Source: a plasmid. Taken from it: a stretch of 64,000 bases of DNA. This document shows positions 1 to 64,000 of the stretch, in pieces. The number at the start of each line of letters is the position of its first letter. The first letter of the stretch is position 1. Position numbers and translations under genes: made by a program. The notes beneath the pieces were generated by a model. The model saw only the letters and a list, made by a program, of their open reading frames with translations. It was not told the origin of the DNA and made no database searches. Location of the stretch: sequence record NZ_AP019754.1; one strand, written 5' to 3'.

Positions 1-36
1 GACCTCTCCTCGCAATCCGTTCAGAAGGGTAAACCG

Positions 37-1833
37 TTAGTGTCCGGAAGGCTCGCCAGGTATCTTCCAACGCAGCCAGGCATCCAGTTCAGTTTCGGCC
101 ATGGGCTTGATATTGAAATATTCATATGCGACATCATTATCTTGCGGGGGAGCGGCAAGGGGTGACGTCGCGGCGTGAAAGGCGGTTTCATCCGCTAAGA
201 CGATCGTATTAAACTCTTTTAAGGCGCTAAAAATACTGTGCGCTATCAGACGTGAAGTGATTTTTGCATTGATCGCGTTTGCCAGGACGTTATTAAGCTT
301 GATGATGACAGGCGGGCTTTGGCGAAGGTAGCGTATTTTGCTATAGCCTTTAGCGGCATCCTCCCACGACATACTGAATCCCAGACGTCTGAGCATTTCC
401 AGCCCCAGCATGGCGGCCGGGCTGTCAATGATATGCTCCGTTTTCACTATCTTGATGATGAGCAGTGAGACCGGCAGCCCTGCCTTTAGCATTTTCTCCG
501 CCAGCTTTTCTGCAAAAGTGACGTCAGCAACATCTCGCTCGTGAAGACTTATCGTTACAGGTAACTGAATAGGGTGATGCCGGAGACGCTTAAGGCGGCA
601 AATAGCGCGGTCGACCAGCCAGGCTGTGAGCTGTTTGTCCAGCTCTGTTCCCTCAGCCAGCGTAGCAAAATTATCTGCCGGCAGGTCGCCGCGCAACGGA
701 TGGTGCCAGCGCATCTGTGCTTCAAGGCCCACAGGTTTGCCGCTTTTCAGGCATACCTTGGGCTGGAAAACTAAATGTAAACCGTGATTGTGTCGTAAGG
801 CTTCTGCCAGTTCGCTCATCAGGGTAAAATCTGGCGCACGGCCTGAATCGCTTAATTCATCAAGACGAAACGGCGAGACCTTTTGGTCACTCTCATATTC
901 CAGCGCATTGACTGCTCGTCGGAGAACCTCATGGGCGGGGGCATCACCGGCAACAAAATCTGTTTGCCCGACGCAGGTGGTCAGGGCCATAGTCAAACCA
1001 TCACCGACATCAGCACTGATTCCATTCAGACGCTCGACCACCCAGCGCGCACTGATGTGGCTGTCAGTATGGGTTAAAATCGCAAAACGCCCGGTGGCGA
1101 TAGTATAAAGCATGCCGCCACTGATTGGTCGAAGGCGTAAAGGCAGAAGCGTCGCCACATCTTTAAGCAACGACTCCAGCGATGCCATACCTAACGATCG
1201 GGATAATTCGAACGCGCGTGACATATCGATACAGTCAATCAGCACCAGACGGCGAGAAGCCGTGTCGTTCAGATTAGCAAGGAGCTGTATATCACGAACA
1301 AGACGTTCCCGATTCGCCAGGCCAGTAACCGGTTCGACAAAAGCCGCAGAGTGCCAGGCGTCAAGGAATGCGACAACTAACGCTGCCAGGGATTCAAAGA
1401 TATTTTTTTGCTGGTTGTCGAAAGGGCGCGGTACCGTATCCGTTACGCACAGCGTCCCCAGCATCAGGCCATTTTTGTTTTTTAGCGGCGTGCCGACATA
1501 AAAGCGGATGAAAGGCGCATGCGTTATTAACGGATGATGAGCAAAACGTGCATCACGGCAGGTATCCGTGACAACGACCGTTGTGCCGCCTTCGACCACG
1601 TGCCGGCACAAGGCCTGCTCGCGAGATGAATCTTGCAGCTCAATATTATAACTGGCGCGAACAATATGCTGTTCATCGGTCAGGACGGTAATATAACTTC
1701 CATGGGTGCCGAGCAGCTGGCTGGCCAGACGCAGAAATTTCTTCAGACCTTCATCCCGGCCGCGATCGGAAATGCTGAGTGCATTTTTTTCACTGGTGCG
1801 GTGAGGTTCCTTTTTACTGTATTCCATAGACAT
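37..1833 (-). CDS. GAF / degenerate-GGDEF / EAL domain c-di-GMP signalling protein (paralog A)
   Basis: 598-aa ORF. N-terminal GAF-like region. The central GGDEF-like region lacks a GG(D/E)EF motif. The C-terminal EAL domain carries QPKVCL...GLEAQMRWHHP, with EAL changed to EAQ. SD AGGAG lies 6 nt before the ATG at 1833. About 45-50% identical to the 6287..8053 product. Confidence 0.8.
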   Translation of the reverse strand: MSMEYSKKEPHRTSEKNALSISDRGRDEGLKKFLRLASQLLGTHGSYITVLTDEQHIVRASYNIELQDSSREQALCRHVVEGGTTVVVTDTCRDARFAHHPLITHAPFIRFYVGTPLKNKNGLMLGTLCVTDTVPRPFDNQQKNIFESLAALVVAFLDAWHSAAFVEPVTGLANRERLVRDIQLLANLNDTASRRLVLIDCIDMSRAFELSRSLGMASLESLLKDVATLLPLRLRPISGGMLYTIATGRFAILTHTDSHISARWVVERLNGISADVGDGLTMALTTCVGQTDFVAGDAPAHEVLRRAVNALEYESDQKVSPFRLDELSDSGRAPDFTLMSELAEALRHNHGLHLVFQPKVCLKSGKPVGLEAQMRWHHPLRGDLPADNFATLAEGTELDKQLTAWLVDRAICRLKRLRHHPIQLPVTISLHERDVADVTFAEKLAEKMLKAGLPVSLLIIKIVKTEHIIDSPAAMLGLEMLRRLGFSMSWEDAAKGYSKIRYLRQSPPVIIKLNNVLANAINAKITSRLIAHSIFSALKEFNTIVLADETAFHAATSPLAAPPQDNDVAYEYFNIKPMAETELDAWLRWKIPGEPSGH

Positions 1834-2522
1834 TCCCGCTCCTGCCCGTTTGCTGAATAGAACTGCAAAAAAAGAGTGTACGACAAATGCTGGAAATAAA
1901 ACCCAATCAATATAAAAGGCAAAAGCAATTAATTTATTTCTTGTGGAGAGTGAGGGTGGGAATTATAAAGTTTTCATGTCTTTTTACTTAATGCAAATTG
2001 TATCCGTTTTTTTGCGTTGTTTTTTGGTTAAGAAGTTTGACGCTGAAATATTATAAATAATAGTGCGACCATTTTAATCAAGCGTTTCACTTTTATTTTA
2101 TCATTCAGCCCTAAATTAAATTTCAGATATTGTTCGTTTTTTTTAATGTATACATGCCGGGTTTTATGTCATTTATGCGTTGTGCATTACGCCGCCTGAC
2201 GGGATGGCACTCAATGGTTACGTCTGCAATGTCAGCTAATACAAGGCATTATCTTGTCTCAATGGCGGGCGGTAACGAGGCGTTAAAGTCAACCAATAAG
2301 CTATGTCGGGATCTTTACGGTGAATAGGCATTTTTAAATAAATAACCTTAATGAATAGGTTTCACGACGCCACAAGATTAATCCGGATCGTGCCGCGATG
2401 AAGCGTCGTCACCGTAGTATATTAATGTAAATTATTGTGCCTGTTCGCGAACCGATACCTGCATGTTTGGACAATAACTGATAAGCTATCTTCTACAATC
2501 ACGACGACGTTGGAGCTGCCCT

Positions 2523-3716
2523 TTGCTGACCACCATTATTTACCGCAGCCACATTTCGGATGACGTTCCTGTTAAGACGCTTCCAGGAATGGTGGATGAT
2601 GCCAGCATACTTAATGCTTCCCATGAAGTGACAGGCATTTTGTTGTTTAATGGCACACATTTCTTCCAGTTGCTGGAAGGCCCGGAAGAGGGCGTTCTTG
2701 CTATTTACCAACGTATCTGTGCCGATCGCCGACATCACAACGTGGTAGAACTGATGCGTGACTACGCGCCATCCCGTCGCTTCGGTAACGCCGGAATGGA
2801 GTTGTTCGATTTGCGTGAACACGATCGTTCAACCGTGCTTCAGGCGGTTCTCGATAAAGGCACCTCCAAATATCAGCTAACCTATGCTGACAGAGCGCTG
2901 CAGTTCCTGCGTACCTTCGTAGAAGCGCGTGAAAAAGAAAACTACTACGAGGTATTACCGTCAGAATACTGGGAATTCATTCCTGAAGCGCCTGCCTCAA
3001 GCGCGGCAAAATCCTCTCCTTCGGGTATCACCTTCCGACCGGTTGTTGATCCCCTTGCCAGGCAGGTGACGGCTATTGAGGCGATTACGGATACGCGCCA
3101 CAGCGGCAGCGATCCCAATGGGTCGGATAAAAAGTTACATGATGCCGACCTCGATGCCGTGATTAAAGCTTTCGAGATGGCAGGCAGGGCCTGTCCGGAT
3201 GAAATGACCCTGTATGTCAGCCTGCTTCCTATGACGCTGGTGGTCGTGCCGGACGCCGTTGCCAGAATTGTTGCAACCATCAACGCCTCAGGTCTGGTGC
3301 CGGAGCAGGTGGTCATTGGCGTCAGTGAAACCGAAGTTATTTCACGGCTGGAAGCGTTTTCCGTGGCTGTCAGGGAGCTTAAAGCCGCCGGTATCAGCCT
3401 GTCCGTTGATAACTTCGGTGCGGGCTCGGCAGGATTGTCATTGCTGACCCACATTCAGCCCGATCGCATTCGTATTGATTCCAGTATCACCACGGATGTT
3501 CATCGAAGCGGCCCGAAACAGGCAGTTGTTCAGGCGATCATCAAATGCTGTTCAGCATTAGAAATCACGGTAATTGCCGCAGGCATCGTGAAAGCGGAAG
3601 AGTGGATGTGGCTGGAAGCCGCGGGCGTGATCAACTTTCAGGGCAGTCTGTTTGCGTCGCCAGATTCGGGGCAGTCCGATGCGGTTGCCTGGCCAGAATA
3701 TCGTGACGCAATGTAA
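2523..3716 (+). CDS. bluF: BLUF-EAL blue-light sensor protein (BluF/YcgF/BlrP-like)
   Basis: 397 aa. The N-terminus (IYRSHISDD...GILLFNGTHFFQLLEGPEEGVLAIYQRI) is a textbook BLUF FAD-binding fold. The C-terminal half is EAL-like. Size matches E. coli BluF (403 aa). Confidence 0.8.
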   Translation: MLTTIIYRSHISDDVPVKTLPGMVDDASILNASHEVTGILLFNGTHFFQLLEGPEEGVLAIYQRICADRRHHNVVELMRDYAPSRRFGNAGMELFDLREHDRSTVLQAVLDKGTSKYQLTYADRALQFLRTFVEAREKENYYEVLPSEYWEFIPEAPASSAAKSSPSGITFRPVVDPLARQVTAIEAITDTRHSGSDPNGSDKKLHDADLDAVIKAFEMAGRACPDEMTLYVSLLPMTLVVVPDAVARIVATINASGLVPEQVVIGVSETEVISRLEAFSVAVRELKAAGISLSVDNFGAGSAGLSLLTHIQPDRIRIDSSITTDVHRSGPKQAVVQAIIKCCSALEITVIAAGIVKAEEWMWLEAAGVINFQGSLFASPDSGQSDAVAWPEYRDAM

Positions 3717-4157
3717 GTATGCTCATGCCGTTATAACGTCATAGTCTGAACGTTTATCGGTAATCTATTCCTGGCAGCACGGAACGCTGCTGTTATTCCA
3801 CTTATGCTCTACGTACCCGCCCTGTATTATCCTTCTTTACTGCTACGCATTTTGAATTCAGCCTGAATATCGCCATTTTTACCGATCCGCTATCTTCTAT
3901 CGCGAGTCATTGTTAATCGTCAGGCAGCCAGCAAGAGTGCGGGTGTGCTGTTGCGTAAGGGATGAATAACGATTCCTCGTACTCCGCGACAATATTTAAT
4001 GTCTCCACTTTTCGTCAGAGAAATTAAAACGATTTTACCTGAACAGTCTGAGCAGGGTGGTCAGGAGGCGGGCGCATAAAGCGGTATTACTCACCAGTGA
4101 GCTGAGTTAATCACCTTTCCAGAGATTACCTGGACACAAAAAGCACAGTTTGCGATC

Positions 4158-4973
4158 ATGGCAGCATTACGGAAAATAAAAACCTGTTCAGGTACACATA
4201 ACATGAAAGAAAACAGTCGCTTAGAATCGATCATGAATTATCTTAAAGGCAACAATCTGGTCACGGTTGAACAGCTTGTTACGGTGACCGGTGCGTCACC
4301 TGCGACCATAAGACGCGATCTGATTAAACTCGATCACGAAGGTGTCGTCAGTCGCACGCATGGCGGCGTTACCCTGAACCGGTTTATCCCTTCTCAGCCC
4401 ACGACGCTGGAAAAGTCGTCGCGCAATCTGGCTGAGAAACACGCGATTGCCCGTGTTGCGGCCAGTTTTATCAAAGCCGGTGATGCGGTGATACTGGACG
4501 CCGGTACCACCATGTTTGAGCTGGCGCGACAGATTACCCATATGCCTTTACGTGTGATCACCAACGATCTGCATATCGCGCTGTTTTTGTCTGAGTTCAA
4601 ACAGATTGAAGTGACAATTATTGGCGGTCGCATTGATGAAAGCAGCCAGTCATGCATTGGTGACCACGGACGAAAACTGCTTAATAATATTCATCCGGAC
4701 ATTGCCTTCCTGAGCGGTAACGGATGGGATGGGGTTAAGGGCGTGACGTCGCCTACAGAAGAAAAGGCCGCGCTCAAACGAGACCTGATCAGGAACGCCC
4801 AGCGCCGAATTTTACTGGCAGACAGCTCAAAATACGGCGCATGGTCGCTGTTCAACGTGGTGCATTTGAAGGAGCTTACGGATATTGTCACCGATGCCAA
4901 CCTGGATAATGAGATTCGGCAAAGGTTGCTGTCAAACCCACTCCCTGCGCTGACGATCGCGGAACCCGTGTAA
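4158..4973 (+). CDS. DeoR-family transcriptional regulator (HTH + sugar-phosphate-binding domain)
   Basis: N-terminal DeoR HTH ([21 protein letters not shown]) and a C-terminal DeoRC domain. The true start may be the internal Met at 4203 ([15 protein letters not shown]). Confidence 0.75.
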
Positions 4974-5240
4974 CACGCCGTTGCCTATGGCGGTGTTGCA
5001 GACCAATCGGGTGCGGATGAGTGCGTGGCGGAACAGCGCGTTAACCGCGTGGCACAGATTATTGCCCGGGCATGGCATCAAGATTTGCCCAGAGGAGCGC
5101 GCGGCTGAGAAAGGATTAAGGGTTTGCGACAGGATAAATGCGTCAGGCAGGTACCAGGGTTGGCGCCAGAACACGACATCGCTGAACCGGCTGATAAAAT
5201 ACGCGCCTGGGTCACGCAACCGTTATCCCGCCAGCGAGCG

Positions 5241-5519
5241 TTACTCGTCTATCAGGGGTTTGAGATACAAGCGTGTATCGCCGTCTTCACCATGTTTTGG
5301 GTGCCAGACCATGGCTGCATTTTCATCGCCGATGTAGGTCATCCCCAAAGGTTCTATGACTGCATAGGGCCGCGCGAAAGCGGCCCGGTAGGCCAGTAAC
5401 TCTTTTGCCATTGCCACAACCTGATGAGAAACGTCGTCGGGGTGGGTGACAATGTGATTCAACTGTTCTTCAGTCAGCATACTTCCATTCCTGAACACCC
5501 AGCCCATAAACGAAGCCAT
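5241..5519 (-). CDS. hypothetical protein (92 aa)
   Basis: Open frame with no recognisable domain and a weak SD. It sits 60 bp downstream of a heptanucleotide tandem repeat. Confidence 0.35.
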   Translation of the reverse strand: MASFMGWVFRNGSMLTEEQLNHIVTHPDDVSHQVVAMAKELLAYRAAFARPYAVIEPLGMTYIGDENAAMVWHPKHGEDGDTRLYLKPLIDE

Positions 5520-5580
5520 CTGGCAGGGGTTTTAAATCTGTTAATTATAGTCAAACGGGTTACCGTCAGCTTTCGTCATT

Positions 5581-5621
5581 GCTCAACGCTCAACGCTCAA
5601 CGCTCAACGCTCAACGCTCAA
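5581..5621. repeat. heptanucleotide tandem repeat (GCTCAAC) x ~5.7
   Basis: Direct reading: gctcaac gctcaac gctcaac gctcaac gctcaac gctcaa. Intergenic, 62-102 bp upstream of the minus-strand ORF that starts at 5519. Confidence 0.9.
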
Positions 5622-6286
5622 TGGACATGACCCATATTGGCTGTAGGGCGTAGCTTACTACGGGAAGGACAGATTTCGAAGGCCTGTTGACAGCGGTGCA
5701 GAAGAAAGGAAAGGGCAGCAGGACAGGCGTTACCTTATGCGTCGAAAAATCAGACAGAAAAGACGCGACAGCTGGCCTGCGACATCTTCACTATTTATAG
5801 CCATATGATCGCGGTTGGTGTTGTTGGCTTCAGCAACAGGGTAGCGCGCGTTTTACGCTTGTGCATGAGCCGCCATTTTCGCTTCCGCCCCGTCAGGCTC
5901 AGAGAATGAGGCGGTAACGCGTTACACAAAACGATCTGAAGATATTGCTGAAAGAGCGGTAAGCGCAACAGGTGAACGCATTTTCATGTTATAGCCTGCG
6001 GTTATTCAGGCAGGCAGCTGCGCTTTTGATGAGGTGAATGATAAATATGCCCGGAATAATCAGGTCGTTTATTCGATTGCTTCACTTTGGCTTGCACTCA
6101 TGTGTGCTATCGACATAGCGGACGACGCGGTTTCTCGTTAAAAATCTTAGAAAAAAGTTCCGGTCATGTTATACAGTCTCGCATAGCCCTTGTTTGCGAT
6201 AAATCGTCCTTTAACAGGGCGCTAAATATTTAAATTTAGGCTAAATTAGTTTCTGCGTTTTTGCACCCGCACAAGGGGAGGCTGTT

Positions 6287-8053
6287 GTGCACAATAATCA
6301 AAGTGGCAATGACGAAAATCGTCTCAAAGCGGTTAAAGCACTTTTGTCACCTGATGTCACCAGGGATGAGGTGCTGGAAAAGTTTGTTCATCTTGCCGCG
6401 CAGGTACTGGGCATTTCAGGCAGTTTTATTTCTATTATTGATGATAAAAATCAATATATTAAGGTTTCCCGTAATTTCAATCTTAAAGAATCCGCACGAG
6501 AAGTTTCCCTTTGTCGTCACGTGATTGACGGTGACGGACAGCTCGTTGTGCAGGACACATTACAGGATAACCGCTTTACCTTTCATCCACTTGTTGAGGG
6601 TGAGCCGCACATTCGGTTTTATGCAGGCGTGTCGTTATCTAATCTGGAAGGGCTGGTTTTAGGCACGCTTTGCGTGACCGACACAAAGCCTCATACGTTT
6701 AGTGATGAGCAACTGGACACCTTAAAGTCGCTGGCAAAACTGGTTAGTTCTTTTCTGGATGCCTGGAATCTTGCCAGTTTCACGGACCTGATCACGCTTT
6801 TACCCAACCGGCCCCGACTTATTCGCGACATGCAGCAGTTGACCGTCAATAATCCCGATCGTCGTTTTCGCCTGATCCTCATCGACTGTCTTGATATTCC
6901 ACAGGCGTATGAGTTATCCCGTACTTTTGGCATTGCGCCGGTAGAAAACCTGCTCAGACAAATTGCCGGACTGGTCGGTGTTCGTCTTCAACTGCAGTCA
7001 GATGACATGCTGTATTCATTTGCGCCCGGCCGGTTTGCGTTAATACAACCTTATCTTGGTGGTTATAATGCGCAAAGCACCGTTGAGGTATTAACCAGCC
7101 TTAAAGCAGATTTAGCGGATAACATTACGATTGATATTGATGTTTATACGGGTGAGACAGAGTTTGTTTCCCGCGACATCGATGCGAATGAAGTGGTGCG
7201 CCAGGCGGTTAGTGCATTACACGAATGTATCCATCAAAACATGGGCGCCATGACGTTCGATCATGCTTATGATTCGCGTCGCACTGAAGATTTTTTGATT
7301 ATGAACGATCTGGCTCAGGCGCTTAAAAAAGATGAAGGCCTGTACCTCGCTTATCAGCCAAAGGTCTGTTTAAAAACGGGAAAAACCGTAGGGCTTGAGG
7401 CTTTGATCCGCTGGCACCACCCGGAGAGAGGCGAACTGTTTCCGGCCGACTTTATACCGCTGGCCATTAAAACCAACCTGATTTCTGTCCTCACTGACTG
7501 GGTTATCGATCGCGTTATTATTCAGCTTAAGCAATGGAACAACGAGTTTGAACTTATCCCGGTATCCGTGAACGTCAGCGAACGTGACTTTTCCAGACCA
7601 GAGTTTGCATCTGGCTTAGCCAGTAAAATGCAGGCGGCAGCCTTGCCGACAGCACTACTGGGCATTGAGTGTCTGGAAAACGAGCTCATTACGGAGAGCG
7701 ATATCGCCATTAACGGGCTGGAGGCGCTTAAAGCTCAGGGATTTGTTATTTCACTGGACGACTTCGGTACGGGCTACAGTAATATCAGTTATCTGCAGGA
7801 AATACCGCTAGATGTCATTAAGGTCGATATGTCTTTAATTGGCCGAATGGATGGCGATCATGCATCAAGAATCATCGTGCGGAGTATTATCATGATGTTG
7901 AAAGAACTGAATTATACGGTACTGGCAGAAGGCGTTGAAACTGAAGCCACGTTGAGTTTGCTGAAGCAATACGGTTGTGACCAGATACAGGGTTACTTCT
8001 TTTCGAAGCCGCTCCCGGCCAGCGATATCGAACACTGGTTGCTGCAGAAGTAA
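6287..8053 (+). CDS. GAF / degenerate-GGDEF / EAL domain c-di-GMP phosphodiesterase-type protein (paralog B)
   Basis: 588 aa. GTG start preceded by AAGGGGAGG at a 6-nt spacing. EAL motif intact (GLEALIRWHHP). DDFGTGYS and QGYFFSKP motifs present. Colinear with the 37..1833 product. Confidence 0.8.
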   Translation: MHNNQSGNDENRLKAVKALLSPDVTRDEVLEKFVHLAAQVLGISGSFISIIDDKNQYIKVSRNFNLKESAREVSLCRHVIDGDGQLVVQDTLQDNRFTFHPLVEGEPHIRFYAGVSLSNLEGLVLGTLCVTDTKPHTFSDEQLDTLKSLAKLVSSFLDAWNLASFTDLITLLPNRPRLIRDMQQLTVNNPDRRFRLILIDCLDIPQAYELSRTFGIAPVENLLRQIAGLVGVRLQLQSDDMLYSFAPGRFALIQPYLGGYNAQSTVEVLTSLKADLADNITIDIDVYTGETEFVSRDIDANEVVRQAVSALHECIHQNMGAMTFDHAYDSRRTEDFLIMNDLAQALKKDEGLYLAYQPKVCLKTGKTVGLEALIRWHHPERGELFPADFIPLAIKTNLISVLTDWVIDRVIIQLKQWNNEFELIPVSVNVSERDFSRPEFASGLASKMQAAALPTALLGIECLENELITESDIAINGLEALKAQGFVISLDDFGTGYSNISYLQEIPLDVIKVDMSLIGRMDGDHASRIIVRSIIMMLKELNYTVLAEGVETEATLSLLKQYGCDQIQGYFFSKPLPASDIEHWLLQK

Positions 8054-8161
8054 ATGCCCTGAAGGCGACAGTCAGTGTCGCCTGAAAAGCAGGACAGCCT
8101 GCTTCAGGGGGTTTTGCCAGCAGCGCTTCAGTCGGTTAAGAGGCTGAAGCGCGCTGTGCGA

Positions 8162-11070
<2,909 letters not shown>

Positions 11071-11382
11071 GATTTTATCTCGTAGGGAAGAGGAAAGTGC
11101 GCTCGGGTTTCCGCTCTGGCCGTCGTGTTGTTGTTTTACTTCGCCAGTCAGCCTGCCTTACTCTGCATCTGACCCACGGTGCGGCTAAATAGGAAACCGG
11201 TTTCACAAAATCATGAAGAGATTTCGCCTTTTAAACAAGAGTGTAAAATAGAGTGATGTTATTTTTGTGATGATAATCACTTTGAGTGGCGAAGCAGGCG
11301 GCACGACATTAAGGCTAAATATTTTAAATAATGAAAGGCTTAGGTAAACTCCATTTACTCTGAAGATTCTGGCAGCGATAAC

Positions 11383-12390
11383 ATGACAACCATTTCACAA
11401 GTAGCAAAACGCGCCGGCGTCTCAAAAGCGACAGTTTCGCGGGTGTTGTCAGGTAAGGGTTATGTAGGGCAGGAGAAGCGGGAACGGGTTTTGCTGGCCA
11501 TTGCGGAGACAGGCTATCGACCTAATCTGCTGGCACGTAATCTGGCAAATAAAAGTACCCAAACCATCGGGCTGGTTGTAACCAATACACTGTACAGTGG
11601 CAACATTTTCAGTGAGTTAATGTCTCACTCTGCCAGAATTATGGAGCAGCAAAATCGGCAGTTGATCCTGGCCGATGGCAAACATACCGCTGAGCAGGAG
11701 CGCGCTGCCATCCAGTTTCTGCTCGATTTACGTTGCGATGGCGTTATCATCTATCCGCGTTTTCTCAGCATCGACGAGCTGGATGCGATTATTTCGCAGC
11801 ACAAGCAGCCTGTGCTGGTCATTAATCGTCGTCTGCGAATCAATGACAGCTTCTGTATTTACAGCGATCAGCAGGCAACCAGCCAGAGGGCCGTCAGTTA
11901 CCTGATTGAACAGGGCCATCGTAATATTGCATTTATTACGGGATCACTGGATTCGCCGACCAGTCAGGAGCGACTTGCGGGCTATAAAACCGCGCTTCAC
12001 ACCCAGGGAATCGCAGTTAATCAGCAGCTAATTGTGCAGGGCAAATGGACGGCGCAAAGTGGGATGCTGGCGGTGAAAACATTGCTGGCGAGCGGACAGC
12101 CCTTTAGTGCTATCGTCGCCAGCAATGATGAAATGGCTATAGGGGCGATCAAACAGCTTACAGAAAATAATATTGCTGTACCTGGAACCGTCTCGGTCAT
12201 TGGCTTTGATGACATTCCGCTGGCCCCTTATATAACGCCTGCGCTCTCCAGTGTTAAATTTCCCGTTACCGATATGATCAATGACACCATTAATCGACTG
12301 GTCTTTATGCTGGATGGCGGTGAATTAACGCCGTTTACTCCCTATCAGGGCAGCCTCGTTGTGCGTGATTCCATTACCGGCATCACCTGA
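11383..12390 (+). CDS. ascG: LacI-family transcriptional repressor (AscG-like), divergent from ascFB
   Basis: 335 aa. N-terminal HTH MTTISQVAKRAGVSKATVSRVL and a periplasmic-binding-fold core. Divergent arrangement matches E. coli ascG-ascFB. Confidence 0.8.
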   Translation: MTTISQVAKRAGVSKATVSRVLSGKGYVGQEKRERVLLAIAETGYRPNLLARNLANKSTQTIGLVVTNTLYSGNIFSELMSHSARIMEQQNRQLILADGKHTAEQERAAIQFLLDLRCDGVIIYPRFLSIDELDAIISQHKQPVLVINRRLRINDSFCIYSDQQATSQRAVSYLIEQGHRNIAFITGSLDSPTSQERLAGYKTALHTQGIAVNQQLIVQGKWTAQSGMLAVKTLLASGQPFSAIVASNDEMAIGAIKQLTENNIAVPGTVSVIGFDDIPLAPYITPALSSVKFPVTDMINDTINRLVFMLDGGELTPFTPYQGSLVVRDSITGIT

Positions 12391-12395
12391 TGCCT

Positions 12396-13157
12396 TTACT
12401 GTGCTGAGTCGATCGCGACCTGTATTAACCCGATACCTTGCGCCGCGAGTCCGGCCACCACGTCCTGAGAAAGCCCCTTTTCCGTAATGACGTGACCGGG
12501 CTGAAAACCGGAAGACAGGGGATAAGGATGGATCTGCCCGAATTTAGAACTATCGGTCAGAACGTAGCTTTCTGCACCTTTAGCCAGCACGGCATCCACG
12601 ACATCACATCGCAGCATATCCCGCCCGGTGAAGCCGGTTTCCGGGTGCCAGCCATCTGCACCAATAAAGGCCTTATGGAAGTGCATTTGCTGTACGCAAT
12701 ACCGGGTTAAGGGCCCCGTCATTGATTCGCTGCGCTTTTGCAACATGCCGCCCAGAATAATGACTTCACAGGCCGCGTCTTTAAGCAGATGGCCGATATA
12801 ATGGCTTACGGTGATTAACGTCAAATTTTTGCGGCTGGCCAGCATACGTGCCAGCAGGGCGTTGGTGCTGCCGCCTTCGATCAATACAGATTCGCCATCG
12901 TTAATCCGCCCGGCTGCATAACGGGCGAGCGCCAGTTTTATCCCATAGCGGGTATGCATTCGCACGCCAACGTCGTCGCTGTCTAATGCCTGAGCCGCAC
13001 CGTGAACTCGACGTAAAACCCGCTTTTCTTCCAGCAGGTTGAGGTCCTGGCGAATGGTAACCTCCGACACACCGGCCAGCTCAGCCAGTTCGCTGACGGC
13101 GACGTTGCCTCGGGTATTAACCAGTTCAATAATTTTCTGCTGACGCGTATTCATCAT
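12396..13157 (-). CDS. DeoR-family transcriptional regulator
   Basis: 253 aa. [34 protein letters not shown] plus a DeoRC domain. Confidence 0.8.
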
Positions 13158-13190
13158 GGTTCTCTGCTCTGACGTTGAGTCTCACTGGTT

Positions 13191-14450
13191 TCAGGCTAAA
13201 CCCAGTCCACGTTTACCCACCGAATTGAGATCGGCGAGGGTAAACCGGTTCTTCCAGCCGGCCTCGTAATGTTCAGGCGGAAAATCAGCGGGGGAATGAC
13301 CCTGCTCAAGTGCACTCGTCACCTGATGCGCATAAGCGCGGTTTTTATCACACATTGGCGCTGCGGGAATATACATAACGTTTCCCCATCCCTGTTGATT
13401 TTCAACCGATGCGACCGCATGAATCAGGTCACAGTGCCACCATACCGAATCGCCTGCGGTGATCGCCGGTACGGAGCATAATCCTTTTACCAAATGCGGG
13501 TGCCATTTTTCACTAATCGGGAGTACGCGCCCCGGTTTAACACCGCATAATTCATCGTCAGCGACATCCGATAACAATGGGCGCAGCAGCACATATGCAA
13601 TTGCCTCCGGTACGGGAACCACGTGCAGTAAGCCCTGACCCGGCATCATATCGGACAGCGCCGTCCATCCCTGAAACGTCCGGAAAGCCGAGCATTTTGT
13701 GGTATCAGGAACATCAAACTCATCCACTTCGCTGCGATGAGCAGCATGCCACGGGTCGTAATGCTCAAGATTGCCGTCAAAAATCGATCGAAAAACGCGT
13801 TGGTAAGCGGGCAACAGCCAGCGTTCCAGCGCGCCGGAGTCAGTGTGTGCGCCCAACCCTTTCGAGGTTGTTCCTGGCGGTCGCCGACGAATGCGATCCG
13901 GATAGATAAGATTCACGTCCGGATCGAACCATTGCTGGCCCCCGGATTCAAACGTCCACAGGCGATTTAAACATGACTGCACCTGGGCCATTTCAGGACT
14001 CTGGCGCGCCTCCATTTGTGCGTGAGACCAGTAAATGGGATAGATTTCTGGGCGGGATGCTTCCAGGCTGCCGAAGAAATTATCGCCCGGGCCGCGGTAC
14101 TGTGCATCAAACTGATTTTCGTCCAGGTAACACAGCATGGAGGTATCCCATGCCAGCGCCTGTTCCCGAGGGAAATGCTGCTTAACCACCACACAGCCAC
14201 GGCGCTTGATGCTTTCTCGGGTTTCAGGCGTCAGCCCTTGGGTGATCTCCTCGGGTGAAATAACCGGCCAGGCGCTGCCGTTTAGCCGCTCTTCCGCTTT
14301 TGCGTCGCTTATCGCCTGCTCGGTTCTCTGGCAAACCTGCCTGAATAAGCCTTCAACATCGCCAATCTGCTGACGGATCTGCTGTTTAAACTGGCGGATG
14401 GCGGCTGAAATATCCGTGGGTAACGCTGTGTGCTGAAGCTTTACATTCAT
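13191..14450 (-). CDS. DUF1479-family protein (YbiU-like)
   Basis: 419 aa, the same length class as E. coli YbiU (421 aa). The adjacent Cof-type phosphatase recapitulates ybiU-ybiV synteny. Assignment is from memory of the family and is not motif-proven. Confidence 0.55.
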   Translation of the reverse strand: MNVKLQHTALPTDISAAIRQFKQQIRQQIGDVEGLFRQVCQRTEQAISDAKAEERLNGSAWPVISPEEITQGLTPETRESIKRRGCVVVKQHFPREQALAWDTSMLCYLDENQFDAQYRGPGDNFFGSLEASRPEIYPIYWSHAQMEARQSPEMAQVQSCLNRLWTFESGGQQWFDPDVNLIYPDRIRRRPPGTTSKGLGAHTDSGALERWLLPAYQRVFRSIFDGNLEHYDPWHAAHRSEVDEFDVPDTTKCSAFRTFQGWTALSDMMPGQGLLHVVPVPEAIAYVLLRPLLSDVADDELCGVKPGRVLPISEKWHPHLVKGLCSVPAITAGDSVWWHCDLIHAVASVENQQGWGNVMYIPAAPMCDKNRAYAHQVTSALEQGHSPADFPPEHYEAGWKNRFTLADLNSVGKRGLGLA

Positions 14451-14673
14451 GACTGCGCCCTTAACAGTGTTTTCATTTTACATATGAAGGTTTATTTCAT
14501 TTCATTCGAAAGTCAGCACTATGTTTAACAGATTGCTGTTGGTGAAAACCGGAACTGGCGCACAATGTGAGCGAACAGAAGGATTTTTGATGACTGGAAT
14601 TCTCATTATCCCCTTCAACGAGTAAGCTTAAAAATGAGTGAGCCTGTTCAGGCCGGGAAAAAGGGGGATGACA

Positions 14674-15495
14674 ATGGCAGTAAGGATGATTGCAGTGGAT
14701 ATGGATGGGACGTTTCTGGACGAAAACAAGCAGTACAACGTCCAGCGCTTTTCACGCCAGTACGCCCTGCTAAAGCAAAAAGGTATTCACTTTGTTGTCG
14801 CCAGTGGCAATCAATATTATCAGCTACAGCGCTACTTTCCTGACATCAAAAACGACATCGCGTTTGTTGCCGAAAATGGTGCTTGGGTATCAGAAGGCGA
14901 TGATGAAATTTTTTGTGGTGAGCTGGCAAAGGAAAGCGTGCACCGCGTGTTGGATATCCTGGCAAAAGAGCCGGATATCAGCACTGTCGTTTGTGGACGC
15001 AAGGGCGCTTATGTCCATTCTTCAATGCCAGACAGCGTTATTCAGATGCTTAACAATCATTATTACCGACTTGAAAAGCGCGATAATCTTTATGATATCG
15101 ATGACACCATTTTTAAGTTTTCGCTTAACCTGGCCAACGAAGGCATAGACAGCCTGATGGATCGTCTGCATAACCAGCTCGGTGAAATCGATCATATTAT
15201 GCACCCCGTATCGAGCGGCTATGGCTTTATTGACCTGATTATTCCAGGCTGTCACAAGGCACATGGTATTGCTTTGCTGCAACAAAAATGGGGCATTAGC
15301 GATTGTGAGGTGGTGGCCATCGGCGACAGTGCAAACGATATCGAAATGTTGCGCCAGGCCTGTTTCAGTTTTGCAATGGCCAATGCTGTTGAGTCGGTTT
15401 CAGCCGTTGCGCGGTTTAAAACGGAAAGCAATCAGGATGAAGGGGCGCTAAACGTCATTGCCAGAGTGCTGGCGCGCGAATTCCCTTTTGATTAA
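14674..15495 (+). CDS. Cof-type HAD-IIB sugar phosphatase (YbiV/SupH-like)
   Basis: MAVRMIAVDMDGTFL carries the DxDGT HAD motif I. GDSANDIEM is motif IV. SD AAGGGGG lies 6 nt before the ATG at 14674. Confidence 0.75.
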   Translation: MAVRMIAVDMDGTFLDENKQYNVQRFSRQYALLKQKGIHFVVASGNQYYQLQRYFPDIKNDIAFVAENGAWVSEGDDEIFCGELAKESVHRVLDILAKEPDISTVVCGRKGAYVHSSMPDSVIQMLNNHYYRLEKRDNLYDIDDTIFKFSLNLANEGIDSLMDRLHNQLGEIDHIMHPVSSGYGFIDLIIPGCHKAHGIALLQQKWGISDCEVVAIGDSANDIEMLRQACFSFAMANAVESVSAVARFKTESNQDEGALNVIARVLAREFPFD

Positions 15496-15784
15496 CGCCG
15501 CAATGGCGGCTTTTCAATCATGAGCGCGGAAGGGGAGCCTCTTCAAAAACAAACTTAACGTGACGCTGTCACTTATTTTGCCTGCTTCTGATCTTTTCGG
15601 ACTGTATAAGGTGCTGGCAGGGGATGTCAGTACCGCGCAAAGAAACCGCATGCAAAGACAGGTTAATGGTAATAGTTACAACATACTTTAAATGATTTTC
15701 TTAACACCGTTCGGTTAGATCGACGTCGTCTTTGTCTGGGCAAGAAAATCACGAAAAGCCCGGTCCAGGCCGGGCGGGCAGGCA

Positions 15785-16471
15785 TTATTTATCCGCTTTC
15801 TTCTCATCCTCAGCGCCTGACGGCTCCGCTTCAGCAACGGACAGCCAGGGCTTGAGGAGTTGAATATCCAGAATGACGTAAACCATCGTGCTAATAAATA
15901 ACGAAATCACGCTACCGAATACGCCGCTGGTGGTGAAGGTCAGATAGTTATAGATAATCAACCAGGTCAGGCAAATGAACAGGGAAAGGGCAAGCATAAT
16001 CGATGAGAGTGAATAGTTGCTGGTGCCGGCGCCTTGTTGGTGCGTCAGTTTAAACAGGTTCCCGAGGGTGTATTTTTCCAGCATCAAAATCGTTTTTTGC
16101 CAGTTACGGCGTTGGCGTGAACCTGCGCGAACAATAAACAGATACAGTACGGAGATAAAAAAGCCTGAAAAGGCAATCAGTACCGGCACAGCCTCCAGAG
16201 CATACTCAATGCTTTTGTGGCTTGCGCCAGCCGGGCTCAGGTCCAGCGTTAATGAGGCACCCAGTGCGGCATACAGAAAAACGAATAGCGCCAAAAAGGT
16301 TATCGTGCGCTTCCAGTCCGCCTCTGCTTCGCGGTTCTGTTGCTGGAGGGCGACGGTAAAGGCGCGTTCGATATGTTCAGCCTGAGGTGAGTGCATTTCA
16401 ATCGCCTCTACCGTTTCATCCAGCAGGGCAGTGATAAAAGGTTTGTGGTCGTTGTGCAGGGGAATTTTCAT
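15785..16471 (-). CDS. hypothetical inner-membrane protein (about 4 TM segments)
   Basis: 228 aa with a hydrophilic N-terminus, several hydrophobic helices and a C-terminal acidic tail. No recognisable family. Confidence 0.5.
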   Translation of the reverse strand: MKIPLHNDHKPFITALLDETVEAIEMHSPQAEHIERAFTVALQQQNREAEADWKRTITFLALFVFLYAALGASLTLDLSPAGASHKSIEYALEAVPVLIAFSGFFISVLYLFIVRAGSRQRRNWQKTILMLEKYTLGNLFKLTHQQGAGTSNYSLSSIMLALSLFICLTWLIIYNYLTFTTSGVFGSVISLFISTMVYVILDIQLLKPWLSVAEAEPSGAEDEKKADK

Positions 16472-16641
16472 GACGTCGATTCTCGTTGAAATTTCCGCTT
16501 ATTTTAGTCTGCCTGAAGGGAAATGATACCTGCTTAACGTGATTAACCTTGTCAGACTGAGCCACTTAACTCGCAGGTAATGCGCTTTGCGAGCACGGCA
16601 TGATGTACACTGCTTATGAACTCACCACGAGGAAAGCGATT

Positions 16642-16953
16642 ATGAATGACAAGAAAATGATTTCCATCGATCAGTTCAGTGATGAAGAGCGACTCGCCGT
16701 TAATGAAGTTCTTCAAAACCTGATGCAGAAGCACCGTCAACGCACCGGCAAAGAACCTGATGCAAAAAAAGAGAAAGAGTTAAACAGCGAAGCTCGTCAG
16801 CAGGTCATGGCCGATAAACTTCTTAATGAAAAGTTAAAAGCAGAAAAAGAAAGTAAAAAACCGCTCAGGAAAAAGAAACCCTCTTCGCTAACGGCCAGTG
16901 AAGTCGGCGATTTCAACTGGTCCGCCTCAGTGGCTAAAGGCCGCAGAAGATAA
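16642..16953 (+). CDS. hypothetical lysine-rich small protein
   Basis: SD AGGAAA lies 7 nt before the ATG at 16642 (MNDKKMISIDQFSDEE...). Highly charged K/E-rich C-terminus. Confidence 0.4.
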   Translation: MNDKKMISIDQFSDEERLAVNEVLQNLMQKHRQRTGKEPDAKKEKELNSEARQQVMADKLLNEKLKAEKESKKPLRKKKPSSLTASEVGDFNWSASVAKGRRR

Positions 16954-17136
16954 AATAACGCCCAGTCGCGCTAAGGCCTGACGATATAACATGGATCGTT
17001 GGGCCATGTGGACCCGGGCAAGTCATCGGCATGAGTCATCTTAACGGCAATAACAAATAAAGGGTAAAAGTCTTAAAAATTAAAGCGCAGGGCGTTTTTT
17101 GTGGATAAACTGCGCTAAATATATTGTCAATTACGC

Positions 17137-18201
17137 GTGCGAATGACCTATTACTCACCTGATGATCATCATCTTAAAATGCGATCCACGCGATTTGTCC
17201 GTCGCATGTTTGCCATGCGCCAGCTTGGCACGCTTTTATGTTTTTTGCCGATTGCATCCGTTCTCCTGGAACTGGGGAAAGAACCAGCGATATTGGTATT
17301 ACTGATTAGCAACGTTCTTATCTGGCCTTATCTGGCATACCGCCTTGCCGTAAAATCACGGGACTCCACCGCGCGGGAGCGTTCAAATTTAACGCTGGAT
17401 GCCGCATTTGGCGGTATCTGGATTGCGCTGATGGCCGTGAGTCCTATGCCGTCCTTTGTCATCATCGCGGTTTTGATGGCCGACCGTTACGCCGCAGGAG
17501 GCTGGCCTCAGCTGCTCTCTGCAGCGCAGGCATTTCTGTTTGCCTTTATCCTGGTATGGACGATTGAAGGCGCGCCGGTTTTGATGGAGTTTAGTACGCG
17601 CACAGCGTGGCTTACCCTTCCACTGGCCACATTCTATATGTTGGCACTCAGCGTTGTATCACACAATTTGACGTTGAGCCTGCGTCAGAAGAACCGTGAG
17701 CTGGAGAGAATTGCGCTGATGGATCCCGGTCTGGAAATCCCTAATCGTCGTTTGTTCGAACGCCGGCTTGAAAGCGAGCTTTTGCGCACCTTGCGGGGTG
17801 ACACCAGAGCGTATCTGATACTGATAGATGTCGACCATTTTAAAAACGTTAACGATACGTTCGGTCACGAAGCCGGGGATTTTTTGCTGGCTGAAATTTC
17901 CGGCCTGTTACGTGACAGCGTAGGTATGAAAGACATTCCGGCACGGTTTGGCGGAGATGAACTTGGCGTTATCATCCGTGATTCGAATGACGTTGACATC
18001 ATCAGACTGGCCGAATCGCTTCAAAGAAATATTGGGCAATTACGCCTGCCTGCTTCTGTAACGTTCAGGTGTTCCGTCAGTATTGGCATTGCCAGTGCTG
18101 ATAAAGCCGACTCAATACATGAGTGGCTGCGGCGCGCTGATAAAGCGTTATATGAAGTGAAACGATCAGGGCGGAATGGCCTGAAATTATGGCGGGCCTG
18201 A
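17137..18201 (+). CDS. MASE2-GGDEF diguanylate cyclase homolog (AdrA/DgcC-like) with GGDEL motif
   Basis: Colinear with E. coli AdrA as I recall it: membrane MASE2 region, then RRLFERRLE...LILIDVDHFKNVNDTFGHEAGD...ARFGGDELGVII. The canonical GGDEF is GGDEL here. True start may be the downstream Met (MFAMRQ). Confidence 0.8.
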   Translation: MRMTYYSPDDHHLKMRSTRFVRRMFAMRQLGTLLCFLPIASVLLELGKEPAILVLLISNVLIWPYLAYRLAVKSRDSTARERSNLTLDAAFGGIWIALMAVSPMPSFVIIAVLMADRYAAGGWPQLLSAAQAFLFAFILVWTIEGAPVLMEFSTRTAWLTLPLATFYMLALSVVSHNLTLSLRQKNRELERIALMDPGLEIPNRRLFERRLESELLRTLRGDTRAYLILIDVDHFKNVNDTFGHEAGDFLLAEISGLLRDSVGMKDIPARFGGDELGVIIRDSNDVDIIRLAESLQRNIGQLRLPASVTFRCSVSIGIASADKADSIHEWLRRADKALYEVKRSGRNGLKLWRA

Positions 18202-18299
18202 TCCCCAGCGGAACAACGCATCGCGGGGTTTGATAACGTCCATCCGTAGTACATCACCAGACCGTCATCAATGCCGCCTCCTCTGAGGCGGCATAAGTA

Positions 18300-19085
18300 T
18301 CAGATAGCCGGATAGTCGCCAGTGCCTTCAGGCCAGGGCGTGAGCAGGTCAAAGCCCGTCTCGGTGACGGCGACGGTATGCTCCCACTGGGCAGACAGCG
18401 AGCGATCTTTTGTAACCACCGTCCAGCCATCAGAAAGCACACTGGTCCCTGCTTTTCCAGCATTGATCATGGGTTCGATGGTAAAAATCATCCCTGCCTG
18501 TAAAGGCATTCCTTCGCCCGGCGTGCCGTAGTGAAGAATTTGAGGTTCGGTATGATAAATCTCGCCGACGCCATGACCGCAATATTCCCTGACCACGGAA
18601 AAACCCGCGCTCTCAGCAAGGCGCTGAATAGCGGCGCCAATATCGCCCAGTGTCGCGCCCGGGCGAACCGTTTTAATGCCTGCAACCATGGACTGATAGG
18701 TAATATCCACCAGCCGTTTTGCACGCACGGATGGCGTCCCCACAAAATACATTCGGCTGGTATCGCCATACCAGCCATCTTTAATAATGGCGACATCGAT
18801 ATTCACAATATCACCTTCTTTTAATGTTTTGGCCGCCGGGATCCCGTGGCAAACAACATGGTTAACGGAAGTACAGGTGGTACGGGTGTAACCGTGATAA
18901 CCGATATTGGCGGGCGTAACGTTGAGTTCATTGACAATAAAATCATGACAGATATCGTCCAGTTGCTCTGTCGTGATCCCCGGGCGTACATGAGGGGTGA
19001 TCATCGCCAGCACCTGGGCGGCAGCGTGCCCGGCAGCACGGGCTTTTTCAATTTCTTCTGCAGAATGGATCTTAACGTTCCCCAT
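18300..19085 (-). CDS. map: type I methionine aminopeptidase (MetAP paralog)
   Basis: 261 aa with the pita-bread fold and metal ligands in context (DIVNIDV, GHGVG, EPM). Colinear with E. coli Map but diverged. The genomic context is not the canonical rpsB/glnD neighbourhood. Confidence 0.85.
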   Translation of the reverse strand: MGNVKIHSAEEIEKARAAGHAAAQVLAMITPHVRPGITTEQLDDICHDFIVNELNVTPANIGYHGYTRTTCTSVNHVVCHGIPAAKTLKEGDIVNIDVAIIKDGWYGDTSRMYFVGTPSVRAKRLVDITYQSMVAGIKTVRPGATLGDIGAAIQRLAESAGFSVVREYCGHGVGEIYHTEPQILHYGTPGEGMPLQAGMIFTIEPMINAGKAGTSVLSDGWTVVTKDRSLSAQWEHTVAVTETGFDLLTPWPEGTGDYPAI

Positions 19086-19327
19086 TACACTTCTCCTTGT
19101 GGGGTTAAATCGGCATGATGTAGTACCTGGCGAATATCGGCACCGCCGTTCATTTCGATGCGGATTAATGTTTGAGCAAGCTCGTGTTGTGTCAGCTGGG
19201 GATACAGCTCGGCCAGCATGCCCAGTTTTAACCAGTGCTCAGCCTGCGCATTTATTGAGCGGCTCATCGCCTGGCTGGCGATGCGTAAGTTTTCATGCAT
19301 CAGATCGGATATTTTAACAATGCCCAT
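19085..19327 (-). CDS. small hypothetical protein (80 aa), possibly a ribbon-helix-helix/ParD-like DNA-binding protein
   Basis: Its stop codon TAA overlaps the map start (TAATG, 1-nt overlap), indicating translational coupling. The fold assignment is a guess from size and composition. Confidence 0.45.
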   Translation of the reverse strand: MGIVKISDLMHENLRIASQAMSRSINAQAEHWLKLGMLAELYPQLTQHELAQTLIRIEMNGGADIRQVLHHADLTPQGEV

Positions 19328-19963
19328 GCGAAGCCTATATAGAATGTATACGTTTTATATATAGGTTACGCTTTTTGCGGTGACAGTGAAAGCTGAATTA
19401 ACCGGTCAAAAAATGCTTAAAGCGCCATTCTTCCGGTAGCGCGATGAATTTCTAACTTAATGACACAGTCTGAGTGCGTATTTAATCTGTTCTGATCTCG
19501 CGCCTTTTATTGGCGTGCCGGGCAGAGTTAGTCTTTGATGTGACCGATCAGCAAAGTCACACACCATTCTCTGACCGGGTTAAACTTCATAAACCTATGC
19601 GGTATTACCCAGGTTAACTTTTCATGTTACTTCGCAGATCATGAACCATAATCTACTGTTGAAAATCTGCGATATTGACGCATCACGCCTGTTCCGTCCT
19701 GGCCATCGCGCTGAGGTCTGCAATTCATGGGTTGGGTACAATCAGACAGAGATTTGTCTTTGTCCGATTGTTGCCCCTGCTTCAGTTACAGGCCGGTTGC
19801 GGATGTCCGTTGACAAGACGCGGTGTGGATTGCGCAGAGTGGCGGTAATGTGCGGGAGGTTTAACGCAGGCGGTGGTATTTTATCCGGGGCTTTACGCCT
19901 TAAAACGGCATCATAAAAGGATTACGCGTGTTCACGTTGCACTTAACCACCGGGATTAACCTT

Positions 19964-20257
19964 ATGAGAGCACTCTTCGTCACAGGCCTGATCTTTGCGC
20001 TAGCCGCATGCTCCAGCTCAGTGGGTCGCAATGTTGATACAGCAACCGTTCAGAAAATCAGGCCAGGCCTGACAACCCGAGCGGATCTGATCGCGATGTT
20101 TGGCCCGCCTGACACGGAATCCCCGTATCCCAACGGACAACAGTTACTGATGTGGAAATACAGTAAAGCCCGAGCGCTGGCTACCTCGGCAGGTGAAACG
20201 CTTACGGTACAGACAAAAAATGGCAAAGTGTTTAACTACACCTTCAGTAAAAGCTGA
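19964..20257 (+). CDS. small lipoprotein (hypothetical)
   Basis: MRALFVTGLIFALAAC is a signal peptide with lipobox LAAC. 97 aa from this start. Confidence 0.55.
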   Translation: MRALFVTGLIFALAACSSSVGRNVDTATVQKIRPGLTTRADLIAMFGPPDTESPYPNGQQLLMWKYSKARALATSAGETLTVQTKNGKVFNYTFSKS

Positions 20258-20389
20258 CGTTTTATCCCCCATATCTCTGCGCACAATAAAAAACGTGATT
20301 GTATTGCCAGGTTAACACAATTGCGGATCTGTGCAGGGAGTTAACGTATTCCTCTTCGTTCAGGAGGGATGTGATCAATAAGCCCATCG

Positions 20390-20585
20390 TGGCAACCGGC
20401 ACCGGAAAACGTATTCTTAGAATTGTCGGTATCGCCGGTGAGCTGGCCGATGCCATGGATAATATTTCGCTGTCCTTATCAACACAGGCAGGACATTTTT
20501 AAGGTGAGTATTGCCGTTAGCCAGATGGATGCTGCCACGCAAACGCACGCCGCGCTTGTCGAAAAATCCTCTCCAGCCTCGTAAT
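20390..20585 (+). pseudogene. 3' remnant of a methyl-accepting chemotaxis protein gene (frameshifted)
   Basis: Frame 2 reads ...ELADAMDNISLSLSTQAGHF*. After a frame change, frame 3 reads VSIAVSQMDAATQTHAALVEKSS, which matches the extreme C-terminus of the intact MCPs in this window ([23 protein letters not shown]). No upstream MCP body is present. Confidence 0.5.
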
Positions 20586-21029
20586 CTTAATCTGAGCAGA
20601 TGTACGCTATGGTGAAACCCTTCCGCTTAGCGCGCCCGCCCCGTCATTAACGTGTTTCCCGTTGTCTCGTCAGCGATGACGGGGCAACGCCATGTTGCGC
20701 TTGCTGCACAGCGCCGCGTAAAGCCCGCCCACATCCTTCGGCGTGTTAAGTGCCGGGCAATCCAGTGAACATCTTATTCCCCTCTGAAAATCCCGACGGC
20801 AATGCCGATTTGAAGAAAAACGTCTCTCCTGGCGAATGTCACGGGGAAGGGCAGTGTCTCTGCGTAGCGTCGAGGCGTTAACCCAGTCATTGCCGTTTTG
20901 CATCCTTGCCTTGATTCCTTTTCAGAATCAGCGTAGCGACGTCTTTATGACTCCAGACTTAACAGGTCTGGAGTCACAGTCGGCAGAAAGGTAGAATCTG
21001 CAATACGGCTTTATTATCTGGGAAGGGCA

Positions 21030-22130
21030 GTGGCTGAAATCAGCATAAATACAAGGTCGCCGCATGTCGGCCATCACGTCATGGTATGGCTGGAGCAGAT
21101 CAGAAAGGCTTCGCTGTCTGAAGTCGATAATTTTGGTGACGAGGGCACGGTCGAGCAGGTCATTAAGGTCTGGGTAAAGCTGTCATTACTCGTTACGCGT
21201 CGCCGTCCTGAAATCGCGATTTCCTCCCTTCTCCGGCATGTCTTACCGAATATTGGCTCACTCCCGCTGAAGAATCTGACGCGATTACGACTAAACAGAC
21301 TATATAACATACTGATTTCAGAGGGTAAAAAGGAAGAGGCGCGGCGCGTATTCGCGTTGACAAAACAGTTTTTATCCTGGGCAGAAATGCAGGGTTATCT
21401 TGAGCATTCCCCTGTTGCTTCAATGAAAAAACGTGACATTGCAGGCCGTGCGGCCTCACCGCGCAGTCGACAGTTGTCGGATGCTGAGATTTGGGTGTTC
21501 TGGCATGGGCTGGACAACTGGGCACTCTCTGAACAGGCCCGTTGGGCACTGCGGCTTTGCCTGGTGAGCGCGCGACGACCAGACGAGATCGTTCAGGCTC
21601 GTAAAGCAGAATTTAATTTACAGTCAGGGCTGTGGAAACAAGGTACGCGGAACAAATCGCAGCGTGAACATACGTTGCCGGTCTCTTCCCTGATGCGCTT
21701 GTGTATCGAGTCATTGTTAAAGGCCAGCGATCCTGCTTCGCCCTGGCTGGTACCGGCACCGCGCGATGTGATGCAACCGCTGTCAAAAGGTGCGCTTAAT
21801 CAGGCTCTGCGACGCATGTTACGCGCACCGCGCGGCCTGGGACTGGAACATTTTACACCACGAGACCTGCGGCGAACGGCACGCTCAAAGTTATCTGCAC
21901 TGGACACGCCCAACGACGTGGCAAGAAAAATCATGAATCATGCATTAGAAGGGATAGATCGTGTTTACGATACGCACGACTATGTCGTGCAGATGCGCGC
22001 TGCACTGGAAAAGTATTCGGAATCATTACAGGTAATTATCAACAGTGATAGTTACCATTTTCTACATCATCGTTATGAAGGCGAAAGGCTGAAATTAGAC
22101 AGTTCCTCTGTCATGGTCATGAGCCTTTAA
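21030..22130 (+). mobile_element. int: tyrosine recombinase / P4-type integrase, N-terminally truncated (probable pseudogene)
   Basis: 366 aa. C-terminal catalytic domain carries HFTPRDLRRTARS (the R..HxxR..Y context) and ALEGIDRVYDTHDY. The usual N-terminal ~60-100 aa arm-binding (DUF4102-type) domain is absent. First codons lack an SD. Confidence 0.7.
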
Positions 22131-22154
22131 CGGGACAGTCAGGCTGTTTCCAAT

Positions 22155-22187
22155 AAAAAAGCGGTGTCCTCATCAACACCGCTTAAT
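22155..22187. terminator. bidirectional rho-independent terminator between int and hns-like gene
   Basis: AAAAAAGCGGTGT-cctcatca-ACACCGCTTAATT: a 7-8 bp GC-containing stem flanked by an A-run and a T-rich tract. Confidence 0.5.
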
Positions 22188-22191
22188 TATG

Positions 22192-22587
22192 TCAGATCAG
22201 GAAGTCATCGAGAGAACCGCCTGCATCCAGGGCCTTTTTAATAGGCGATGGTGTACGGCCCTGACCTGTCCATGATTTCTTTTCACCGTTTTCGTCGGTA
22301 TATTGATATTTAGCCGGGCGCGGAGCACGTTTAGCTTTTGTTTTAGTTTCTGTAGGTAAATCCATCAGCTCAGAAATATCGATGCCGTCATTCATCAGCA
22401 TTTCTTTATATTTAGCCAGCTTGTCTGCTTTTTCACGCAGCAGGGCTTGCTCAGCTTCTTCTTCTTCACGGCGTTCAGCGACAACGACAGAAAGCTTTTC
22501 GAGCATCTCATTTAACACATCAAGCTCAATTTCCCGGGCTTGTGCACGTAAAATACGAAGGTTATTTAATGCTTTGAGCGCATCCAT
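22192..22587 (-). CDS. H-NS family nucleoid-associated protein (island-encoded H-NS paralog)
   Basis: 131 aa. Colinear with E. coli H-NS: ALKILNN/ALKALNN, RTLRAQARE, LEKLxVVV.ERREEE and C-terminal [21 protein letters not shown]...KKAxDxxGxSLDDFLI. Confidence 0.85.
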
Positions 22588-23617
22588 TGATTAATCCTTA
22601 AATTACAGCGAATATTTTAAACAGAGCCATTCTACGAAAAATATTCCCAGAAGGAAATATCTCTTCAGTCCGAAATGTACAAATTTGTTACTGTAAAGAT
22701 TATTACTGACTTTCAGAACCTGAGAAACGGCATAAAGTTTAGGAATACATTGATGTTTTAAACATATTTAAACCGCCTCATGCCAATGAAAGGCGAGCAG
22801 GTTCTACACAACATGAATTATAGAATCTCTTTTTTAAGTTAAAAAATCAATGAAAATCAAAACCTAATACCTGGCTATCTTGATTTGTCGTCACGTTGTA
22901 AACCTGGAATGATGTGATTTGTCTCGTCAGAGAGAAATGATAACGTATAGTTAATAATAGCCACCCTTAAATAAAAGCTGGTCTGAGCGGACGAAATGCC
23001 TTACTAAAAAAACCGCTATTGAGGATAACGTTTTGTTATATGTAAATCCTGATTTTGATGCCAGACATCCCTCGAACCTTCCATAACCCGACCGTTGCAG
23101 CTGTTGGCTGCTTTGCAAAGATGAGAAACGGCTTTACCCGATCTGAGAAAAATAGCATTCCGGATTCCCAATTACACAAACCCGATAAAGCAACCTGTAA
23201 CCTGTGCCAGGCTTCATGCCAGGCTGAACGTTTTCTCTGTCAACCCAACGGCCATAAGTCTGTATTATCTGAACATAAGCGAAGCGTCAATAAGGGCAAT
23301 AACGTTCACATCACCGTTGTCAATAACAGCCTTTACCCATTTTTTCCATATTGTTTAAACCTGCAGTTCACCTGTCTCAGATAATGACCGCATTATATAT
23401 AAGGAAAAAAGACATAAGCGAGTGTGAGAAATAATTCTGTTCACACAGGGGTAAAACGGATGGCTCAAAAATATCCAGGCCAGCTAATTTCAGCGTTACG
23501 TCACGCGCTCGGGTTCAGAAGTACTGTGCCCGACTTGCGCTAAAACATCTGCATTATCAACAGAATACACACATCGGCTTTTCTGACGCTTTTAAAGATA
23601 AATGTTAACAATAACTT

Positions 23618-23640
23618 GCAATGATAATCTAAATGAGTAT
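23618..23640. promoter_or_regulatory. candidate Fur box upstream of TonB-dependent receptor
   Basis: gcAATGATAATCTAAATGAGTAT versus the Fur consensus GATAATGATAATCATTATC. The ATGATAATC core is exact and the second half is degenerate. It lies 125-145 bp upstream of the receptor start. Confidence 0.3.
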
Positions 23641-23763
23641 ATTTCTCATTTGTTTTTACATGTTGTTGTTTTTGTCCTTATTCCTGATGGCCAGCCCGCA
23701 CGGTAGTTAACTGGGACTGATGCAGGGCAGTGGCAGCTAAAAAAAAGAAAACGAGGCGTTAGA

Positions 23764-25977
23764 ATGTTTCTGAATATCCCCCTCCTGAACAGGGATCGCG
23801 TGAAGCCCACTTTTCCTCTGGTTCCCTCACGCTTATCACTTTTGGCAACCCTTGTGGCAGGCGTATCTTCACATAATGCGTTTGCAGAGACGCCATCGGA
23901 TGTGAATACGAGCAACCCGACGCTTATCGTTACTGCGGCTGAACAGCCGGTTTCCGAAAATACTTCCTCGGACTACAGCGTACCTGTTACCCGCGCGGGC
24001 AATAAGTTACTTTCGACCGTGCGCGATATTCCTCAGTCTGTAAGCATCATCAGCGCGCAGCGCATGAAAGACCAACAGCTACAGTCGTTAAATGATGTTC
24101 TGGACAACACCACGGCTATTCAGACCAGCACAGCGGATATGGATCGTAAGACCTATTATTCTCGCGGGTTTTTAATCGACAATTACCTGATTGACGGTAT
24201 TCCTACTGTATTCGAAGAACGCTGGAATTTGGGTGATGCACAGACGGATAGCGCATTATATGAACGCATTGAAGTGGTCAGGGGTGCAAACGGGTTATTG
24301 ACCGGTGCCGGTAATCCTTCCGCTGCCGTTAATATGGTACGTAAACATGCCGACAGTCATCAGCCAGAAGGCGAGATATCCGCCAGCTATGGCAGCTGGA
24401 ATAAACAGCGTTACGTTATGGATGTGCAGTCCCCGTTGAATGCTGCAGGAAATGTTCGAGGCAGGGTGATTGCGGGTTATCAGGATAATAATAGCTTTAT
24501 TGAGCGTTATGGTGCTGAAAAGAAATTTGTTTATGGGGTGATTGATGCCGATCTCAATGACGCCACCACATTATCTGCAGGCTATGAATTTCAGCAGCTG
24601 AATACTGACAGCCCAATGTGGGGCGGTTTACCGCGTTGGTACACAGACGGTAGTAAAACCCATTTTCGTCGCGGCTTTAATACCGCCCCTGACTGGACTT
24701 ACAACGATAAAGAGAGCAGAAAACTTTTTGCCCGGCTCAAACACACTTTTGCAAGTGGATGGCAATGGACCCTTAACGGCACCCATGATCGGTCAACGCT
24801 TAACAGCAAAATGATGTATATCGCCGGCTATTTTGACAAAAATACGGGTGCAGGCGTTTCTCCCTATGCGGATTATCCTGTCGTTGCGGGCACGGGATAT
24901 AATGCAGCCAAACGTCAAGTCGATGCTGTGGATACTTTTGCCAGTGGCCCTTATCAACTCTTCGGGCGCACCCATGAATTAATGGTCGGTGTTAGCTACA
25001 GCAAACAAAAAAACACTTACTACGGTACTTTTGCGAATATCTCGCCAGAAGAATTGGGGAATTTTAACCTTTTTGACGGCCAGTTCCCGGAAAAGGATTG
25101 GGCGGCGCGCACCCTGTCCCAGCAGGATATTACCCGACAAAGCTCGGGCTACCTTGCCACCCGTATTTCACTGGCGGATCCGTTAAATCTGATACTGGGC
25201 GCACGTTACACCCGTTGGAGCAAAAATACACTGACCAACGATATGGAAAAAAATAACATCACGCCTTATGCGGGTCTGATTTATGACATTGATGAGAACT
25301 GGTCAACGTACGCCAGCTATACTTCCGTGTTTCAACCGCAGTCATATCGTGATCTCTCAGGTGCCTATCTGGCGCCGGTTATTGGTAAGAACTACGAAGC
25401 CGGCGTTAAATCTGACTGGTTCGACAGCCGCTTTACCACGTCAGTCTCGGTCTTTCGGGCTGAGCTGGATAATGTGGCACAGACCACCGGTCGCATTATT
25501 CCGGGTACCACCGAGTCAGCGTATGAAGGCAAAAATGGCACGGTAAGCCGAGGAATTGAATTCGAAATTAACGGCGCAATCACAGATAACTGGCAGATGA
25601 CCCTGGGAGGCACGCGTTATATTGCCGAACAGCGTGATGGCACGGCGGTAAAACCCGACTTACCGCGAACGCAGTTAAACGTCTTTACGCGCTATCGTTT
25701 ACCCATGTTCCCTGATCTTACTGTGGGTGGCGGAGTGAAATGGCAAACGCACGTCTGGAGCGATAATTCGGCACCGGAAGGAAACGGAACGTGGCGTGCT
25801 GAGCAGGGCAGCTATGCGTTAGTCAATTTATTTAGCCGCTACCAGGTGACGAAAAATTTTGCTGTTCAGGGCAATATTAATAATCTCTTTGATAAAACCT
25901 ATGACACGAATGTTGCGGGGGATATCGTTTACGGTGAACCCCGTAACGTCTCTGTGACTGCCAGCTACCGTTTCTGA
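23764..25977 (+). CDS. TonB-dependent ferric-siderophore outer-membrane receptor (FhuE/FoxA/FhuA class)
   Basis: 737 aa. Long signal peptide ending AFAETP, TonB box TLIVTAAE, plug and 22-strand barrel. C-terminal aromatic residue (…TASYRF). Confidence 0.85.
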   Translation: MFLNIPLLNRDRVKPTFPLVPSRLSLLATLVAGVSSHNAFAETPSDVNTSNPTLIVTAAEQPVSENTSSDYSVPVTRAGNKLLSTVRDIPQSVSIISAQRMKDQQLQSLNDVLDNTTAIQTSTADMDRKTYYSRGFLIDNYLIDGIPTVFEERWNLGDAQTDSALYERIEVVRGANGLLTGAGNPSAAVNMVRKHADSHQPEGEISASYGSWNKQRYVMDVQSPLNAAGNVRGRVIAGYQDNNSFIERYGAEKKFVYGVIDADLNDATTLSAGYEFQQLNTDSPMWGGLPRWYTDGSKTHFRRGFNTAPDWTYNDKESRKLFARLKHTFASGWQWTLNGTHDRSTLNSKMMYIAGYFDKNTGAGVSPYADYPVVAGTGYNAAKRQVDAVDTFASGPYQLFGRTHELMVGVSYSKQKNTYYGTFANISPEELGNFNLFDGQFPEKDWAARTLSQQDITRQSSGYLATRISLADPLNLILGARYTRWSKNTLTNDMEKNNITPYAGLIYDIDENWSTYASYTSVFQPQSYRDLSGAYLAPVIGKNYEAGVKSDWFDSRFTTSVSVFRAELDNVAQTTGRIIPGTTESAYEGKNGTVSRGIEFEINGAITDNWQMTLGGTRYIAEQRDGTAVKPDLPRTQLNVFTRYRLPMFPDLTVGGGVKWQTHVWSDNSAPEGNGTWRAEQGSYALVNLFSRYQVTKNFAVQGNINNLFDKTYDTNVAGDIVYGEPRNVSVTASYRF

Positions 25978-26190
25978 AGACGCCGGACTTTCACCAGTGA
26001 GCGCCTCACCCGGGGCGCTTGCTCCCCTGCTTTTTCCCCCTCGACCCGGCGCAAATCGCTGATCCATCACGTTTTGACGTAATTGCCAGGCCAGAAAGTC
26101 GGGGATTTGCGCTACACTGACCAGCGTTAATCCTCCATTCTGCCGCTATGATAGCGCTGTCTGAGGCAAACTAATTCACCTGGAAGAAGT

Positions 26191-26751
26191 ATGAAAATCA
26201 GATTCCTTTCGGCTAATGAGCAAAAACTGGCGGAGGTGCGTGAAATCCTGGAGCCAGTGGGCGTCGAAGTCTTGCCGATCGCTCGTCGTATTGAAGAAAT
26301 TCAAACAGAGAATGAGCTGGATTTGGTGCGGGACAAACTCACAAAAGCCTTCTCAATTATTGGGCGTCCTCTCTTCGTTGAGCATACCGGACTTTATCTC
26401 GATGGGCTGAATGGCCTGCCTGCGGGGCTGACGCGCATATTCTGGAACCGGCTGGATGCCGATCGTTTTGCCTCCCTCGTTAATGGCCTCGATAGCCAGG
26501 GCGTCACGGCCAAAACCGTACTGGGCTATTGTGACGGGCGCAAAATGTATCAGTTTTACGGCGAATTACGTGGCACTATTGCCTCAAAACCGGCGGGCCC
26601 GCGTGGTTTTCAGTGGGACTGCGTGTTTATTCCTGAAGGCTACGATCAAACCTTCGCTGAGATGGGCGACAAGAAAAATGAAATCTCAAACCGTCGCATT
26701 GCACTGGACCGCTTCGCGTCCTTCTTAAAAACAGCACGAGGCGTGGCATGA
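26191..26751 (+). CDS. Ham1/ITPase (non-canonical purine NTP pyrophosphatase) family protein with degenerate catalytic motifs
   Basis: 186 aa. Colinear with RdgB/Ham1: LSANEQKLAEV ~ ATGNxGKxxE, VEHTGLYLDGLNGLPAG ~ DDSGLxVDxLGGAPG, GFQWDCVFIPEG ~ GFGYDPIFxP, and SNRRIAL ~ SHRGxAL. Note three changes: DD to EH, YDP to WDC, and SHR to SNR. Confidence 0.75.
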   Translation: MKIRFLSANEQKLAEVREILEPVGVEVLPIARRIEEIQTENELDLVRDKLTKAFSIIGRPLFVEHTGLYLDGLNGLPAGLTRIFWNRLDADRFASLVNGLDSQGVTAKTVLGYCDGRKMYQFYGELRGTIASKPAGPRGFQWDCVFIPEGYDQTFAEMGDKKNEISNRRIALDRFASFLKTARGVA

Positions 26752-27542
26752 AACCTGAACTCAAGCGGGCTTATGACTCCGGTAAGCTGATACTCTTTGC
26801 CGGTGCAGGCCTGTCCCGCAATCTTGGCCTGCCAGAATGGCATGAGCTCATTGCCCATCTGGCCAACGAGCTGGGGTACGATCCCAAAATTTTTAATACC
26901 TATGGTACGCACCTTTCCCTGGCCGAATACTATAAGCAAAAAAAAGGATCGCTAGGGCCGTTGAGAAGCTGGATGGATCGCGAATGGCATCGGCCGGATA
27001 TTGATGTTCGTAGCTCTGAAATTCACACCATGATCACGCAGGGCAACTTTTCGCGTATCTATACCACCAATTATGACCGCTGGCTGGAAGCGGCACATGA
27101 GGCGCACGGTGTGCCTTACTCAAAAGTCGCGAATGCGGCCGATCTGGTGTCATTAACTGAAGACAAGCGCCACATCATTAAACTGCACGGCGACTTTGAT
27201 GATGATACCTCCATCGTTTTAGATGAAAGCAGTTACTTTGAGCGCCTCTATTTTGATTCGCCGCTGGATATCAAACTGACCCATGATGTCATGGGGAATT
27301 CGGTGTTGTTCGTGGGCTACAGCATCAGTGACTTTAATATTCGTCTGCTGTTTTATCGCCTGACCAAAATGTGGGGGCGCACGGGCCTGGCCACTGCGCG
27401 CCCCAAGTCGTACCTTTTCACTAACCGCAATAACCCGGTGGCAAAAGAAGTGCTGGGTCAGTGGGGCATTGAAATGATCGTCTCTGAAGAAGACGATCCT
27501 CGAAAAGCCCTGGCCGATTTTATGCAAGCGCTTCTGGCGTGA
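26748..27542 (+). CDS. SIR2-like (SIR2_2 / defence-type) NAD+-binding protein, probable NADase effector
   Basis: 264 aa. Start ATG overlaps the upstream stop by 4 nt (ATGA). N-terminal Rossmann motif LILFAGAGLSRNLGLPEW. IYTTNYD (Asn about 108) and IIKLHGDFDDD (His about 147) match the catalytic Asn/His pair of ThsA/DSR-type SIR2 domains. No SLOG, TIR or other fused domain. Confidence 0.7.
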   Translation: MKPELKRAYDSGKLILFAGAGLSRNLGLPEWHELIAHLANELGYDPKIFNTYGTHLSLAEYYKQKKGSLGPLRSWMDREWHRPDIDVRSSEIHTMITQGNFSRIYTTNYDRWLEAAHEAHGVPYSKVANAADLVSLTEDKRHIIKLHGDFDDDTSIVLDESSYFERLYFDSPLDIKLTHDVMGNSVLFVGYSISDFNIRLLFYRLTKMWGRTGLATARPKSYLFTNRNNPVAKEVLGQWGIEMIVSEEDDPRKALADFMQALLA

Positions 27543-27645
27543 TGCGCGGGGCGGGGCTGACCACGTCGTTGTAAAATCTGAACCGCATTTCAGGTTTATC
27601 GGGCGTGGTGATTCTTCTCTGGAAAATGCGGATTACTGTGGTATG

Positions 27646-27661
27646 CTGTATAAATACACAG
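27646..27661. promoter_or_regulatory. LexA box (SOS operator) upstream of yebG
   Basis: CTGTATAAATACACAG is a perfect CTGT-N8-ACAG palindrome with an AT-rich centre. It ends 18 bp before the yebG ATG. Confidence 0.65.
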
Positions 27662-27678
27662 TACCTGAGGGCAAAACT

Positions 27679-28005
27679 ATGGCTGTTGAGACAAAATTTG
27701 TAGTGGTCAGAAAAGGTGAAGAGAAGATGACATTTGCCAACAAAAAAGAGGCTGATGCCTACGACAAAATGCTGGATATGGCGGAAGCGTTCACCGACTG
27801 GTTGCTGACTCATCAGGCGGAGATGGATGAATCTCAGGCTGAAACACTCGGCCTGTTGCTGGCAGAACAAAAAGACGCCGTGCAGCACATTCTTCGCACC
27901 AGTAAACTGCCTCAGTCAACCTCAGGCGGTAGCGCCCCTGAAGCGACGGATGCTGATCATGCGCCGCAAAGTGACAAGAAAGTCCGCGCCGTCAAAGCCG
28001 CCTGA
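27679..28005 (+). CDS. yebG: DNA damage-inducible protein YebG
   Basis: MAVETKFVVVRKGEEKMTFANKKEADAYDKMLDMAE... is colinear with E. coli YebG (MAVEVKYVVIREGEEKMSFTSKKEADAYDKMLD...). SD GAGGG. An upstream in-frame Met at 27643 is less likely. Confidence 0.8.
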   Translation: MAVETKFVVVRKGEEKMTFANKKEADAYDKMLDMAEAFTDWLLTHQAEMDESQAETLGLLLAEQKDAVQHILRTSKLPQSTSGGSAPEATDADHAPQSDKKVRAVKAA

Positions 28006-28007
28006 CC

Positions 28008-28060
28008 GGGTTATGCTGGAAGCCTGCTTCCAGCATAACCACTCTCGTTTCCTGTCTTTT
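28008..28060 (+). terminator. rho-independent terminator of yebG
   Basis: GGTTATGCTGGAAG-cctg-CTTCCAGCATAACC is a 14-bp perfect stem, followed by a T-rich tract (ctctcgtttcctgtctttta). Confidence 0.55.
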
Positions 28061-28339
28061 ATCCGTCAATGACCGACTCAGCGGTGGGTCTTTTGATCCT
28101 TCTCAGCGAATCAAATGCGTCACGGCAAAAGCATAGTGATGAAGGTATCTGGCCATGCACGTCATGCAAAGTACATAACCATGAAACCAGCCTGATTTGT
28201 TTAGCATGAATGGGTTCCCGGTTCAGTTATGCCTGGTTAGAAGAGGGCACAGACTGCCATTGAATCCCCGTCTATGTATTGTTTCATATCAATACTATTC
28301 AGATCAGTAACGGATTCCTGCGTATTATTATGGCCATGT

Positions 28340-28699
28340 TCAGGTCAGATCGGTCCGATCGCCTCGGGTCGTCGGATGGGAAATAACTAAAAAAGTGACA
28401 CTGTCATTTCCGTCGTTACGTGCCTGATGTTTCGCACCCGGTGAGATCTCAATGCCTTGCTGCGCCTGCAGGAGATGCACGATGCCCTCAATTTCCATCG
28501 TCAGCTCTCCCTCTAAAACAAAAAAGAACTGGTGAGACTGAACGTGAAAGTGTCGGGTTTCAGCAGTCGCAGGCGGCATATGTTCATGAATAATGCTTAA
28601 ATCCTGGCGTTTCAGCAGATGCCAACCATCACAGTTATTTCCCCAAACATAATGTTCTGCGTTGTCTTTCGAAATCATAAATCCTCTTTTTGCCCGCAA
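28340..28699 (-). CDS. cupin-domain protein
   Basis: 119 aa with a small beta-barrel signature (G..H.H...E...VLEG). The start may be the internal Met at 28678. Confidence 0.6.
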   Translation of the reverse strand: MRAKRGFMISKDNAEHYVWGNNCDGWHLLKRQDLSIIHEHMPPATAETRHFHVQSHQFFFVLEGELTMEIEGIVHLLQAQQGIEISPGAKHQARNDGNDSVTFLVISHPTTRGDRTDLT

Positions 28700-28837
28700 C
28701 GGATAATGTGAGCCGATTCTGGCTTTGATTCATCTTATTAAAGTTAAATTCTGGCGCGCCGATAGTTATTCCAGGGACATGAAAGATTGTATCTGACAGG
28801 GTGGTCAATTTAGCCGGTGTATTCCAGGGGAATCAAT

Positions 28838-30769
28838 ATGACCACTCAACCCAGTAAAAAAACCATGAGTACCCGCACGCAGATGCTTCTTGCGGGCGGC
28901 CTGACGATTACGCTTGGGTTTACCGTGACGATTGGTGTTCTGAGCTGGCAGTCGGCAAAAGAACAAAAAACGCTGGCCGAACATTATCTGCAGCAGATCG
29001 CTCAAAGTCGCGGGCTGCAAATTCAACAAGAGCTGAGTTATGCCCTTAATATGGCGCACAGCTTAGGCCAAAGTCTGATTGCTCTGCCCAAAGCGGGCAT
29101 TAACGATCGTAAAGTCGCTGACAGAATCATGGAATATTCACTCAGAGCCAATCCTGATTATCTCTCGATGTCTGTGATTTTTGAACCCAACGCGTTTGAT
29201 GGTCGTGATGCTGAATTTGCAGGTCAGAGCGGACAGCCGCCACAGGGCCGTTATGCCTGGTTTGTTGACCGCGATCAGGCCGGTAATTACGCCATGCATC
29301 CGTTACTGTCCTTTTTAACGCCGGGTCAGGGTGATTATTATCTGGTTCCCCAGCAGACAAGAAAAGATACGCTGATTGAGCCCTACAGTTATGCCTACAA
29401 TGGTATACCAACGTTATTGACCTCTGTAGCCTCACCCATTATCGATCAGGGTAAACTTTACGGCGTGGTGACTTCCGATATCTCCCTTGCCTCACTACAA
29501 AAGAAAGTTAACCAGATAAAACCCTGGCAGGACACCGGTTATGCCCTGTTGCTCTCTAACACAGGCAAAGTCGTTTCCTCGCCAGATAAAGATGAGGCGG
29601 GCAAAGCGTGGAAGGGGGAAAAAGACAATTTCACCCAGCAAATTGTGGAACATGACGACCCGGTGCTGGGCGAAAAAGCCATGTATACCTGGTATCCGGT
29701 CACGGTAGGCAATAGCGATAAGCCCTGGTACGTTGGAATTGTCGCACCGGTCAGCCAGGTGATGGCTGCGGCGAATCGCCAACTCTACTGGGCTATCGGA
29801 CTGATGCTGGTAAGCATCCTGTTGGTCGGCGCGGTACTGGGGCTCTTGTTCAATCGCAAAGTCATGCGTCCGCTCGGCGGCGAGCCTGCAGAGGCAGCCA
29901 AAATAGCGCTGGCGGTTGCGGAAGGTAAGCTCAGTAACCGCTTTCACGTTGCACCGGGCGACAACAGCAGCCTGTTTTATGCGCTGCATACCATGCAAAG
30001 CCAGCTGCAATCTATTGTGGGCCAAATCAAAGATGCCAGCGCGTCGGTGCGAGAAGGGGCTAGCGAGATTGCCAGTGGTAACCTCGATCTGGCATCGCGT
30101 ACCGAACAGCAGGCGGCTGCGCTGGAGGAGACTGCAGCCAGCATGGAGCAAATCAGCGCAACGGTTCGCCTGAATGCCGATAATGCTCAACAGGCCACGA
30201 ATCTGACCGAAAATGCCACCTCAATCGCCAGCCGGGGCGAAGCGCTGGTTGGGCAGGTGGTGCAGACCATGTCACAGATTGATGACAGCTCGAAGAAAAT
30301 TGGTGACATTACTACGATGATCAACAGCATCGCCTTCCAGACGAATATTCTGGCCCTTAACGCTGCGGTTGAGGCGGCGCGCGCTGGCGAGCAGGGACGA
30401 GGCTTTGCTGTCGTGGCCTCTGAGGTGCGTAATCTTGCGCAGCGAAGTGCGGGCGCGGTGAAAGATATCGCTGCCCTGATTGAAGAATCGAGCGTTCGGG
30501 TTCAAAGCGGCGTGAAACTGGTTAACGAAGCAGGCAAAACGATGCATGAGATGACGCAGGCCGTATCGTCAGTGCAGAGCATCATTGATGAAATCGTTTC
30601 TGCCTCTGATGAACAGGCGCGCGGTATCGGTCAGGTCACTGTCGCAGTTAACGAGATGGACGGTACGACACAACAAAACGCCGCACTGGTGCAGCAAATG
30701 TCTGCAGCCGCCAGCTCGCTGGAAGATCAGGCGCAGCAGTTGGCGCAAACGGTGGAGCAGTTCCGCTAA
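28838..30769 (+). CDS. methyl-accepting chemotaxis protein with double-Cache (dCache_1) periplasmic sensor
   Basis: TM1 near residue 25. Roughly 280-aa periplasmic domain. TM2 is [23 protein letters not shown], then HAMP. MCP signalling core [48 protein letters not shown] before the ATG at 28838. Confidence 0.8.
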
Positions 30770-30785
30770 CGCGCGGTAAACCGCT

Positions 30786-30819
30786 AAAACACAACCCGCA
30801 CGGTGCGGGTTGTGTTTTC
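30786..30819. terminator. bidirectional rho-independent terminator (MCP / gdh convergent pair)
   Basis: AAAACACAACCCGC-acggt-GCGGGTTGTGTTTT is an 11-bp GC-rich stem flanked by an A-run and a T-run. Confidence 0.65.
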
Positions 30820-30824
30820 AGTCA

Positions 30825-32099
30825 TTAACCCGGATAGATACCGCGATCTTTACGTGCCATCAGGATACGTTCGCAGGCCACGATATAGGCTGCGGTACGC
30901 AACGAGCACGCTTTCTCTTTGGCTTTTTCCCATACGTGAACCATGGCTTCCGTCATGATCTTGTCTGAGCGTTTATTAATTTCGTCTTCGCTCCAGAAGA
31001 AGCTGGCCATATCCTGCACCCATTCGAAGTAACTGACTGTCACACCCCCGGCGTTACAAATCACGTCGGGTACAACAATCACACCGCGGTTTGCCAGAAC
31101 ATCATCAGCATCCGGATAGGTCGGACCGTTAGCGCCTTCGAGCACCAGCTTACAGCTCAGGATCTCAGCACGCTCCCGCGTGATTTGTCCTTCCAGCGCG
31201 GCAGGGATCAGAATATCCATTTCCGTATGCCAGAAACGCTCTTTCTCGATGTTTTGTGCACCAGGGAAGCCTGCGATCTGCTTGTTTTCAGTCTGCCATT
31301 GTGTCAACGCATCCATATCCATGCCGTCAGCGTTGAACAGCGTTGCAGTGTGATCCTGAATCGCCACAACGCGCGCGCCCGCCTGACTAAACAACCGGGC
31401 GGCTTCACTGCCTACGTTACCAAATCCCTGTACGGCGACACGTGCGCCTTCAATCTGGATGCCGGCTCGGCCAGCAACCTCACGGCCAGTGACGAACACA
31501 CCACGGCCGGTCGCTTTTTCACGGCCGAGGGAGCCGCCAAGGTGAATAGGTTTACCTGTCACCACACCAGTCACCGTGGTGCCCAGATTCATGGAGTAGG
31601 TATCCATCATCCAGGCCATCACTTTGCCATTGGTGCCGACATCGGGGGCCGGGATATCTTTTTGCGGTCCAATGATGATACCGATCTCGCTGGTATAGCG
31701 GCGCGTCAGACGTTCGAGTTCGCCTTCAGACAGTTTAAAAGGATCGACCCGAATCCCACCTTTTGCCCCGCCGTAGGGCAGATTGACAGCGGCACACTTG
31801 ATGGTCATCCAGGCTGAAAGGGCCATGACCTCATTTAAATCGACATCGGGATGATAGCGAATCCCGCCTTTACCCGGACCGCGTGAAAGGTTGTGCTGAA
31901 CACGATAACCCTCAAAATGACGAATGGAGCCGTCATCCATTTGCAGAGGAATATCAACAATTAATGCACGCTTAGGATGACGTAAAGTATCAATCCAGCG
32001 CGTAAGGTCGCCCAGGTAAGGCGCAACGCGATCGATTTGTTGTAGGTAGGTGGACCAGGCTGAAGTACTACTGTCAGACGCGTAAGATAACTTATCCAT
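30825..32099 (-). CDS. gdh: Glu/Leu/Phe/Val dehydrogenase family: NAD(P)-dependent glutamate dehydrogenase (RocG/GudB-type, 424 aa)
   Basis: [48 protein letters not shown] is the catalytic Lys/Gly-rich motif. C-terminal Rossmann GFGNVGS. Confidence 0.85.
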
Positions 32100-32629
32100 A
32101 CAAAACCTTTCTTATCGAAGTTATTTATTGTGTTGAGCCGTGGAATGACGCGCGCTTAAGCGCGCCGACATAATTTATCATTACCAGAGAAAATATGATG
32201 TCGACCAGGCGGTCATTATCCCCATGCTATTTCGATTAACGGTGAATAAGAGTGAATAATATTTCGACTTATCGGCCCCGGATGCGGCTGTTTCGTGCAT
32301 AAATAAGGCATTGTTAGTGCATAAACCTAAAATTTTATGATTTATCAGTTCTTTGAAGGGGGTCAAAAAGTTAATGAATTGTTTCAAAGGATATTGACTT
32401 TGTTGCACCGCCAGGGTGCATAAATATAAGTAATGCGAAGGTTACTTTCACTTATGCGAAGAGGCTAACGGACAATATCTCACGCTTTTATCACCGACGG
32501 CAGAGCAGAAAATAAGACGTGCCAGCAACATGCGTTTATTAAAACGGGATGGAACTCAACCGCCAAATTTTTAACCTGAATAAGGAAGACGGCCGTGAGC
32601 GGATGAAAAAGGCTGCGAACAGTAGTGCA

Positions 32630-33523
32630 TCAGTTTACGCTCTGACCTTCTGAAATCAGCGACAACAGATGGTTAACCGCTTTAGACGCATTATTCCGCC
32701 GCCAGGCAAAAGCCACATCGGTAAAAAGCGTATTGTTGGCGATTTCCCGGAAGCAAATCTGCGGATTCTGCACGCACACCATCGATTCCGGTATAAGGGC
32801 TATACCGCAACCTGCGCCGACCATACCAAGAGAAGAACTGATTTGCGGAGCCTGCTGAAAAGACGATGAGGAGAAACCCGCGCGCAAACAGGCACTGACA
32901 ATAAGCTCATACAGGCTGGGTGAAACGTCTCGCGGAAAAATAATTAAGGTCTCCTGCATCAGTTCGCTCAGCGCGATGCTGGGTTTTTGTTGCAGAGGAT
33001 GCGCAGCAGGCAAAGCCAGCAGCATCCGTTCGGTAGAAATGACGCGCAAATTAAACGATTTGCTGCTTTCGCAGGGAAGACGAAGAAATGCCGCGTCCAG
33101 CAATCCCTCCTGGAGATCCTGAATAAGCAATGACATGTTCTCTTCCCGCGTCATCAGTTCCAGGGCGGGATAGCGATCTTTAAATCGCCGAATAATCTCA
33201 AAGACGTTGGGATCAAATGCCACCGAACTGGCAAAGCCCAGCGACATTTTGCCCGAGATCCCCCGGGCAACGCCTTTCGCCTTTTCCAGCGCATGATCGG
33301 CGAGTTGAATGATTTCAATCGCATCCGCCAGAAATGTTTTTCCTGCATCCGTCAGTTCCACACCGCGCGTCAGTCGTTTTAACAGCGGCGTACCGATTTC
33401 ATGCTCCAGTCGCTGAATTTGCTGACTGAGTGGCGGCTGCGAAATGCCAAGCAGTTCGGCCGCTCGGGTAAAGTGCTGCGTTTGAGCGACAGCAACGAAA
33501 TAACGTAGATGGCGCAGTTCCAT
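32630..33523 (-). CDS. budR: LysR-family transcriptional activator, divergent from budABC (BudR-like)
   Basis: MELRHLRYFVAVAQTQHFTRAAELLGISQPPLSQQIQRLE is a LysR HTH. Divergent position relative to budA, as in Klebsiella. Confidence 0.75.
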   Translation of the reverse strand: MELRHLRYFVAVAQTQHFTRAAELLGISQPPLSQQIQRLEHEIGTPLLKRLTRGVELTDAGKTFLADAIEIIQLADHALEKAKGVARGISGKMSLGFASSVAFDPNVFEIIRRFKDRYPALELMTREENMSLLIQDLQEGLLDAAFLRLPCESSKSFNLRVISTERMLLALPAAHPLQQKPSIALSELMQETLIIFPRDVSPSLYELIVSACLRAGFSSSSFQQAPQISSSLGMVGAGCGIALIPESMVCVQNPQICFREIANNTLFTDVAFAWRRNNASKAVNHLLSLISEGQSVN

Positions 33524-33627
33524 ATTAAAAACGTCTCAAAGTTTACAGGTTTTGCTATTGGATTCTGTCCGCAAACAGGGTCACCATTATGTTAACACGG
33601 CTTAACAGTTAACCTACGAGGCATCCG

Positions 33628-34410
33628 ATGAGCAATTTTGTAACTGATTGTTCCTGTGAGGATCAACTAAAAGATACCGTCCAAAAGCTGCGAAAAAACA
33701 TGCCAGAAAGTGTTATGTATCAAACCTCTTTGATGAGTGCGCTGCTGAGTGGTGTTTATGACGGTGAAACCAGGATTGCTGACTTACTGCGCAAAGGTGA
33801 CTTTGGTCTGGGAACCTTCAATCAGCTGGATGGTGAACTCATTGCGTTCGACAGCAATGTGTATCAGCTGCGCGCCGATGGCAGTGCCCGGCCTGCTGAT
33901 CCTGACCAGAAAACGCCATTTGCGGTAATGACCTTTTTTCAACCCCAGCATAAACACGTTTTTGAACGCGCGGTTCAGCGCGATGCGCTGCATCAGCTTA
34001 TCGACAGCGAAATCACCTCCGACAACCAGTTTTGTGCACTGCGTGTAAGCGGACATTTTTCATCCGTCCAGACGCGTACCGTTCCGTGCCAGTGCCGGCC
34101 TTACCGATCGATGCCTGAAGTTCTGGGAAACCAGCCCATATTTGAATTCACGCACCGCCATGGCGAGCTTATTGGCTTCCGCACGCCGCAGTACATGCAG
34201 GGTATCAACGTCGCGGGATATCACGAACATTTCATCACAGACGACAGAACCGGCGGTGGGCATATCCTGGATTATGTGCTGGAGCAGGGCACGCTGACTT
34301 TTGGTGCCATCAGCAAGCTGGTGATCGATTTACCTGATAACGCCGACTTTCTTAATGCCAACCTGACGCCGGAAAATCTGGATGATGCCATCCGTTCTGT
34401 CGAAAGCTAA
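33628..34410 (+). CDS. budA: alpha-acetolactate decarboxylase
   Basis: 260 aa. MYQTSLMSALLSGVYDGETRIADLLRKGDFGLGTFNQLDGELIAFD is the ALDC family signature. Confidence 0.9.
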   Translation: MSNFVTDCSCEDQLKDTVQKLRKNMPESVMYQTSLMSALLSGVYDGETRIADLLRKGDFGLGTFNQLDGELIAFDSNVYQLRADGSARPADPDQKTPFAVMTFFQPQHKHVFERAVQRDALHQLIDSEITSDNQFCALRVSGHFSSVQTRTVPCQCRPYRSMPEVLGNQPIFEFTHRHGELIGFRTPQYMQGINVAGYHEHFITDDRTGGGHILDYVLEQGTLTFGAISKLVIDLPDNADFLNANLTPENLDDAIRSVES

Positions 34411-34426
34411 TCACGAGGCCTGAAAT

Positions 34427-36106
34427 ATGAAAACTCTCTCTGATACGACGCTCTGGCACTGCGGTGCAGACCTGGTTGTCGCGCAACTTGAAGCGCAAGG
34501 CGTCAGCCATGTGTTTGGCATCCCTGGCGCAAAAATTGATAAGGTATTTGATTCCCTACTGGATTCTTCCATTCAGACGATCCCCGTGCGGCATGAGGCG
34601 AATGCCGCCTTTATGGCCGCGGCAGTAGGCCGTCTGACGGGTAACGCTGGCGTGGCGCTGGTCACATCCGGGCCGGGCTGCTCAAACCTGGTGACCGGTA
34701 TGGCTACCGCAACCAGTGAGGGCGACCCGGTGGTGGCTATTGGGGGCGCGGTCAAACGCTCCGACAGCGCCAAGCAGGTTCACCAGAGTCTTGATACCGT
34801 ATCCATGTTCCGCCCGGTGACAAAATATGCGGTTGAAGTCACCGACTCGTCGGCACTGGCGGAATGTGTATCAAACGCGTTTCGTCACGCTGAACACGGT
34901 CGCGGCGGCGGTGCGTTTGTCAGCCTGCCACAGGATATCGTTGATCAGCCGGTCACGGGTAAGGTGCTGAGCCATCACGGCCGCATCACGCTGGGTGCGG
35001 CACCGGATGTGATGATTGATGCGGTCAGCCGTGAGATCGCCCACGCAAAAAATCCCGTGATCTTGCTGGGCCTGATGGCAAGCCAGCCTGAGAATAGCGA
35101 AGCCATTCACGATCTGTTAAACCGCAGCCATATCCCGGTAACCAGCACGTATCAGGCTGCGGGTGCCGTTCGCCAGGAGCACTTTTCCCGTTTTGCCGGT
35201 CGCGTGGGACTTTTCAACAATCAGGCAGGCGACAAGCTGCTGCAACAGGCCGACCTGATTATTACCATCGGCTACAGCCCGGTTGAGTATGAACCTGCCA
35301 TGTGGAACAGCGGGAATGCCACCTTAATCCACATTGACGTTGTGCCAGCGGAAACGGACAACCGCTATTTGCCAGATGCGGAGCTGGTCGGCAACATCGC
35401 CGCCACGCTGCGTAAACTGGCACAAAAGGTCAGCCAGCCGTTACAGCTCAGCAAGGAGGCTGCCAGTATCCTTGAGGACCGTCAGCAGCAGCGGCAGTTA
35501 CTTGCATTACAGGGCGCGAGCCTGAATCAGTTTGCTCTTCATCCGCTGCGCATCGTGCGTGCGATGCAGGACATTATCAACAGCGACGTCAGCCTCACCG
35601 TTGATATGGGCAGCTTCCATATCTGGATTGCCCGCTATCTCTACAGCTTCCGCGCACGCCAAATCATGATTTCTAACGGGCAGCAAACCATGGGCGTGGC
35701 CTTGCCCTGGGCGATTGGTGCCTGGCTGGTCGATCCACAGCGTAAAGTCGTCTCGGTTTCAGGAGATGGCGGCTTCCTGCAGTCAAGCATGGAGCTGGAA
35801 ACCGCCGTCAGGCTCAACGCCAACATTTTACACATTGTCTGGGTCGATAATGCTTACAACATGGTGGCGATGCAGGAAGAGAAAAAATATCAGCGTGTTT
35901 CAGGCGTGAACTTTGGGCCCATTGATTTTAAAGCCTATGCGGAAGCATTCGGTGCGGCGGGATTCGCGGTGAACAGTGCCTCCGAACTGGAACCCACGCT
36001 GCGCAAAGCGATGGATGTTCAGGGGCCTGCTGTTGTGGCAGTGCCAGTGGATTACGCCGATAACCACTTGCTGATGGGGCAGCTTCACCTCAGCCAGTTA
36101 CTTTAA
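34427..36106 (+). CDS. budB: catabolic acetolactate synthase (ThDP-dependent)
   Basis: 559 aa with the ThDP motif [35 protein letters not shown]. Sits between budA and budC. Confidence 0.9.
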
Positions 36107-36904
<798 letters not shown>

Positions 36905-37128
36905 CCGGAAAAATGTCTGGCGCTACGGCGCCAGACTGCCCGGTATTCTGTCACCTCGCATGAGGTAGGCTGAGATCCTGCATGACGTCCTGTAAAAAAA
37001 ATAACGCCGCTTACTTTTTCCCTCATTTCCTGACAATTTTAAGAGCATACCGAGCGTTTCCGGGCTTCCATCGTTCAGTGAAACGGCTAAAATAATGCGT
37101 TCATTTGCCAGGGAGTAAGACAGCTATA

Positions 37129-37566
37129 ATGCGTTATCGTAATCTTTTTACCGCACTTGCGGTCGCCACAACATTAGCCGGATGCGCCCGGCATCCCGCC
37201 GCCAATCCCCCCGCTGCGGCAGCGGATGATTTTACGACCGGACAGACCCAGATCGATGTTTCACACGTGATTACGCGTGCGGATGACGGTTCACATATTT
37301 ATCTGACGGTAGATGGTAAAGATGCAGGCGAACTGCCCAATGGTGAAAGCAAAATCCTTCATGTTCCCGCGGGTAAACATGAAGTCGGCGGTTATGTGCG
37401 CACGTTGTTTGGCCTGGGGCGGGTAACTATTGATCCCCTTGAAGTGACAACGTCACCTGAAGACGTTAAAAAAGTGGCTTATACCGTGACTCGTAATAAG
37501 GCGACCTTTGTTGAACAACCTAAACAGAGCGAACCCCAGCCGGCACAGACGCAGGAACAGGGCTAA
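37129..37566 (+). CDS. hypothetical lipoprotein
   Basis: MRYRNLFTALAVATTLAGC carries the lipobox LAGC. An upstream in-frame start at 37105 is also possible. Confidence 0.5.
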   Translation: MRYRNLFTALAVATTLAGCARHPAANPPAAAADDFTTGQTQIDVSHVITRADDGSHIYLTVDGKDAGELPNGESKILHVPAGKHEVGGYVRTLFGLGRVTIDPLEVTTSPEDVKKVAYTVTRNKATFVEQPKQSEPQPAQTQEQG

Positions 37567-37792
37567 TCTGTCCTGCTAACGCCAGGTCGTGAATTTCACT
37601 GCCTGGCGATCGTTCAGATAGCGTTACGACGGCAGCAGGTTATCTCTCTGCTGACGTCGCCCTGCCGTGTAGTGCCCGTGACCTCAGTGCTTTATGGCGT
37701 TAATCTCGCCCTTGACGACAGCCGTTGTGCTTTTGATGACACATGAGGCACGATGGCAATTTTGATCACCCATAGCGCCTGTTAATGAATGC

Positions 37793-38266
37793 CTATAGCC
37801 CCAGTTCACTGAGAGAGGGATGATCGTCCGGTCTGCGGCCCTGAGGCCAGTGAAACAGTCGCTGACTGTCGGTAATGGCCACGTCGTTAATGCTGGCATG
37901 GCGTTTCACCATGTAGCCATTCTCATCAAATTCCCAGTTCTCATTGCCGTAGGAACGGAACCAGTTTGCCTGGCTGTCATGCCACTCATAGGCAAAGCGC
38001 ACGGCGATACGATTTGAATGAAAACTCCACAACTCTTTGATCAACCGGTACTCTGCTTCCCTTTGCCATTTGTCTCGTAAAAACGCCACAATTTCGGCCC
38101 GGCCCGTAATAAACCTATCGCGATTTCGCCATGCGCTGTCGGGAGAATAGGCCAGAGAAACACGTTCGGGATCCCGGCTGTTCCAGGCATCCTCTGCCAG
38201 GCGCACTTTCTTTATCGCATCCTGTACATCGTTAAACGGGGGTAGAGGCTGACGTGGTGATTCCAT
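37793..38266 (-). CDS. NTF2-like / DUF1348-family protein
   Basis: 157 aa. SnoaL/NTF2-like composition ([40 protein letters not shown]). Family call from memory. Confidence 0.5.
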
Positions 38267-38347
38267 AAGGTCTCCTGAAACGCTGGCAGACTCAGCGACA
38301 CTTCAGCATTGGAGTGCCGGCTGATGACATTCATAAACGGGCAGGTT

Positions 38348-38782
38348 TTAGAGCGAAATGGCGTGAACCTGACAAACGGCGCGTGCCGCTTCTTTACCTT
38401 TTTTCACAAAATGCTCGGTATAAAAACGCACGAATTCGTCGGCAGGCTGAAAATTATGCGGCGTCAGTGAAACAGAAAACACGGGAACATTGGTAGCCAG
38501 CTGAGCCTGCATGAGTCCACTGACCACGGCCTGGGCCACGAAGTCGTGGCGGTAAATGCCACCATCAACGACCAGGGCCGCACAAACAATGGCGTCAAAC
38601 TGACCTGTCTGCGCCAGGCGCTGCGCCAGTAAAGGCATCTCAAAGGCACCAGGCACGTCCCAGGTTTTAATTTCGTAAGGCGTGCCGCTGTTTTCCATTT
38701 CCTGATTAAAGCCAGCCAGAGTTTGAGAAACAATGTCGCTGTGCCAGTTTGCCTTGATAAAGGCGACTCTTAACGGTTGCAT
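38348..38782 (-). CDS. lumazine synthase (6,7-dimethyl-8-ribityllumazine synthase) family protein, probable RibH paralog
   Basis: 144 aa. VPGAFEMPLLAQRLAQTGQFDAIVCAALVV aligns to RibH [30 protein letters not shown]. Confidence 0.65.
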   Translation of the reverse strand: MQPLRVAFIKANWHSDIVSQTLAGFNQEMENSGTPYEIKTWDVPGAFEMPLLAQRLAQTGQFDAIVCAALVVDGGIYRHDFVAQAVVSGLMQAQLATNVPVFSVSLTPHNFQPADEFVRFYTEHFVKKGKEAARAVCQVHAISL

Positions 38783-39217
38783 AACTTACTCCAGTAAACG
38801 TGACATCCGGTGCACGTGAAATCGCAAAACGATCGCATTCTTCCGAATCAAAAATAAAGCTGTCTGATGAGCAGCACAGTAAATTCGCTCAGCACTTCTT
38901 GAATCACCTGGCTACCTGAGCGCCGGAGCCGGATGACGTCTCTTGCTTATGGCCGACATTATAAACTGATGTCAATAATCCGTGCTTATCTTTAATCCGC
39001 TTTTACCGCCATCCACCGTTACGGACGGCACCGATCTTGCGCGGATCATCCGCCAGAGCGCTGTCGTGTTTTATCCGTCTGGCCAATGCTCGCTTTTTGC
39101 GTAACGCTTTCCATTAATATATCAGCTTAAAAATAGTACTGGATATTTAAACAGGTAATTGTATAATTATTCCACTGCCCGTTGGGTGTTGTCTGGAATG
39201 ATTAGGGGGTAAAGCCC

Positions 39218-39925
39218 ATGATGATATCGACAGAAATCTTCAAAGCAACGGATCATGCCATTACGATGACAAGCCGTGAAATTGCCCAAATGACCGGCAA
39301 TACGCACGGCGAAGTTAAACGCTTAATTAAAAGTCTTGAAACGGCGCAGCGCCTTTCTCAGCCACTTTCAGTCAATCTCTATGAGCGCGAAGGCCAGACG
39401 CGTGAGGAGTTCTGCCTGAATAAACGCGACTCTCTGCTGGCTGTCGCCCGACTTTCGCCGGGTTTTACGGCCGATGCGCTCGATCGCTGGCAGGCCCTTG
39501 AAGAGCGTGTTCATCTGCCTGATTTTACGAATCCTGCTGAAGCCGCTCGTGCCTGGGCTGAACAGTTTGAACAGCGACGCGCAGCAGAGAAACAACTGGC
39601 CGAATCGGCACCAAAAGCCGCTTTTTTTGACCACTTTGTCAACGTTGAAACGTCTCTGGGTTTCCGCCAGTTGTGCAAAATGCTGAAAGCCAAAGAGCCA
39701 GATTTTCGCCAGTTCCTGCTGGAGCGCAATATTATGTTCCGTGACAAGGGAGCCTTGAGGCCCCAGCATTACCATCTGCAGGCGGGTTACTTTACACTGC
39801 ATTCAGGTACGGCGGACAATCAGCATGCTTTCTCGCAGGCTCGCTTTACCGCCAATGGTGTCAGATGGATTGCCAGCCTGTGGGCCGGACATCTGTCTGC
39901 TCAACTCAAAGGTGCGGCGGCTTAG
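39218..39925 (+). CDS. phage antirepressor-like protein (Rha-type N-terminus + KilAC/Ant C-terminal domain), orphan prophage gene
   Basis: 235 aa. The N-terminus MTSREIAQMTGNTHGEVKRLIKSLE is a Rha-family HTH-like motif. C-terminal KilAC-like region. AT-rich promoter region upstream (39100-39217). Confidence 0.65.
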   Translation: MMISTEIFKATDHAITMTSREIAQMTGNTHGEVKRLIKSLETAQRLSQPLSVNLYEREGQTREEFCLNKRDSLLAVARLSPGFTADALDRWQALEERVHLPDFTNPAEAARAWAEQFEQRRAAEKQLAESAPKAAFFDHFVNVETSLGFRQLCKMLKAKEPDFRQFLLERNIMFRDKGALRPQHYHLQAGYFTLHSGTADNQHAFSQARFTANGVRWIASLWAGHLSAQLKGAAA

Positions 39926-39980
39926 CCTCACTTTTAGCGTGAAACAGGCCGCTGACGATGCGGCCTGTTTCAGCCAGCCT

Positions 39981-40778
39981 TTACCAGCCTTTGATCGCAT
40001 CACCTTTGTAGACTTCTTCTGCTTTGGCCGCGACTTCCGGAGACTGTAACGCAGACTTCAGCTTTTGGATTTTATCGCTGTCTTTGTTGTCCTGACGTGA
40101 TACCAATGCATTGACGTAAGGCGATGAGGCGCTTTCCATAAACAACCCATCGCGACGCGCCGACAGGCCAGCCTGGGCAGAGAAGTTGGTATTTATGATT
40201 GAAAGCGTGACATTTGGATCGTCAAGAGTACGGGTTAACTGCGGCGTATCCACCTCAACCAGCTTCAGATGCTTAGGGTTTTCGGTGATATCCAGCGAGG
40301 TCGGCAAATAGCCCACGCCGTCTTTGAGCTTAATTAAGCCCTGAGCCTGCAACAGTAACAGACTGCGGCCGAGCGTTGTGGCCTCATTAGAAAGGGTAAT
40401 CGTATCGCCATCTTTGAGTTCGCTGATGTTTTTAATCTTGTGAGAATAGGCAGCGATAGGGAAAACAAAGGTTTTACCGACAACGGCAAATTTGTAGCCA
40501 CGCTCTTTAGACTGTTCTTCCAAATAGGGGAGGCTCTGAAAGGCGTTGGCATCAACTTCTTTATTGTTCAGCGCTTCGTTTGGCAGTACGTAATCGTTGA
40601 AGTTAAGCACTTCAACATCCAGCTGATACTTGTCTTTGGCAATTTTCTGAACTTCCTGCCAGATAGCTTCGTCGGGACCGGTGTTGATCGCCACTTTAAC
40701 TTTATGATCGTTATCAGGTGAGCAGGCGGACAACAGTAATACGGAACTGGCGATTAGCGCCGTAAATAAACCTTTCAT
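39981..40778 (-). CDS. MetQ/NlpA-family lipoprotein (methionine ABC transporter substrate-binding protein-like)
   Basis: 265 aa. The signal peptide with lipobox LSAC plus KVAINTGPDEAIWQEVQKIAKDKYQLDVEVLNFNDYVLPNEALNNKEVDANAFQ is the NlpA family signature. Confidence 0.8.
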   Translation of the reverse strand: MKGLFTALIASSVLLLSACSPDNDHKVKVAINTGPDEAIWQEVQKIAKDKYQLDVEVLNFNDYVLPNEALNNKEVDANAFQSLPYLEEQSKERGYKFAVVGKTFVFPIAAYSHKIKNISELKDGDTITLSNEATTLGRSLLLLQAQGLIKLKDGVGYLPTSLDITENPKHLKLVEVDTPQLTRTLDDPNVTLSIINTNFSAQAGLSARRDGLFMESASSPYVNALVSRQDNKDSDKIQKLKSALQSPEVAAKAEEVYKGDAIKGW

Positions 40779-41026
40779 TAGTAGCGATTCCCATCAGTAA
40801 AAGATGTCAAAAGCCTAATACAATTTATCCGCCTTGCGTACTGACGCGGCGATATAAGATATAACCATTACTGCATGATTTGTCTAAAAATTCACCGCAT
40901 GGTCATCAGGCGCTATCCTGGCGTTTTTAACCGCTGGCAGGGTAATTGACGTCGTCGAACACGATCATAGGCTACGTTTAAACACGTTATTCATTTCAGT
41001 ATTGCCGACGCGAGTCAGGAGAAACC

Positions 41027-41428
41027 ATGTCAGGGAATCATTCAGATAAATCATCAGATAATAAAATCGTTGCCGTACAGGTGTTAAAAAGTAGTGAAGC
41101 ATGGAACGGTCAACACATTGACGCTTATCCGCAGGGTGAACCCGAACTGACCGTGATGCGCCTGACCATTCCGGCTCATTCTTCGTTACCCTGGCATACG
41201 CATCCCATGCCGAATGCGTGTTTTATCCTGTCAGGTACGCTTGTAGTTGAGGATAAAGAAACGGGTGAGCAGCAAACCTTTCAGGCTGGCGAAGCGTTAA
41301 ATGAAACGGTGAACAGCGCACATCGCGGCTTTACGCTGAACACGCCTGCCGAGTTGGTGATTACCTATGCGGGGGTGAAAGGGATGGAGCTGACCGACCC
41401 GCTTCCCGGCGAACCTGAGGAGTTCTAG
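41027..41428 (+). CDS. cupin-domain protein
   Basis: 133 aa. HTHPMPNACFILSGTL...E is a cupin metal-binding motif. Confidence 0.6.
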   Translation: MSGNHSDKSSDNKIVAVQVLKSSEAWNGQHIDAYPQGEPELTVMRLTIPAHSSLPWHTHPMPNACFILSGTLVVEDKETGEQQTFQAGEALNETVNSAHRGFTLNTPAELVITYAGVKGMELTDPLPGEPEEF

Positions 41429-41613
41429 CGTGAGAATGCCTACCGGTACAGTTTCGGGTTAAACACTCGCTGGAGCCAGTCCTTTGCAGATCGCGTGAAC
41501 GGGGCAGAAAACCTGATTCAGGGTGCGCATTTGGCATCTGGAATACTGTGTAGGGTCATGGCGCAAAAAAAACCAGCCGGTGAAGGCTGGTTTACGTTTG
41601 TATGCAACTCTCA

Positions 41614-42294
41614 TTACGCTTTCAGCGAGGCGCCGCCGCAGATAACCAGTTCCTGGCCCGTAATGGCTGCGGCGGATTCGCTAAGTAGATAACCCACTAG
41701 CGAGGCGACTTCTTCTGGTTGAATGAGCCGGCCAATCGGCGGAACCATAGGGGCCGACGACGTACGTTCAGGTCGGGTGAGCATGGGGGTTTCGGTCGCA
41801 CCAGGCGCAACAACGTTAACAGTGATGTTACGCGGTGCCAGCTCCATTCCCCACGAGCGAACCATGCCAACCAGCGCCGCTTTGGTTGCAGCGTACTGCG
41901 AGCGGTTGGCGGCACCTCGCGACGTGCGGCTACCTATAATGACAATCCTACTGCCAGGCTGCATCATCGGCACAAAGTGGTTCACCAGGACTTCCGCCGC
42001 TTGAACGTGCAACGACCACAGGCGCGCGCCGGCAGCGCTATCAAGTTCGCCTAACGGGGCGGCCACCATCATCCCTGCTGCATGTATCAACGCATCCGGG
42101 GTACCGAGTGTGCTGATAACCGACTTAAGCTGTTCCGCATCCGTTAAATCCACGGCAACCCAGTTAAGGTTCGGTGAGGCCATCTCTCCCTGGGTTCTGC
42201 TAAGTCCCGTCACTTTCCAGCCGTTATTCAGCAGATGATGGGTGATGGCCTGGCCGATACCGGAACTGTATCCCGTGACGATAGCGTGACGCAT
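41614..42294 (-). CDS. SDR-family oxidoreductase
   Basis: 226 aa. N-terminal VTGYSSGIG. Y/K catalytic context YAATKAA. Confidence 0.8.
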   Translation of the reverse strand: MRHAIVTGYSSGIGQAITHHLLNNGWKVTGLSRTQGEMASPNLNWVAVDLTDAEQLKSVISTLGTPDALIHAAGMMVAAPLGELDSAAGARLWSLHVQAAEVLVNHFVPMMQPGSRIVIIGSRTSRGAANRSQYAATKAALVGMVRSWGMELAPRNITVNVVAPGATETPMLTRPERTSSAPMVPPIGRLIQPEEVASLVGYLLSESAAAITGQELVICGGASLKA

Positions 42295-42295
42295 C

Positions 42296-43928
<1,633 letters not shown>

Positions 43929-43929
43929 T

Positions 43930-45351
43930 TTATTCTCCTTTGCTTGCTGCATTTTTTGCCTCTTCAGCGGCCTGGGTCCGGGCTTTACTTGGGATCATAT
44001 GGTCAATAGCCATAATCAATGCCGGTGTCAGTAGCGCGATATACATGTTGTTGATACCAAAAGGATCCCCTAACAGATACCAGATGGAAGTCACCACACA
44101 GGCGCCCACCAGGCCCGCATTTGCCCCACGCGTACTTCTGTAGAACGGCGCGTAGAAGGCAATCACCGCAACAACGGTAATAGACAGACGAATAGCACGT
44201 GTAAAGAAAGAGAGTTTTAAGACTTCAGGCACGAACAGAACAAAAATCAACGGCAGGAAACCAATCAACAGTGATAACCAGCGCGTTGTTTTAAATTCCT
44301 GATCGGGCGTCGGTTTGAAATAAGGCACATAGAAATCTTTCACAACCAGTGAGGCGATCGCCAGAGCGACGGTACTGACGCTGACAAAGATGGAGGCCAC
44401 CAGCGAGGTCGTTACCAGACCCGCCAGCCAGGGGTTCATGTCCTGCAAAAACACCGGCATGGCGTACAGGCTGTTAATCTCTGGATGCAGGTACTTTGCG
44501 GCCACACCGATCACCGCAATCGCCAGCGCAATCGGCATACAGAACAGGAAAGCAATCCACGTGGAGCGCTGGGCAGATTTCACGTCTTTAGTTGAGGAGA
44601 TAGCCTGAATAACAAACTGTGTGCAGAAAATCGAACCAATAGTACCGATGAGCCAGGCAACGATGGTTGATACGCCGATATTACCATCCCAGGTCCAGTA
44701 ATAGGCGGGCATTTCGTCGATCATAGGTTTGAAGCCGCCCGTTTGCGACAGTGCAAACCACAAAATAGCCAGAATACCAAAATACTTCAGCGCGCTGTGC
44801 AGCATGGTGACCCAGGCAATTCCCTTTAAACCACCAAACGCAAAGTAGAAGGTACTGACGATAGCGGTGATAAACGCAGCAATGGGCAGGGTAACGTGTA
44901 AGACCGTCGCGATAGCGGCGGCACCACTCACATAATTACCCACGTTTACCAGCAGCAGGGCATAAATCATAATCAGTGAAATGATATTCTTGGTACTGCT
45001 ACCGTATTTTTCAGCGATGGCGCCCGAAATGGTAATTTTGCCGGTGTTATAAATACGTTTGACCAGAATCATACCAAATAACGGAAAACCGATTGCCGCA
45101 CCAATAACAGACCATGACGCAGCAATACCGCCTTCAAAAGCGGCCTGCGCGGTGCCGATGGTCGACTTTGCCCCTATATATTCTGACATCAGCAGAATAC
45201 CAACAATAAAGGCGGGCATGGCGCGTGAGCCTTCCATAAAATCGCCAGAGTTTTTACTGCGTAAGCGAAACGTTAGCCAGGTGGTAAATAAAATATAAGC
45301 CACCACGATGCCAATAATTATCAGGGTGTCCTGAGCGTTGAAAGTTTTCAT
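43930..45351 (-). CDS. sodium:solute symporter (SSS) family transporter, SiaT-like
   Basis: 473 aa with about 13 TM segments and an SSS family N-terminal pattern. Its stop abuts the sialidase-like gene's start region. Confidence 0.8.
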   Translation of the reverse strand: MKTFNAQDTLIIIGIVVAYILFTTWLTFRLRSKNSGDFMEGSRAMPAFIVGILLMSEYIGAKSTIGTAQAAFEGGIAASWSVIGAAIGFPLFGMILVKRIYNTGKITISGAIAEKYGSSTKNIISLIMIYALLLVNVGNYVSGAAAIATVLHVTLPIAAFITAIVSTFYFAFGGLKGIAWVTMLHSALKYFGILAILWFALSQTGGFKPMIDEMPAYYWTWDGNIGVSTIVAWLIGTIGSIFCTQFVIQAISSTKDVKSAQRSTWIAFLFCMPIALAIAVIGVAAKYLHPEINSLYAMPVFLQDMNPWLAGLVTTSLVASIFVSVSTVALAIASLVVKDFYVPYFKPTPDQEFKTTRWLSLLIGFLPLIFVLFVPEVLKLSFFTRAIRLSITVVAVIAFYAPFYRSTRGANAGLVGACVVTSIWYLLGDPFGINNMYIALLTPALIMAIDHMIPSKARTQAAEEAKNAASKGE

Positions 45352-45427
45352 TATAGCCTCAGATATAACAAGATAAATTCGGGGAGCACAGCGACTCCCT
45401 GTCTTTACGTTTTATTACTTCTTATTA

Positions 45428-46312
45428 TCATTTCAGGTACAGGTTGATGATTCTGCGGATTTCATCTTCCTGTGCGGTATCAAAGTGAACGGCATAACGG
45501 CTTTCGCCCACGTTATAACCTAAAATCTGCAACGCTTTTTTAACTGCTGCGGGTGAAAATGCCACTTTATAAAGGTCTGTGCGTAAGCCCGTGACCTGCT
45601 CTTGCGCCAGCCGCGATCCTTCACGATCTCCGGCATGGAAGCGAGACCAGATAGCATTGATTTGACGCGGCGCGACGTTAGCCAGGCCTGAAATACAGGC
45701 TGAGCATCCCTCGACATAGCCCTGGTGAATCAGTGAGTCCGGACCGTTCAGAACATCGAAGTCTTTACTGTCCTTAACGGCATCCAGATAACCTTTCAGG
45801 CTTTCATAGCTTCCGGCGCTGTCTTTCACGCCAATAATATTCGGGTGTTCAGCAAGTGTGCGGGCCGTTTGTGGCTCGATCGTATTACCCGTCCTGGCCG
45901 GAATGTTATACAAAAACACCGGAACGGAAAGGGCATCCGCAATGGCCGTGTAATGATGAATGAGTTCGCGCTGATTAAGCGGCACAAAATAAGGCGTAAT
46001 CACCGAAACTGCGTCCACGCCCAGTTTTTCGATTTGTTTGCCCAGCCGAATGGTTTCGCGGGTGGAAATCTCACCAATATGCGCCACAACGTTTCCGCGC
46101 CCCGATACTTCATTAACACAGGTTTCAGTAACAGTGAGTTTCTCTTTCTCATTAAGGACAAAAAACTCACCGTTAGTGCCGCCACAGAAAATACCGTTGC
46201 CCGCATTAAGTTGGCGAATAACCTGACGCTTAAGTTCATCAAGGTTAAGTCCGCCTTCTTTATCAAAAGGGGTAACAATAGCTGTTAACACACCTTCAAT
46301 TTTCTTACGCAT
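45428..46312 (-). CDS. DapA/NanA-family class I aldolase (N-acetylneuraminate lyase-like)
   Basis: GVLTAIVTPFDKEGGLNLDELKRQV...GGTNGEFFVLNEKEKL is the DHDPS/NAL family signature. SD AAAAAGGAG lies 7 nt before the ATG at 46312. About 294 aa, matching NanA (297 aa). Confidence 0.75.
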   Translation of the reverse strand: MRKKIEGVLTAIVTPFDKEGGLNLDELKRQVIRQLNAGNGIFCGGTNGEFFVLNEKEKLTVTETCVNEVSGRGNVVAHIGEISTRETIRLGKQIEKLGVDAVSVITPYFVPLNQRELIHHYTAIADALSVPVFLYNIPARTGNTIEPQTARTLAEHPNIIGVKDSAGSYESLKGYLDAVKDSKDFDVLNGPDSLIHQGYVEGCSACISGLANVAPRQINAIWSRFHAGDREGSRLAQEQVTGLRTDLYKVAFSPAAVKKALQILGYNVGESRYAVHFDTAQEDEIRRIINLYLK

Positions 46313-46331
46313 TACCCACTCCTTTTTTAAA

Positions 46332-47477
46332 TTAAATCCTGGGGAAAAGTGTCCGGTAAATTGCAGCCACATCTTGATGGCTGACTACGCAAGGCGAATT
46401 GCTCATCAATCGCTTCACGTTCAGAGCCGCTTCACTGAGGGAATCGATATCATCGGATGGCACACCCAGGGCTTCCAGGTTATCAGGCAGGTTGAGGCGT
46501 TTGACTAATTTGGCCAGATAGTCAACCAGCGCATGTGATTTCTCTTCCTGACTCAGCGTGGTATCGGCTTCCGGGATCAGATCCCAGACGTTGGCAAATT
46601 TCTCCACCGCAAAGGGCCGCACTACTTTCATGCAGGGCGCCAGCAGAATGGCGTTAGCGACACCGTGAGGCAGATGCCAGGTACCGCCTAAGGGATAGGA
46701 CAGGGCATGAACAAGATGGGTACCGGCATGGGCAATGGCTGCACCGCCATAATAAGAGGCCCACAGCATTTCCAGCTTGGCTGTCAGGTTATGCGGTTCA
46801 TTAACGGAGGTTTCCAGATGACGGAATAATTTATACAACCCCATGAGTGCAACATTGTCACCGACAGGATTCGAAATCGTTGCGGTGTAGCACTCAAGTA
46901 AATGGCACAGCGCATCAATTCCCGTTGATGAGGCGATATGCGCTGGCATGCTGGTTGTCAGCTCAGGTATCAGGGCAACATAATCTGGCAGCATGACAGG
47001 CGAAATAATACCGACTTTGGTATTTTGCTCGGGAATGGCCAGAATGGCATTTGGGGTCGATTCCGATCCTGTGCCCGCAGTAGAAGGAATGAGCAGCGAC
47101 GGCAAGCGCGCTTCAATTTTCTGACCGTCCAGCAGAGCCTTGAGCGAAGGACGGGACGCATGGCATAAAACCGAGAGGAGCTTCGCCACATCCAACACGC
47201 TTCCGCCACCAACACCCACGACCAAATCATAGGCCTTACCTGCCGTGCGCGTCAGCACTGTTTCAACGTCAGTATGCGTCGGCTCTGCCGGAACATCGTC
47301 AATGAGCTCTACCTGACGAGCATCCTGCCCCAGTAGCGTGAGGATCTGCGCTGTTGCCGGCAAATTCACAATGTTTTTATCTGTTAAAACCAGCAGTCGT
47401 TTTCTGCCCGCCACGACGGGCGCCAGTGCGTTTATCGCATGAGAACCGCTTAATATCGTGCTGTTAATTATGGCCAC
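46332..47477 (-). CDS. iron-containing (group III) alcohol dehydrogenase
   Basis: 381 aa. GGGSVLDVAK glycine-rich NAD motif, plus metal-binding His residues in the C-terminal half. Confidence 0.8.
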   Translation of the reverse strand: MAIINSTILSGSHAINALAPVVAGRKRLLVLTDKNIVNLPATAQILTLLGQDARQVELIDDVPAEPTHTDVETVLTRTAGKAYDLVVGVGGGSVLDVAKLLSVLCHASRPSLKALLDGQKIEARLPSLLIPSTAGTGSESTPNAILAIPEQNTKVGIISPVMLPDYVALIPELTTSMPAHIASSTGIDALCHLLECYTATISNPVGDNVALMGLYKLFRHLETSVNEPHNLTAKLEMLWASYYGGAAIAHAGTHLVHALSYPLGGTWHLPHGVANAILLAPCMKVVRPFAVEKFANVWDLIPEADTTLSQEEKSHALVDYLAKLVKRLNLPDNLEALGVPSDDIDSLSEAALNVKRLMSNSPCVVSHQDVAAIYRTLFPRI

Positions 47478-47942
47478 ATTCTTCTCCCCGTTTATGACTG
47501 AAATTCATCATGCTGCTGTAGCGCAATCACTCAGCGACTAAATTTATAAATAAAATGGCGCTTTATTAAATTGATCTTGCTCACATATAATCGATTGTGA
47601 TTGAATATAATCAAATGATCGAGCGGGTGCTTTGCACACCTGGTCGCTGTATGTAAATGCGCCTTTAGCTGAAGCCGTCAGTGAGCAGCACGCGATTTGC
47701 TGCCTGGTGCGTGTTCCGTTGGTGATGCGCAGCGCACCGTCAAATGCGGTATTACTCAGGTGCGGAGATTGCGACGGCATCGTGCGCGACGGGATTCAGA
47801 ATTGAGGGCCGGGCGGGTAATTGTGCGCCATACAGATACTTTCCCGGCCGCGGCCGGAGTCTGACTGTATTGATTAAAGTCGGTGTTTTCGGAGATGAAA
47901 CCACCCTTTCAGAAATATTGAGCTTCGTTGAGGAGAAAACAG

Positions 47943-48929
47943 GTGACGAATACTGTTGCTATAACAATGGGAGATCCTGCCGGGATCGGTCCTGAAATCA
48001 TTATTAAAGCGTTAGCCGAAGGTGCATTGAATGGTTCACCCGCGGTTGTTATCGGCTGCGCTGAGACTTTCCGCCGCATACTGGCCATGAACATCACACC
48101 TCAGGTTGAACTCCGGGTGATCGACCAGGTTTCTGAGGCACGGTTCACGCCCGGCATCCTTCATATTATTGATGAGAAGGTGGCGCATCCCGAAGCGTTG
48201 CAATGTGGTGTGGTTCAGCCAGAAGCCGGTGACGTGGCCTACCGTTGCATCAAGCGCGCGACAGAAATGGCGCTGCGTGGTGAGGTAAAGGCGATTGCGA
48301 CTGCGCCGCTGAATAAAGAAGCGCTGCATCTGGCAGGGCATCATTATCCGGGCCATACCGAATTACTCGCGAAGCTAACGGACACCAAAGATTATTCGAT
48401 GGTGCTCTACACCGATAAACTGAAAGTCATTCATGTCACCACACATATTTCCCTGCGCAAGTTTCTGGATACGCTGAGTCAGGCGCGGGTGGAAACGGTG
48501 GTGAGGATTGCCGATACCTTTTTACGCCGGGTCGGTTTCACCCAACCGCGTATTGCGGTGGCAGGAGTAAACCCACATGCGGGTGAAAATGGTCTGTTTG
48601 GCGATGAAGAGATCCGTATTCTGACGCCCGCTGTCGAAGCGATGAAAGCGCAGGGCATGGATGTGTACGGCCCCTGTCCACCGGACACCGTTTTCATGCA
48701 GTGTAACGAAGGCATGTACGACATTGTTGTCGCCATGTATCACGATCAGGGGCATATTCCGCTTAAGCTGCTTGGCTTTTACGACGGGGTGAACATCACG
48801 GCAGGATTGCCTTTCCTGCGTACTTCAGCCGATCACGGTACGGCATTTAACATCGCCTGGACAGGTAAGGCTAATCCGGAGAGTATGGCGATATCAATTG
48901 ATATGGCCATGAAGATTACCCGGGAGTAA
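47943..48929 (+). CDS. PdxA-family 4-hydroxythreonine-4-phosphate dehydrogenase-like oxidoreductase (PdxA2-type)
   Basis: AITMGDPAGIGPEI matches the PdxA N-terminus (ITPGEPAGIGPDL). GTG at 47943 is preceded by GAGGAG at a 7-nt spacing. The tool's TTG at 47928 lacks an SD. Confidence 0.75.
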   Translation: MTNTVAITMGDPAGIGPEIIIKALAEGALNGSPAVVIGCAETFRRILAMNITPQVELRVIDQVSEARFTPGILHIIDEKVAHPEALQCGVVQPEAGDVAYRCIKRATEMALRGEVKAIATAPLNKEALHLAGHHYPGHTELLAKLTDTKDYSMVLYTDKLKVIHVTTHISLRKFLDTLSQARVETVVRIADTFLRRVGFTQPRIAVAGVNPHAGENGLFGDEEIRILTPAVEAMKAQGMDVYGPCPPDTVFMQCNEGMYDIVVAMYHDQGHIPLKLLGFYDGVNITAGLPFLRTSADHGTAFNIAWTGKANPESMAISIDMAMKITRE

Positions 48930-49229
48930 TAATTTATCGAAAGCTAATGCTTTCTGGTCACTCAGGCGATGGCAAGACATCGCCTTTTCTTCACCGGGCT
49001 GAAGCGTCATCGCTGTCCACAACCCATCCACCTCAACACGTTACCTCCACTTCGCTTGCAAATGACTACGAGCAGATAGTCATGCTCTATTACATAAGTT
49101 CTCTTTATTTAAGTTTTGATCGGCAGCGACCTGCCTCAGTGGGATAATATGAATGGATTGTCTCAGTGCTGTAGCGACTTTCTTATTTCAACGTCATTAA
49201 CATTCGCCGCTCAGTTAATAACTCGGAGA

Positions 49230-49247
49230 TGTACATTGAAGTTTACG
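49230..49247. promoter_or_regulatory. candidate TyrR box upstream of tpl
   Basis: TGTACA-TTGAAG-TTTACG versus the TyrR consensus TGTAAA-N6-TTTACA (2 mismatches). A second weaker candidate, TGTTTA-ATCATT-TTTACG, lies at 49458..49475. Confidence 0.3.
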
Positions 49248-49648
49248 GATTTTAAGCAACCGCTGTGATTATTCATTTTTTAGGTGATCGCTGCCTCATA
49301 TTATCTGGTTAAAAATGTCACATTTATTACCTATAAAGAAAATGGAAAGATAAGTTTTCATTGTTATCAACCTTAACCGACTTTTCTGTTTCTGTATGAC
49401 CGACGGCCGTTACGCTAACGCTATGAATATTCAGCATACATGGCCGATCTTTTTTGATGTTTAATCATTTTTACGTTTTATACATTGTCAGAAAGGCGCG
49501 CATAGTGACGCGGCTATTTTCATCGCATGATAAATCCCGCATGATGGTGTCGTATTATTTCCACCTCAATTCTGAGGTTATTGTTATATCTTCCTGTGCA
49601 TTTCATCTATGCACCAGACTTATTCGACGCGCATTTTTCTGCGTATGA

Positions 49649-51043
<1,395 letters not shown>

Positions 51044-51052
51044 TACAACCCT

Positions 51053-51123
51053 GGCCCCGCAGGGGCCCTGTTTCTCTCCTATCACCCTTCCTTTATTTCA
51101 GACCTGCCGCCATGGCAGGTCTG
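51053..51123. terminator. two intergenic hairpins between tpl and tutB (possible attenuating terminator)
   Basis: First hairpin GGCCCC-gca-GGGGCC is followed by ctgtttctctcc. Second hairpin CAGACCTGCC-gccat-GGCAGGTCTG is a 10-bp perfect stem. Confidence 0.4.
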
Positions 51124-51198
51124 CAGTAGAACCGTTATTATCCAGCGGATTCAGAATGACGCCAAAATGATAATAAAGAGTCAACAGGAGAATTTCTC

Positions 51199-52449
51199 AT
51201 GGTTATTAAGAAAACAACACCCGGTTTAATGAGTGGAACGATGCTTATCATTGCCACCGTCATAGGTGGCGGTATGTTCTCACTGCCGATTGCTATGGCT
51301 GGCATATGGTTTCCAGGCGCATCAATTATTTTAACGCTCATTGCCATAATGATGCTGTTAACCGGACTGATGCTGGTTGAAGTCAATCTCCATTATGGCG
51401 GTGGTGCGAGTTTTAACACCTTCACACAGGATTTATTAGGTCATAAATGGAATGTTGTGGTGGGTATCGCATTTGGCTTTGTCTTGTATATTTTAACTTA
51501 TGCTTATATTTCTGGCTCTTCTGCTGTCATCTCTCAGACGGTAGAAAAATACAGCGGATTTTATCTTCCAGCCCGCTTATCTGTGATCATCGTAAGCGTG
51601 TTGGTCGGTGGCATCGCATGGTACAGCTCGCTTTTGGTTGGCCGTATTACAACGGTGTTAATTATCGGGAAGTTTGTTGCCTTTTTTGCTACCTTCTCTG
51701 GCCTGATATGGCATGTCGAAGGCGCTAAACTTATTGACAGTGCCGCCTGGGCGCTGCCTGATACGCAATATCTGCCATATATTTTAATGACGCTACCTTT
51801 CTGCATCATCTCTTACGGTTTCCACGGCAACGTGCCCAGTCTGGTGAAGCTGTATGGCACTCAGGGGGTTAAGAATATCACCCGGTCGATTTTTATTGGC
51901 ACGGCTTTCGCTCTGCTGCTTTACATATTCTGGTTGGTCGTCACCATGGGCAATATCAGCCGCGCCGATTTTTCGCCCATTATCGCCAAAGGGGGGAATA
52001 TTGATGTATTTGTCGAGGCAATAGGGGGCTTATTTACCAGCACGTCTATGGATCTGATCCTCACTTTCTTTGGTAATTTTGCGGTAGCCAGTTCATTGCT
52101 AGCCGCGACGCTGGGGCTTTTCGATTATATTGCCGATCTGTTTCATTTTTCAGACGACCGTTCTGGCCGGTTTAAGACGGCCCTGGTAACGTATTTGCCA
52201 CCCGCTGTCGTTTGTTTCATCCTGCCCGGTGGCTTTGTCTATGCAATTGGCTATGCCGGTCTGGCCTTTACGATCTGGAGCGTTATTCTGCCGCCTTTTC
52301 TTGTGAAAGCGGCCCGCAAGCGTTTTCCCACTGCAGTCTATACCGCACCCTGTAATAACATGATCCTTAATCTGGTTATCGTGGTGGGGGGATTCGTTTA
52401 CCTGACGGTGGTACTTGATGTATTCCGGCTGCTGCCTTCGTTTAGCTAA
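51199..52449 (+). CDS. tutB: tyrosine-specific permease (HAAAP family, TyrP/TutB-like)
   Basis: 416 aa, 11 TM segments. N-terminal LIIATVIGGGMFSLPIAMAG is typical of Mtr/TnaB/TyrP. Sits immediately downstream of tpl, as in the E. herbicola tutAB operon. Confidence 0.85.
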   Translation: MVIKKTTPGLMSGTMLIIATVIGGGMFSLPIAMAGIWFPGASIILTLIAIMMLLTGLMLVEVNLHYGGGASFNTFTQDLLGHKWNVVVGIAFGFVLYILTYAYISGSSAVISQTVEKYSGFYLPARLSVIIVSVLVGGIAWYSSLLVGRITTVLIIGKFVAFFATFSGLIWHVEGAKLIDSAAWALPDTQYLPYILMTLPFCIISYGFHGNVPSLVKLYGTQGVKNITRSIFIGTAFALLLYIFWLVVTMGNISRADFSPIIAKGGNIDVFVEAIGGLFTSTSMDLILTFFGNFAVASSLLAATLGLFDYIADLFHFSDDRSGRFKTALVTYLPPAVVCFILPGGFVYAIGYAGLAFTIWSVILPPFLVKAARKRFPTAVYTAPCNNMILNLVIVVGGFVYLTVVLDVFRLLPSFS

Positions 52450-53802
52450 AGTGAAGCGAGCGCGATGTGTGCACCTTATCACCATCACCATCCTGTGCTC
52501 TCATGCTGCCTGATTAGACCAGTGTCCCTTGCCGGGGGCTGAGCGAATCACGTCTTCAACACTTCTCAGGCTTCAGCCGCGATGCTCCCACGGACAAGCT
52601 GGCTGAAGCTCAGTGTCAGGGCTCAGTGAGCCCCGATCGACAAAGCGTATAACGACCTGTTATTCAAGGTGTGATGACAGGCAGCAGGCTAAAGGGTAAT
52701 ACCCTGCTGCTGCAGTCGCGTTGCGCGGAATCTTACCTGAAGGCAAACCTGCATCTCTTCATGGCAACATCCTGAGATGAGGTCTGAGCAATGTGAATTG
52801 GGGTTTTAACAAGAGCGGCCCTCATTAAAACCAGTCAGAGGGCCAGGAGTGATCGGGACAGTGGTATTTATTTTGCTGATTTATTATTGATTTTTACTCG
52901 TTCAGTTAACAGACTGGTTTCAAGATCAGAAAAATTCAGGGTTCTCAAGAAGGCAGGATTAATATTCTTACAGGGTAACAGTCGGGTATCACCAAGGTTA
53001 TTGACAAGAATGAGGTAAGGATTTGTTCCTTGCATATCAATCACAGAGTTCAATTTCCACATAATTTCCTCCTTGGTTCATGGATGTCATGAACACAGCT
53101 GGAATTATGCGTGGTAATCCGCCGGAAAAATGAGGAATCAGTGCTACCTGATGCTCTGTTTCCCTCATGGTAAGCATTAAATTATAAATACTTGATGTAC
53201 ATCTATGTCATTAAATTGTCACAATGAAAGCCATCGCGAATCGCGTAAGAAATAACTAACTCAAACTTGATCGGACCGACGATGAAACAGTGTTGTCATA
53301 ATGGAGCTAGTTATGAAGGGTTCATTTTACTGCATCACACGTGTTGATTAAATCTGAATTTATTTTACATGACGCCCTGTCAGGCATTACGCCTTTTTCC
53401 GGATATAAGCATTTTTCGCCAGAGACGGTGCTGTCTCTGATTACTTATGTCTTAAAATCTTAATAACATAAAAACCACCAATTTAACCTCATGGAAACAG
53501 GTTTGTGAGGTGTATTCCTTACATGCGTGTTATTTATTTCTCTATCTCATCCCAGCACATGTCACAATTCAGGTGTTGCTTCTGGTATGGTAGTGGACTT
53601 GCATATTTTCATAGCGATAATCTTGGTTTTGACGAAAAAATTGTTCAACGCACAATCTGCAATCCACTAATTGATCATTTTGTCGCGGCGGTCATTTAAT
53701 TTTAATTACCCTTTTTTCATCAATGCTGTTATGTCACGCAAGGACACAGCGAATCATGCCGGAAATAACCAAATAATAACTTTAATTAACAGTGAGATTA
53801 CA

Positions 53803-55263
53803 ATGCCAAATAAATTACTCAGTGCTAACGCCACCGTTCCACAGTGGGATCGCCATAATCTGGTTCCGAGAATCGTTCATCTCGGATTTGGTGCGTTTCA
53901 CCGTGCCCATCAGGCTGTCTATGCAGACGTTCTTGCTGCTGAACACAGCAGCGACTGGGGTTATATTGAAGTCAATCTTATCGGCGGTGAGCAACAGATT
54001 GCCGATCTCAAGCGTCAGGATTTTCTCTATACCGTGGCAGAAATGTCCGCCAGTGCGTGGTCAGGCAGGGTGGTTGGCGTCGTCAGGCAGGCGCTTCATG
54101 CGCAGGTTGATGGCACTGAAGCCGTGCTGGAGGCGCTATGCCAGCCGCAGGTTGCCATTGTGTCGTTAACGATTACCGAAAAGGGCTACTGCCACGCGCC
54201 CGCGACAGGCGAACTGATGCGTGACCATCCCCTAATCGTAGCTGACTTAGCACAGCCCCATCAGCCCCATTCCGCCCCAGGCATCATCGTTGAAGCGCTG
54301 GCCCGCCGCAGAGCGGCGGGGTTAGCCGCCTTCAGCGTCATGTCCTGCGATAACATTCCTGAAAATGGCAGGGTGATTGCCGGGGTCGTTTGCGCCTATG
54401 CGCGGCAATGCGATCGCGAACTGGCAAGCTGGATCGAACAGCACGTCACCTTTCCCTCTACCATGGTGGATCGTATCGTACCCGCCGTCACCCAGGAAAG
54501 CCTGAATAAAATTGCGCAGGTAACAGGGGTGCAGGATGCTCTGGCGGTGGCCTGTGAACCCTTCAGGCAATGGGTGATAGAGGATAACTTCGTAGCCGGA
54601 CGTCCTGAGTGGGAAAAGGCCGGCGCAGAACTCGTTAACGATGTTGTCCCGTACGAAGAAATGAAGTTGCGCATGTTAAACGGCAGCCACTCATTTCTGG
54701 CCTATCTTGGTTATCTGGCGGGCTATGAACATATTTGTGACTGCATGGAGGATCCCGATTTCAGACGGGCAGCACGAACGTTGATGCTGCAGGAGCAGGC
54801 ACCGACATTGCAAGTTAAGGGCGTGGATCTGACGCGTTATGCTGACCTGCTGATCGCGCGCTTTGAAAACCATGCGTTAAAGCACCGTGCCTGGCAGATA
54901 GCCATGGATGGCAGCCAGAAACTTCCTCAGCGCTGGCTGGACTCGGTTCGTTGGCATCTCAGAAACGAAAGTGATTTTGACCTGCTCGCCCTGGGCATTG
55001 CCGGTTGGATGCGCTATGTCTCAGGCGTAGACGAGCAGGGAAATCCGATTGAAGTGATCGACCCGTTATTACCCACTTTGAACGCTGCTGTGGGATCCAG
55101 TGCTGATGGCGAGGCGAGGGTGAAAGCATTATTAGGTGTCGATGCCATTTTTGGTGAGGCGCTGGCAAATAATGCGTACTTTGTGGAGCAGGTAACCCGT
55201 GCCTATCAGCTTCTGCTTGATAAAGGGGCGAAAGGCGCGGTAGCCGCTGCCGTTGCGCATTAA
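53803..55263 (+). CDS. uxuB: D-mannonate oxidoreductase (fructuronate reductase), mannitol-dehydrogenase family
   Basis: 486 aa from the ATG at 53803. Colinear and highly similar to E. coli UxuB ([18 protein letters not shown], SVMSCDNxxENG, [53 protein letters not shown]). No uxuA is adjacent. Confidence 0.88.
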
Positions 55264-55272
55264 TCTTCAGTG

Positions 55273-55299
55273 AGGCAAGCCACGGGCAGTGGCTTGCCT
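55273..55299. terminator. bidirectional hairpin terminator (uxuB / hydrolase convergent pair)
   Basis: AGGCAAGCCAC-gggca-GTGGCTTGCCT is an 11-bp perfect stem. No strong T-run follows. Confidence 0.5.
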
Positions 55300-55304
55300 G
55301 GCGA

Positions 55305-56339
55305 TTACAGGTTATCGTTTGGACGGCCAGATTGGTCGGCAACGACGCCCGTATCTGGTTTGAGTTCGCGCGTAAACCAGCTTACGACTTCCTGGATAAC
55401 CTCCGGCTGGTACCAGGTGAGGTCGGCATGCTCTGCCCCTTTCACCACAACGTAGTCCACTTTCTCACCGGCTTTCCTGAGTGCATCAAACAGCTGCGCA
55501 CTTTGATGGGGCGATACCAGAGAATCTTTATCACCGTGCATAATCAGGAAAGGCGGCTTGCTGTTTCGTAAATGTCCCATAGGGCTGGCATGCCGTGCTT
55601 TTGCCGTGTCGTCCATGATGCTTGCGCCAGCAAACTCACGAAAGGCTGGACCGTGCACCAGCAATGCCTCGGTTACCGCAGGTGACTGATGAACTTTTTG
55701 AATTTCATCGGCATAACCTTCGCCAATGTTAAGGAGGTCGGATATGCCATATAGCGTTGCCACTGCCTGCACATCAGAGGATTTATCGGTGAAATCACCG
55801 CGATCAAACGCCGTTTCCCCCTGTGTGGTGCCGAGCATTTGCACAAGCCATCCCCCAGCCGAATCGCCGAGTACACCAATGCGCGCGGGATCAATGCCGT
55901 ATGTCTCGGCATGTTGTCGCAAATAGCGCACTGCCGCTTTACCATCATTTACCGGAGCCGGGAAGGTATCCGGTACAACGCGATATTCCGCAGCGGCCAC
56001 AACAAAGCCAGCCTCTGCCAGCGCCATACGCATCTGGATGTACTTATCGTGATTGGCACTGGTAAAACCGCCACCGGGAAAATAAATGATGGCGGGTTTA
56101 GGCGCGTCGGTGCGGGGCACTAACAGCGACATATGGAGCGGCCTGGTCTCTCTTGCCGTCGTGATTTGTGAATAAACGATGCCACTTATGGCATCTATCT
56201 GATTGCGTGTTGGTTTGACCTGAATAACCTTTGCACCCTCACGATAACCCGTCAGATCGTTATGCTCTGTCGCCATCGCGCTCCCCATTGTCATCATTGC
56301 TGCTAACCCACCAATTAAAAAATTGTGGCATAGATTCAT
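55305..56339 (-). CDS. secreted alpha/beta-hydrolase-fold esterase/lipase
   Basis: Signal peptide MNLCHNFLIGGLAAMMTMGSAMA. Nucleophile elbow GDSAGG. HGG-type oxyanion region (YFPGGGF). Confidence 0.75.
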   Translation of the reverse strand: MNLCHNFLIGGLAAMMTMGSAMATEHNDLTGYREGAKVIQVKPTRNQIDAISGIVYSQITTARETRPLHMSLLVPRTDAPKPAIIYFPGGGFTSANHDKYIQMRMALAEAGFVVAAAEYRVVPDTFPAPVNDGKAAVRYLRQHAETYGIDPARIGVLGDSAGGWLVQMLGTTQGETAFDRGDFTDKSSDVQAVATLYGISDLLNIGEGYADEIQKVHQSPAVTEALLVHGPAFREFAGASIMDDTAKARHASPMGHLRNSKPPFLIMHGDKDSLVSPHQSAQLFDALRKAGEKVDYVVVKGAEHADLTWYQPEVIQEVVSWFTRELKPDTGVVADQSGRPNDNL

Positions 56340-56538
56340 AATTTTTCCCCAGACGTTGAGAGAAATGCTCTCAATTGAACAAAAAAACCTGCATTGAGGC
56401 TGTCATTTTCAGCAATCAGACGGTAATGCATAAACGGCAAAGAGAAGTTGAGCGAGATTATGAAAGCCGGATTTTGGGGGAAAGATTGCGGAGTGATGAG
56501 GCGCGAGCCAAACCTTGTGGCGGTCTGGCCCGATGAGA

Positions 56539-56625
56539 TTAGCGAATGACGATGGTAAGCAGGATAAAAACGACTGCGATAGCTACCACCTGAATAAAAA
56601 TCCTATCAAGCGTGAATTTACGCAT
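56539..56625 (-). CDS. unannotated small hydrophobic ORF (28 aa) MRKFTLDRIFIQVVAIAVVFILLTIVIR
   Basis: Hand-translated, and absent from the supplied ORF track (presumably below its length cut-off). SD GAGGTG lies 5 nt upstream of the ATG. Single predicted TM helix. 9 nt downstream of the preceding small ORF. Confidence 0.35.
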   Translation of the reverse strand: MRKFTLDRIFIQVVAIAVVFILLTIVIR

Positions 56626-56634
56626 AGCGTCACC

Positions 56635-56730
56635 TCACGGCGTGAGTATTTGCCAGATACCCAATCCTGTCAGGATCAGGCCGGTTAAAAGAAAAATGAA
56701 CGAAATCGCGCTTTCAGATGAAAACTTCAT
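56635..56730 (-). CDS. unannotated small hydrophobic ORF (31 aa) MKFSSESAISFIFLLTGLILTGLGIWQILTP
   Basis: Hand-translated. SD AAGGAAG lies 6 nt upstream of the ATG. Single predicted TM helix. Tandem with the 28-aa ORF. Confidence 0.35.
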   Translation of the reverse strand: MKFSSESAISFIFLLTGLILTGLGIWQILTP

Positions 56731-57425
56731 GATGTGCTTCCTTGTCATTATGATGACGGTTAATCGCATCCGATGATGTGAACATTAACGTCACCCGGTG
56801 AGACAGCGTCCGGCTTCTGCCTGTCAGAAACCCATGCCGTTATCCCGGCCCGAGTGCGCTGATGTTTCGGCGGCAGAGGCACCTCTTTATTACGCCGCTC
56901 GATATCAATGTTGCATCAGGTGATAAGTCTGACGGTTTAACGATAGGCGGTAAGCCTCTTTATCGGCTGATGTTGGCGTCATGTTCCTGTGCGGCTATCC
57001 GCATGCATGGCGACAAAAAAGGGATGATCCAGCCTGCTGTTACGCTGCTCGTGTAGGAATAACTGTGGCGACAGCAAGACATCGCGTCGATAAGGCTTAC
57101 AGCGATTGCACTCGCTTTGCGGGAGGAGGGAATAGCGCGTTTTTAAACAGTAACATGACCACAGTCCTCATTCGTTAACTGCTGGCTGACCAGAATGGCG
57201 ATTGTCATGCGGGTAATCATGGTCGGCTTTACGAAACAGCCATCCCAACCTTCAATCACGCCGATGCCATGAAGCCTGAATGAATGCGTGCCTAGTATAA
57301 TCAGGATGCAACGTGAGTAAAGCCAATACCTGTGGGTGAGTGAGGATAGGTTTAAGTTACGCAGACATGAAATTATCGTTGCTGAATTCCGGCCACGGTT
57401 ATCAGCCCTTACCAGTGCCTCTGAT

Positions 57426-58331
57426 TCAGGGCGCTTTCACGCCATTCGCCATTCGCAGTTGCGAAGGGGGCAAGCCTGTCACCTGTTTGAAGCGGTGGCT
57501 GAAATGACTTAGCGAACTAAAGCCAGTATCCAGTGCGATTTGCGTCAACGGCAGCGAGGTTGACTGCACCATCTGCTGTGCTTTTTCCATGCGGCGCTGC
57601 ATAACGTACTGATGGGGCGCAATACCGAGCGACTGGCGAAACATCCTGGCAAAATGGTACTCACTCAGGTTTGCCTGAGTGGCCAGTGCATCAAGCGTGA
57701 GGGGCAATGCCAGGTGCGCATCAATAAAAGCCAGCGTATTGCGTAATACAAAGGGGGCCAGTCCACCCGTTACCGCCGGAGGCCGCCACTGAACGCTGGA
57801 ATAGTGCTGGATCAGATGAGTTAATAACAGGGTGCTGGCAGTGCTCAACATGAGGTGATTTGCGGGCTGCTGCCAGTCACAGCTGAGTAAGAACTGGCGA
57901 TACAACGTGGTGATACTGGCATCACTGCAAAATATTTTCTCATCCAGTGCAATCGACAGCGGGCTGCGATCCCATATTTTCTCGCCCACATCGCGTAAAT
58001 GCTCATCTGTGCAATAGAGATGCACAAAAGAGAGGTTATTACGTACGTCCCATGTGGATTCGCTCTGCTGCGGCATCAGGCAGAATTTATCTGGTCCACC
58101 GCCGTTTCGCCAGCCGGAAGCGGTTTTGTGGTAACTCTCATAGCCATCGGCAACATACAGGCTTAGCGTGTGATGGTTACTGTTTACGGTAATCCTGTCT
58201 TGCTTGTTGTGCCACGCTGCCAGCCGGATGCCGGAGTTAAGCATGACCGATTCGCGCAACACAGCTTTATTTTGACGCAGTATTTCAAACGTGTCGTAAA
58301 CGCGAGACATAACTCTTTTCCGCCCGTTCAT
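57426..58331 (-). CDS. AraC/XylS-family transcriptional regulator
   Basis: The C-terminus LSEYHFARMFRQSLGIAPHQYVMQRRMEKAQQMVQST...IALDTGFSSLSHFSHRFKQVTGLPPSQ has the dual AraC HTH. N-terminal cupin-like sensor region. Start may be the Met at 58310. Confidence 0.75.
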   Translation of the reverse strand: MNGRKRVMSRVYDTFEILRQNKAVLRESVMLNSGIRLAAWHNKQDRITVNSNHHTLSLYVADGYESYHKTASGWRNGGGPDKFCLMPQQSESTWDVRNNLSFVHLYCTDEHLRDVGEKIWDRSPLSIALDEKIFCSDASITTLYRQFLLSCDWQQPANHLMLSTASTLLLTHLIQHYSSVQWRPPAVTGGLAPFVLRNTLAFIDAHLALPLTLDALATQANLSEYHFARMFRQSLGIAPHQYVMQRRMEKAQQMVQSTSLPLTQIALDTGFSSLSHFSHRFKQVTGLPPSQLRMANGVKAP

Positions 58332-58479
58332 CAGAGGCTCAGTCTAGGGCGAGAGCCGGCAGGTAGCCAGATCTGTATCGTTAAAATGCGCAAGATTTTG
58401 CAAATCAGACGCAGGTTCATAGAAGCGTGCGTCCTGATCAGTTGGGACACTGTGTTCTGCTTCGTTTAAAGGAAAAAGC

Positions 58480-59385
58480 ATGAACGCATTACTCTATGCT
58501 GTGGTCGTGGTTATCTGGGGTACAACCTGGATTGCCATCTTTTTGCAACAAGGGCCCGTTGATGTCACGGTGTCCGTTTTCTGGCGCTTCGCCATAGCCA
58601 GTATTTTATTGCTGACGCTCCTGCAGATAATGGGGCGCCTGCGCAGATTAGCGCCGCGCGATCATCTGTTTTGCGCTTTGCAGGGCTGCTGTGTATTTTG
58701 CTTTAATTTTTGGTGCTTTTACACCGCCGCCGGTTATATCAATACCGGTTTAGAGTCCGTGATTTTTTCCATGGCGGTGCTGTATAACGCAGTAAACAGT
58801 TATCTGTTTTTTGGGCAGCGCCCCCAGCCGCGTTTCTGGTTTGCGGTCACGCTGGGATTAACGGGCATGATCCTGTTGTTTTGGGACGATCTGCACATCA
58901 GCGGCGCAAGCGGTGGACTGTGGCGAGGCATCGGCCTGTCGGCGTTGGGCACGTTTGGCTTTTCTCTTGGCAACATGATCAGCCTGCGGCATCAGCGCAG
59001 ACAGCTGGAAACCATGACCACTAACGCCTGGGCTATGTTGTACGGCGCAATAGTCATGGGCATTATCGCTCTGCTTCGTGGCGTGAGTTTCTCACCGCTC
59101 TGGACACTGAGCTACCTCAGTGCCTTGCTTTATTTGTCCATATTTGGTTCGGTCATTGCGTTTTGGGCGTATTTCACCCTGGTCAGACGTACGGGCGCCG
59201 CTAAAGCCGCATACACAACACTGATGTTTCCGTTGGTTGCCCTCACCTTATCGACGGTTTATGAAGGCTATCACTGGCAAAGCCACAGCGTGGTGGGATT
59301 GCTGATGATCCTGGGCGGTAACCTGGTGATGTTCGGACGTCCCTTGCGCTGGCCAAAACCGAAACCCATGCCGGGCACGCTATAA
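58480..59385 (+). CDS. EamA/DMT-superfamily transporter
   Basis: 301 aa, 10 TM helices, duplicated EamA halves. Confidence 0.8.
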   Translation: MNALLYAVVVVIWGTTWIAIFLQQGPVDVTVSVFWRFAIASILLLTLLQIMGRLRRLAPRDHLFCALQGCCVFCFNFWCFYTAAGYINTGLESVIFSMAVLYNAVNSYLFFGQRPQPRFWFAVTLGLTGMILLFWDDLHISGASGGLWRGIGLSALGTFGFSLGNMISLRHQRRQLETMTTNAWAMLYGAIVMGIIALLRGVSFSPLWTLSYLSALLYLSIFGSVIAFWAYFTLVRRTGAAKAAYTTLMFPLVALTLSTVYEGYHWQSHSVVGLLMILGGNLVMFGRPLRWPKPKPMPGTL

Positions 59386-59405
59386 AGCAGTGATCAGATA
59401 AGGCG

Positions 59406-59753
59406 TTATTCACTGGCTTGCGGAATGCTCTGCGGCTGAAGTTGATATATCCATGCGGTGACACTGTCACCGTTTTCCAGGGCCACCTTAACGCTGATCC
59501 GGTCATAACCCTCCTCAAATTCATCCAGCATCGGCCAGTGTAGGTACAGATTGTCCGAGGAAAAAAGAAAGCCCTGCACTTGTGGCCCGCGATCGTCCAC
59601 AACAATACCGGGAAAGCCTGCAGCCGCGCCGCGCCCTTCAGTAAAAAAAACGCCCCGGACAACTCCGGCCTGCCAGGCGCCACCGATGTTCTCCAGAAGA
59701 GAGGCGTTACTGCGGCCCGGACACAGGGTGCCATAAACAAACAACCTTTCCAT
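59406..59753 (-). CDS. gamma-glutamylcyclotransferase (GGCT/AIG2-like) family protein
   Basis: MERLFVYGTLCPGRSNASLL matches the AIG2/GGCT N-terminal motif (YGSL/YGTL). About 115 aa from the Met at 59753. The upstream extension to 59807 lacks an SD. Confidence 0.65.
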   Translation of the reverse strand: MERLFVYGTLCPGRSNASLLENIGGAWQAGVVRGVFFTEGRGAAAGFPGIVVDDRGPQVQGFLFSSDNLYLHWPMLDEFEEGYDRISVKVALENGDSVTAWIYQLQPQSIPQASE

Positions 59754-60084
59754 ATTCGTCTCTGTCACAAAAACTGCCACCTTACCTGTCTGGAATGTCG
59801 TTGTCATCAGGCAGGGGCGATCAGGTCACGAGTCTGTATATCAGGCTGATAAACAACAACCTTATGCAAGGCAACGCGCAAATAGAACAGGGTTTAATCG
59901 CTAAAGGCTGAGGCAAGTCATTATTTTTTATTCCCGTCAGCGGTTGAGTGAGATAGTCTTTATTTTCTATTTATCAAGTTTTAGAAATTAAATATATCTC
60001 TGATTAACAGGTAAAGCTGGTTTGTACTGTGCCGATAAGAATGCATTGCGATAACCTTTTTCAATTTCACACTCAGGGGCTTTT

Positions 60085-61743
60085 ATGACTATTACCCAGC
60101 GTTTGGTGCTGGCATTTTCATTGCTGGCGTTATCACTTTGTGCGCTCGTTGCTGTTTCATTATCCGTGATATCCGGTTTCCAGTCGCGCTTTGAATATGT
60201 TCAGGTGAATGCGATACCCAGCATTAAAGATCTGAACAAGTCAATCAGTGCAACTAACCAGCTCGGGCTGGCATTGTATCGTCATCAGGCGATGGCCGAC
60301 AGCGCGAAACAGGCCGCAGCTGAAGATAAAATCAATGGCATTCTTGATAATATTAAATCGCTGAATGACTACTATATGGCGAATGATATTTCCAGTGATG
60401 AAGATAAAGCGATGACGGTACAGGCGCAACGTAACCTTGACGCGGTTCGTAGCACGCTTCCGGCATTTCTTGCAGCTTCGCGCAGTCACGATAATGCCCT
60501 GTCGCTAGAACAGCTTCAGGGCGAAAACGGCATTGGCGCCGCTGCCCGCAAAATGGAGTCTGACTTCACCAAACAAATCGATTTGAATATTAAAATTGGT
60601 GATGGATTAAGAGCAGAGAATAACCGTATTTATTCACAGACGTTTTGGATGATGACAAGTGCATCCGTGCTGGTTATTGTGTTACTCGGCCTGTTCTCTG
60701 TCAGTATTATTCTGGGAATTAAAAGAAGCCTGACCAGCATTAAAGATACGATGTCGACCGTCAGTAATAACCTTGATTTGACCTGTTCAGCGCCTGTCCT
60801 CAGAAACGATGAAATAGGCCAGACCGCATCAGCGTTTAATGATTTGTTGAAACGTGTATCCACCACTCTGATGTCTGTGAACCATTCAGCGCAATCTGTC
60901 AGTACGGGCGCGACGCAAATCGCAGCGGGCAATGAAGACCTGTCATCGCGTACGGAACAACAGGCGGCTTCACTGGAAGAAACGTCAGTCAGTATGGCGA
61001 CGCTGAGCGATACCGTGCGTCAGAATGCGGAAGGTGCGGTCCAGGCCAGCAATCTGGCAAATAATGCCAATACGCTGTCCAAACAAAACGGCTCCGCAGT
61101 CAGTCAAATGTTGACGACGATGGGCGACATTCGCGGCAGTTCTGCCAAAATTTCTGAAATCACCGGGCTTATTGAGGGGATTGCTTTCCAGACCAATATC
61201 CTGGCGCTTAATGCCGCGGTAGAAGCGGCACGTGCCGGTGAACACGGCAGGGGGTTCGCGGTCGTCGCCTCTGAGGTCCGTAATCTGGCACAGCGCTCTT
61301 CGTCCGCAGCCCGGGAGATTAAAGATCTTATCAACGTGTCAGTTTCACAAGTTGAGCAGGGCCTTGAGCAGGCAACAAGCGTGGGCAGCAATTCAGACAA
61401 CGTCAGCAATGCTATTCAACAGGTCGCTGATTTAGTCAATGAAATTGCGGCCGCTACGGCCGAGCAGAGTAAAGGCATTGAGCAGGTTCATCTGGCCATC
61501 GGGCAAATGGATGAAGTGACGCAGCAAAACGCCTCACTGGTTGAAGAAGCGTCTTCGGCGTCTAAATCTCTGCAGGAGCAGGCAGAAACGCTGTCGAGAC
61601 TGGTTTCAACCTTTAAGGTTAATGACAGTGTCACCCAGGTTGCTTCACCAGCCAGTGTGCCGGTGAGCCCGTCAGTACCCGCACTGAAAAGGCCGGATTT
61701 GAAAGCAGTCAACGTCGATAAGGTTAACTGGGAAAGTTTCTGA
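60085..61743 (+). CDS. methyl-accepting chemotaxis protein (4HB-type periplasmic sensor, HAMP, MCP signalling domain)
   Basis: 552 aa. TM1 at residues 5-30, TM2 [26 protein letters not shown]. Signalling core [40 protein letters not shown]. Confidence 0.85.
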
Positions 61744-61788
61744 TGCCTTCTTTAGGGATCTAAGCCCGCCGGTGCCTGCTGGCGACAA

Positions 61789-61819
61789 AAAGCGCTGTGT
61801 ACGACAGCGCTTTTTTATT
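61789..61819 (+). terminator. rho-independent terminator downstream of MCP gene
   Basis: AAAAAGCGCTGT-gtacg-ACAGCGCTTTTTTATT is an 8-bp GC-rich stem plus a U-run. Confidence 0.75.
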
Positions 61820-61923
61820 GCCCGATGCACGTCTTTTCTGCCAGTAAAGCGGGTGAGCGTGTCGCTTGTTGTCCTGGGTAACAGGCAGGCCTGATCAGGC
61901 CCCCTGTTACTGCCGGTTATCAC

Positions 61924-64000
61924 TCACTGATCTTGCACCTGATTCTGACGGCGTCCTTCTCTTTGCATGACCAGGCTGAGCGAGGCCGGTAACAGCGTTA
62001 ACGTGACCAGCGTTCCGGTGACCAGACCGCCGATAATGGCGTACGCCATTGGCCCCCAGAACACCTGCCGGGAGATGGGCAACATGCCGAATATCGCCGC
62101 ACAAGCCGTCAGTAATATTGGTCGGGCGCGATGAATAGCCGCGTGATAAATCGCCTCGTTGTGCATCATGCCTGCCTGAGTATTACTGTCCACCTCACTG
62201 ATCATGATCACCGCGTTACGGATGATCATGCCTGCCAGCGCGATAATCCCTAACAGCGCAACAAATCCCATTGGCGTTCCACTCGGCAACATGGCGATAA
62301 CGATGCCGGGTAAGCCGAAAGGGGCCATCAGCAGCGCCAGCAACATTCTTGAGAAGCGTTTCAACTGCAGCATCAACAGGATAAGCATCACACTCAGCGT
62401 GACCGGCAACACCGCAAACACCGATCGGTTACCTTTATCCGATTCGGCGACGGTACCGCCTTCTTCAATATGATAGCCGGCAGGCAAGGACGCGCGGAAT
62501 GTATCCAGTTCGGGCTTCAGCTGATCTGAAACGTTTTCAGCACGCGCCGTAGGGGCAATATCGGTTTGCACCGTAATGTAAGGCTGGCGCTGACGTCGCC
62601 AGATAACCGGATCCTCAAGCTGCCATTTCAATGTCGCAACCTGACCCAGTGGGATTTTCTGTCCAGAGGCGGTATCCAGCATCAGACCGTTGAGGATATC
62701 GGTATTTTGCCGTTCCTCATCGTTTCCCCTGAGCACCACATCAATCAGTCGGTTACGATCACGGATCGTGGTTACCTTACTGCCTGACGTCACAGTATTC
62801 AGCATGGAGGCGATGCTTTCAGAAGAGACACCAACCGCACGCGCTGCCGTCTGATTGACATCAAGTCTGATAACCCGCTCGGGTTCACCTGCTGTCATAT
62901 TCACCTCACGCGTATTTGGCGATCGTGACAGCTGTAAGGCCAGTTTTTCCGCAATTTCACGAACCTGCCTGTAGTCGGGGCCTGTAACGCGGTACTTTAG
63001 CGGCCAGCCAATCGGTGGCCCCAGTTCAAGGGGCGAAACGCGCGAGGTGATATCACTAAAGTCACGTGCCAGGATGTGATCCAGCTTGTTGCGTACTCTT
63101 TCACGAGCGTCAAGGCTCTTCGCAACCACCACCAGCTGGGCAGTATTTTCATTGTCCAGCAAGACCTCCATCGGCAAATAGAAACGTACCGCGCCAGAGC
63201 CGACATAACTGGAGAAATGATCGATGTCGTTATCGCTGCGTATCAGGTTTTCCAGTTGTCCGGTTCGCCGGGTGGTTTCGGTTTGAGAGGCATTCGCGGG
63301 CAATGTCAGGTTCACTAACAGCTCAGGGCGGTCTGAAGCGGGGAAAAATTCCCCCTGCATCAGCGTTGTGCCGAAGATCCCCATGCCCAGCAGCAGGAGG
63401 GCGAGAGTGACCGTCGTCCAGCGATACCTAAGCGTTTGATCGAGCAGGCGGCGATAAAATCGGCCCATCAGCCCCGGCTGTTTGTGCGTTGCGTGGGCGC
63501 TATCTGTCAGCAGCCAGGTGCCTGTCACGGGTGAAAACAGAATAGCCACCACCCAGGAGCAGAGCAGAGAAATCAAGACAACCGCAAAAAGCGAGTAACA
63601 ATATTCGCCCGCGCTGGAGGCGGCAAAGCCCACCGGGATAAAACCGGCTATCATCACCAGCGTGCCCGTCAGCATAGGGAAGGCCGTGGTTTTAAACGCA
63701 AATGTTGCCGCCTGCCATTTGCTGTCGCCTGCTTCAATGCGTGACACCATGGTTTCCACCGTGATCATCGCATCATCAACCAGCAGCCCGAGTGCAATAA
63801 TTAAGGCGCCCAGTGAAATACGTTGCAAACCTATCCCTGCAAACGTCATTCCGACAAACGTCATGGCCAGCACCAACGGGATCGCCGCCGCGACCACCAG
63901 CCCTGCCCGAAAACCCAGTGAAAAAAAGGATATCGCCAGGACAATGATGACGGCTTCCGCCAGCACCTGAACAAATCCGCTAACCGCCGTTTTGACGACG
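61924..64000 (-). CDS. RND-family efflux transporter permease (AcrB/AcrD/MdtC-like), C-terminal ~680 aa; 5' end beyond window
   Basis: Large ORF still open at the window edge. Its TM bundles and periplasmic porter/docking regions are typical of HAE1 RND pumps. C-terminal cytoplasmic tail REGRRQNQVQDQ. Confidence 0.85.
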   Translation of the reverse strand, partial: VVKTAVSGFVQVLAEAVIIVLAISFFSLGFRAGLVVAAAIPLVLAMTFVGMTFAGIGLQRISLGALIIALGLLVDDAMITVETMVSRIEAGDSKWQAATFAFKTTAFPMLTGTLVMIAGFIPVGFAASSAGEYCYSLFAVVLISLLCSWVVAILFSPVTGTWLLTDSAHATHKQPGLMGRFYRRLLDQTLRYRWTTVTLALLLLGMGIFGTTLMQGEFFPASDRPELLVNLTLPANASQTETTRRTGQLENLIRSDNDIDHFSSYVGSGAVRFYLPMEVLLDNENTAQLVVVAKSLDARERVRNKLDHILARDFSDITSRVSPLELGPPIGWPLKYRVTGPDYRQVREIAEKLALQLSRSPNTREVNMTAGEPERVIRLDVNQTAARAVGVSSESIASMLNTVTSGSKVTTIRDRNRLIDVVLRGNDEERQNTDILNGLMLDTASGQKIPLGQVATLKWQLEDPVIWRRQRQPYITVQTDIAPTARAENVSDQLKPELDTFRASLPAGYHIEEGGTVAESDKGNRSVFAVLPVTLSVMLILLMLQLKRFSRMLLALLMAPFGLPGIVIAMLPSGTPMGFVALLGIIALAGMIIRNAVIMISEVDSNTQAGMMHNEAIYHAAIHRARPILLTACAAIFGMLPISRQVFWGPMAYAIIGGLVTGTLVTLTLLPASLSLVMQREGRRQNQVQDQ

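Follow-up and report, generated by a model that had tools for sequence, protein, structure and literature searches.

A perfect heptanucleotide repeat lies in non-coding DNA of a Pantoea plasmid, between a small gene of the minus strand and a c-di-GMP phosphodiesterase gene of the plus strand. Does this repeat act as a genetic switch on one of its neighbours, or is it a variable repeat of the kind used in strain typing? Haemophilus, Neisseria and Campylobacter are well known for switching genes by means of repeats; to our knowledge such switching is rare in Enterobacterales, and our literature search found no report of it in Pantoea. A first, sequence-only reading of the 64-kb stretch of record NZ_AP019754.1 (the window) had proposed that the tract changes length by slipped-strand mispairing and controls transcription by altering the spacing between -35 and -10 hexamers. 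In this work we examined the tract within the window, its copy number across strains, the conservation of the surrounding DNA and the candidate promoters nearby.

The Repeat Tract and Its Location

The tract occupies positions 5581-5622 of the plus strand and is made up of five perfect GCTCAAC units (5581-5615) and a closing variant, GCTCAAT (5616-5622). The terminal GCTCAAT is included in all unit counts given here, so that the window allele has 6 units. Tandem Repeats Finder reported 5581-5621 as an array of period 7 with 5.9 copies, 100% matches and a score of 82, the top-scoring array of the whole 64 kb, in which all the remaining arrays have at most 2.8 copies and scores of 45 or below. 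This result and direct reading confirmed the perfect, head-to-tail repeat of nearly six copies noticed at first. A scan with the two-unit 14-mer, allowing up to two mismatches, gave 6 matches in the window against 0.58 expected (0 of 100 shuffled sequences reached 6) and no second copy of the tract within the 64 kb. The plus strand of the tract as single-stranded DNA is unstructured (z = +1.4). No inverted repeats were reported near the tract by the search tool, no Rfam family was matched in an E-value-mode search of 4900-6400, and the 25-mer at the left junction had no match in a metagenome scan.

The plus strand of the tract is stop-free in every frame, and each of the three minus-strand frames contains TGA. 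A coding role was rejected: no ORF through the tract is conserved, and no intergenic ORF is common to four species. The plus-strand ORF at 5424-5630 overlaps the small gene in antisense and is not conserved, and a 65-aa 'hypothetical protein' in the TZ39 and RSPAM1 annotations is owed solely to a 1-bp indel of that clade.

A 1.1-kb query against PLSDB matched 15 plasmids of 259-339 kb, all from Pantoea and all in a single replicon cluster. The replicon is the LPP-1-type megaplasmid of Pantoea ananatis, of ~270-340 kb (LPP-1 is described in PMC3505739), and the chromosomal setting implied by the sequence-only reading was dropped. In strain LMG 20103 (L193, CP001875.2) the region lies within a 4.70-Mb entry labelled chromosome; all other assemblies carry it on a replicon of ~270-340 kb. 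The products of the small gene, called as 79 aa or 92 aa, are encoded in exact form on P. ananatis replicons including AP012033.1 and HE617161.1.

Three c-di-GMP phosphodiesterase-type genes, two GAF-EAL paralogues and one BLUF-EAL gene, are found inside 8 kb around the tract. One GAF-EAL paralogue is on the minus strand at 37-1833, and the BLUF-EAL gene, of the blue-light sensor type, is on the plus strand at 2523-3716. The other GAF-EAL paralogue (6287-8053, plus strand, GTG start) begins 666 bp downstream of the tract and encodes a GAF/degenerate GGDEF/EAL c-di-GMP phosphodiesterase, named 'sensor domain-containing phosphodiesterase' in RefSeq (Pfam values: EAL, 2.3e-69; GAF, 4.6e-14; GGDEF, 0.006, under the cutoff). 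The GGDEF domain is degenerate or undetectable in both paralogues. A gene for a DeoR/GlpR-family regulator (4203-4973, plus strand; Pfam HTH_DeoR and DeoRC; 256 aa in the plasmid records) is convergent with the small gene, and the neighbourhood also carries 6-phospho-beta-glucosidase and PTS genes on the minus strand. The non-coding stretch that bears the tract measures 806 bp from the small gene to the GAF-EAL gene. The same intergenic region has indels of 4 bp (GGCG) and 21 bp (GCTGACAACGCCAGGCGCGAG) at 6073/6074 and 6117/6118; both segments are carried by most strains and missing from the window and its close relatives, and the 21-bp segment is bounded by GCTGAC direct repeats.

The Small Gene Next to the Tract

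The nearest gene with its 5' side towards the tract is located at 5241-5480 on the minus strand. It encodes an orphan 79-aa protein (WP_014598192, 'hypothetical protein') and is annotated as a 240-bp CDS in 13 plasmid records. The gene is real, and its dN/dS is 0.04-0.11 against the orthologues of P. allii, P. stewartii and Pantoea sp. L043. Gene callers differ on its length: RefSeq gives 79 aa, and some GenBank and JGI records give a 92-aa ORF by means of an in-frame upstream extension (5481-5519, minus strand); in a genome-collection index the 79-aa form is present in 599 blocks and the 92-aa form in 50. Of the two candidate starts, the ATG at 5480, immediately preceded by GGAATGGAAG, is the one conserved across species, whereas P. 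allii, Pantoea sp. L043 and P. stewartii lack the ATG at 5519. Judged from this comparison of start codons, the extension 5481-5519 is probably non-coding leader sequence. The distance of 62-102 bp between the tract and a minus-strand ORF, as first described, holds for the 92-aa call; since the conserved start is the ATG at 5480, the tract lies 101-141 bp upstream of the real gene.

The 79-aa protein had no match among Pfam, NCBIfam or PDB sequences, and no signal peptide was evident by eye. Its AlphaFold model has a pLDDT of 68, below what a fold search needs. The protein is confined to the P. ananatis/allii/stewartii group, plus a few remote relatives of ~80 aa without domains; profile searching across 1.8 billion representatives turned up 11 weak matches, and none of the seven scanned for Pfam domains had one.

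Copy Number Varies Across Strains

Loci were gathered by exact-protein look-ups (five window proteins and four homologues) and from 13 plasmid records, and alleles were counted in 62 non-duplicate orthologous P. ananatis loci, the window included. Two units were present at 46 of the 62 loci (74%), three units at five, four units at two, five units at four and six units at three; alleles of 7 and 12 units were found at one locus each. The tract is thus 14-84 bp long across strains. All alleles differ by whole 7-bp units, and in all 62 loci the flanks are identical (TCGTCATT on one side and GGACATG on the other) and the terminal GCTCAAT is unchanged; the minimum is two units. Such whole-unit steps between identical flanks demonstrate slippage-type copy-number variation, and the seven alleles (2, 3, 4, 5, 6, 7 and 12) bear out the claim of a slipped-strand mispairing tract. 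Invariance of copy number among isolates, the result named beforehand as speaking against that claim, was not seen in this comparison of 62 loci, which spanned 2-12 units. Finished records carry 7 units in YJ76, 5 units in JBR-LB3-16 and TZ39, 3 units in FDAARGOS_680 and LMG 20103, and 2 units in AJ13355, LMG 5342, PA13, PNA 97-1R, OC5a, R100 and NN08200.

Expanded alleles are scattered over at least eight separate lineages of a neighbour-joining tree built from the flanks. One clade is rich in them: the window and L185 have 6 units, L008 and L002 have 5 and L004 has 12, and the 2-unit loci L181 and L178 belong to the same clade. A divergent clade has a single expanded allele (TZ39, 5 units) and is otherwise all 2-unit. 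Strains that are 1-5 bases apart in the 3.6-kb flanks have the same allele: the window and L185 (6 units each) differ at one flank base, and L019/L191 (3 units) and L011/L189 (4 units) are near-identical in their flanks. L005 (3 units) and L184 (2 units) are separated by only 3 base differences in 3.6 kb. Near-identical strains sharing alleles point to a rate suited to a typing marker, above point substitution and not visibly hypermutable. As a control, six other perfect 2-copy duplications (5-7 bp units) of the same 6-kb locus, including one intergenic 7-bp example 450 bp away, showed no length variant in any strain, and the tract is thus more mutable than nearby sequence.

The divergent clade, labelled P. 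ananatis (L029-L033 and L044-L053) and joined by Pantoea sp. RSPAM1, is ~3-4% divergent in the flanking genes and ~8% divergent in the small gene, with a synonymous divergence of 0.43; it may represent a separate species or a distinct plasmid lineage. The 12-unit locus L004 (GCA_003533915.1, DQCT01000026.1) has flanks that differ from those of all other loci at ~150 of 3600 positions; between its small gene and the DeoR gene there are 76 additional bp and an additional call of a 107-aa ORF. The Logan contig L175 (SRR7130709, k = 31) stops within the repeat, which is to be expected where a tract exceeds k; breaks of this sort could serve to pick out strains that carry long alleles.

Conserved Blocks on Both Sides of the Tract

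A proximal conserved non-coding block (5520-5580, minus strand) extends from the tract towards the small gene and contains a perfect TATAAT at 5549-5544. The two P. ananatis clades are 98% identical in this block, and its identity to P. allii is 72%. A distal block (5630-5695) on the far side of the tract is conserved in both P. ananatis clades, P. allii and Pantoea sp. L043; it is not shared by P. stewartii and has no Rfam match. Identity to P. allii is 76% in the distal segment 5640-5700 and 41% in the linker that holds the tract (5580-5640), the least conserved 60 bp; neighbouring intergenic DNA is at 45-60%. The distal block contains the palindrome CGTAGCTTACTACG at 5649-5662 (CGTAG-CTTA-CTACG, with 5-bp arms, found by eye) and a TTCGAA palindrome at 5675-5680. 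The distal block may be an operator or promoter, and the DeoR/GlpR regulator is a candidate binder of the conserved non-coding blocks.

The 220 bp of 5481-5700, taken without the tract, are 96.9% identical between the two P. ananatis clades, compared to 91.7% for the small gene and 81-89% for other intergenic DNA. The stretch is more conserved than the gene itself, and the tract is therefore located inside a constrained, probably regulatory region, in which whole-unit insertions of 7-70 bp could matter. Measured from an anchor in one block to an anchor in the other, the 2-unit loci of both P. ananatis clades have a spacing of 69 bp and P. allii has 70 bp; the distance is 63 bp in Pantoea sp. 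L043 and reaches 97 bp in the window. Placed between two conserved elements, the tract thus forms an expandable linker upstream of a conserved gene.

Origin of the Repeat

At the homologous position P. allii has a degenerate sequence, GCAGAACGGTCAGG, in which 9 of 14 bases agree with GCTCAACGCTCAAT; in Pantoea sp. L043 and P. stewartii the sequence there is unrelated and holds no repeat. The repeat is therefore specific to P. ananatis sensu lato. We propose that in P. ananatis a 14-bp stretch of the poorly constrained linker became two near-identical units, GCTCAAC and GCTCAAT, on which the nascent strand could misalign by whole units during replication, and that the LPP-1 megaplasmid lineages would in this way have come to carry their present 2 to 12 units. 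The 2-unit state may be a floor because slippage cannot delete the variant terminal unit.

A genome-collection scan with three GCTCAAC units returned arrays of 3-15 units in at least 120 other species-representative genomes. Every match listed came from a MAG or genome of another phylum, with Verrucomicrobiota, Bacteroidales, Sulfurovum, Limnohabitans and Ottowia among the sources. Among the matches listed, one Ottowia MAG carries several arrays (L059, L061, L078, L099 and L105), and no orientation bias relative to downstream ORFs was found. The lack of such a bias indicated that the arrays in other genomes are unrelated repeats and not a family.

Does the Tract Regulate Its Neighbours?

We concluded that action of the tract as a genetic switch is not supported and that it is best read as an ordinary variable repeat of the strain-typing kind. 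With moderate confidence we regard it as a variable-number tandem repeat (VNTR) made by slippage, near-neutral, in the linker of the orphan small gene's regulatory region. A long tract is not kept in most strains (46 of 62 loci are at the minimum, and the repeat is absent or degenerate in sister species), and this predominance of the 2-unit state, together with sister species that do without the repeat, argues against a maintained contingency locus. The common 2-unit state would represent the inter-block spacing that is found also in P. allii, the variation of the tract would be selectively near-neutral, and expanded alleles such as the 6-unit allele of the window would be sporadic derivatives. 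At most, expanded alleles might tune transcription of the small gene, through a shift of the distal block by 7 to 70 bp from the proximal block and the gene start or through a longer leader; the tract would be neither an on/off switch of the -35/-10 type nor a controller of the GAF-EAL gene. The evidence supports a variable repeat only, which is a modest finding. Near neutrality has to be weighed against the constraint on the 220 bp around the tract, which is probably regulatory, and against the seven alleles found here with none at six control duplications, a difference that could reflect selection for variability and not just a sequence favourable to slippage. The clade with mostly expanded alleles (5, 5, 6, 6 and 12 units) indicates that long tracts can persist, and, should the tract be transcribed in the direction of the small gene, the self-pairing predicted for its (GUUGAGC)n RNA would recall the hmw leader described below.

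The main rival to a near-neutral VNTR is a graded effect of copy number on expression of the 79-aa gene, which we consider unlikely. It could arise by re-spacing of the two blocks, each unit moving the palindrome at 5649-5662 by 7 bp or about two thirds of a helical turn, or by a self-pairing leader, in which a transcription start in the distal block would let each unit lengthen (GUUGAGC)n in the 5' leader. The position of the tract is suggestive, exactly between two conserved blocks and upstream of a gene under strong purifying selection, as is the near-equal block spacing of the 2-unit alleles of both clades and P. allii against that of the window; the shorter spacing of Pantoea sp. L043 indicates that the distance is not strictly fixed. 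Within the distal block, a minus-strand pair of TTCGAA (5680-5675) and TAAGCT (5657-5652) separated by 17 bp is the only sigma-70-like candidate on the gene strand that a weight-matrix scan found positionally kept in three species. This candidate promoter would place the tract in the leader, but the pair is weak (score ~6, 3/6 matches in each hexamer). RNA read through the tract towards the small gene would contain (GUUGAGC)n, for which self-pairing via G-U is predicted at ~4 kcal/mol per unit, with RNA stabilities of -37.7, -50.8 and -78.7 kcal/mol predicted for 2, 6 and 12 units, whereas the predicted accessibility of the ribosome-binding site is nearly flat over copy number (0.48 to 0.57). 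By analogy, the heptameric repeat in the hmw1A leader of Haemophilus influenzae works in this general way (PMC12721329). The 5-unit allele, which adds 21 bp or two helical turns, makes up 4 of the 16 expanded alleles, an excess on too few cases for significance, and three quarters of the strains are at the minimal state. If copy number did alter expression of the small gene, the strains would provide a natural allelic series beside c-di-GMP and blue-light signalling genes.

We judge it improbable that the tract is a true tuning or contingency element that sets expression of the orphan 79-aa protein within a light and c-di-GMP gene cluster of a plant-associated member of the Enterobacterales. 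Such an element would re-phase a distal operator against the promoter or, as in hmw, form a (GUUGAGC)n leader hairpin that lengthens with each unit. In that case, lineages carrying 5-12 units would be variants in the expression of the light/c-di-GMP pathway.

Classical promoter phase variation, in which the tract alters -35/-10 spacing and turns a gene on or off, is very improbable. The copy number does vary between strains and the unit reads TTGAGC on the minus strand, a 4/6 match to the -35 consensus, but no -10-like hexamer lies 15-19 bp from any TTGAGC, and the best pair within the tract scores 0.0 for its -10. A promoter/terminator consensus scan of both strands of 5200-6400 found none, and the weight-matrix scan found no sigma-70-like promoter spanning the tract. 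The perfect TATAAT at 5549-5544 sits 32 bp outside the tract and has no usable -35 (the best candidate scores -4.9); the divergent clade has TAAAAT in its place, and in P. allii, where the sequence is CACGAT, the hexamer is not conserved. At 41 bp here and 14-84 bp elsewhere, the tract is also too long to serve as a spacer between hexamers, and it neither lies between nor overlaps the -35 and -10 of any predictable promoter. The spacing mechanism put forward by the sequence-only reading is therefore not supported. The P. ananatis literature yielded 5'-RACE on selected sRNAs and no genome-wide start-site map.

The chance that the tract regulates the GAF-EAL gene, via a long leader or as a distant upstream element, is likewise very small. 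The tract was correctly placed in the ~660-bp region ahead of this gene (666 bp to the GTG at 6287), the two share one intergenic region, and the plus strand of the tract contains no stop in any frame. A regulatory link to this gene is unlikely because the gene has a promoter-proximal region of its own, ~170 bp at 6111-6286 (plus strand), which is conserved in four species with near-continuous identity from GTTAAAAAT to the GTG start and suffices for its own promoter. This block is ~500 bp from the tract, and the intervening 400 bp are poorly conserved (45-60% to P. allii) and carry the other indels of 4 and 21 bp. No plus-strand promoter-like site near the tract was found to keep its position across species.

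An iteron-like array, whose units bind a regulator or replication protein so that copy number sets occupancy, is extremely unlikely. Direct repeats, a conserved upstream region and an adjacent DeoR-family gene are all present, but P. allii, Pantoea sp. L043 and P. stewartii keep the gene without conserving the unit, neighbouring sites spaced 7 bp apart would not share one face of the helix, the commonest allele has two units, and no replication gene is adjacent. Assembly artefact as the source of the copy-number differences is practically negligible: the k = 31 Logan contig does break within the tract and the 12-unit allele is on a contig with unusually divergent flanks (152 differences in 3.6 kb), but tracts of 14-84 bp are shorter than ordinary reads, which makes assembly collapse unlikely, finished plasmid records carry different alleles, and near-identical strains assembled independently have the same allele.

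Comparison With Known Repeat Systems

The TAAA repeat of nadA in Neisseria meningitidis is an upstream tract with phase variation for which the regulators and the expression effects are established. By analogy, the Pantoea tract would also be upstream of a core promoter region, with whole units changing the geometry between a distal site and the promoter; unlike at nadA, the promoter and the binding protein at the Pantoea tract are candidates. The STRR sequences of cyanobacteria are heptanucleotide direct repeats dispersed over many loci per genome. The dispersed intergenic heptamer TAACTGA of Beggiatoaceae is likewise present at many loci per genome (PMC4679880). The Pantoea tract resembles both as a heptanucleotide direct repeat in non-coding DNA and differs from both in being single in the window.

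In mechanism, the closest parallel is the (ATCTTTC)n repeat upstream of the adhesin genes hmw1A/hmw2A of non-typeable H. influenzae (PMC12721329; PMC8262952). That tract, with at least 11 units in nature, is transcribed, and pairs with a separate G-rich arm into a long hairpin that RNase III cleaves; the longer the tract, the lower the expression of the adhesin (PMC12721329). Both are 7-bp tandem units upstream of a coding sequence and vary among strains by slippage, and the RNA of the Pantoea tract, if made in the direction of the small gene, is predicted to fold into a hairpin that lengthens with each added unit. In contrast to hmw, the Pantoea tract has a mode of 2 and a maximum of 12 units and adjoins the gene of a small protein, not of an adhesin; a search for a separate complementary arm for (GUUGAGC)n found none, the predicted pairing being within the repeat via G-U. 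The nearest case within Enterobacterales is the poly-psi heptanucleotide repeat of neuO in E. coli K1 (cited in PMC9659370), which is within the coding sequence and turns translation on or off by frame. It shares with our tract a slippage-variable heptanucleotide, a host from the Enterobacterales and an accessory element, whereas the Pantoea tract is non-coding (TGA in three frames of the minus strand and no conserved ORF).

A full-text literature search found no VNTR/MLVA typing of P. ananatis, the five papers in which both terms occur being about other organisms, and no phase variation reported in this species. The tract fits the definition of a VNTR and fails the tests of a maintained contingency locus, as its commonest allele has two units, sister species lack it and it is not overlapped by a promoter. 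Like the VNTR markers used in MLVA, it is a short-unit intergenic repeat with several alleles that is stable among near-identical isolates and differs among lineages; since the modal allele is the 2-unit minimum, its discriminatory power as a marker of this type is modest. It gives the core LPP-1 megaplasmid of this important plant pathogen a clean polymorphism that is easy to score and that could, like those markers, be used for typing.

Follow-up and report, generated by a model that had tools for sequence, protein, structure and literature searches.

A stand-alone komB-komC gene pair of Kongming type, without a linked deaminase, on the LPP-1 plasmid of Pantoea ananatis

The window analysed here, the whole 64 kb stretch of DNA, derives from pPANA1, an LPP-1 type plasmid of Pantoea ananatis, and harbours two ORFs orthologous to KomB and KomC, which make up the structurally solved effector complex of the anti-phage system Kongming (Table 1). 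The first-pass annotation had read them as one coupled unit, and this reading held: both ORFs were in place and shared the tetranucleotide ATGA, in which the ATG of ORF2 lies on the TGA of ORF1, an overlap expected to couple translation of komB and komC. In almost every Erwiniaceae locus komC started at one constant offset (+557), with the 4-nt coupling kept, the two genes were neighbours in 78 of 80 loci, and pairwise KomB and KomC distances were correlated (rho = 0.71). A ribosome-binding site, GGAAGAAG, is located 5 nt ahead of the komB ATG. A sigma-70 scan of the spacer revealed no consensus match and no convincing site upstream of komB, and the sequence 5' of this gene was poorly conserved among species. 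An Rfam scan of the 25.7-28.3 kb region produced no match, and comparison with PHROGs was uninformative.

Table 1. Features of the komBC region (positions within the 64 kb window)
Feature	Position	Strand	Remarks
Spacer	25978..26190	+	213 nt, from the TonB-receptor stop to komB; must hold the komBC promoter and ribosome-binding site
Hairpin in spacer	26012-26025		weak, terminator-like
komB orthologue (ORF1)	26191..26751	+	186 aa; catalytically inactive HAM1/ITPase fold; predicted dITP-binding sensor subunit
ATGA overlap	26748..26751	+	ORF2 start codon ATG on ORF1 stop TGA; sequence reading
komC orthologue (ORF2)	26748..27542	+	264 aa; stand-alone SIR2_2 domain; predicted NAD+ hydrolase effector subunit
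LexA-type SOS box TGCTGTATAAATACACAGTA	27644-27663	+	one mismatch to consensus
yebG	27679-28005	+	108 aa; Pfam YebG, 1.3e-32
Strong terminator	28009-28040		after yebG

As anticipated, ORF1 matched Pfam Ham1p_like (3.9e-35), and it aligned with the solved KomB (8zsg) across residues 1-179 with 55% identity (E = 1.2e-66) and with PH1917 at E = 1e-25. Its scores fell under every cutoff of the NCBIfam ITPase equivalogs (at best 136.6 bits vs 203; 95.1 vs 145.35 for TIGR00042). PADLOC 2023 gave no match for ORF1, since it holds no Kongming model. The first-pass annotation had pointed to three altered catalytic motifs, and all of them were seen in the alignment with the active PH1917 and MJ0226 proteins (EDSGL to EHTGL, GFGYDP to GFQWDC and SHR to SNR); the last change does not extend to the family as such, N167 of the SNR motif being present in just 5 of 56 Erwiniaceae sequences, with S-M-R in all other KomB sequences examined. 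The Asp-to-His switch at H65 was shared by the window protein, the 56/56 Erwiniaceae and 20/20 outgroup sequences, and a His replacing the catalytic Asp has been described as the hallmark of a 'defensive HAM1' clade (10.1101/2024.12.20.629578). KomB of E. coli lacks dITP-hydrolysing activity. Like this protein, ORF1 carries, together with H65, the dITP pocket residues N9, K12, E15, K49, T66, F140, Q141, W142 and R168, invariant or nearly so in the 56 Erwiniaceae sequences save Q141 (52/56). According to the published Kongming work on E. coli, defence or activation by dITP is abolished when N9, K12 or E15, and likewise K49, T66, F140, Q141 or W142, is mutated, and Q141 and W142, described as KomB-unique, explain the 2'-deoxy and O6 specificity. 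Two further positions differ from E. coli KomB. Its R8, replaced by Ala in the window, is mostly Gly in komA-linked relatives and is therefore not a general pocket feature, and its H11, which contacts O6, is Gln in the window; position 11 varies freely among Erwiniaceae and is His in 13 of 16 komA-linked sequences. These features identify ORF1 as a catalytically altered HAM1 protein of the KomB type.

ORF2 matched Pfam SIR2_2 (PF13289, 7.2e-24), not SIR2 (PF02146), and was 56% identical to the solved KomC (8zsf; E = 4.4e-102). Its best match in PADLOC was ThsA, confined to profile positions 15-212 of 478, that is, to the SIR2 part alone. The motifs GAGLS (residues 19-23), TTNYD (N108) and KLHGD (H147) are present, and no cysteine occurs in the translation, so that ORF2 lacks the zinc ribbon of sirtuins. 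These features bear out the earlier proposal of a defence-type SIR2 with no sensor fused to it. In ORF2 numbering, H147, D195, D77/R78 and T178 correspond to H146, D194, D76/R77 and R177 of E. coli KomC, D194 being the Asp of the NADase clade in the published Kongming work. N108, H147, D149 and D195 were invariant across the 56 Erwiniaceae. The filament residues (D77, R78 and loop1, D149-D153) are kept in the window KomC, as are residues of the KomB-KomC contact (D45, E247 and D249 in KomC; R4, E36, Q38, R59 and K118 in KomB), with E36 and Q38 invariant across the 56 Erwiniaceae. Of the assembly and contact positions, the 56-sequence comparison covered some, and the others were assessed by visual inspection of the translated window sequence. 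Altered positions of this kind were R177T (clade-fixed), E169D, K67S and D46K in KomC and S30I and M117R in KomB. The position of R177 was Thr in 56/56 Erwiniaceae vs Arg in 20/20 other sequences; in E. coli KomC this Arg forms an active-state salt bridge and the R177A change impairs defence. KomC R177 and KomB H11 are experimentally relevant positions that differ in Erwiniaceae, which speaks against the mechanism discussed below.

The first-pass annotation had found no deaminase, and its absence was confirmed for the window and for the vicinity of the pair in 60 related species. In the 64 kb window, tblastn detected no komA, and no deaminase emerged when some 50 ORFs were surveyed with Pfam. 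A profile HMM trained on 61 KomA sequences, for which positive controls worked, returned nothing at E <= 10 in the window, read in all six frames, or in 68 Erwiniaceae loci. Among 60 species representatives from Pantoea, Mixta and Erwinia, neither a KomA-type deaminase nor another nucleotide-modifying gene was encoded less than 8 kb away from the pair, and a search for komA remnants under relaxed settings in the 600 nt 5' of komB of 60 Erwiniaceae loci yielded noise alone (E > 4). Among the best 120 homologues for each of two KomA clades, about a quarter of them named, there was no Pantoea, Mixta or Erwinia entry, and no Pantoea plasmid was among the KomA-like plasmid matches listed. The Erwiniaceae komBC sequences form a monophyletic group that branches from within komA-linked lineages, and komA remnants adjoin komB in three komA-less outgroup loci (L072, L088 and, weakly, L070), from which we conclude that komA was lost secondarily in this clade. 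As for a replacement partner, clustering of the ORFs within about 5 kb across 80 loci uncovered no conserved upstream gene, yebG being the sole conserved neighbour. E. coli Kongming needs KomA, and this requirement, together with the lack of a partner gene conserved beside the pair, also weighs against the mechanism proposed here.

The surroundings of the pair differed from what had been assumed. It had been placed inside a block made up of an integrase remnant, an H-NS paralogue, an AT-rich spacer and a siderophore receptor, the TonB receptor of Table 1; however, homology with other Pantoea starts at about 26080-26190, roughly 10-110 bp 5' of komB, and the integrase ORF (366 aa) is full-length, carries the entire Phage_integrase domain and is no obvious remnant. 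Carriage of komBC by this island was ruled out by synteny and GC content, and no tRNA integration site was found near the pair. The block entered later, as a separate insertion on the upstream side of komBC-yebG, which is the ancestral arrangement. The genes upstream of komBC depend on the lineage (solute-binding protein, EAL protein, TonB receptor or glycosyltransferase/oxidase). Downstream, yebG lies 3' of komC in 53 of 80 loci, every one of them from Erwiniaceae, and is missing at this position in Mixta. In 50 of 56 loci a CTG-N10-CAG sequence lay 3' of komC, almost always in the form CTGT-N8-ACAG, and the search for a LexA box upstream of komB found none for komBC. The SOS box and yebG probably form a unit separate from komBC. 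We considered yebG as a third component and rejected it: with its own conserved LexA box (50/56), no such box for komBC, and its absence here in Mixta, yebG is not likely to be one. The Pfam survey disclosed no TIR or SLOG domain in the window, and no defence island or nucleotide-modifying gene; the lack of the last two also counts against the mechanism discussed below.

Among 60 species, komB was intact in 59, komC in 57 and both genes in 57; the three disrupted copies carry a komC deletion (L029), a komC frameshift (L058) or a komB frameshift (L066). At a dS of about 1.3, dN/dS was 0.056 in komB and 0.024 in komC; the neighbouring yebG had a dN/dS of 0.11. KomC was 95-97% identical where glutamate dehydrogenase from the same loci was 86-91% identical, and both KomB and KomC distances tracked those of YebG (rho = 0.60-0.66). 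The KomB/KomC divergence ratio was 2.84 in Erwiniaceae vs 1.07 in komA-linked relatives. Positions switched and fixed in Erwiniaceae were few, 2 in KomB and 5 in KomC, R177T and E169D of KomC among them. These results indicated that the pair is not decaying and is held by strong purifying selection in stable synteny. Such genus-wide vertical inheritance with so low a dN/dS is atypical for defence genes, a further observation that does not favour a defence mechanism.

The likeness to Kongming drawn in the first-pass annotation proved correct through orthology to the solved KomB and KomC, and for the same reason its suggestion of an undescribed Ham1-SIR2 system no longer stands, the KomBC effector module having been published and its structure solved. 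Kongming (KomABC) was described in E. coli NCTC13216 (Zeng et al., 10.1101/2024.12.20.629578; structures 8zsf-8zsi and 9xvc; PMC13454610). With it the window pair shares overlapping komB and komC genes, 55-56% identity of KomB and KomC, and the His65, pocket, NADase and filament residues described above. It differs in that E. coli has komA in the operon, whereas the window contains no operon deaminase (PF00962) as found in a complete KomABC system, in the changes to KomC (R177 to Thr, E169 to Asp) and KomB (H11 to Gln or variable, R8 to Ala), and in its setting: lambdoid prophage genes surround the E. coli locus (L001), and the Pantoea pair lies on a vertically inherited megaplasmid with metabolic surroundings. 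The closest komA-linked lineage is a beta/gamma-proteobacterial komABC group (Burkholderiales, Stenotrophomonas, Pseudomonas and others; loci L073-L085, L087 and L089), alike in gene order, coupling and functional residues and 58-69% (KomB) and 55-69% (KomC) identical to the window proteins, but with a PF00962 deaminase gene ending at or over the komB start. In the published work komB and komC are invariably found as a pair, whereas KomA may differ or be substituted; the Kongming paper terms the link with KomA 'less conserved' and describes the genes as spreading horizontally (10.1101/2024.12.20.629578). Zeng et al. (fig. S19) include 'candidate types' of KomBC without KomA, which have the missing deaminase in common with the window pair. 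These types are described as tied to a 5'-nucleotidase, UDG, NTPase, methyltransferase or RADAR in mobile or defence contexts, unlike the window pair, which has no linked partner and lies on a domesticated plasmid backbone; a partner-less type may nevertheless figure among them. The effector module itself is therefore known; what is new here is its configuration, stand-alone and fixed across the genus, and this core-gene-like fixation is the more unusual aspect. Thoeris offers a looser parallel, ThsA (a SIR2-SLOG NADase) being likewise an NAD+-depleting effector gated by a small nucleotide-derived signal. However, ORF2 has no SLOG/STALD sensor and the window no ThsB/TIR gene, so the locus is not a Thoeris system, whose signal is a cADPR isomer; that of Kongming is a base-modified dNTP perceived by a separate HAM1 protein.

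We regard it as fairly probable that komBC encode a functional Kongming-type effector complex that has lost its own deaminase and receives its signal in trans. Under this reading KomB, with the catalytic Asp lost and His65 in its place, would bind deoxyinosine triphosphate, and KomC would be a SIR2 NADase kept inactive inside a KomB-KomC filament. Binding of dITP, or of a very similar deaminated purine dNTP, to KomB would cause KomC to hydrolyse NAD+, and the ensuing growth arrest or death would abort infection by the phage at the level of the population. The adenosine deaminase KomA, which makes the signal, would have been lost in the Pantoea/Mixta ancestor with no replacement beside the pair; with komA gone and nothing in its place nearby, the signal must arise in trans, and an unlinked host deaminase, another system or phage nucleotide metabolism drawing on the dIMP/dAMP pools of the host may supply it. 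For the Pantoea pair we infer complex formation, the dITP ligand, NAD+ depletion, the anti-phage role and the trans source; NAD+ depletion activated by dITP, and phage protection, have been demonstrated for the E. coli system. In E. coli a catalytic mutant of KomA loses all protection against phage Rao1 with the housekeeping enzymes still present, so that KomBC alone are insufficient in that setting.

Other readings were weighed against this one. The notion of a housekeeping pair, in which ORF1 would be a further active dITP/XTP pyrophosphatase of the RdgB type and ORF2 a CobB-like protein deacylase, is already contradicted and hardly credible. Pfam and NCBIfam do place ORF1 in the HAM1/RdgB superfamily, and it shares the fold and the S-x-N-x-x-K-x-x-E motif with the housekeeping enzymes (PH1917, 1v7r; MJ0226, 2mjp; E. 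coli RdgB), but its catalytic motifs are altered (SNR/SMR), its scores stay below all the equivalog cutoffs (e.g. 136.6 vs 203), His65 occupies the catalytic acidic position in a family whose E. coli member spares dITP, and it is obligately paired with a SIR2 protein; ORF2, for its part, is a SIR2_2 and not a sirtuin, with the NADase-clade Asp195 and zero cysteines where a CobB-type sirtuin combines PF02146 with a Cys4 zinc ribbon. That the pair might be an inert leftover of komABC after deletion of komA is suggested by the absence of a deaminase essential for defence in E. coli and by the disrupted copies in 3 of 60 species. The selection analysis contradicts it and makes it very improbable, both genes being intact in 57/60 at saturated dS with dN/dS of 0.056/0.024, the catalytic and ligand residues examined being invariant or nearly so, and the 4-nt coupling being retained.

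A changed trigger, by which the Erwiniaceae complex would respond to a non-dITP ligand or be activated by another mechanism, making the lost deaminase irrelevant, would account for the clade-fixed R177T at the active-state tetramer interface of KomC together with E169D, for the lost constraint at the O6 contact (KomB position 11) and for the 2.8 times faster divergence of KomB relative to KomC (1.07 in komA-linked relatives); the Kongming structural paper also puts forward different nucleotides as possible ligands of variants that have other partners. We nevertheless consider it quite improbable, given that the residues recognising deoxyribose and hypoxanthine (F140, Q141, W142, R168, K49 and T66) are kept, that clade-fixed switches number just 2 in KomB and 5 in KomC and that constraint on KomB is still strong (dN/dS 0.056). 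Domestication to a role unrelated to phage is unlikely in our estimate. The complex, retained after KomA was lost, would then belong to core surveillance of endogenous dITP/dXTP from deaminated purine dNTP pools (nitrosative or oxidative stress, RdgB failure), responding by lowering NAD+ and arresting growth. Consistent with such a role, the pair occurs in conserved synteny in 60 Pantoea/Mixta species representatives, its dN/dS (0.02-0.06) lies under that of the flanking yebG, KomC exceeds the glutamate dehydrogenase of the same loci in identity (95-97% vs 86-91%), KomB and KomC distances follow YebG, LPP-1 is a plasmid that has been domesticated, is passed on vertically and carries few core genes, the window has no defence-island context, and the adjoining yebG (53/80 loci, all Erwiniaceae) is an SOS-regulated DNA-damage gene. 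Yet all characterised members of the clade are anti-phage effectors, komBC have no LexA box of their own, so their link with yebG may be positional only, and a suicide-type NADase would be costly if ordinary stress set it off.

Kongming has been portrayed as a three-part relay in which a host deaminase is indispensable for the alarm nucleotide. In at least 57 species, the receiver and effector half of this relay has persisted, tightly constrained, with its transmitter gone. If dITP arises in infection without a dedicated deaminase, the range of triggers, and with it that of phage counter-measures, would be wider; the alternative, if true, would mean that a suicide effector was recruited for a cellular role tied to nucleotide-pool damage. 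Both options can be put to a direct test in a plant-associated bacterium that is experimentally tractable. As a rather unlikely possibility, we raise that an abortive-infection effector, after loss of its dedicated deaminase, has become a genus core pair on LPP-1 of Pantoea and Mixta, a free-standing monitor of deaminated purine dNTPs that may be triggered by phage nucleotide metabolism alone or by damage-derived endogenous dITP, with R177T of KomC retuning its threshold. For annotation, rules that define Kongming by three genes miss this very common two-gene form.

Both reading frames proposed by the first-pass annotation, and the ATGA in which the start codon of ORF2 and the stop codon of ORF1 are shared, were read at the same positions, and the two folds named there were recovered in Pfam searches, with Ham1p_like spanning the full length of ORF1 (3.9e-35) and SIR2_2 matching ORF2 (7.2e-24). 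Alignment to active HAM1 enzymes of known structure reproduced the three motif changes noticed earlier in ORF1 (EDSGL to EHTGL, GFGYDP to GFQWDC and SHR to SNR), and the protein fell below all NCBIfam true-ITPase cutoffs (e.g. 136.6 bits vs 203). ORF2 contains no cysteine, and a sirtuin zinc ribbon is therefore impossible. In PADLOC (2023 release) ORF1 had no match, and ORF2 matched ThsA, Dsr and similar models over their SIR2 portion only.

The comparison with Kongming proved right, since both ORFs match the Kongming effector complex in the Protein Data Bank: ORF1 matches KomB (8zsg, E = 1.2e-66) and ORF2 matches KomC (8zsf, E = 4.4e-102), and by tblastn they share 55% and 56% identity, respectively, with their E. 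coli counterparts. On sequence grounds, ORF1 and ORF2 are komB and komC orthologues, and these matches rule out the undescribed Ham1-SIR2 system that had been offered as an alternative. A second solved HAM1 + SIR2 complex (9v0g/9v0y and related entries, deposited as 'Xanthosine/inosine triphosphate pyrophosphatase' and 'NAD-dependent protein deacetylase'), in which E-H-G replaces the catalytic motif, was far more distant (E = 9e-24 and 3e-41). In Kongming, dITP is made jointly by the adenosine deaminase KomA (PF00962), a phage dNMP kinase and the host NDK, and once it is bound by KomB, a HAM1 protein with His65 replacing the catalytic Asp, NAD+ is hydrolysed by KomC, a SIR2 NADase whose catalytic residue is His146 (bioRxiv 10.1101/2024.12.20.629578). 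The functional residues identified there and by a cryo-EM study (PMC13454610) were compared across clades for the pocket and catalytic positions, several filament and contact residues being read by eye from the window translation. The window KomB has N9, K12, E15, K49, H65, T66, F140, Q141, W142 and R168, and the window KomC has N108, H147 (E. coli H146) and D195 (E. coli D194), as well as the filament residues D77, R78 and loop1 D149-D153. The residues of the KomB-KomC contact were also found (R4, E36, Q38 and K118 in KomB; D45, E247 and D249 in KomC). The testable sequence features of the Kongming effector module were present, apart from some assembly and contact positions that differ, whereas komA, which defines the complete three-gene system, was not.

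The absence of a deaminase from the window, already noted at first reading, held under all the searches applied. KomA-like sequence was found neither by tblastn nor by a profile HMM of 61 KomA sequences run on the six frames of the 64 kb, the same HMM recovering KomA in control loci with E of 1e-135 to 1e-195. Pfam annotation of the other window ORFs gave solely metabolic, transport and signalling genes; no gene for a deaminase, a nucleotide kinase, a TIR protein or another defence function was among them. In a survey of one genome per species with 8 kb flanks, the pair was found in 60 Pantoea, Mixta and 'Erwinia' representatives (identity 78-100% for KomB and 91-100% for KomC), none of which had komA within 8 kb of the pair or a komA remnant in the 600 nt 5' of komB. 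No Erwiniaceae protein appeared among the 120 best matches of either of two KomA-clade queries (names on about a quarter of the entries), nor any Pantoea plasmid with a KomA-like gene among the matches listed.

The window is identical to plasmid pPANA1 of Pantoea ananatis LMG 2665, and 655 blocks of the assembly collection contain the exact ORF1 protein. pPANA1 belongs to the LPP-1-type large Pantoea plasmids, which are described as vertically inherited and domesticated, with only ~46 core CDS (PMC3505739, PMC12612815); the papers on LPP-1 do not mention the komBC pair. The gene 5' of the pair varied with lineage, being part of a solute-binding protein/ABC cluster in one type, an opposite-strand EAL protein gene in another and a 1267-aa glycosyltransferase/oxidase gene in Mixta. 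The integrase/H-NS/TonB block precedes komB solely in P. ananatis, in P. allii and at a small number of further loci (L029, L049, L060, L066). None of these upstream neighbours, the block included, was a nucleotide-modifying enzyme. The pair had been placed inside this block, as horizontally acquired DNA, and here the first-pass annotation did not stand. Homology of the window with other Pantoea species starts at ~26080-26190 and extends through yebG, that with Mixta is confined to 26177-27542, and komBC has a host-like GC content of 51-54%, vs 37-42% in the AT-rich gap of the block (22.4-23.8 kb). The block is thus an insertion of particular lineages next to komBC-yebG, the older arrangement, and the same data rule it out as the vehicle that brought in the pair. 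No tRNA was found near it.

Features of the komBC region, in window coordinates
Feature	Position	Strand	Detail
Integrase/H-NS/TonB block	~20900-26000
Tyrosine integrase	21030-22130		full-length
H-NS paralogue	22192-22587	-
TonB-dependent receptor	23764-25977
ORF1 (komB)	26191-26751	+	186 aa
ORF2 (komC)	26748-27542	+	264 aa
KomC T178 (E. coli R177)	27279-27281
LexA-type SOS box of yebG	27644-27663		TGCTGTATAAATACACAGTA

The sole conserved neighbour of the pair was yebG, located downstream in 53 loci. Its SOS box lies 16 nt 5' of the likely true yebG start (27679), the start in the ORF list (27643) being probably too far upstream. CTG-N10-CAG, nearly always as CTGT-N8-ACAG, followed komC in 50 of 56 Erwiniaceae loci and preceded komB in just 7 of the 56; a search for a komBC promoter identified none.

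In a neighbour-joining tree of concatenated KomB and KomC (built without support values), Erwiniaceae were monophyletic and nested within lineages having komA immediately upstream, namely E. coli, a Pseudomonas/Pseudoalteromonas group and a beta/gamma-proteobacterial group, with a komA-less Pseudomonas laurylsulfativorans locus as sister. This topology indicates that komA was lost, and the pair kept, in Erwiniaceae. Three outgroups, either komA-less or with a truncated komA, have C-terminal komA remnants adjoining komB (L088, 7720-8001, E = 5.5e-16; L072, 7660-8001, split across two frames; L070, 7502-7933, weak, E = 3.6e-4), and therefore such losses recur. A UvrD-like helicase gene lies 5' of the remnant in L088, and in locus L090 a PD-(D/E)XK (PDDEXK_7/DUF2357) gene stops 8 nt upstream of komB, which may mark other KomBC variants.

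Intact copies were found in 59 (komB) and 57 (komC) of the 60 Erwiniaceae representatives. Median Nei-Gojobori dN/dS was 0.056 for komB and 0.024 for komC, ratios which are approximate because dS (~1.3) is saturated, and 0.11 for the adjacent yebG. KomC was more conserved (95-97% identity) than was glutamate dehydrogenase at these loci (86-91%), and KomB and KomC distances followed those of YebG (rho = 0.60 and 0.66), which, together with the fixed synteny, fits vertical co-inheritance. These values indicate that komBC is not decaying in Erwiniaceae. The damaged copies, with komC replaced beyond codon 13 in Mixta mediterraneensis (L029) and frameshifted in Pantoea wallisii (L058), and komB frameshifted in 'Candidatus Pantoea haifensis' (L066), may reflect either genuine loss or faulty assembly.

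Clade-fixed switches in Erwiniaceae were few, two in KomB and five in KomC. One of them is E. coli KomC R177, which is joined to E169 by a salt bridge seen solely in the active state and whose change to alanine 'significantly impaired' defence in E. coli (PMC13454610): the position is Arg in 20/20 non-Erwiniaceae and Thr in 56/56 Erwiniaceae sequences, and that of E169 is Asp in 55 of the 56 (D170 in the window). KomB position 11, which touches O6 of hypoxanthine in the intermediate state resolved by cryo-EM (PMC13454610), is His in 13/16 komA-linked sequences and unconstrained in Erwiniaceae (window 26221-26223; Leu 25, Gln 16, His 9, also Pro/Asn/Tyr/Phe). The rate of divergence of KomB was 2.8 times that of KomC in Erwiniaceae, and the two were equal (1.07 times) in komA-linked relatives. 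The R177T switch, the free position 11 and the faster KomB hint at retuned activation.

Taking these data together, we think it rather probable that the pair is a working KomBC. KomB would bind dITP, or an all but identical deaminated purine dNTP, arising in trans and not from an operon-encoded deaminase, and the ligand-bound complex would hydrolyse NAD+ and thereby arrest growth. The main objection is experimental, as in E. coli a catalytic mutation of KomA abolished protection entirely (bioRxiv 10.1101/2024.12.20.629578). A domesticated sentinel for nucleotide-pool damage, unrelated to phage, would agree with the core-gene-like evolution of the pair and its non-defence context, and we hold it possible, if unlikely. 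A different ligand or trigger we judge quite doubtful; the clade-specific residues do not show a changed ligand, because the deoxyribose- and base-reading residues are retained. An inert relic is contradicted by the selection analysis and highly improbable, and an ordinary ITPase plus deacylase, against which the motifs and cutoffs speak, is barely credible.

What is known of the working KomBC favoured here is the effector itself. The Kongming authors called the KomA association 'less conserved' (bioRxiv 10.1101/2024.12.20.629578), and in their account KomBC can occur with further nucleotide-metabolism genes, in mobile or defence contexts (same source; repeated in PMC13454610). The upstream neighbours of the Pantoea-type pair include no nucleotide-modifying enzyme. 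A Pantoea or partner-less form is unmentioned in the text of the Kongming paper, its searchable supplement text and PMC13454610 (figures aside), and a KomBC that stands alone throughout a genus, is inherited vertically and is under strong constraint appears undescribed in the reachable literature.

Other features of the plasmid were also recorded. Two P. ananatis loci (L003 and L005) carry at 12650-20560, directly downstream of a cupin gene, a prophage (integrase, Exc, RecT, exonuclease VIII, KilR) at the site corresponding to window ~28800, where the window has a chemoreceptor gene. A lone phage antirepressor-type gene (Rha N-terminal + ANT/KilAC; 39218-39925) lies amid metabolic genes, with no further phage genes nearby. 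At 18300-19330 (-), a ParD-like antitoxin-family gene is immediately upstream of, and co-oriented with, a Peptidase_M24 gene, an arrangement kept in 8/8 P. ananatis contigs examined; this unusual pairing is a possible toxin-antitoxin-like module. Of three genes for EAL-domain c-di-GMP phosphodiesterases within 8 kb (37-1833, 2523-3716 and 6287-8053), two are GAF-EAL and one is BLUF-EAL (blue-light sensor), and a MASE2-GGDEF cyclase gene is found at 17137-18201.
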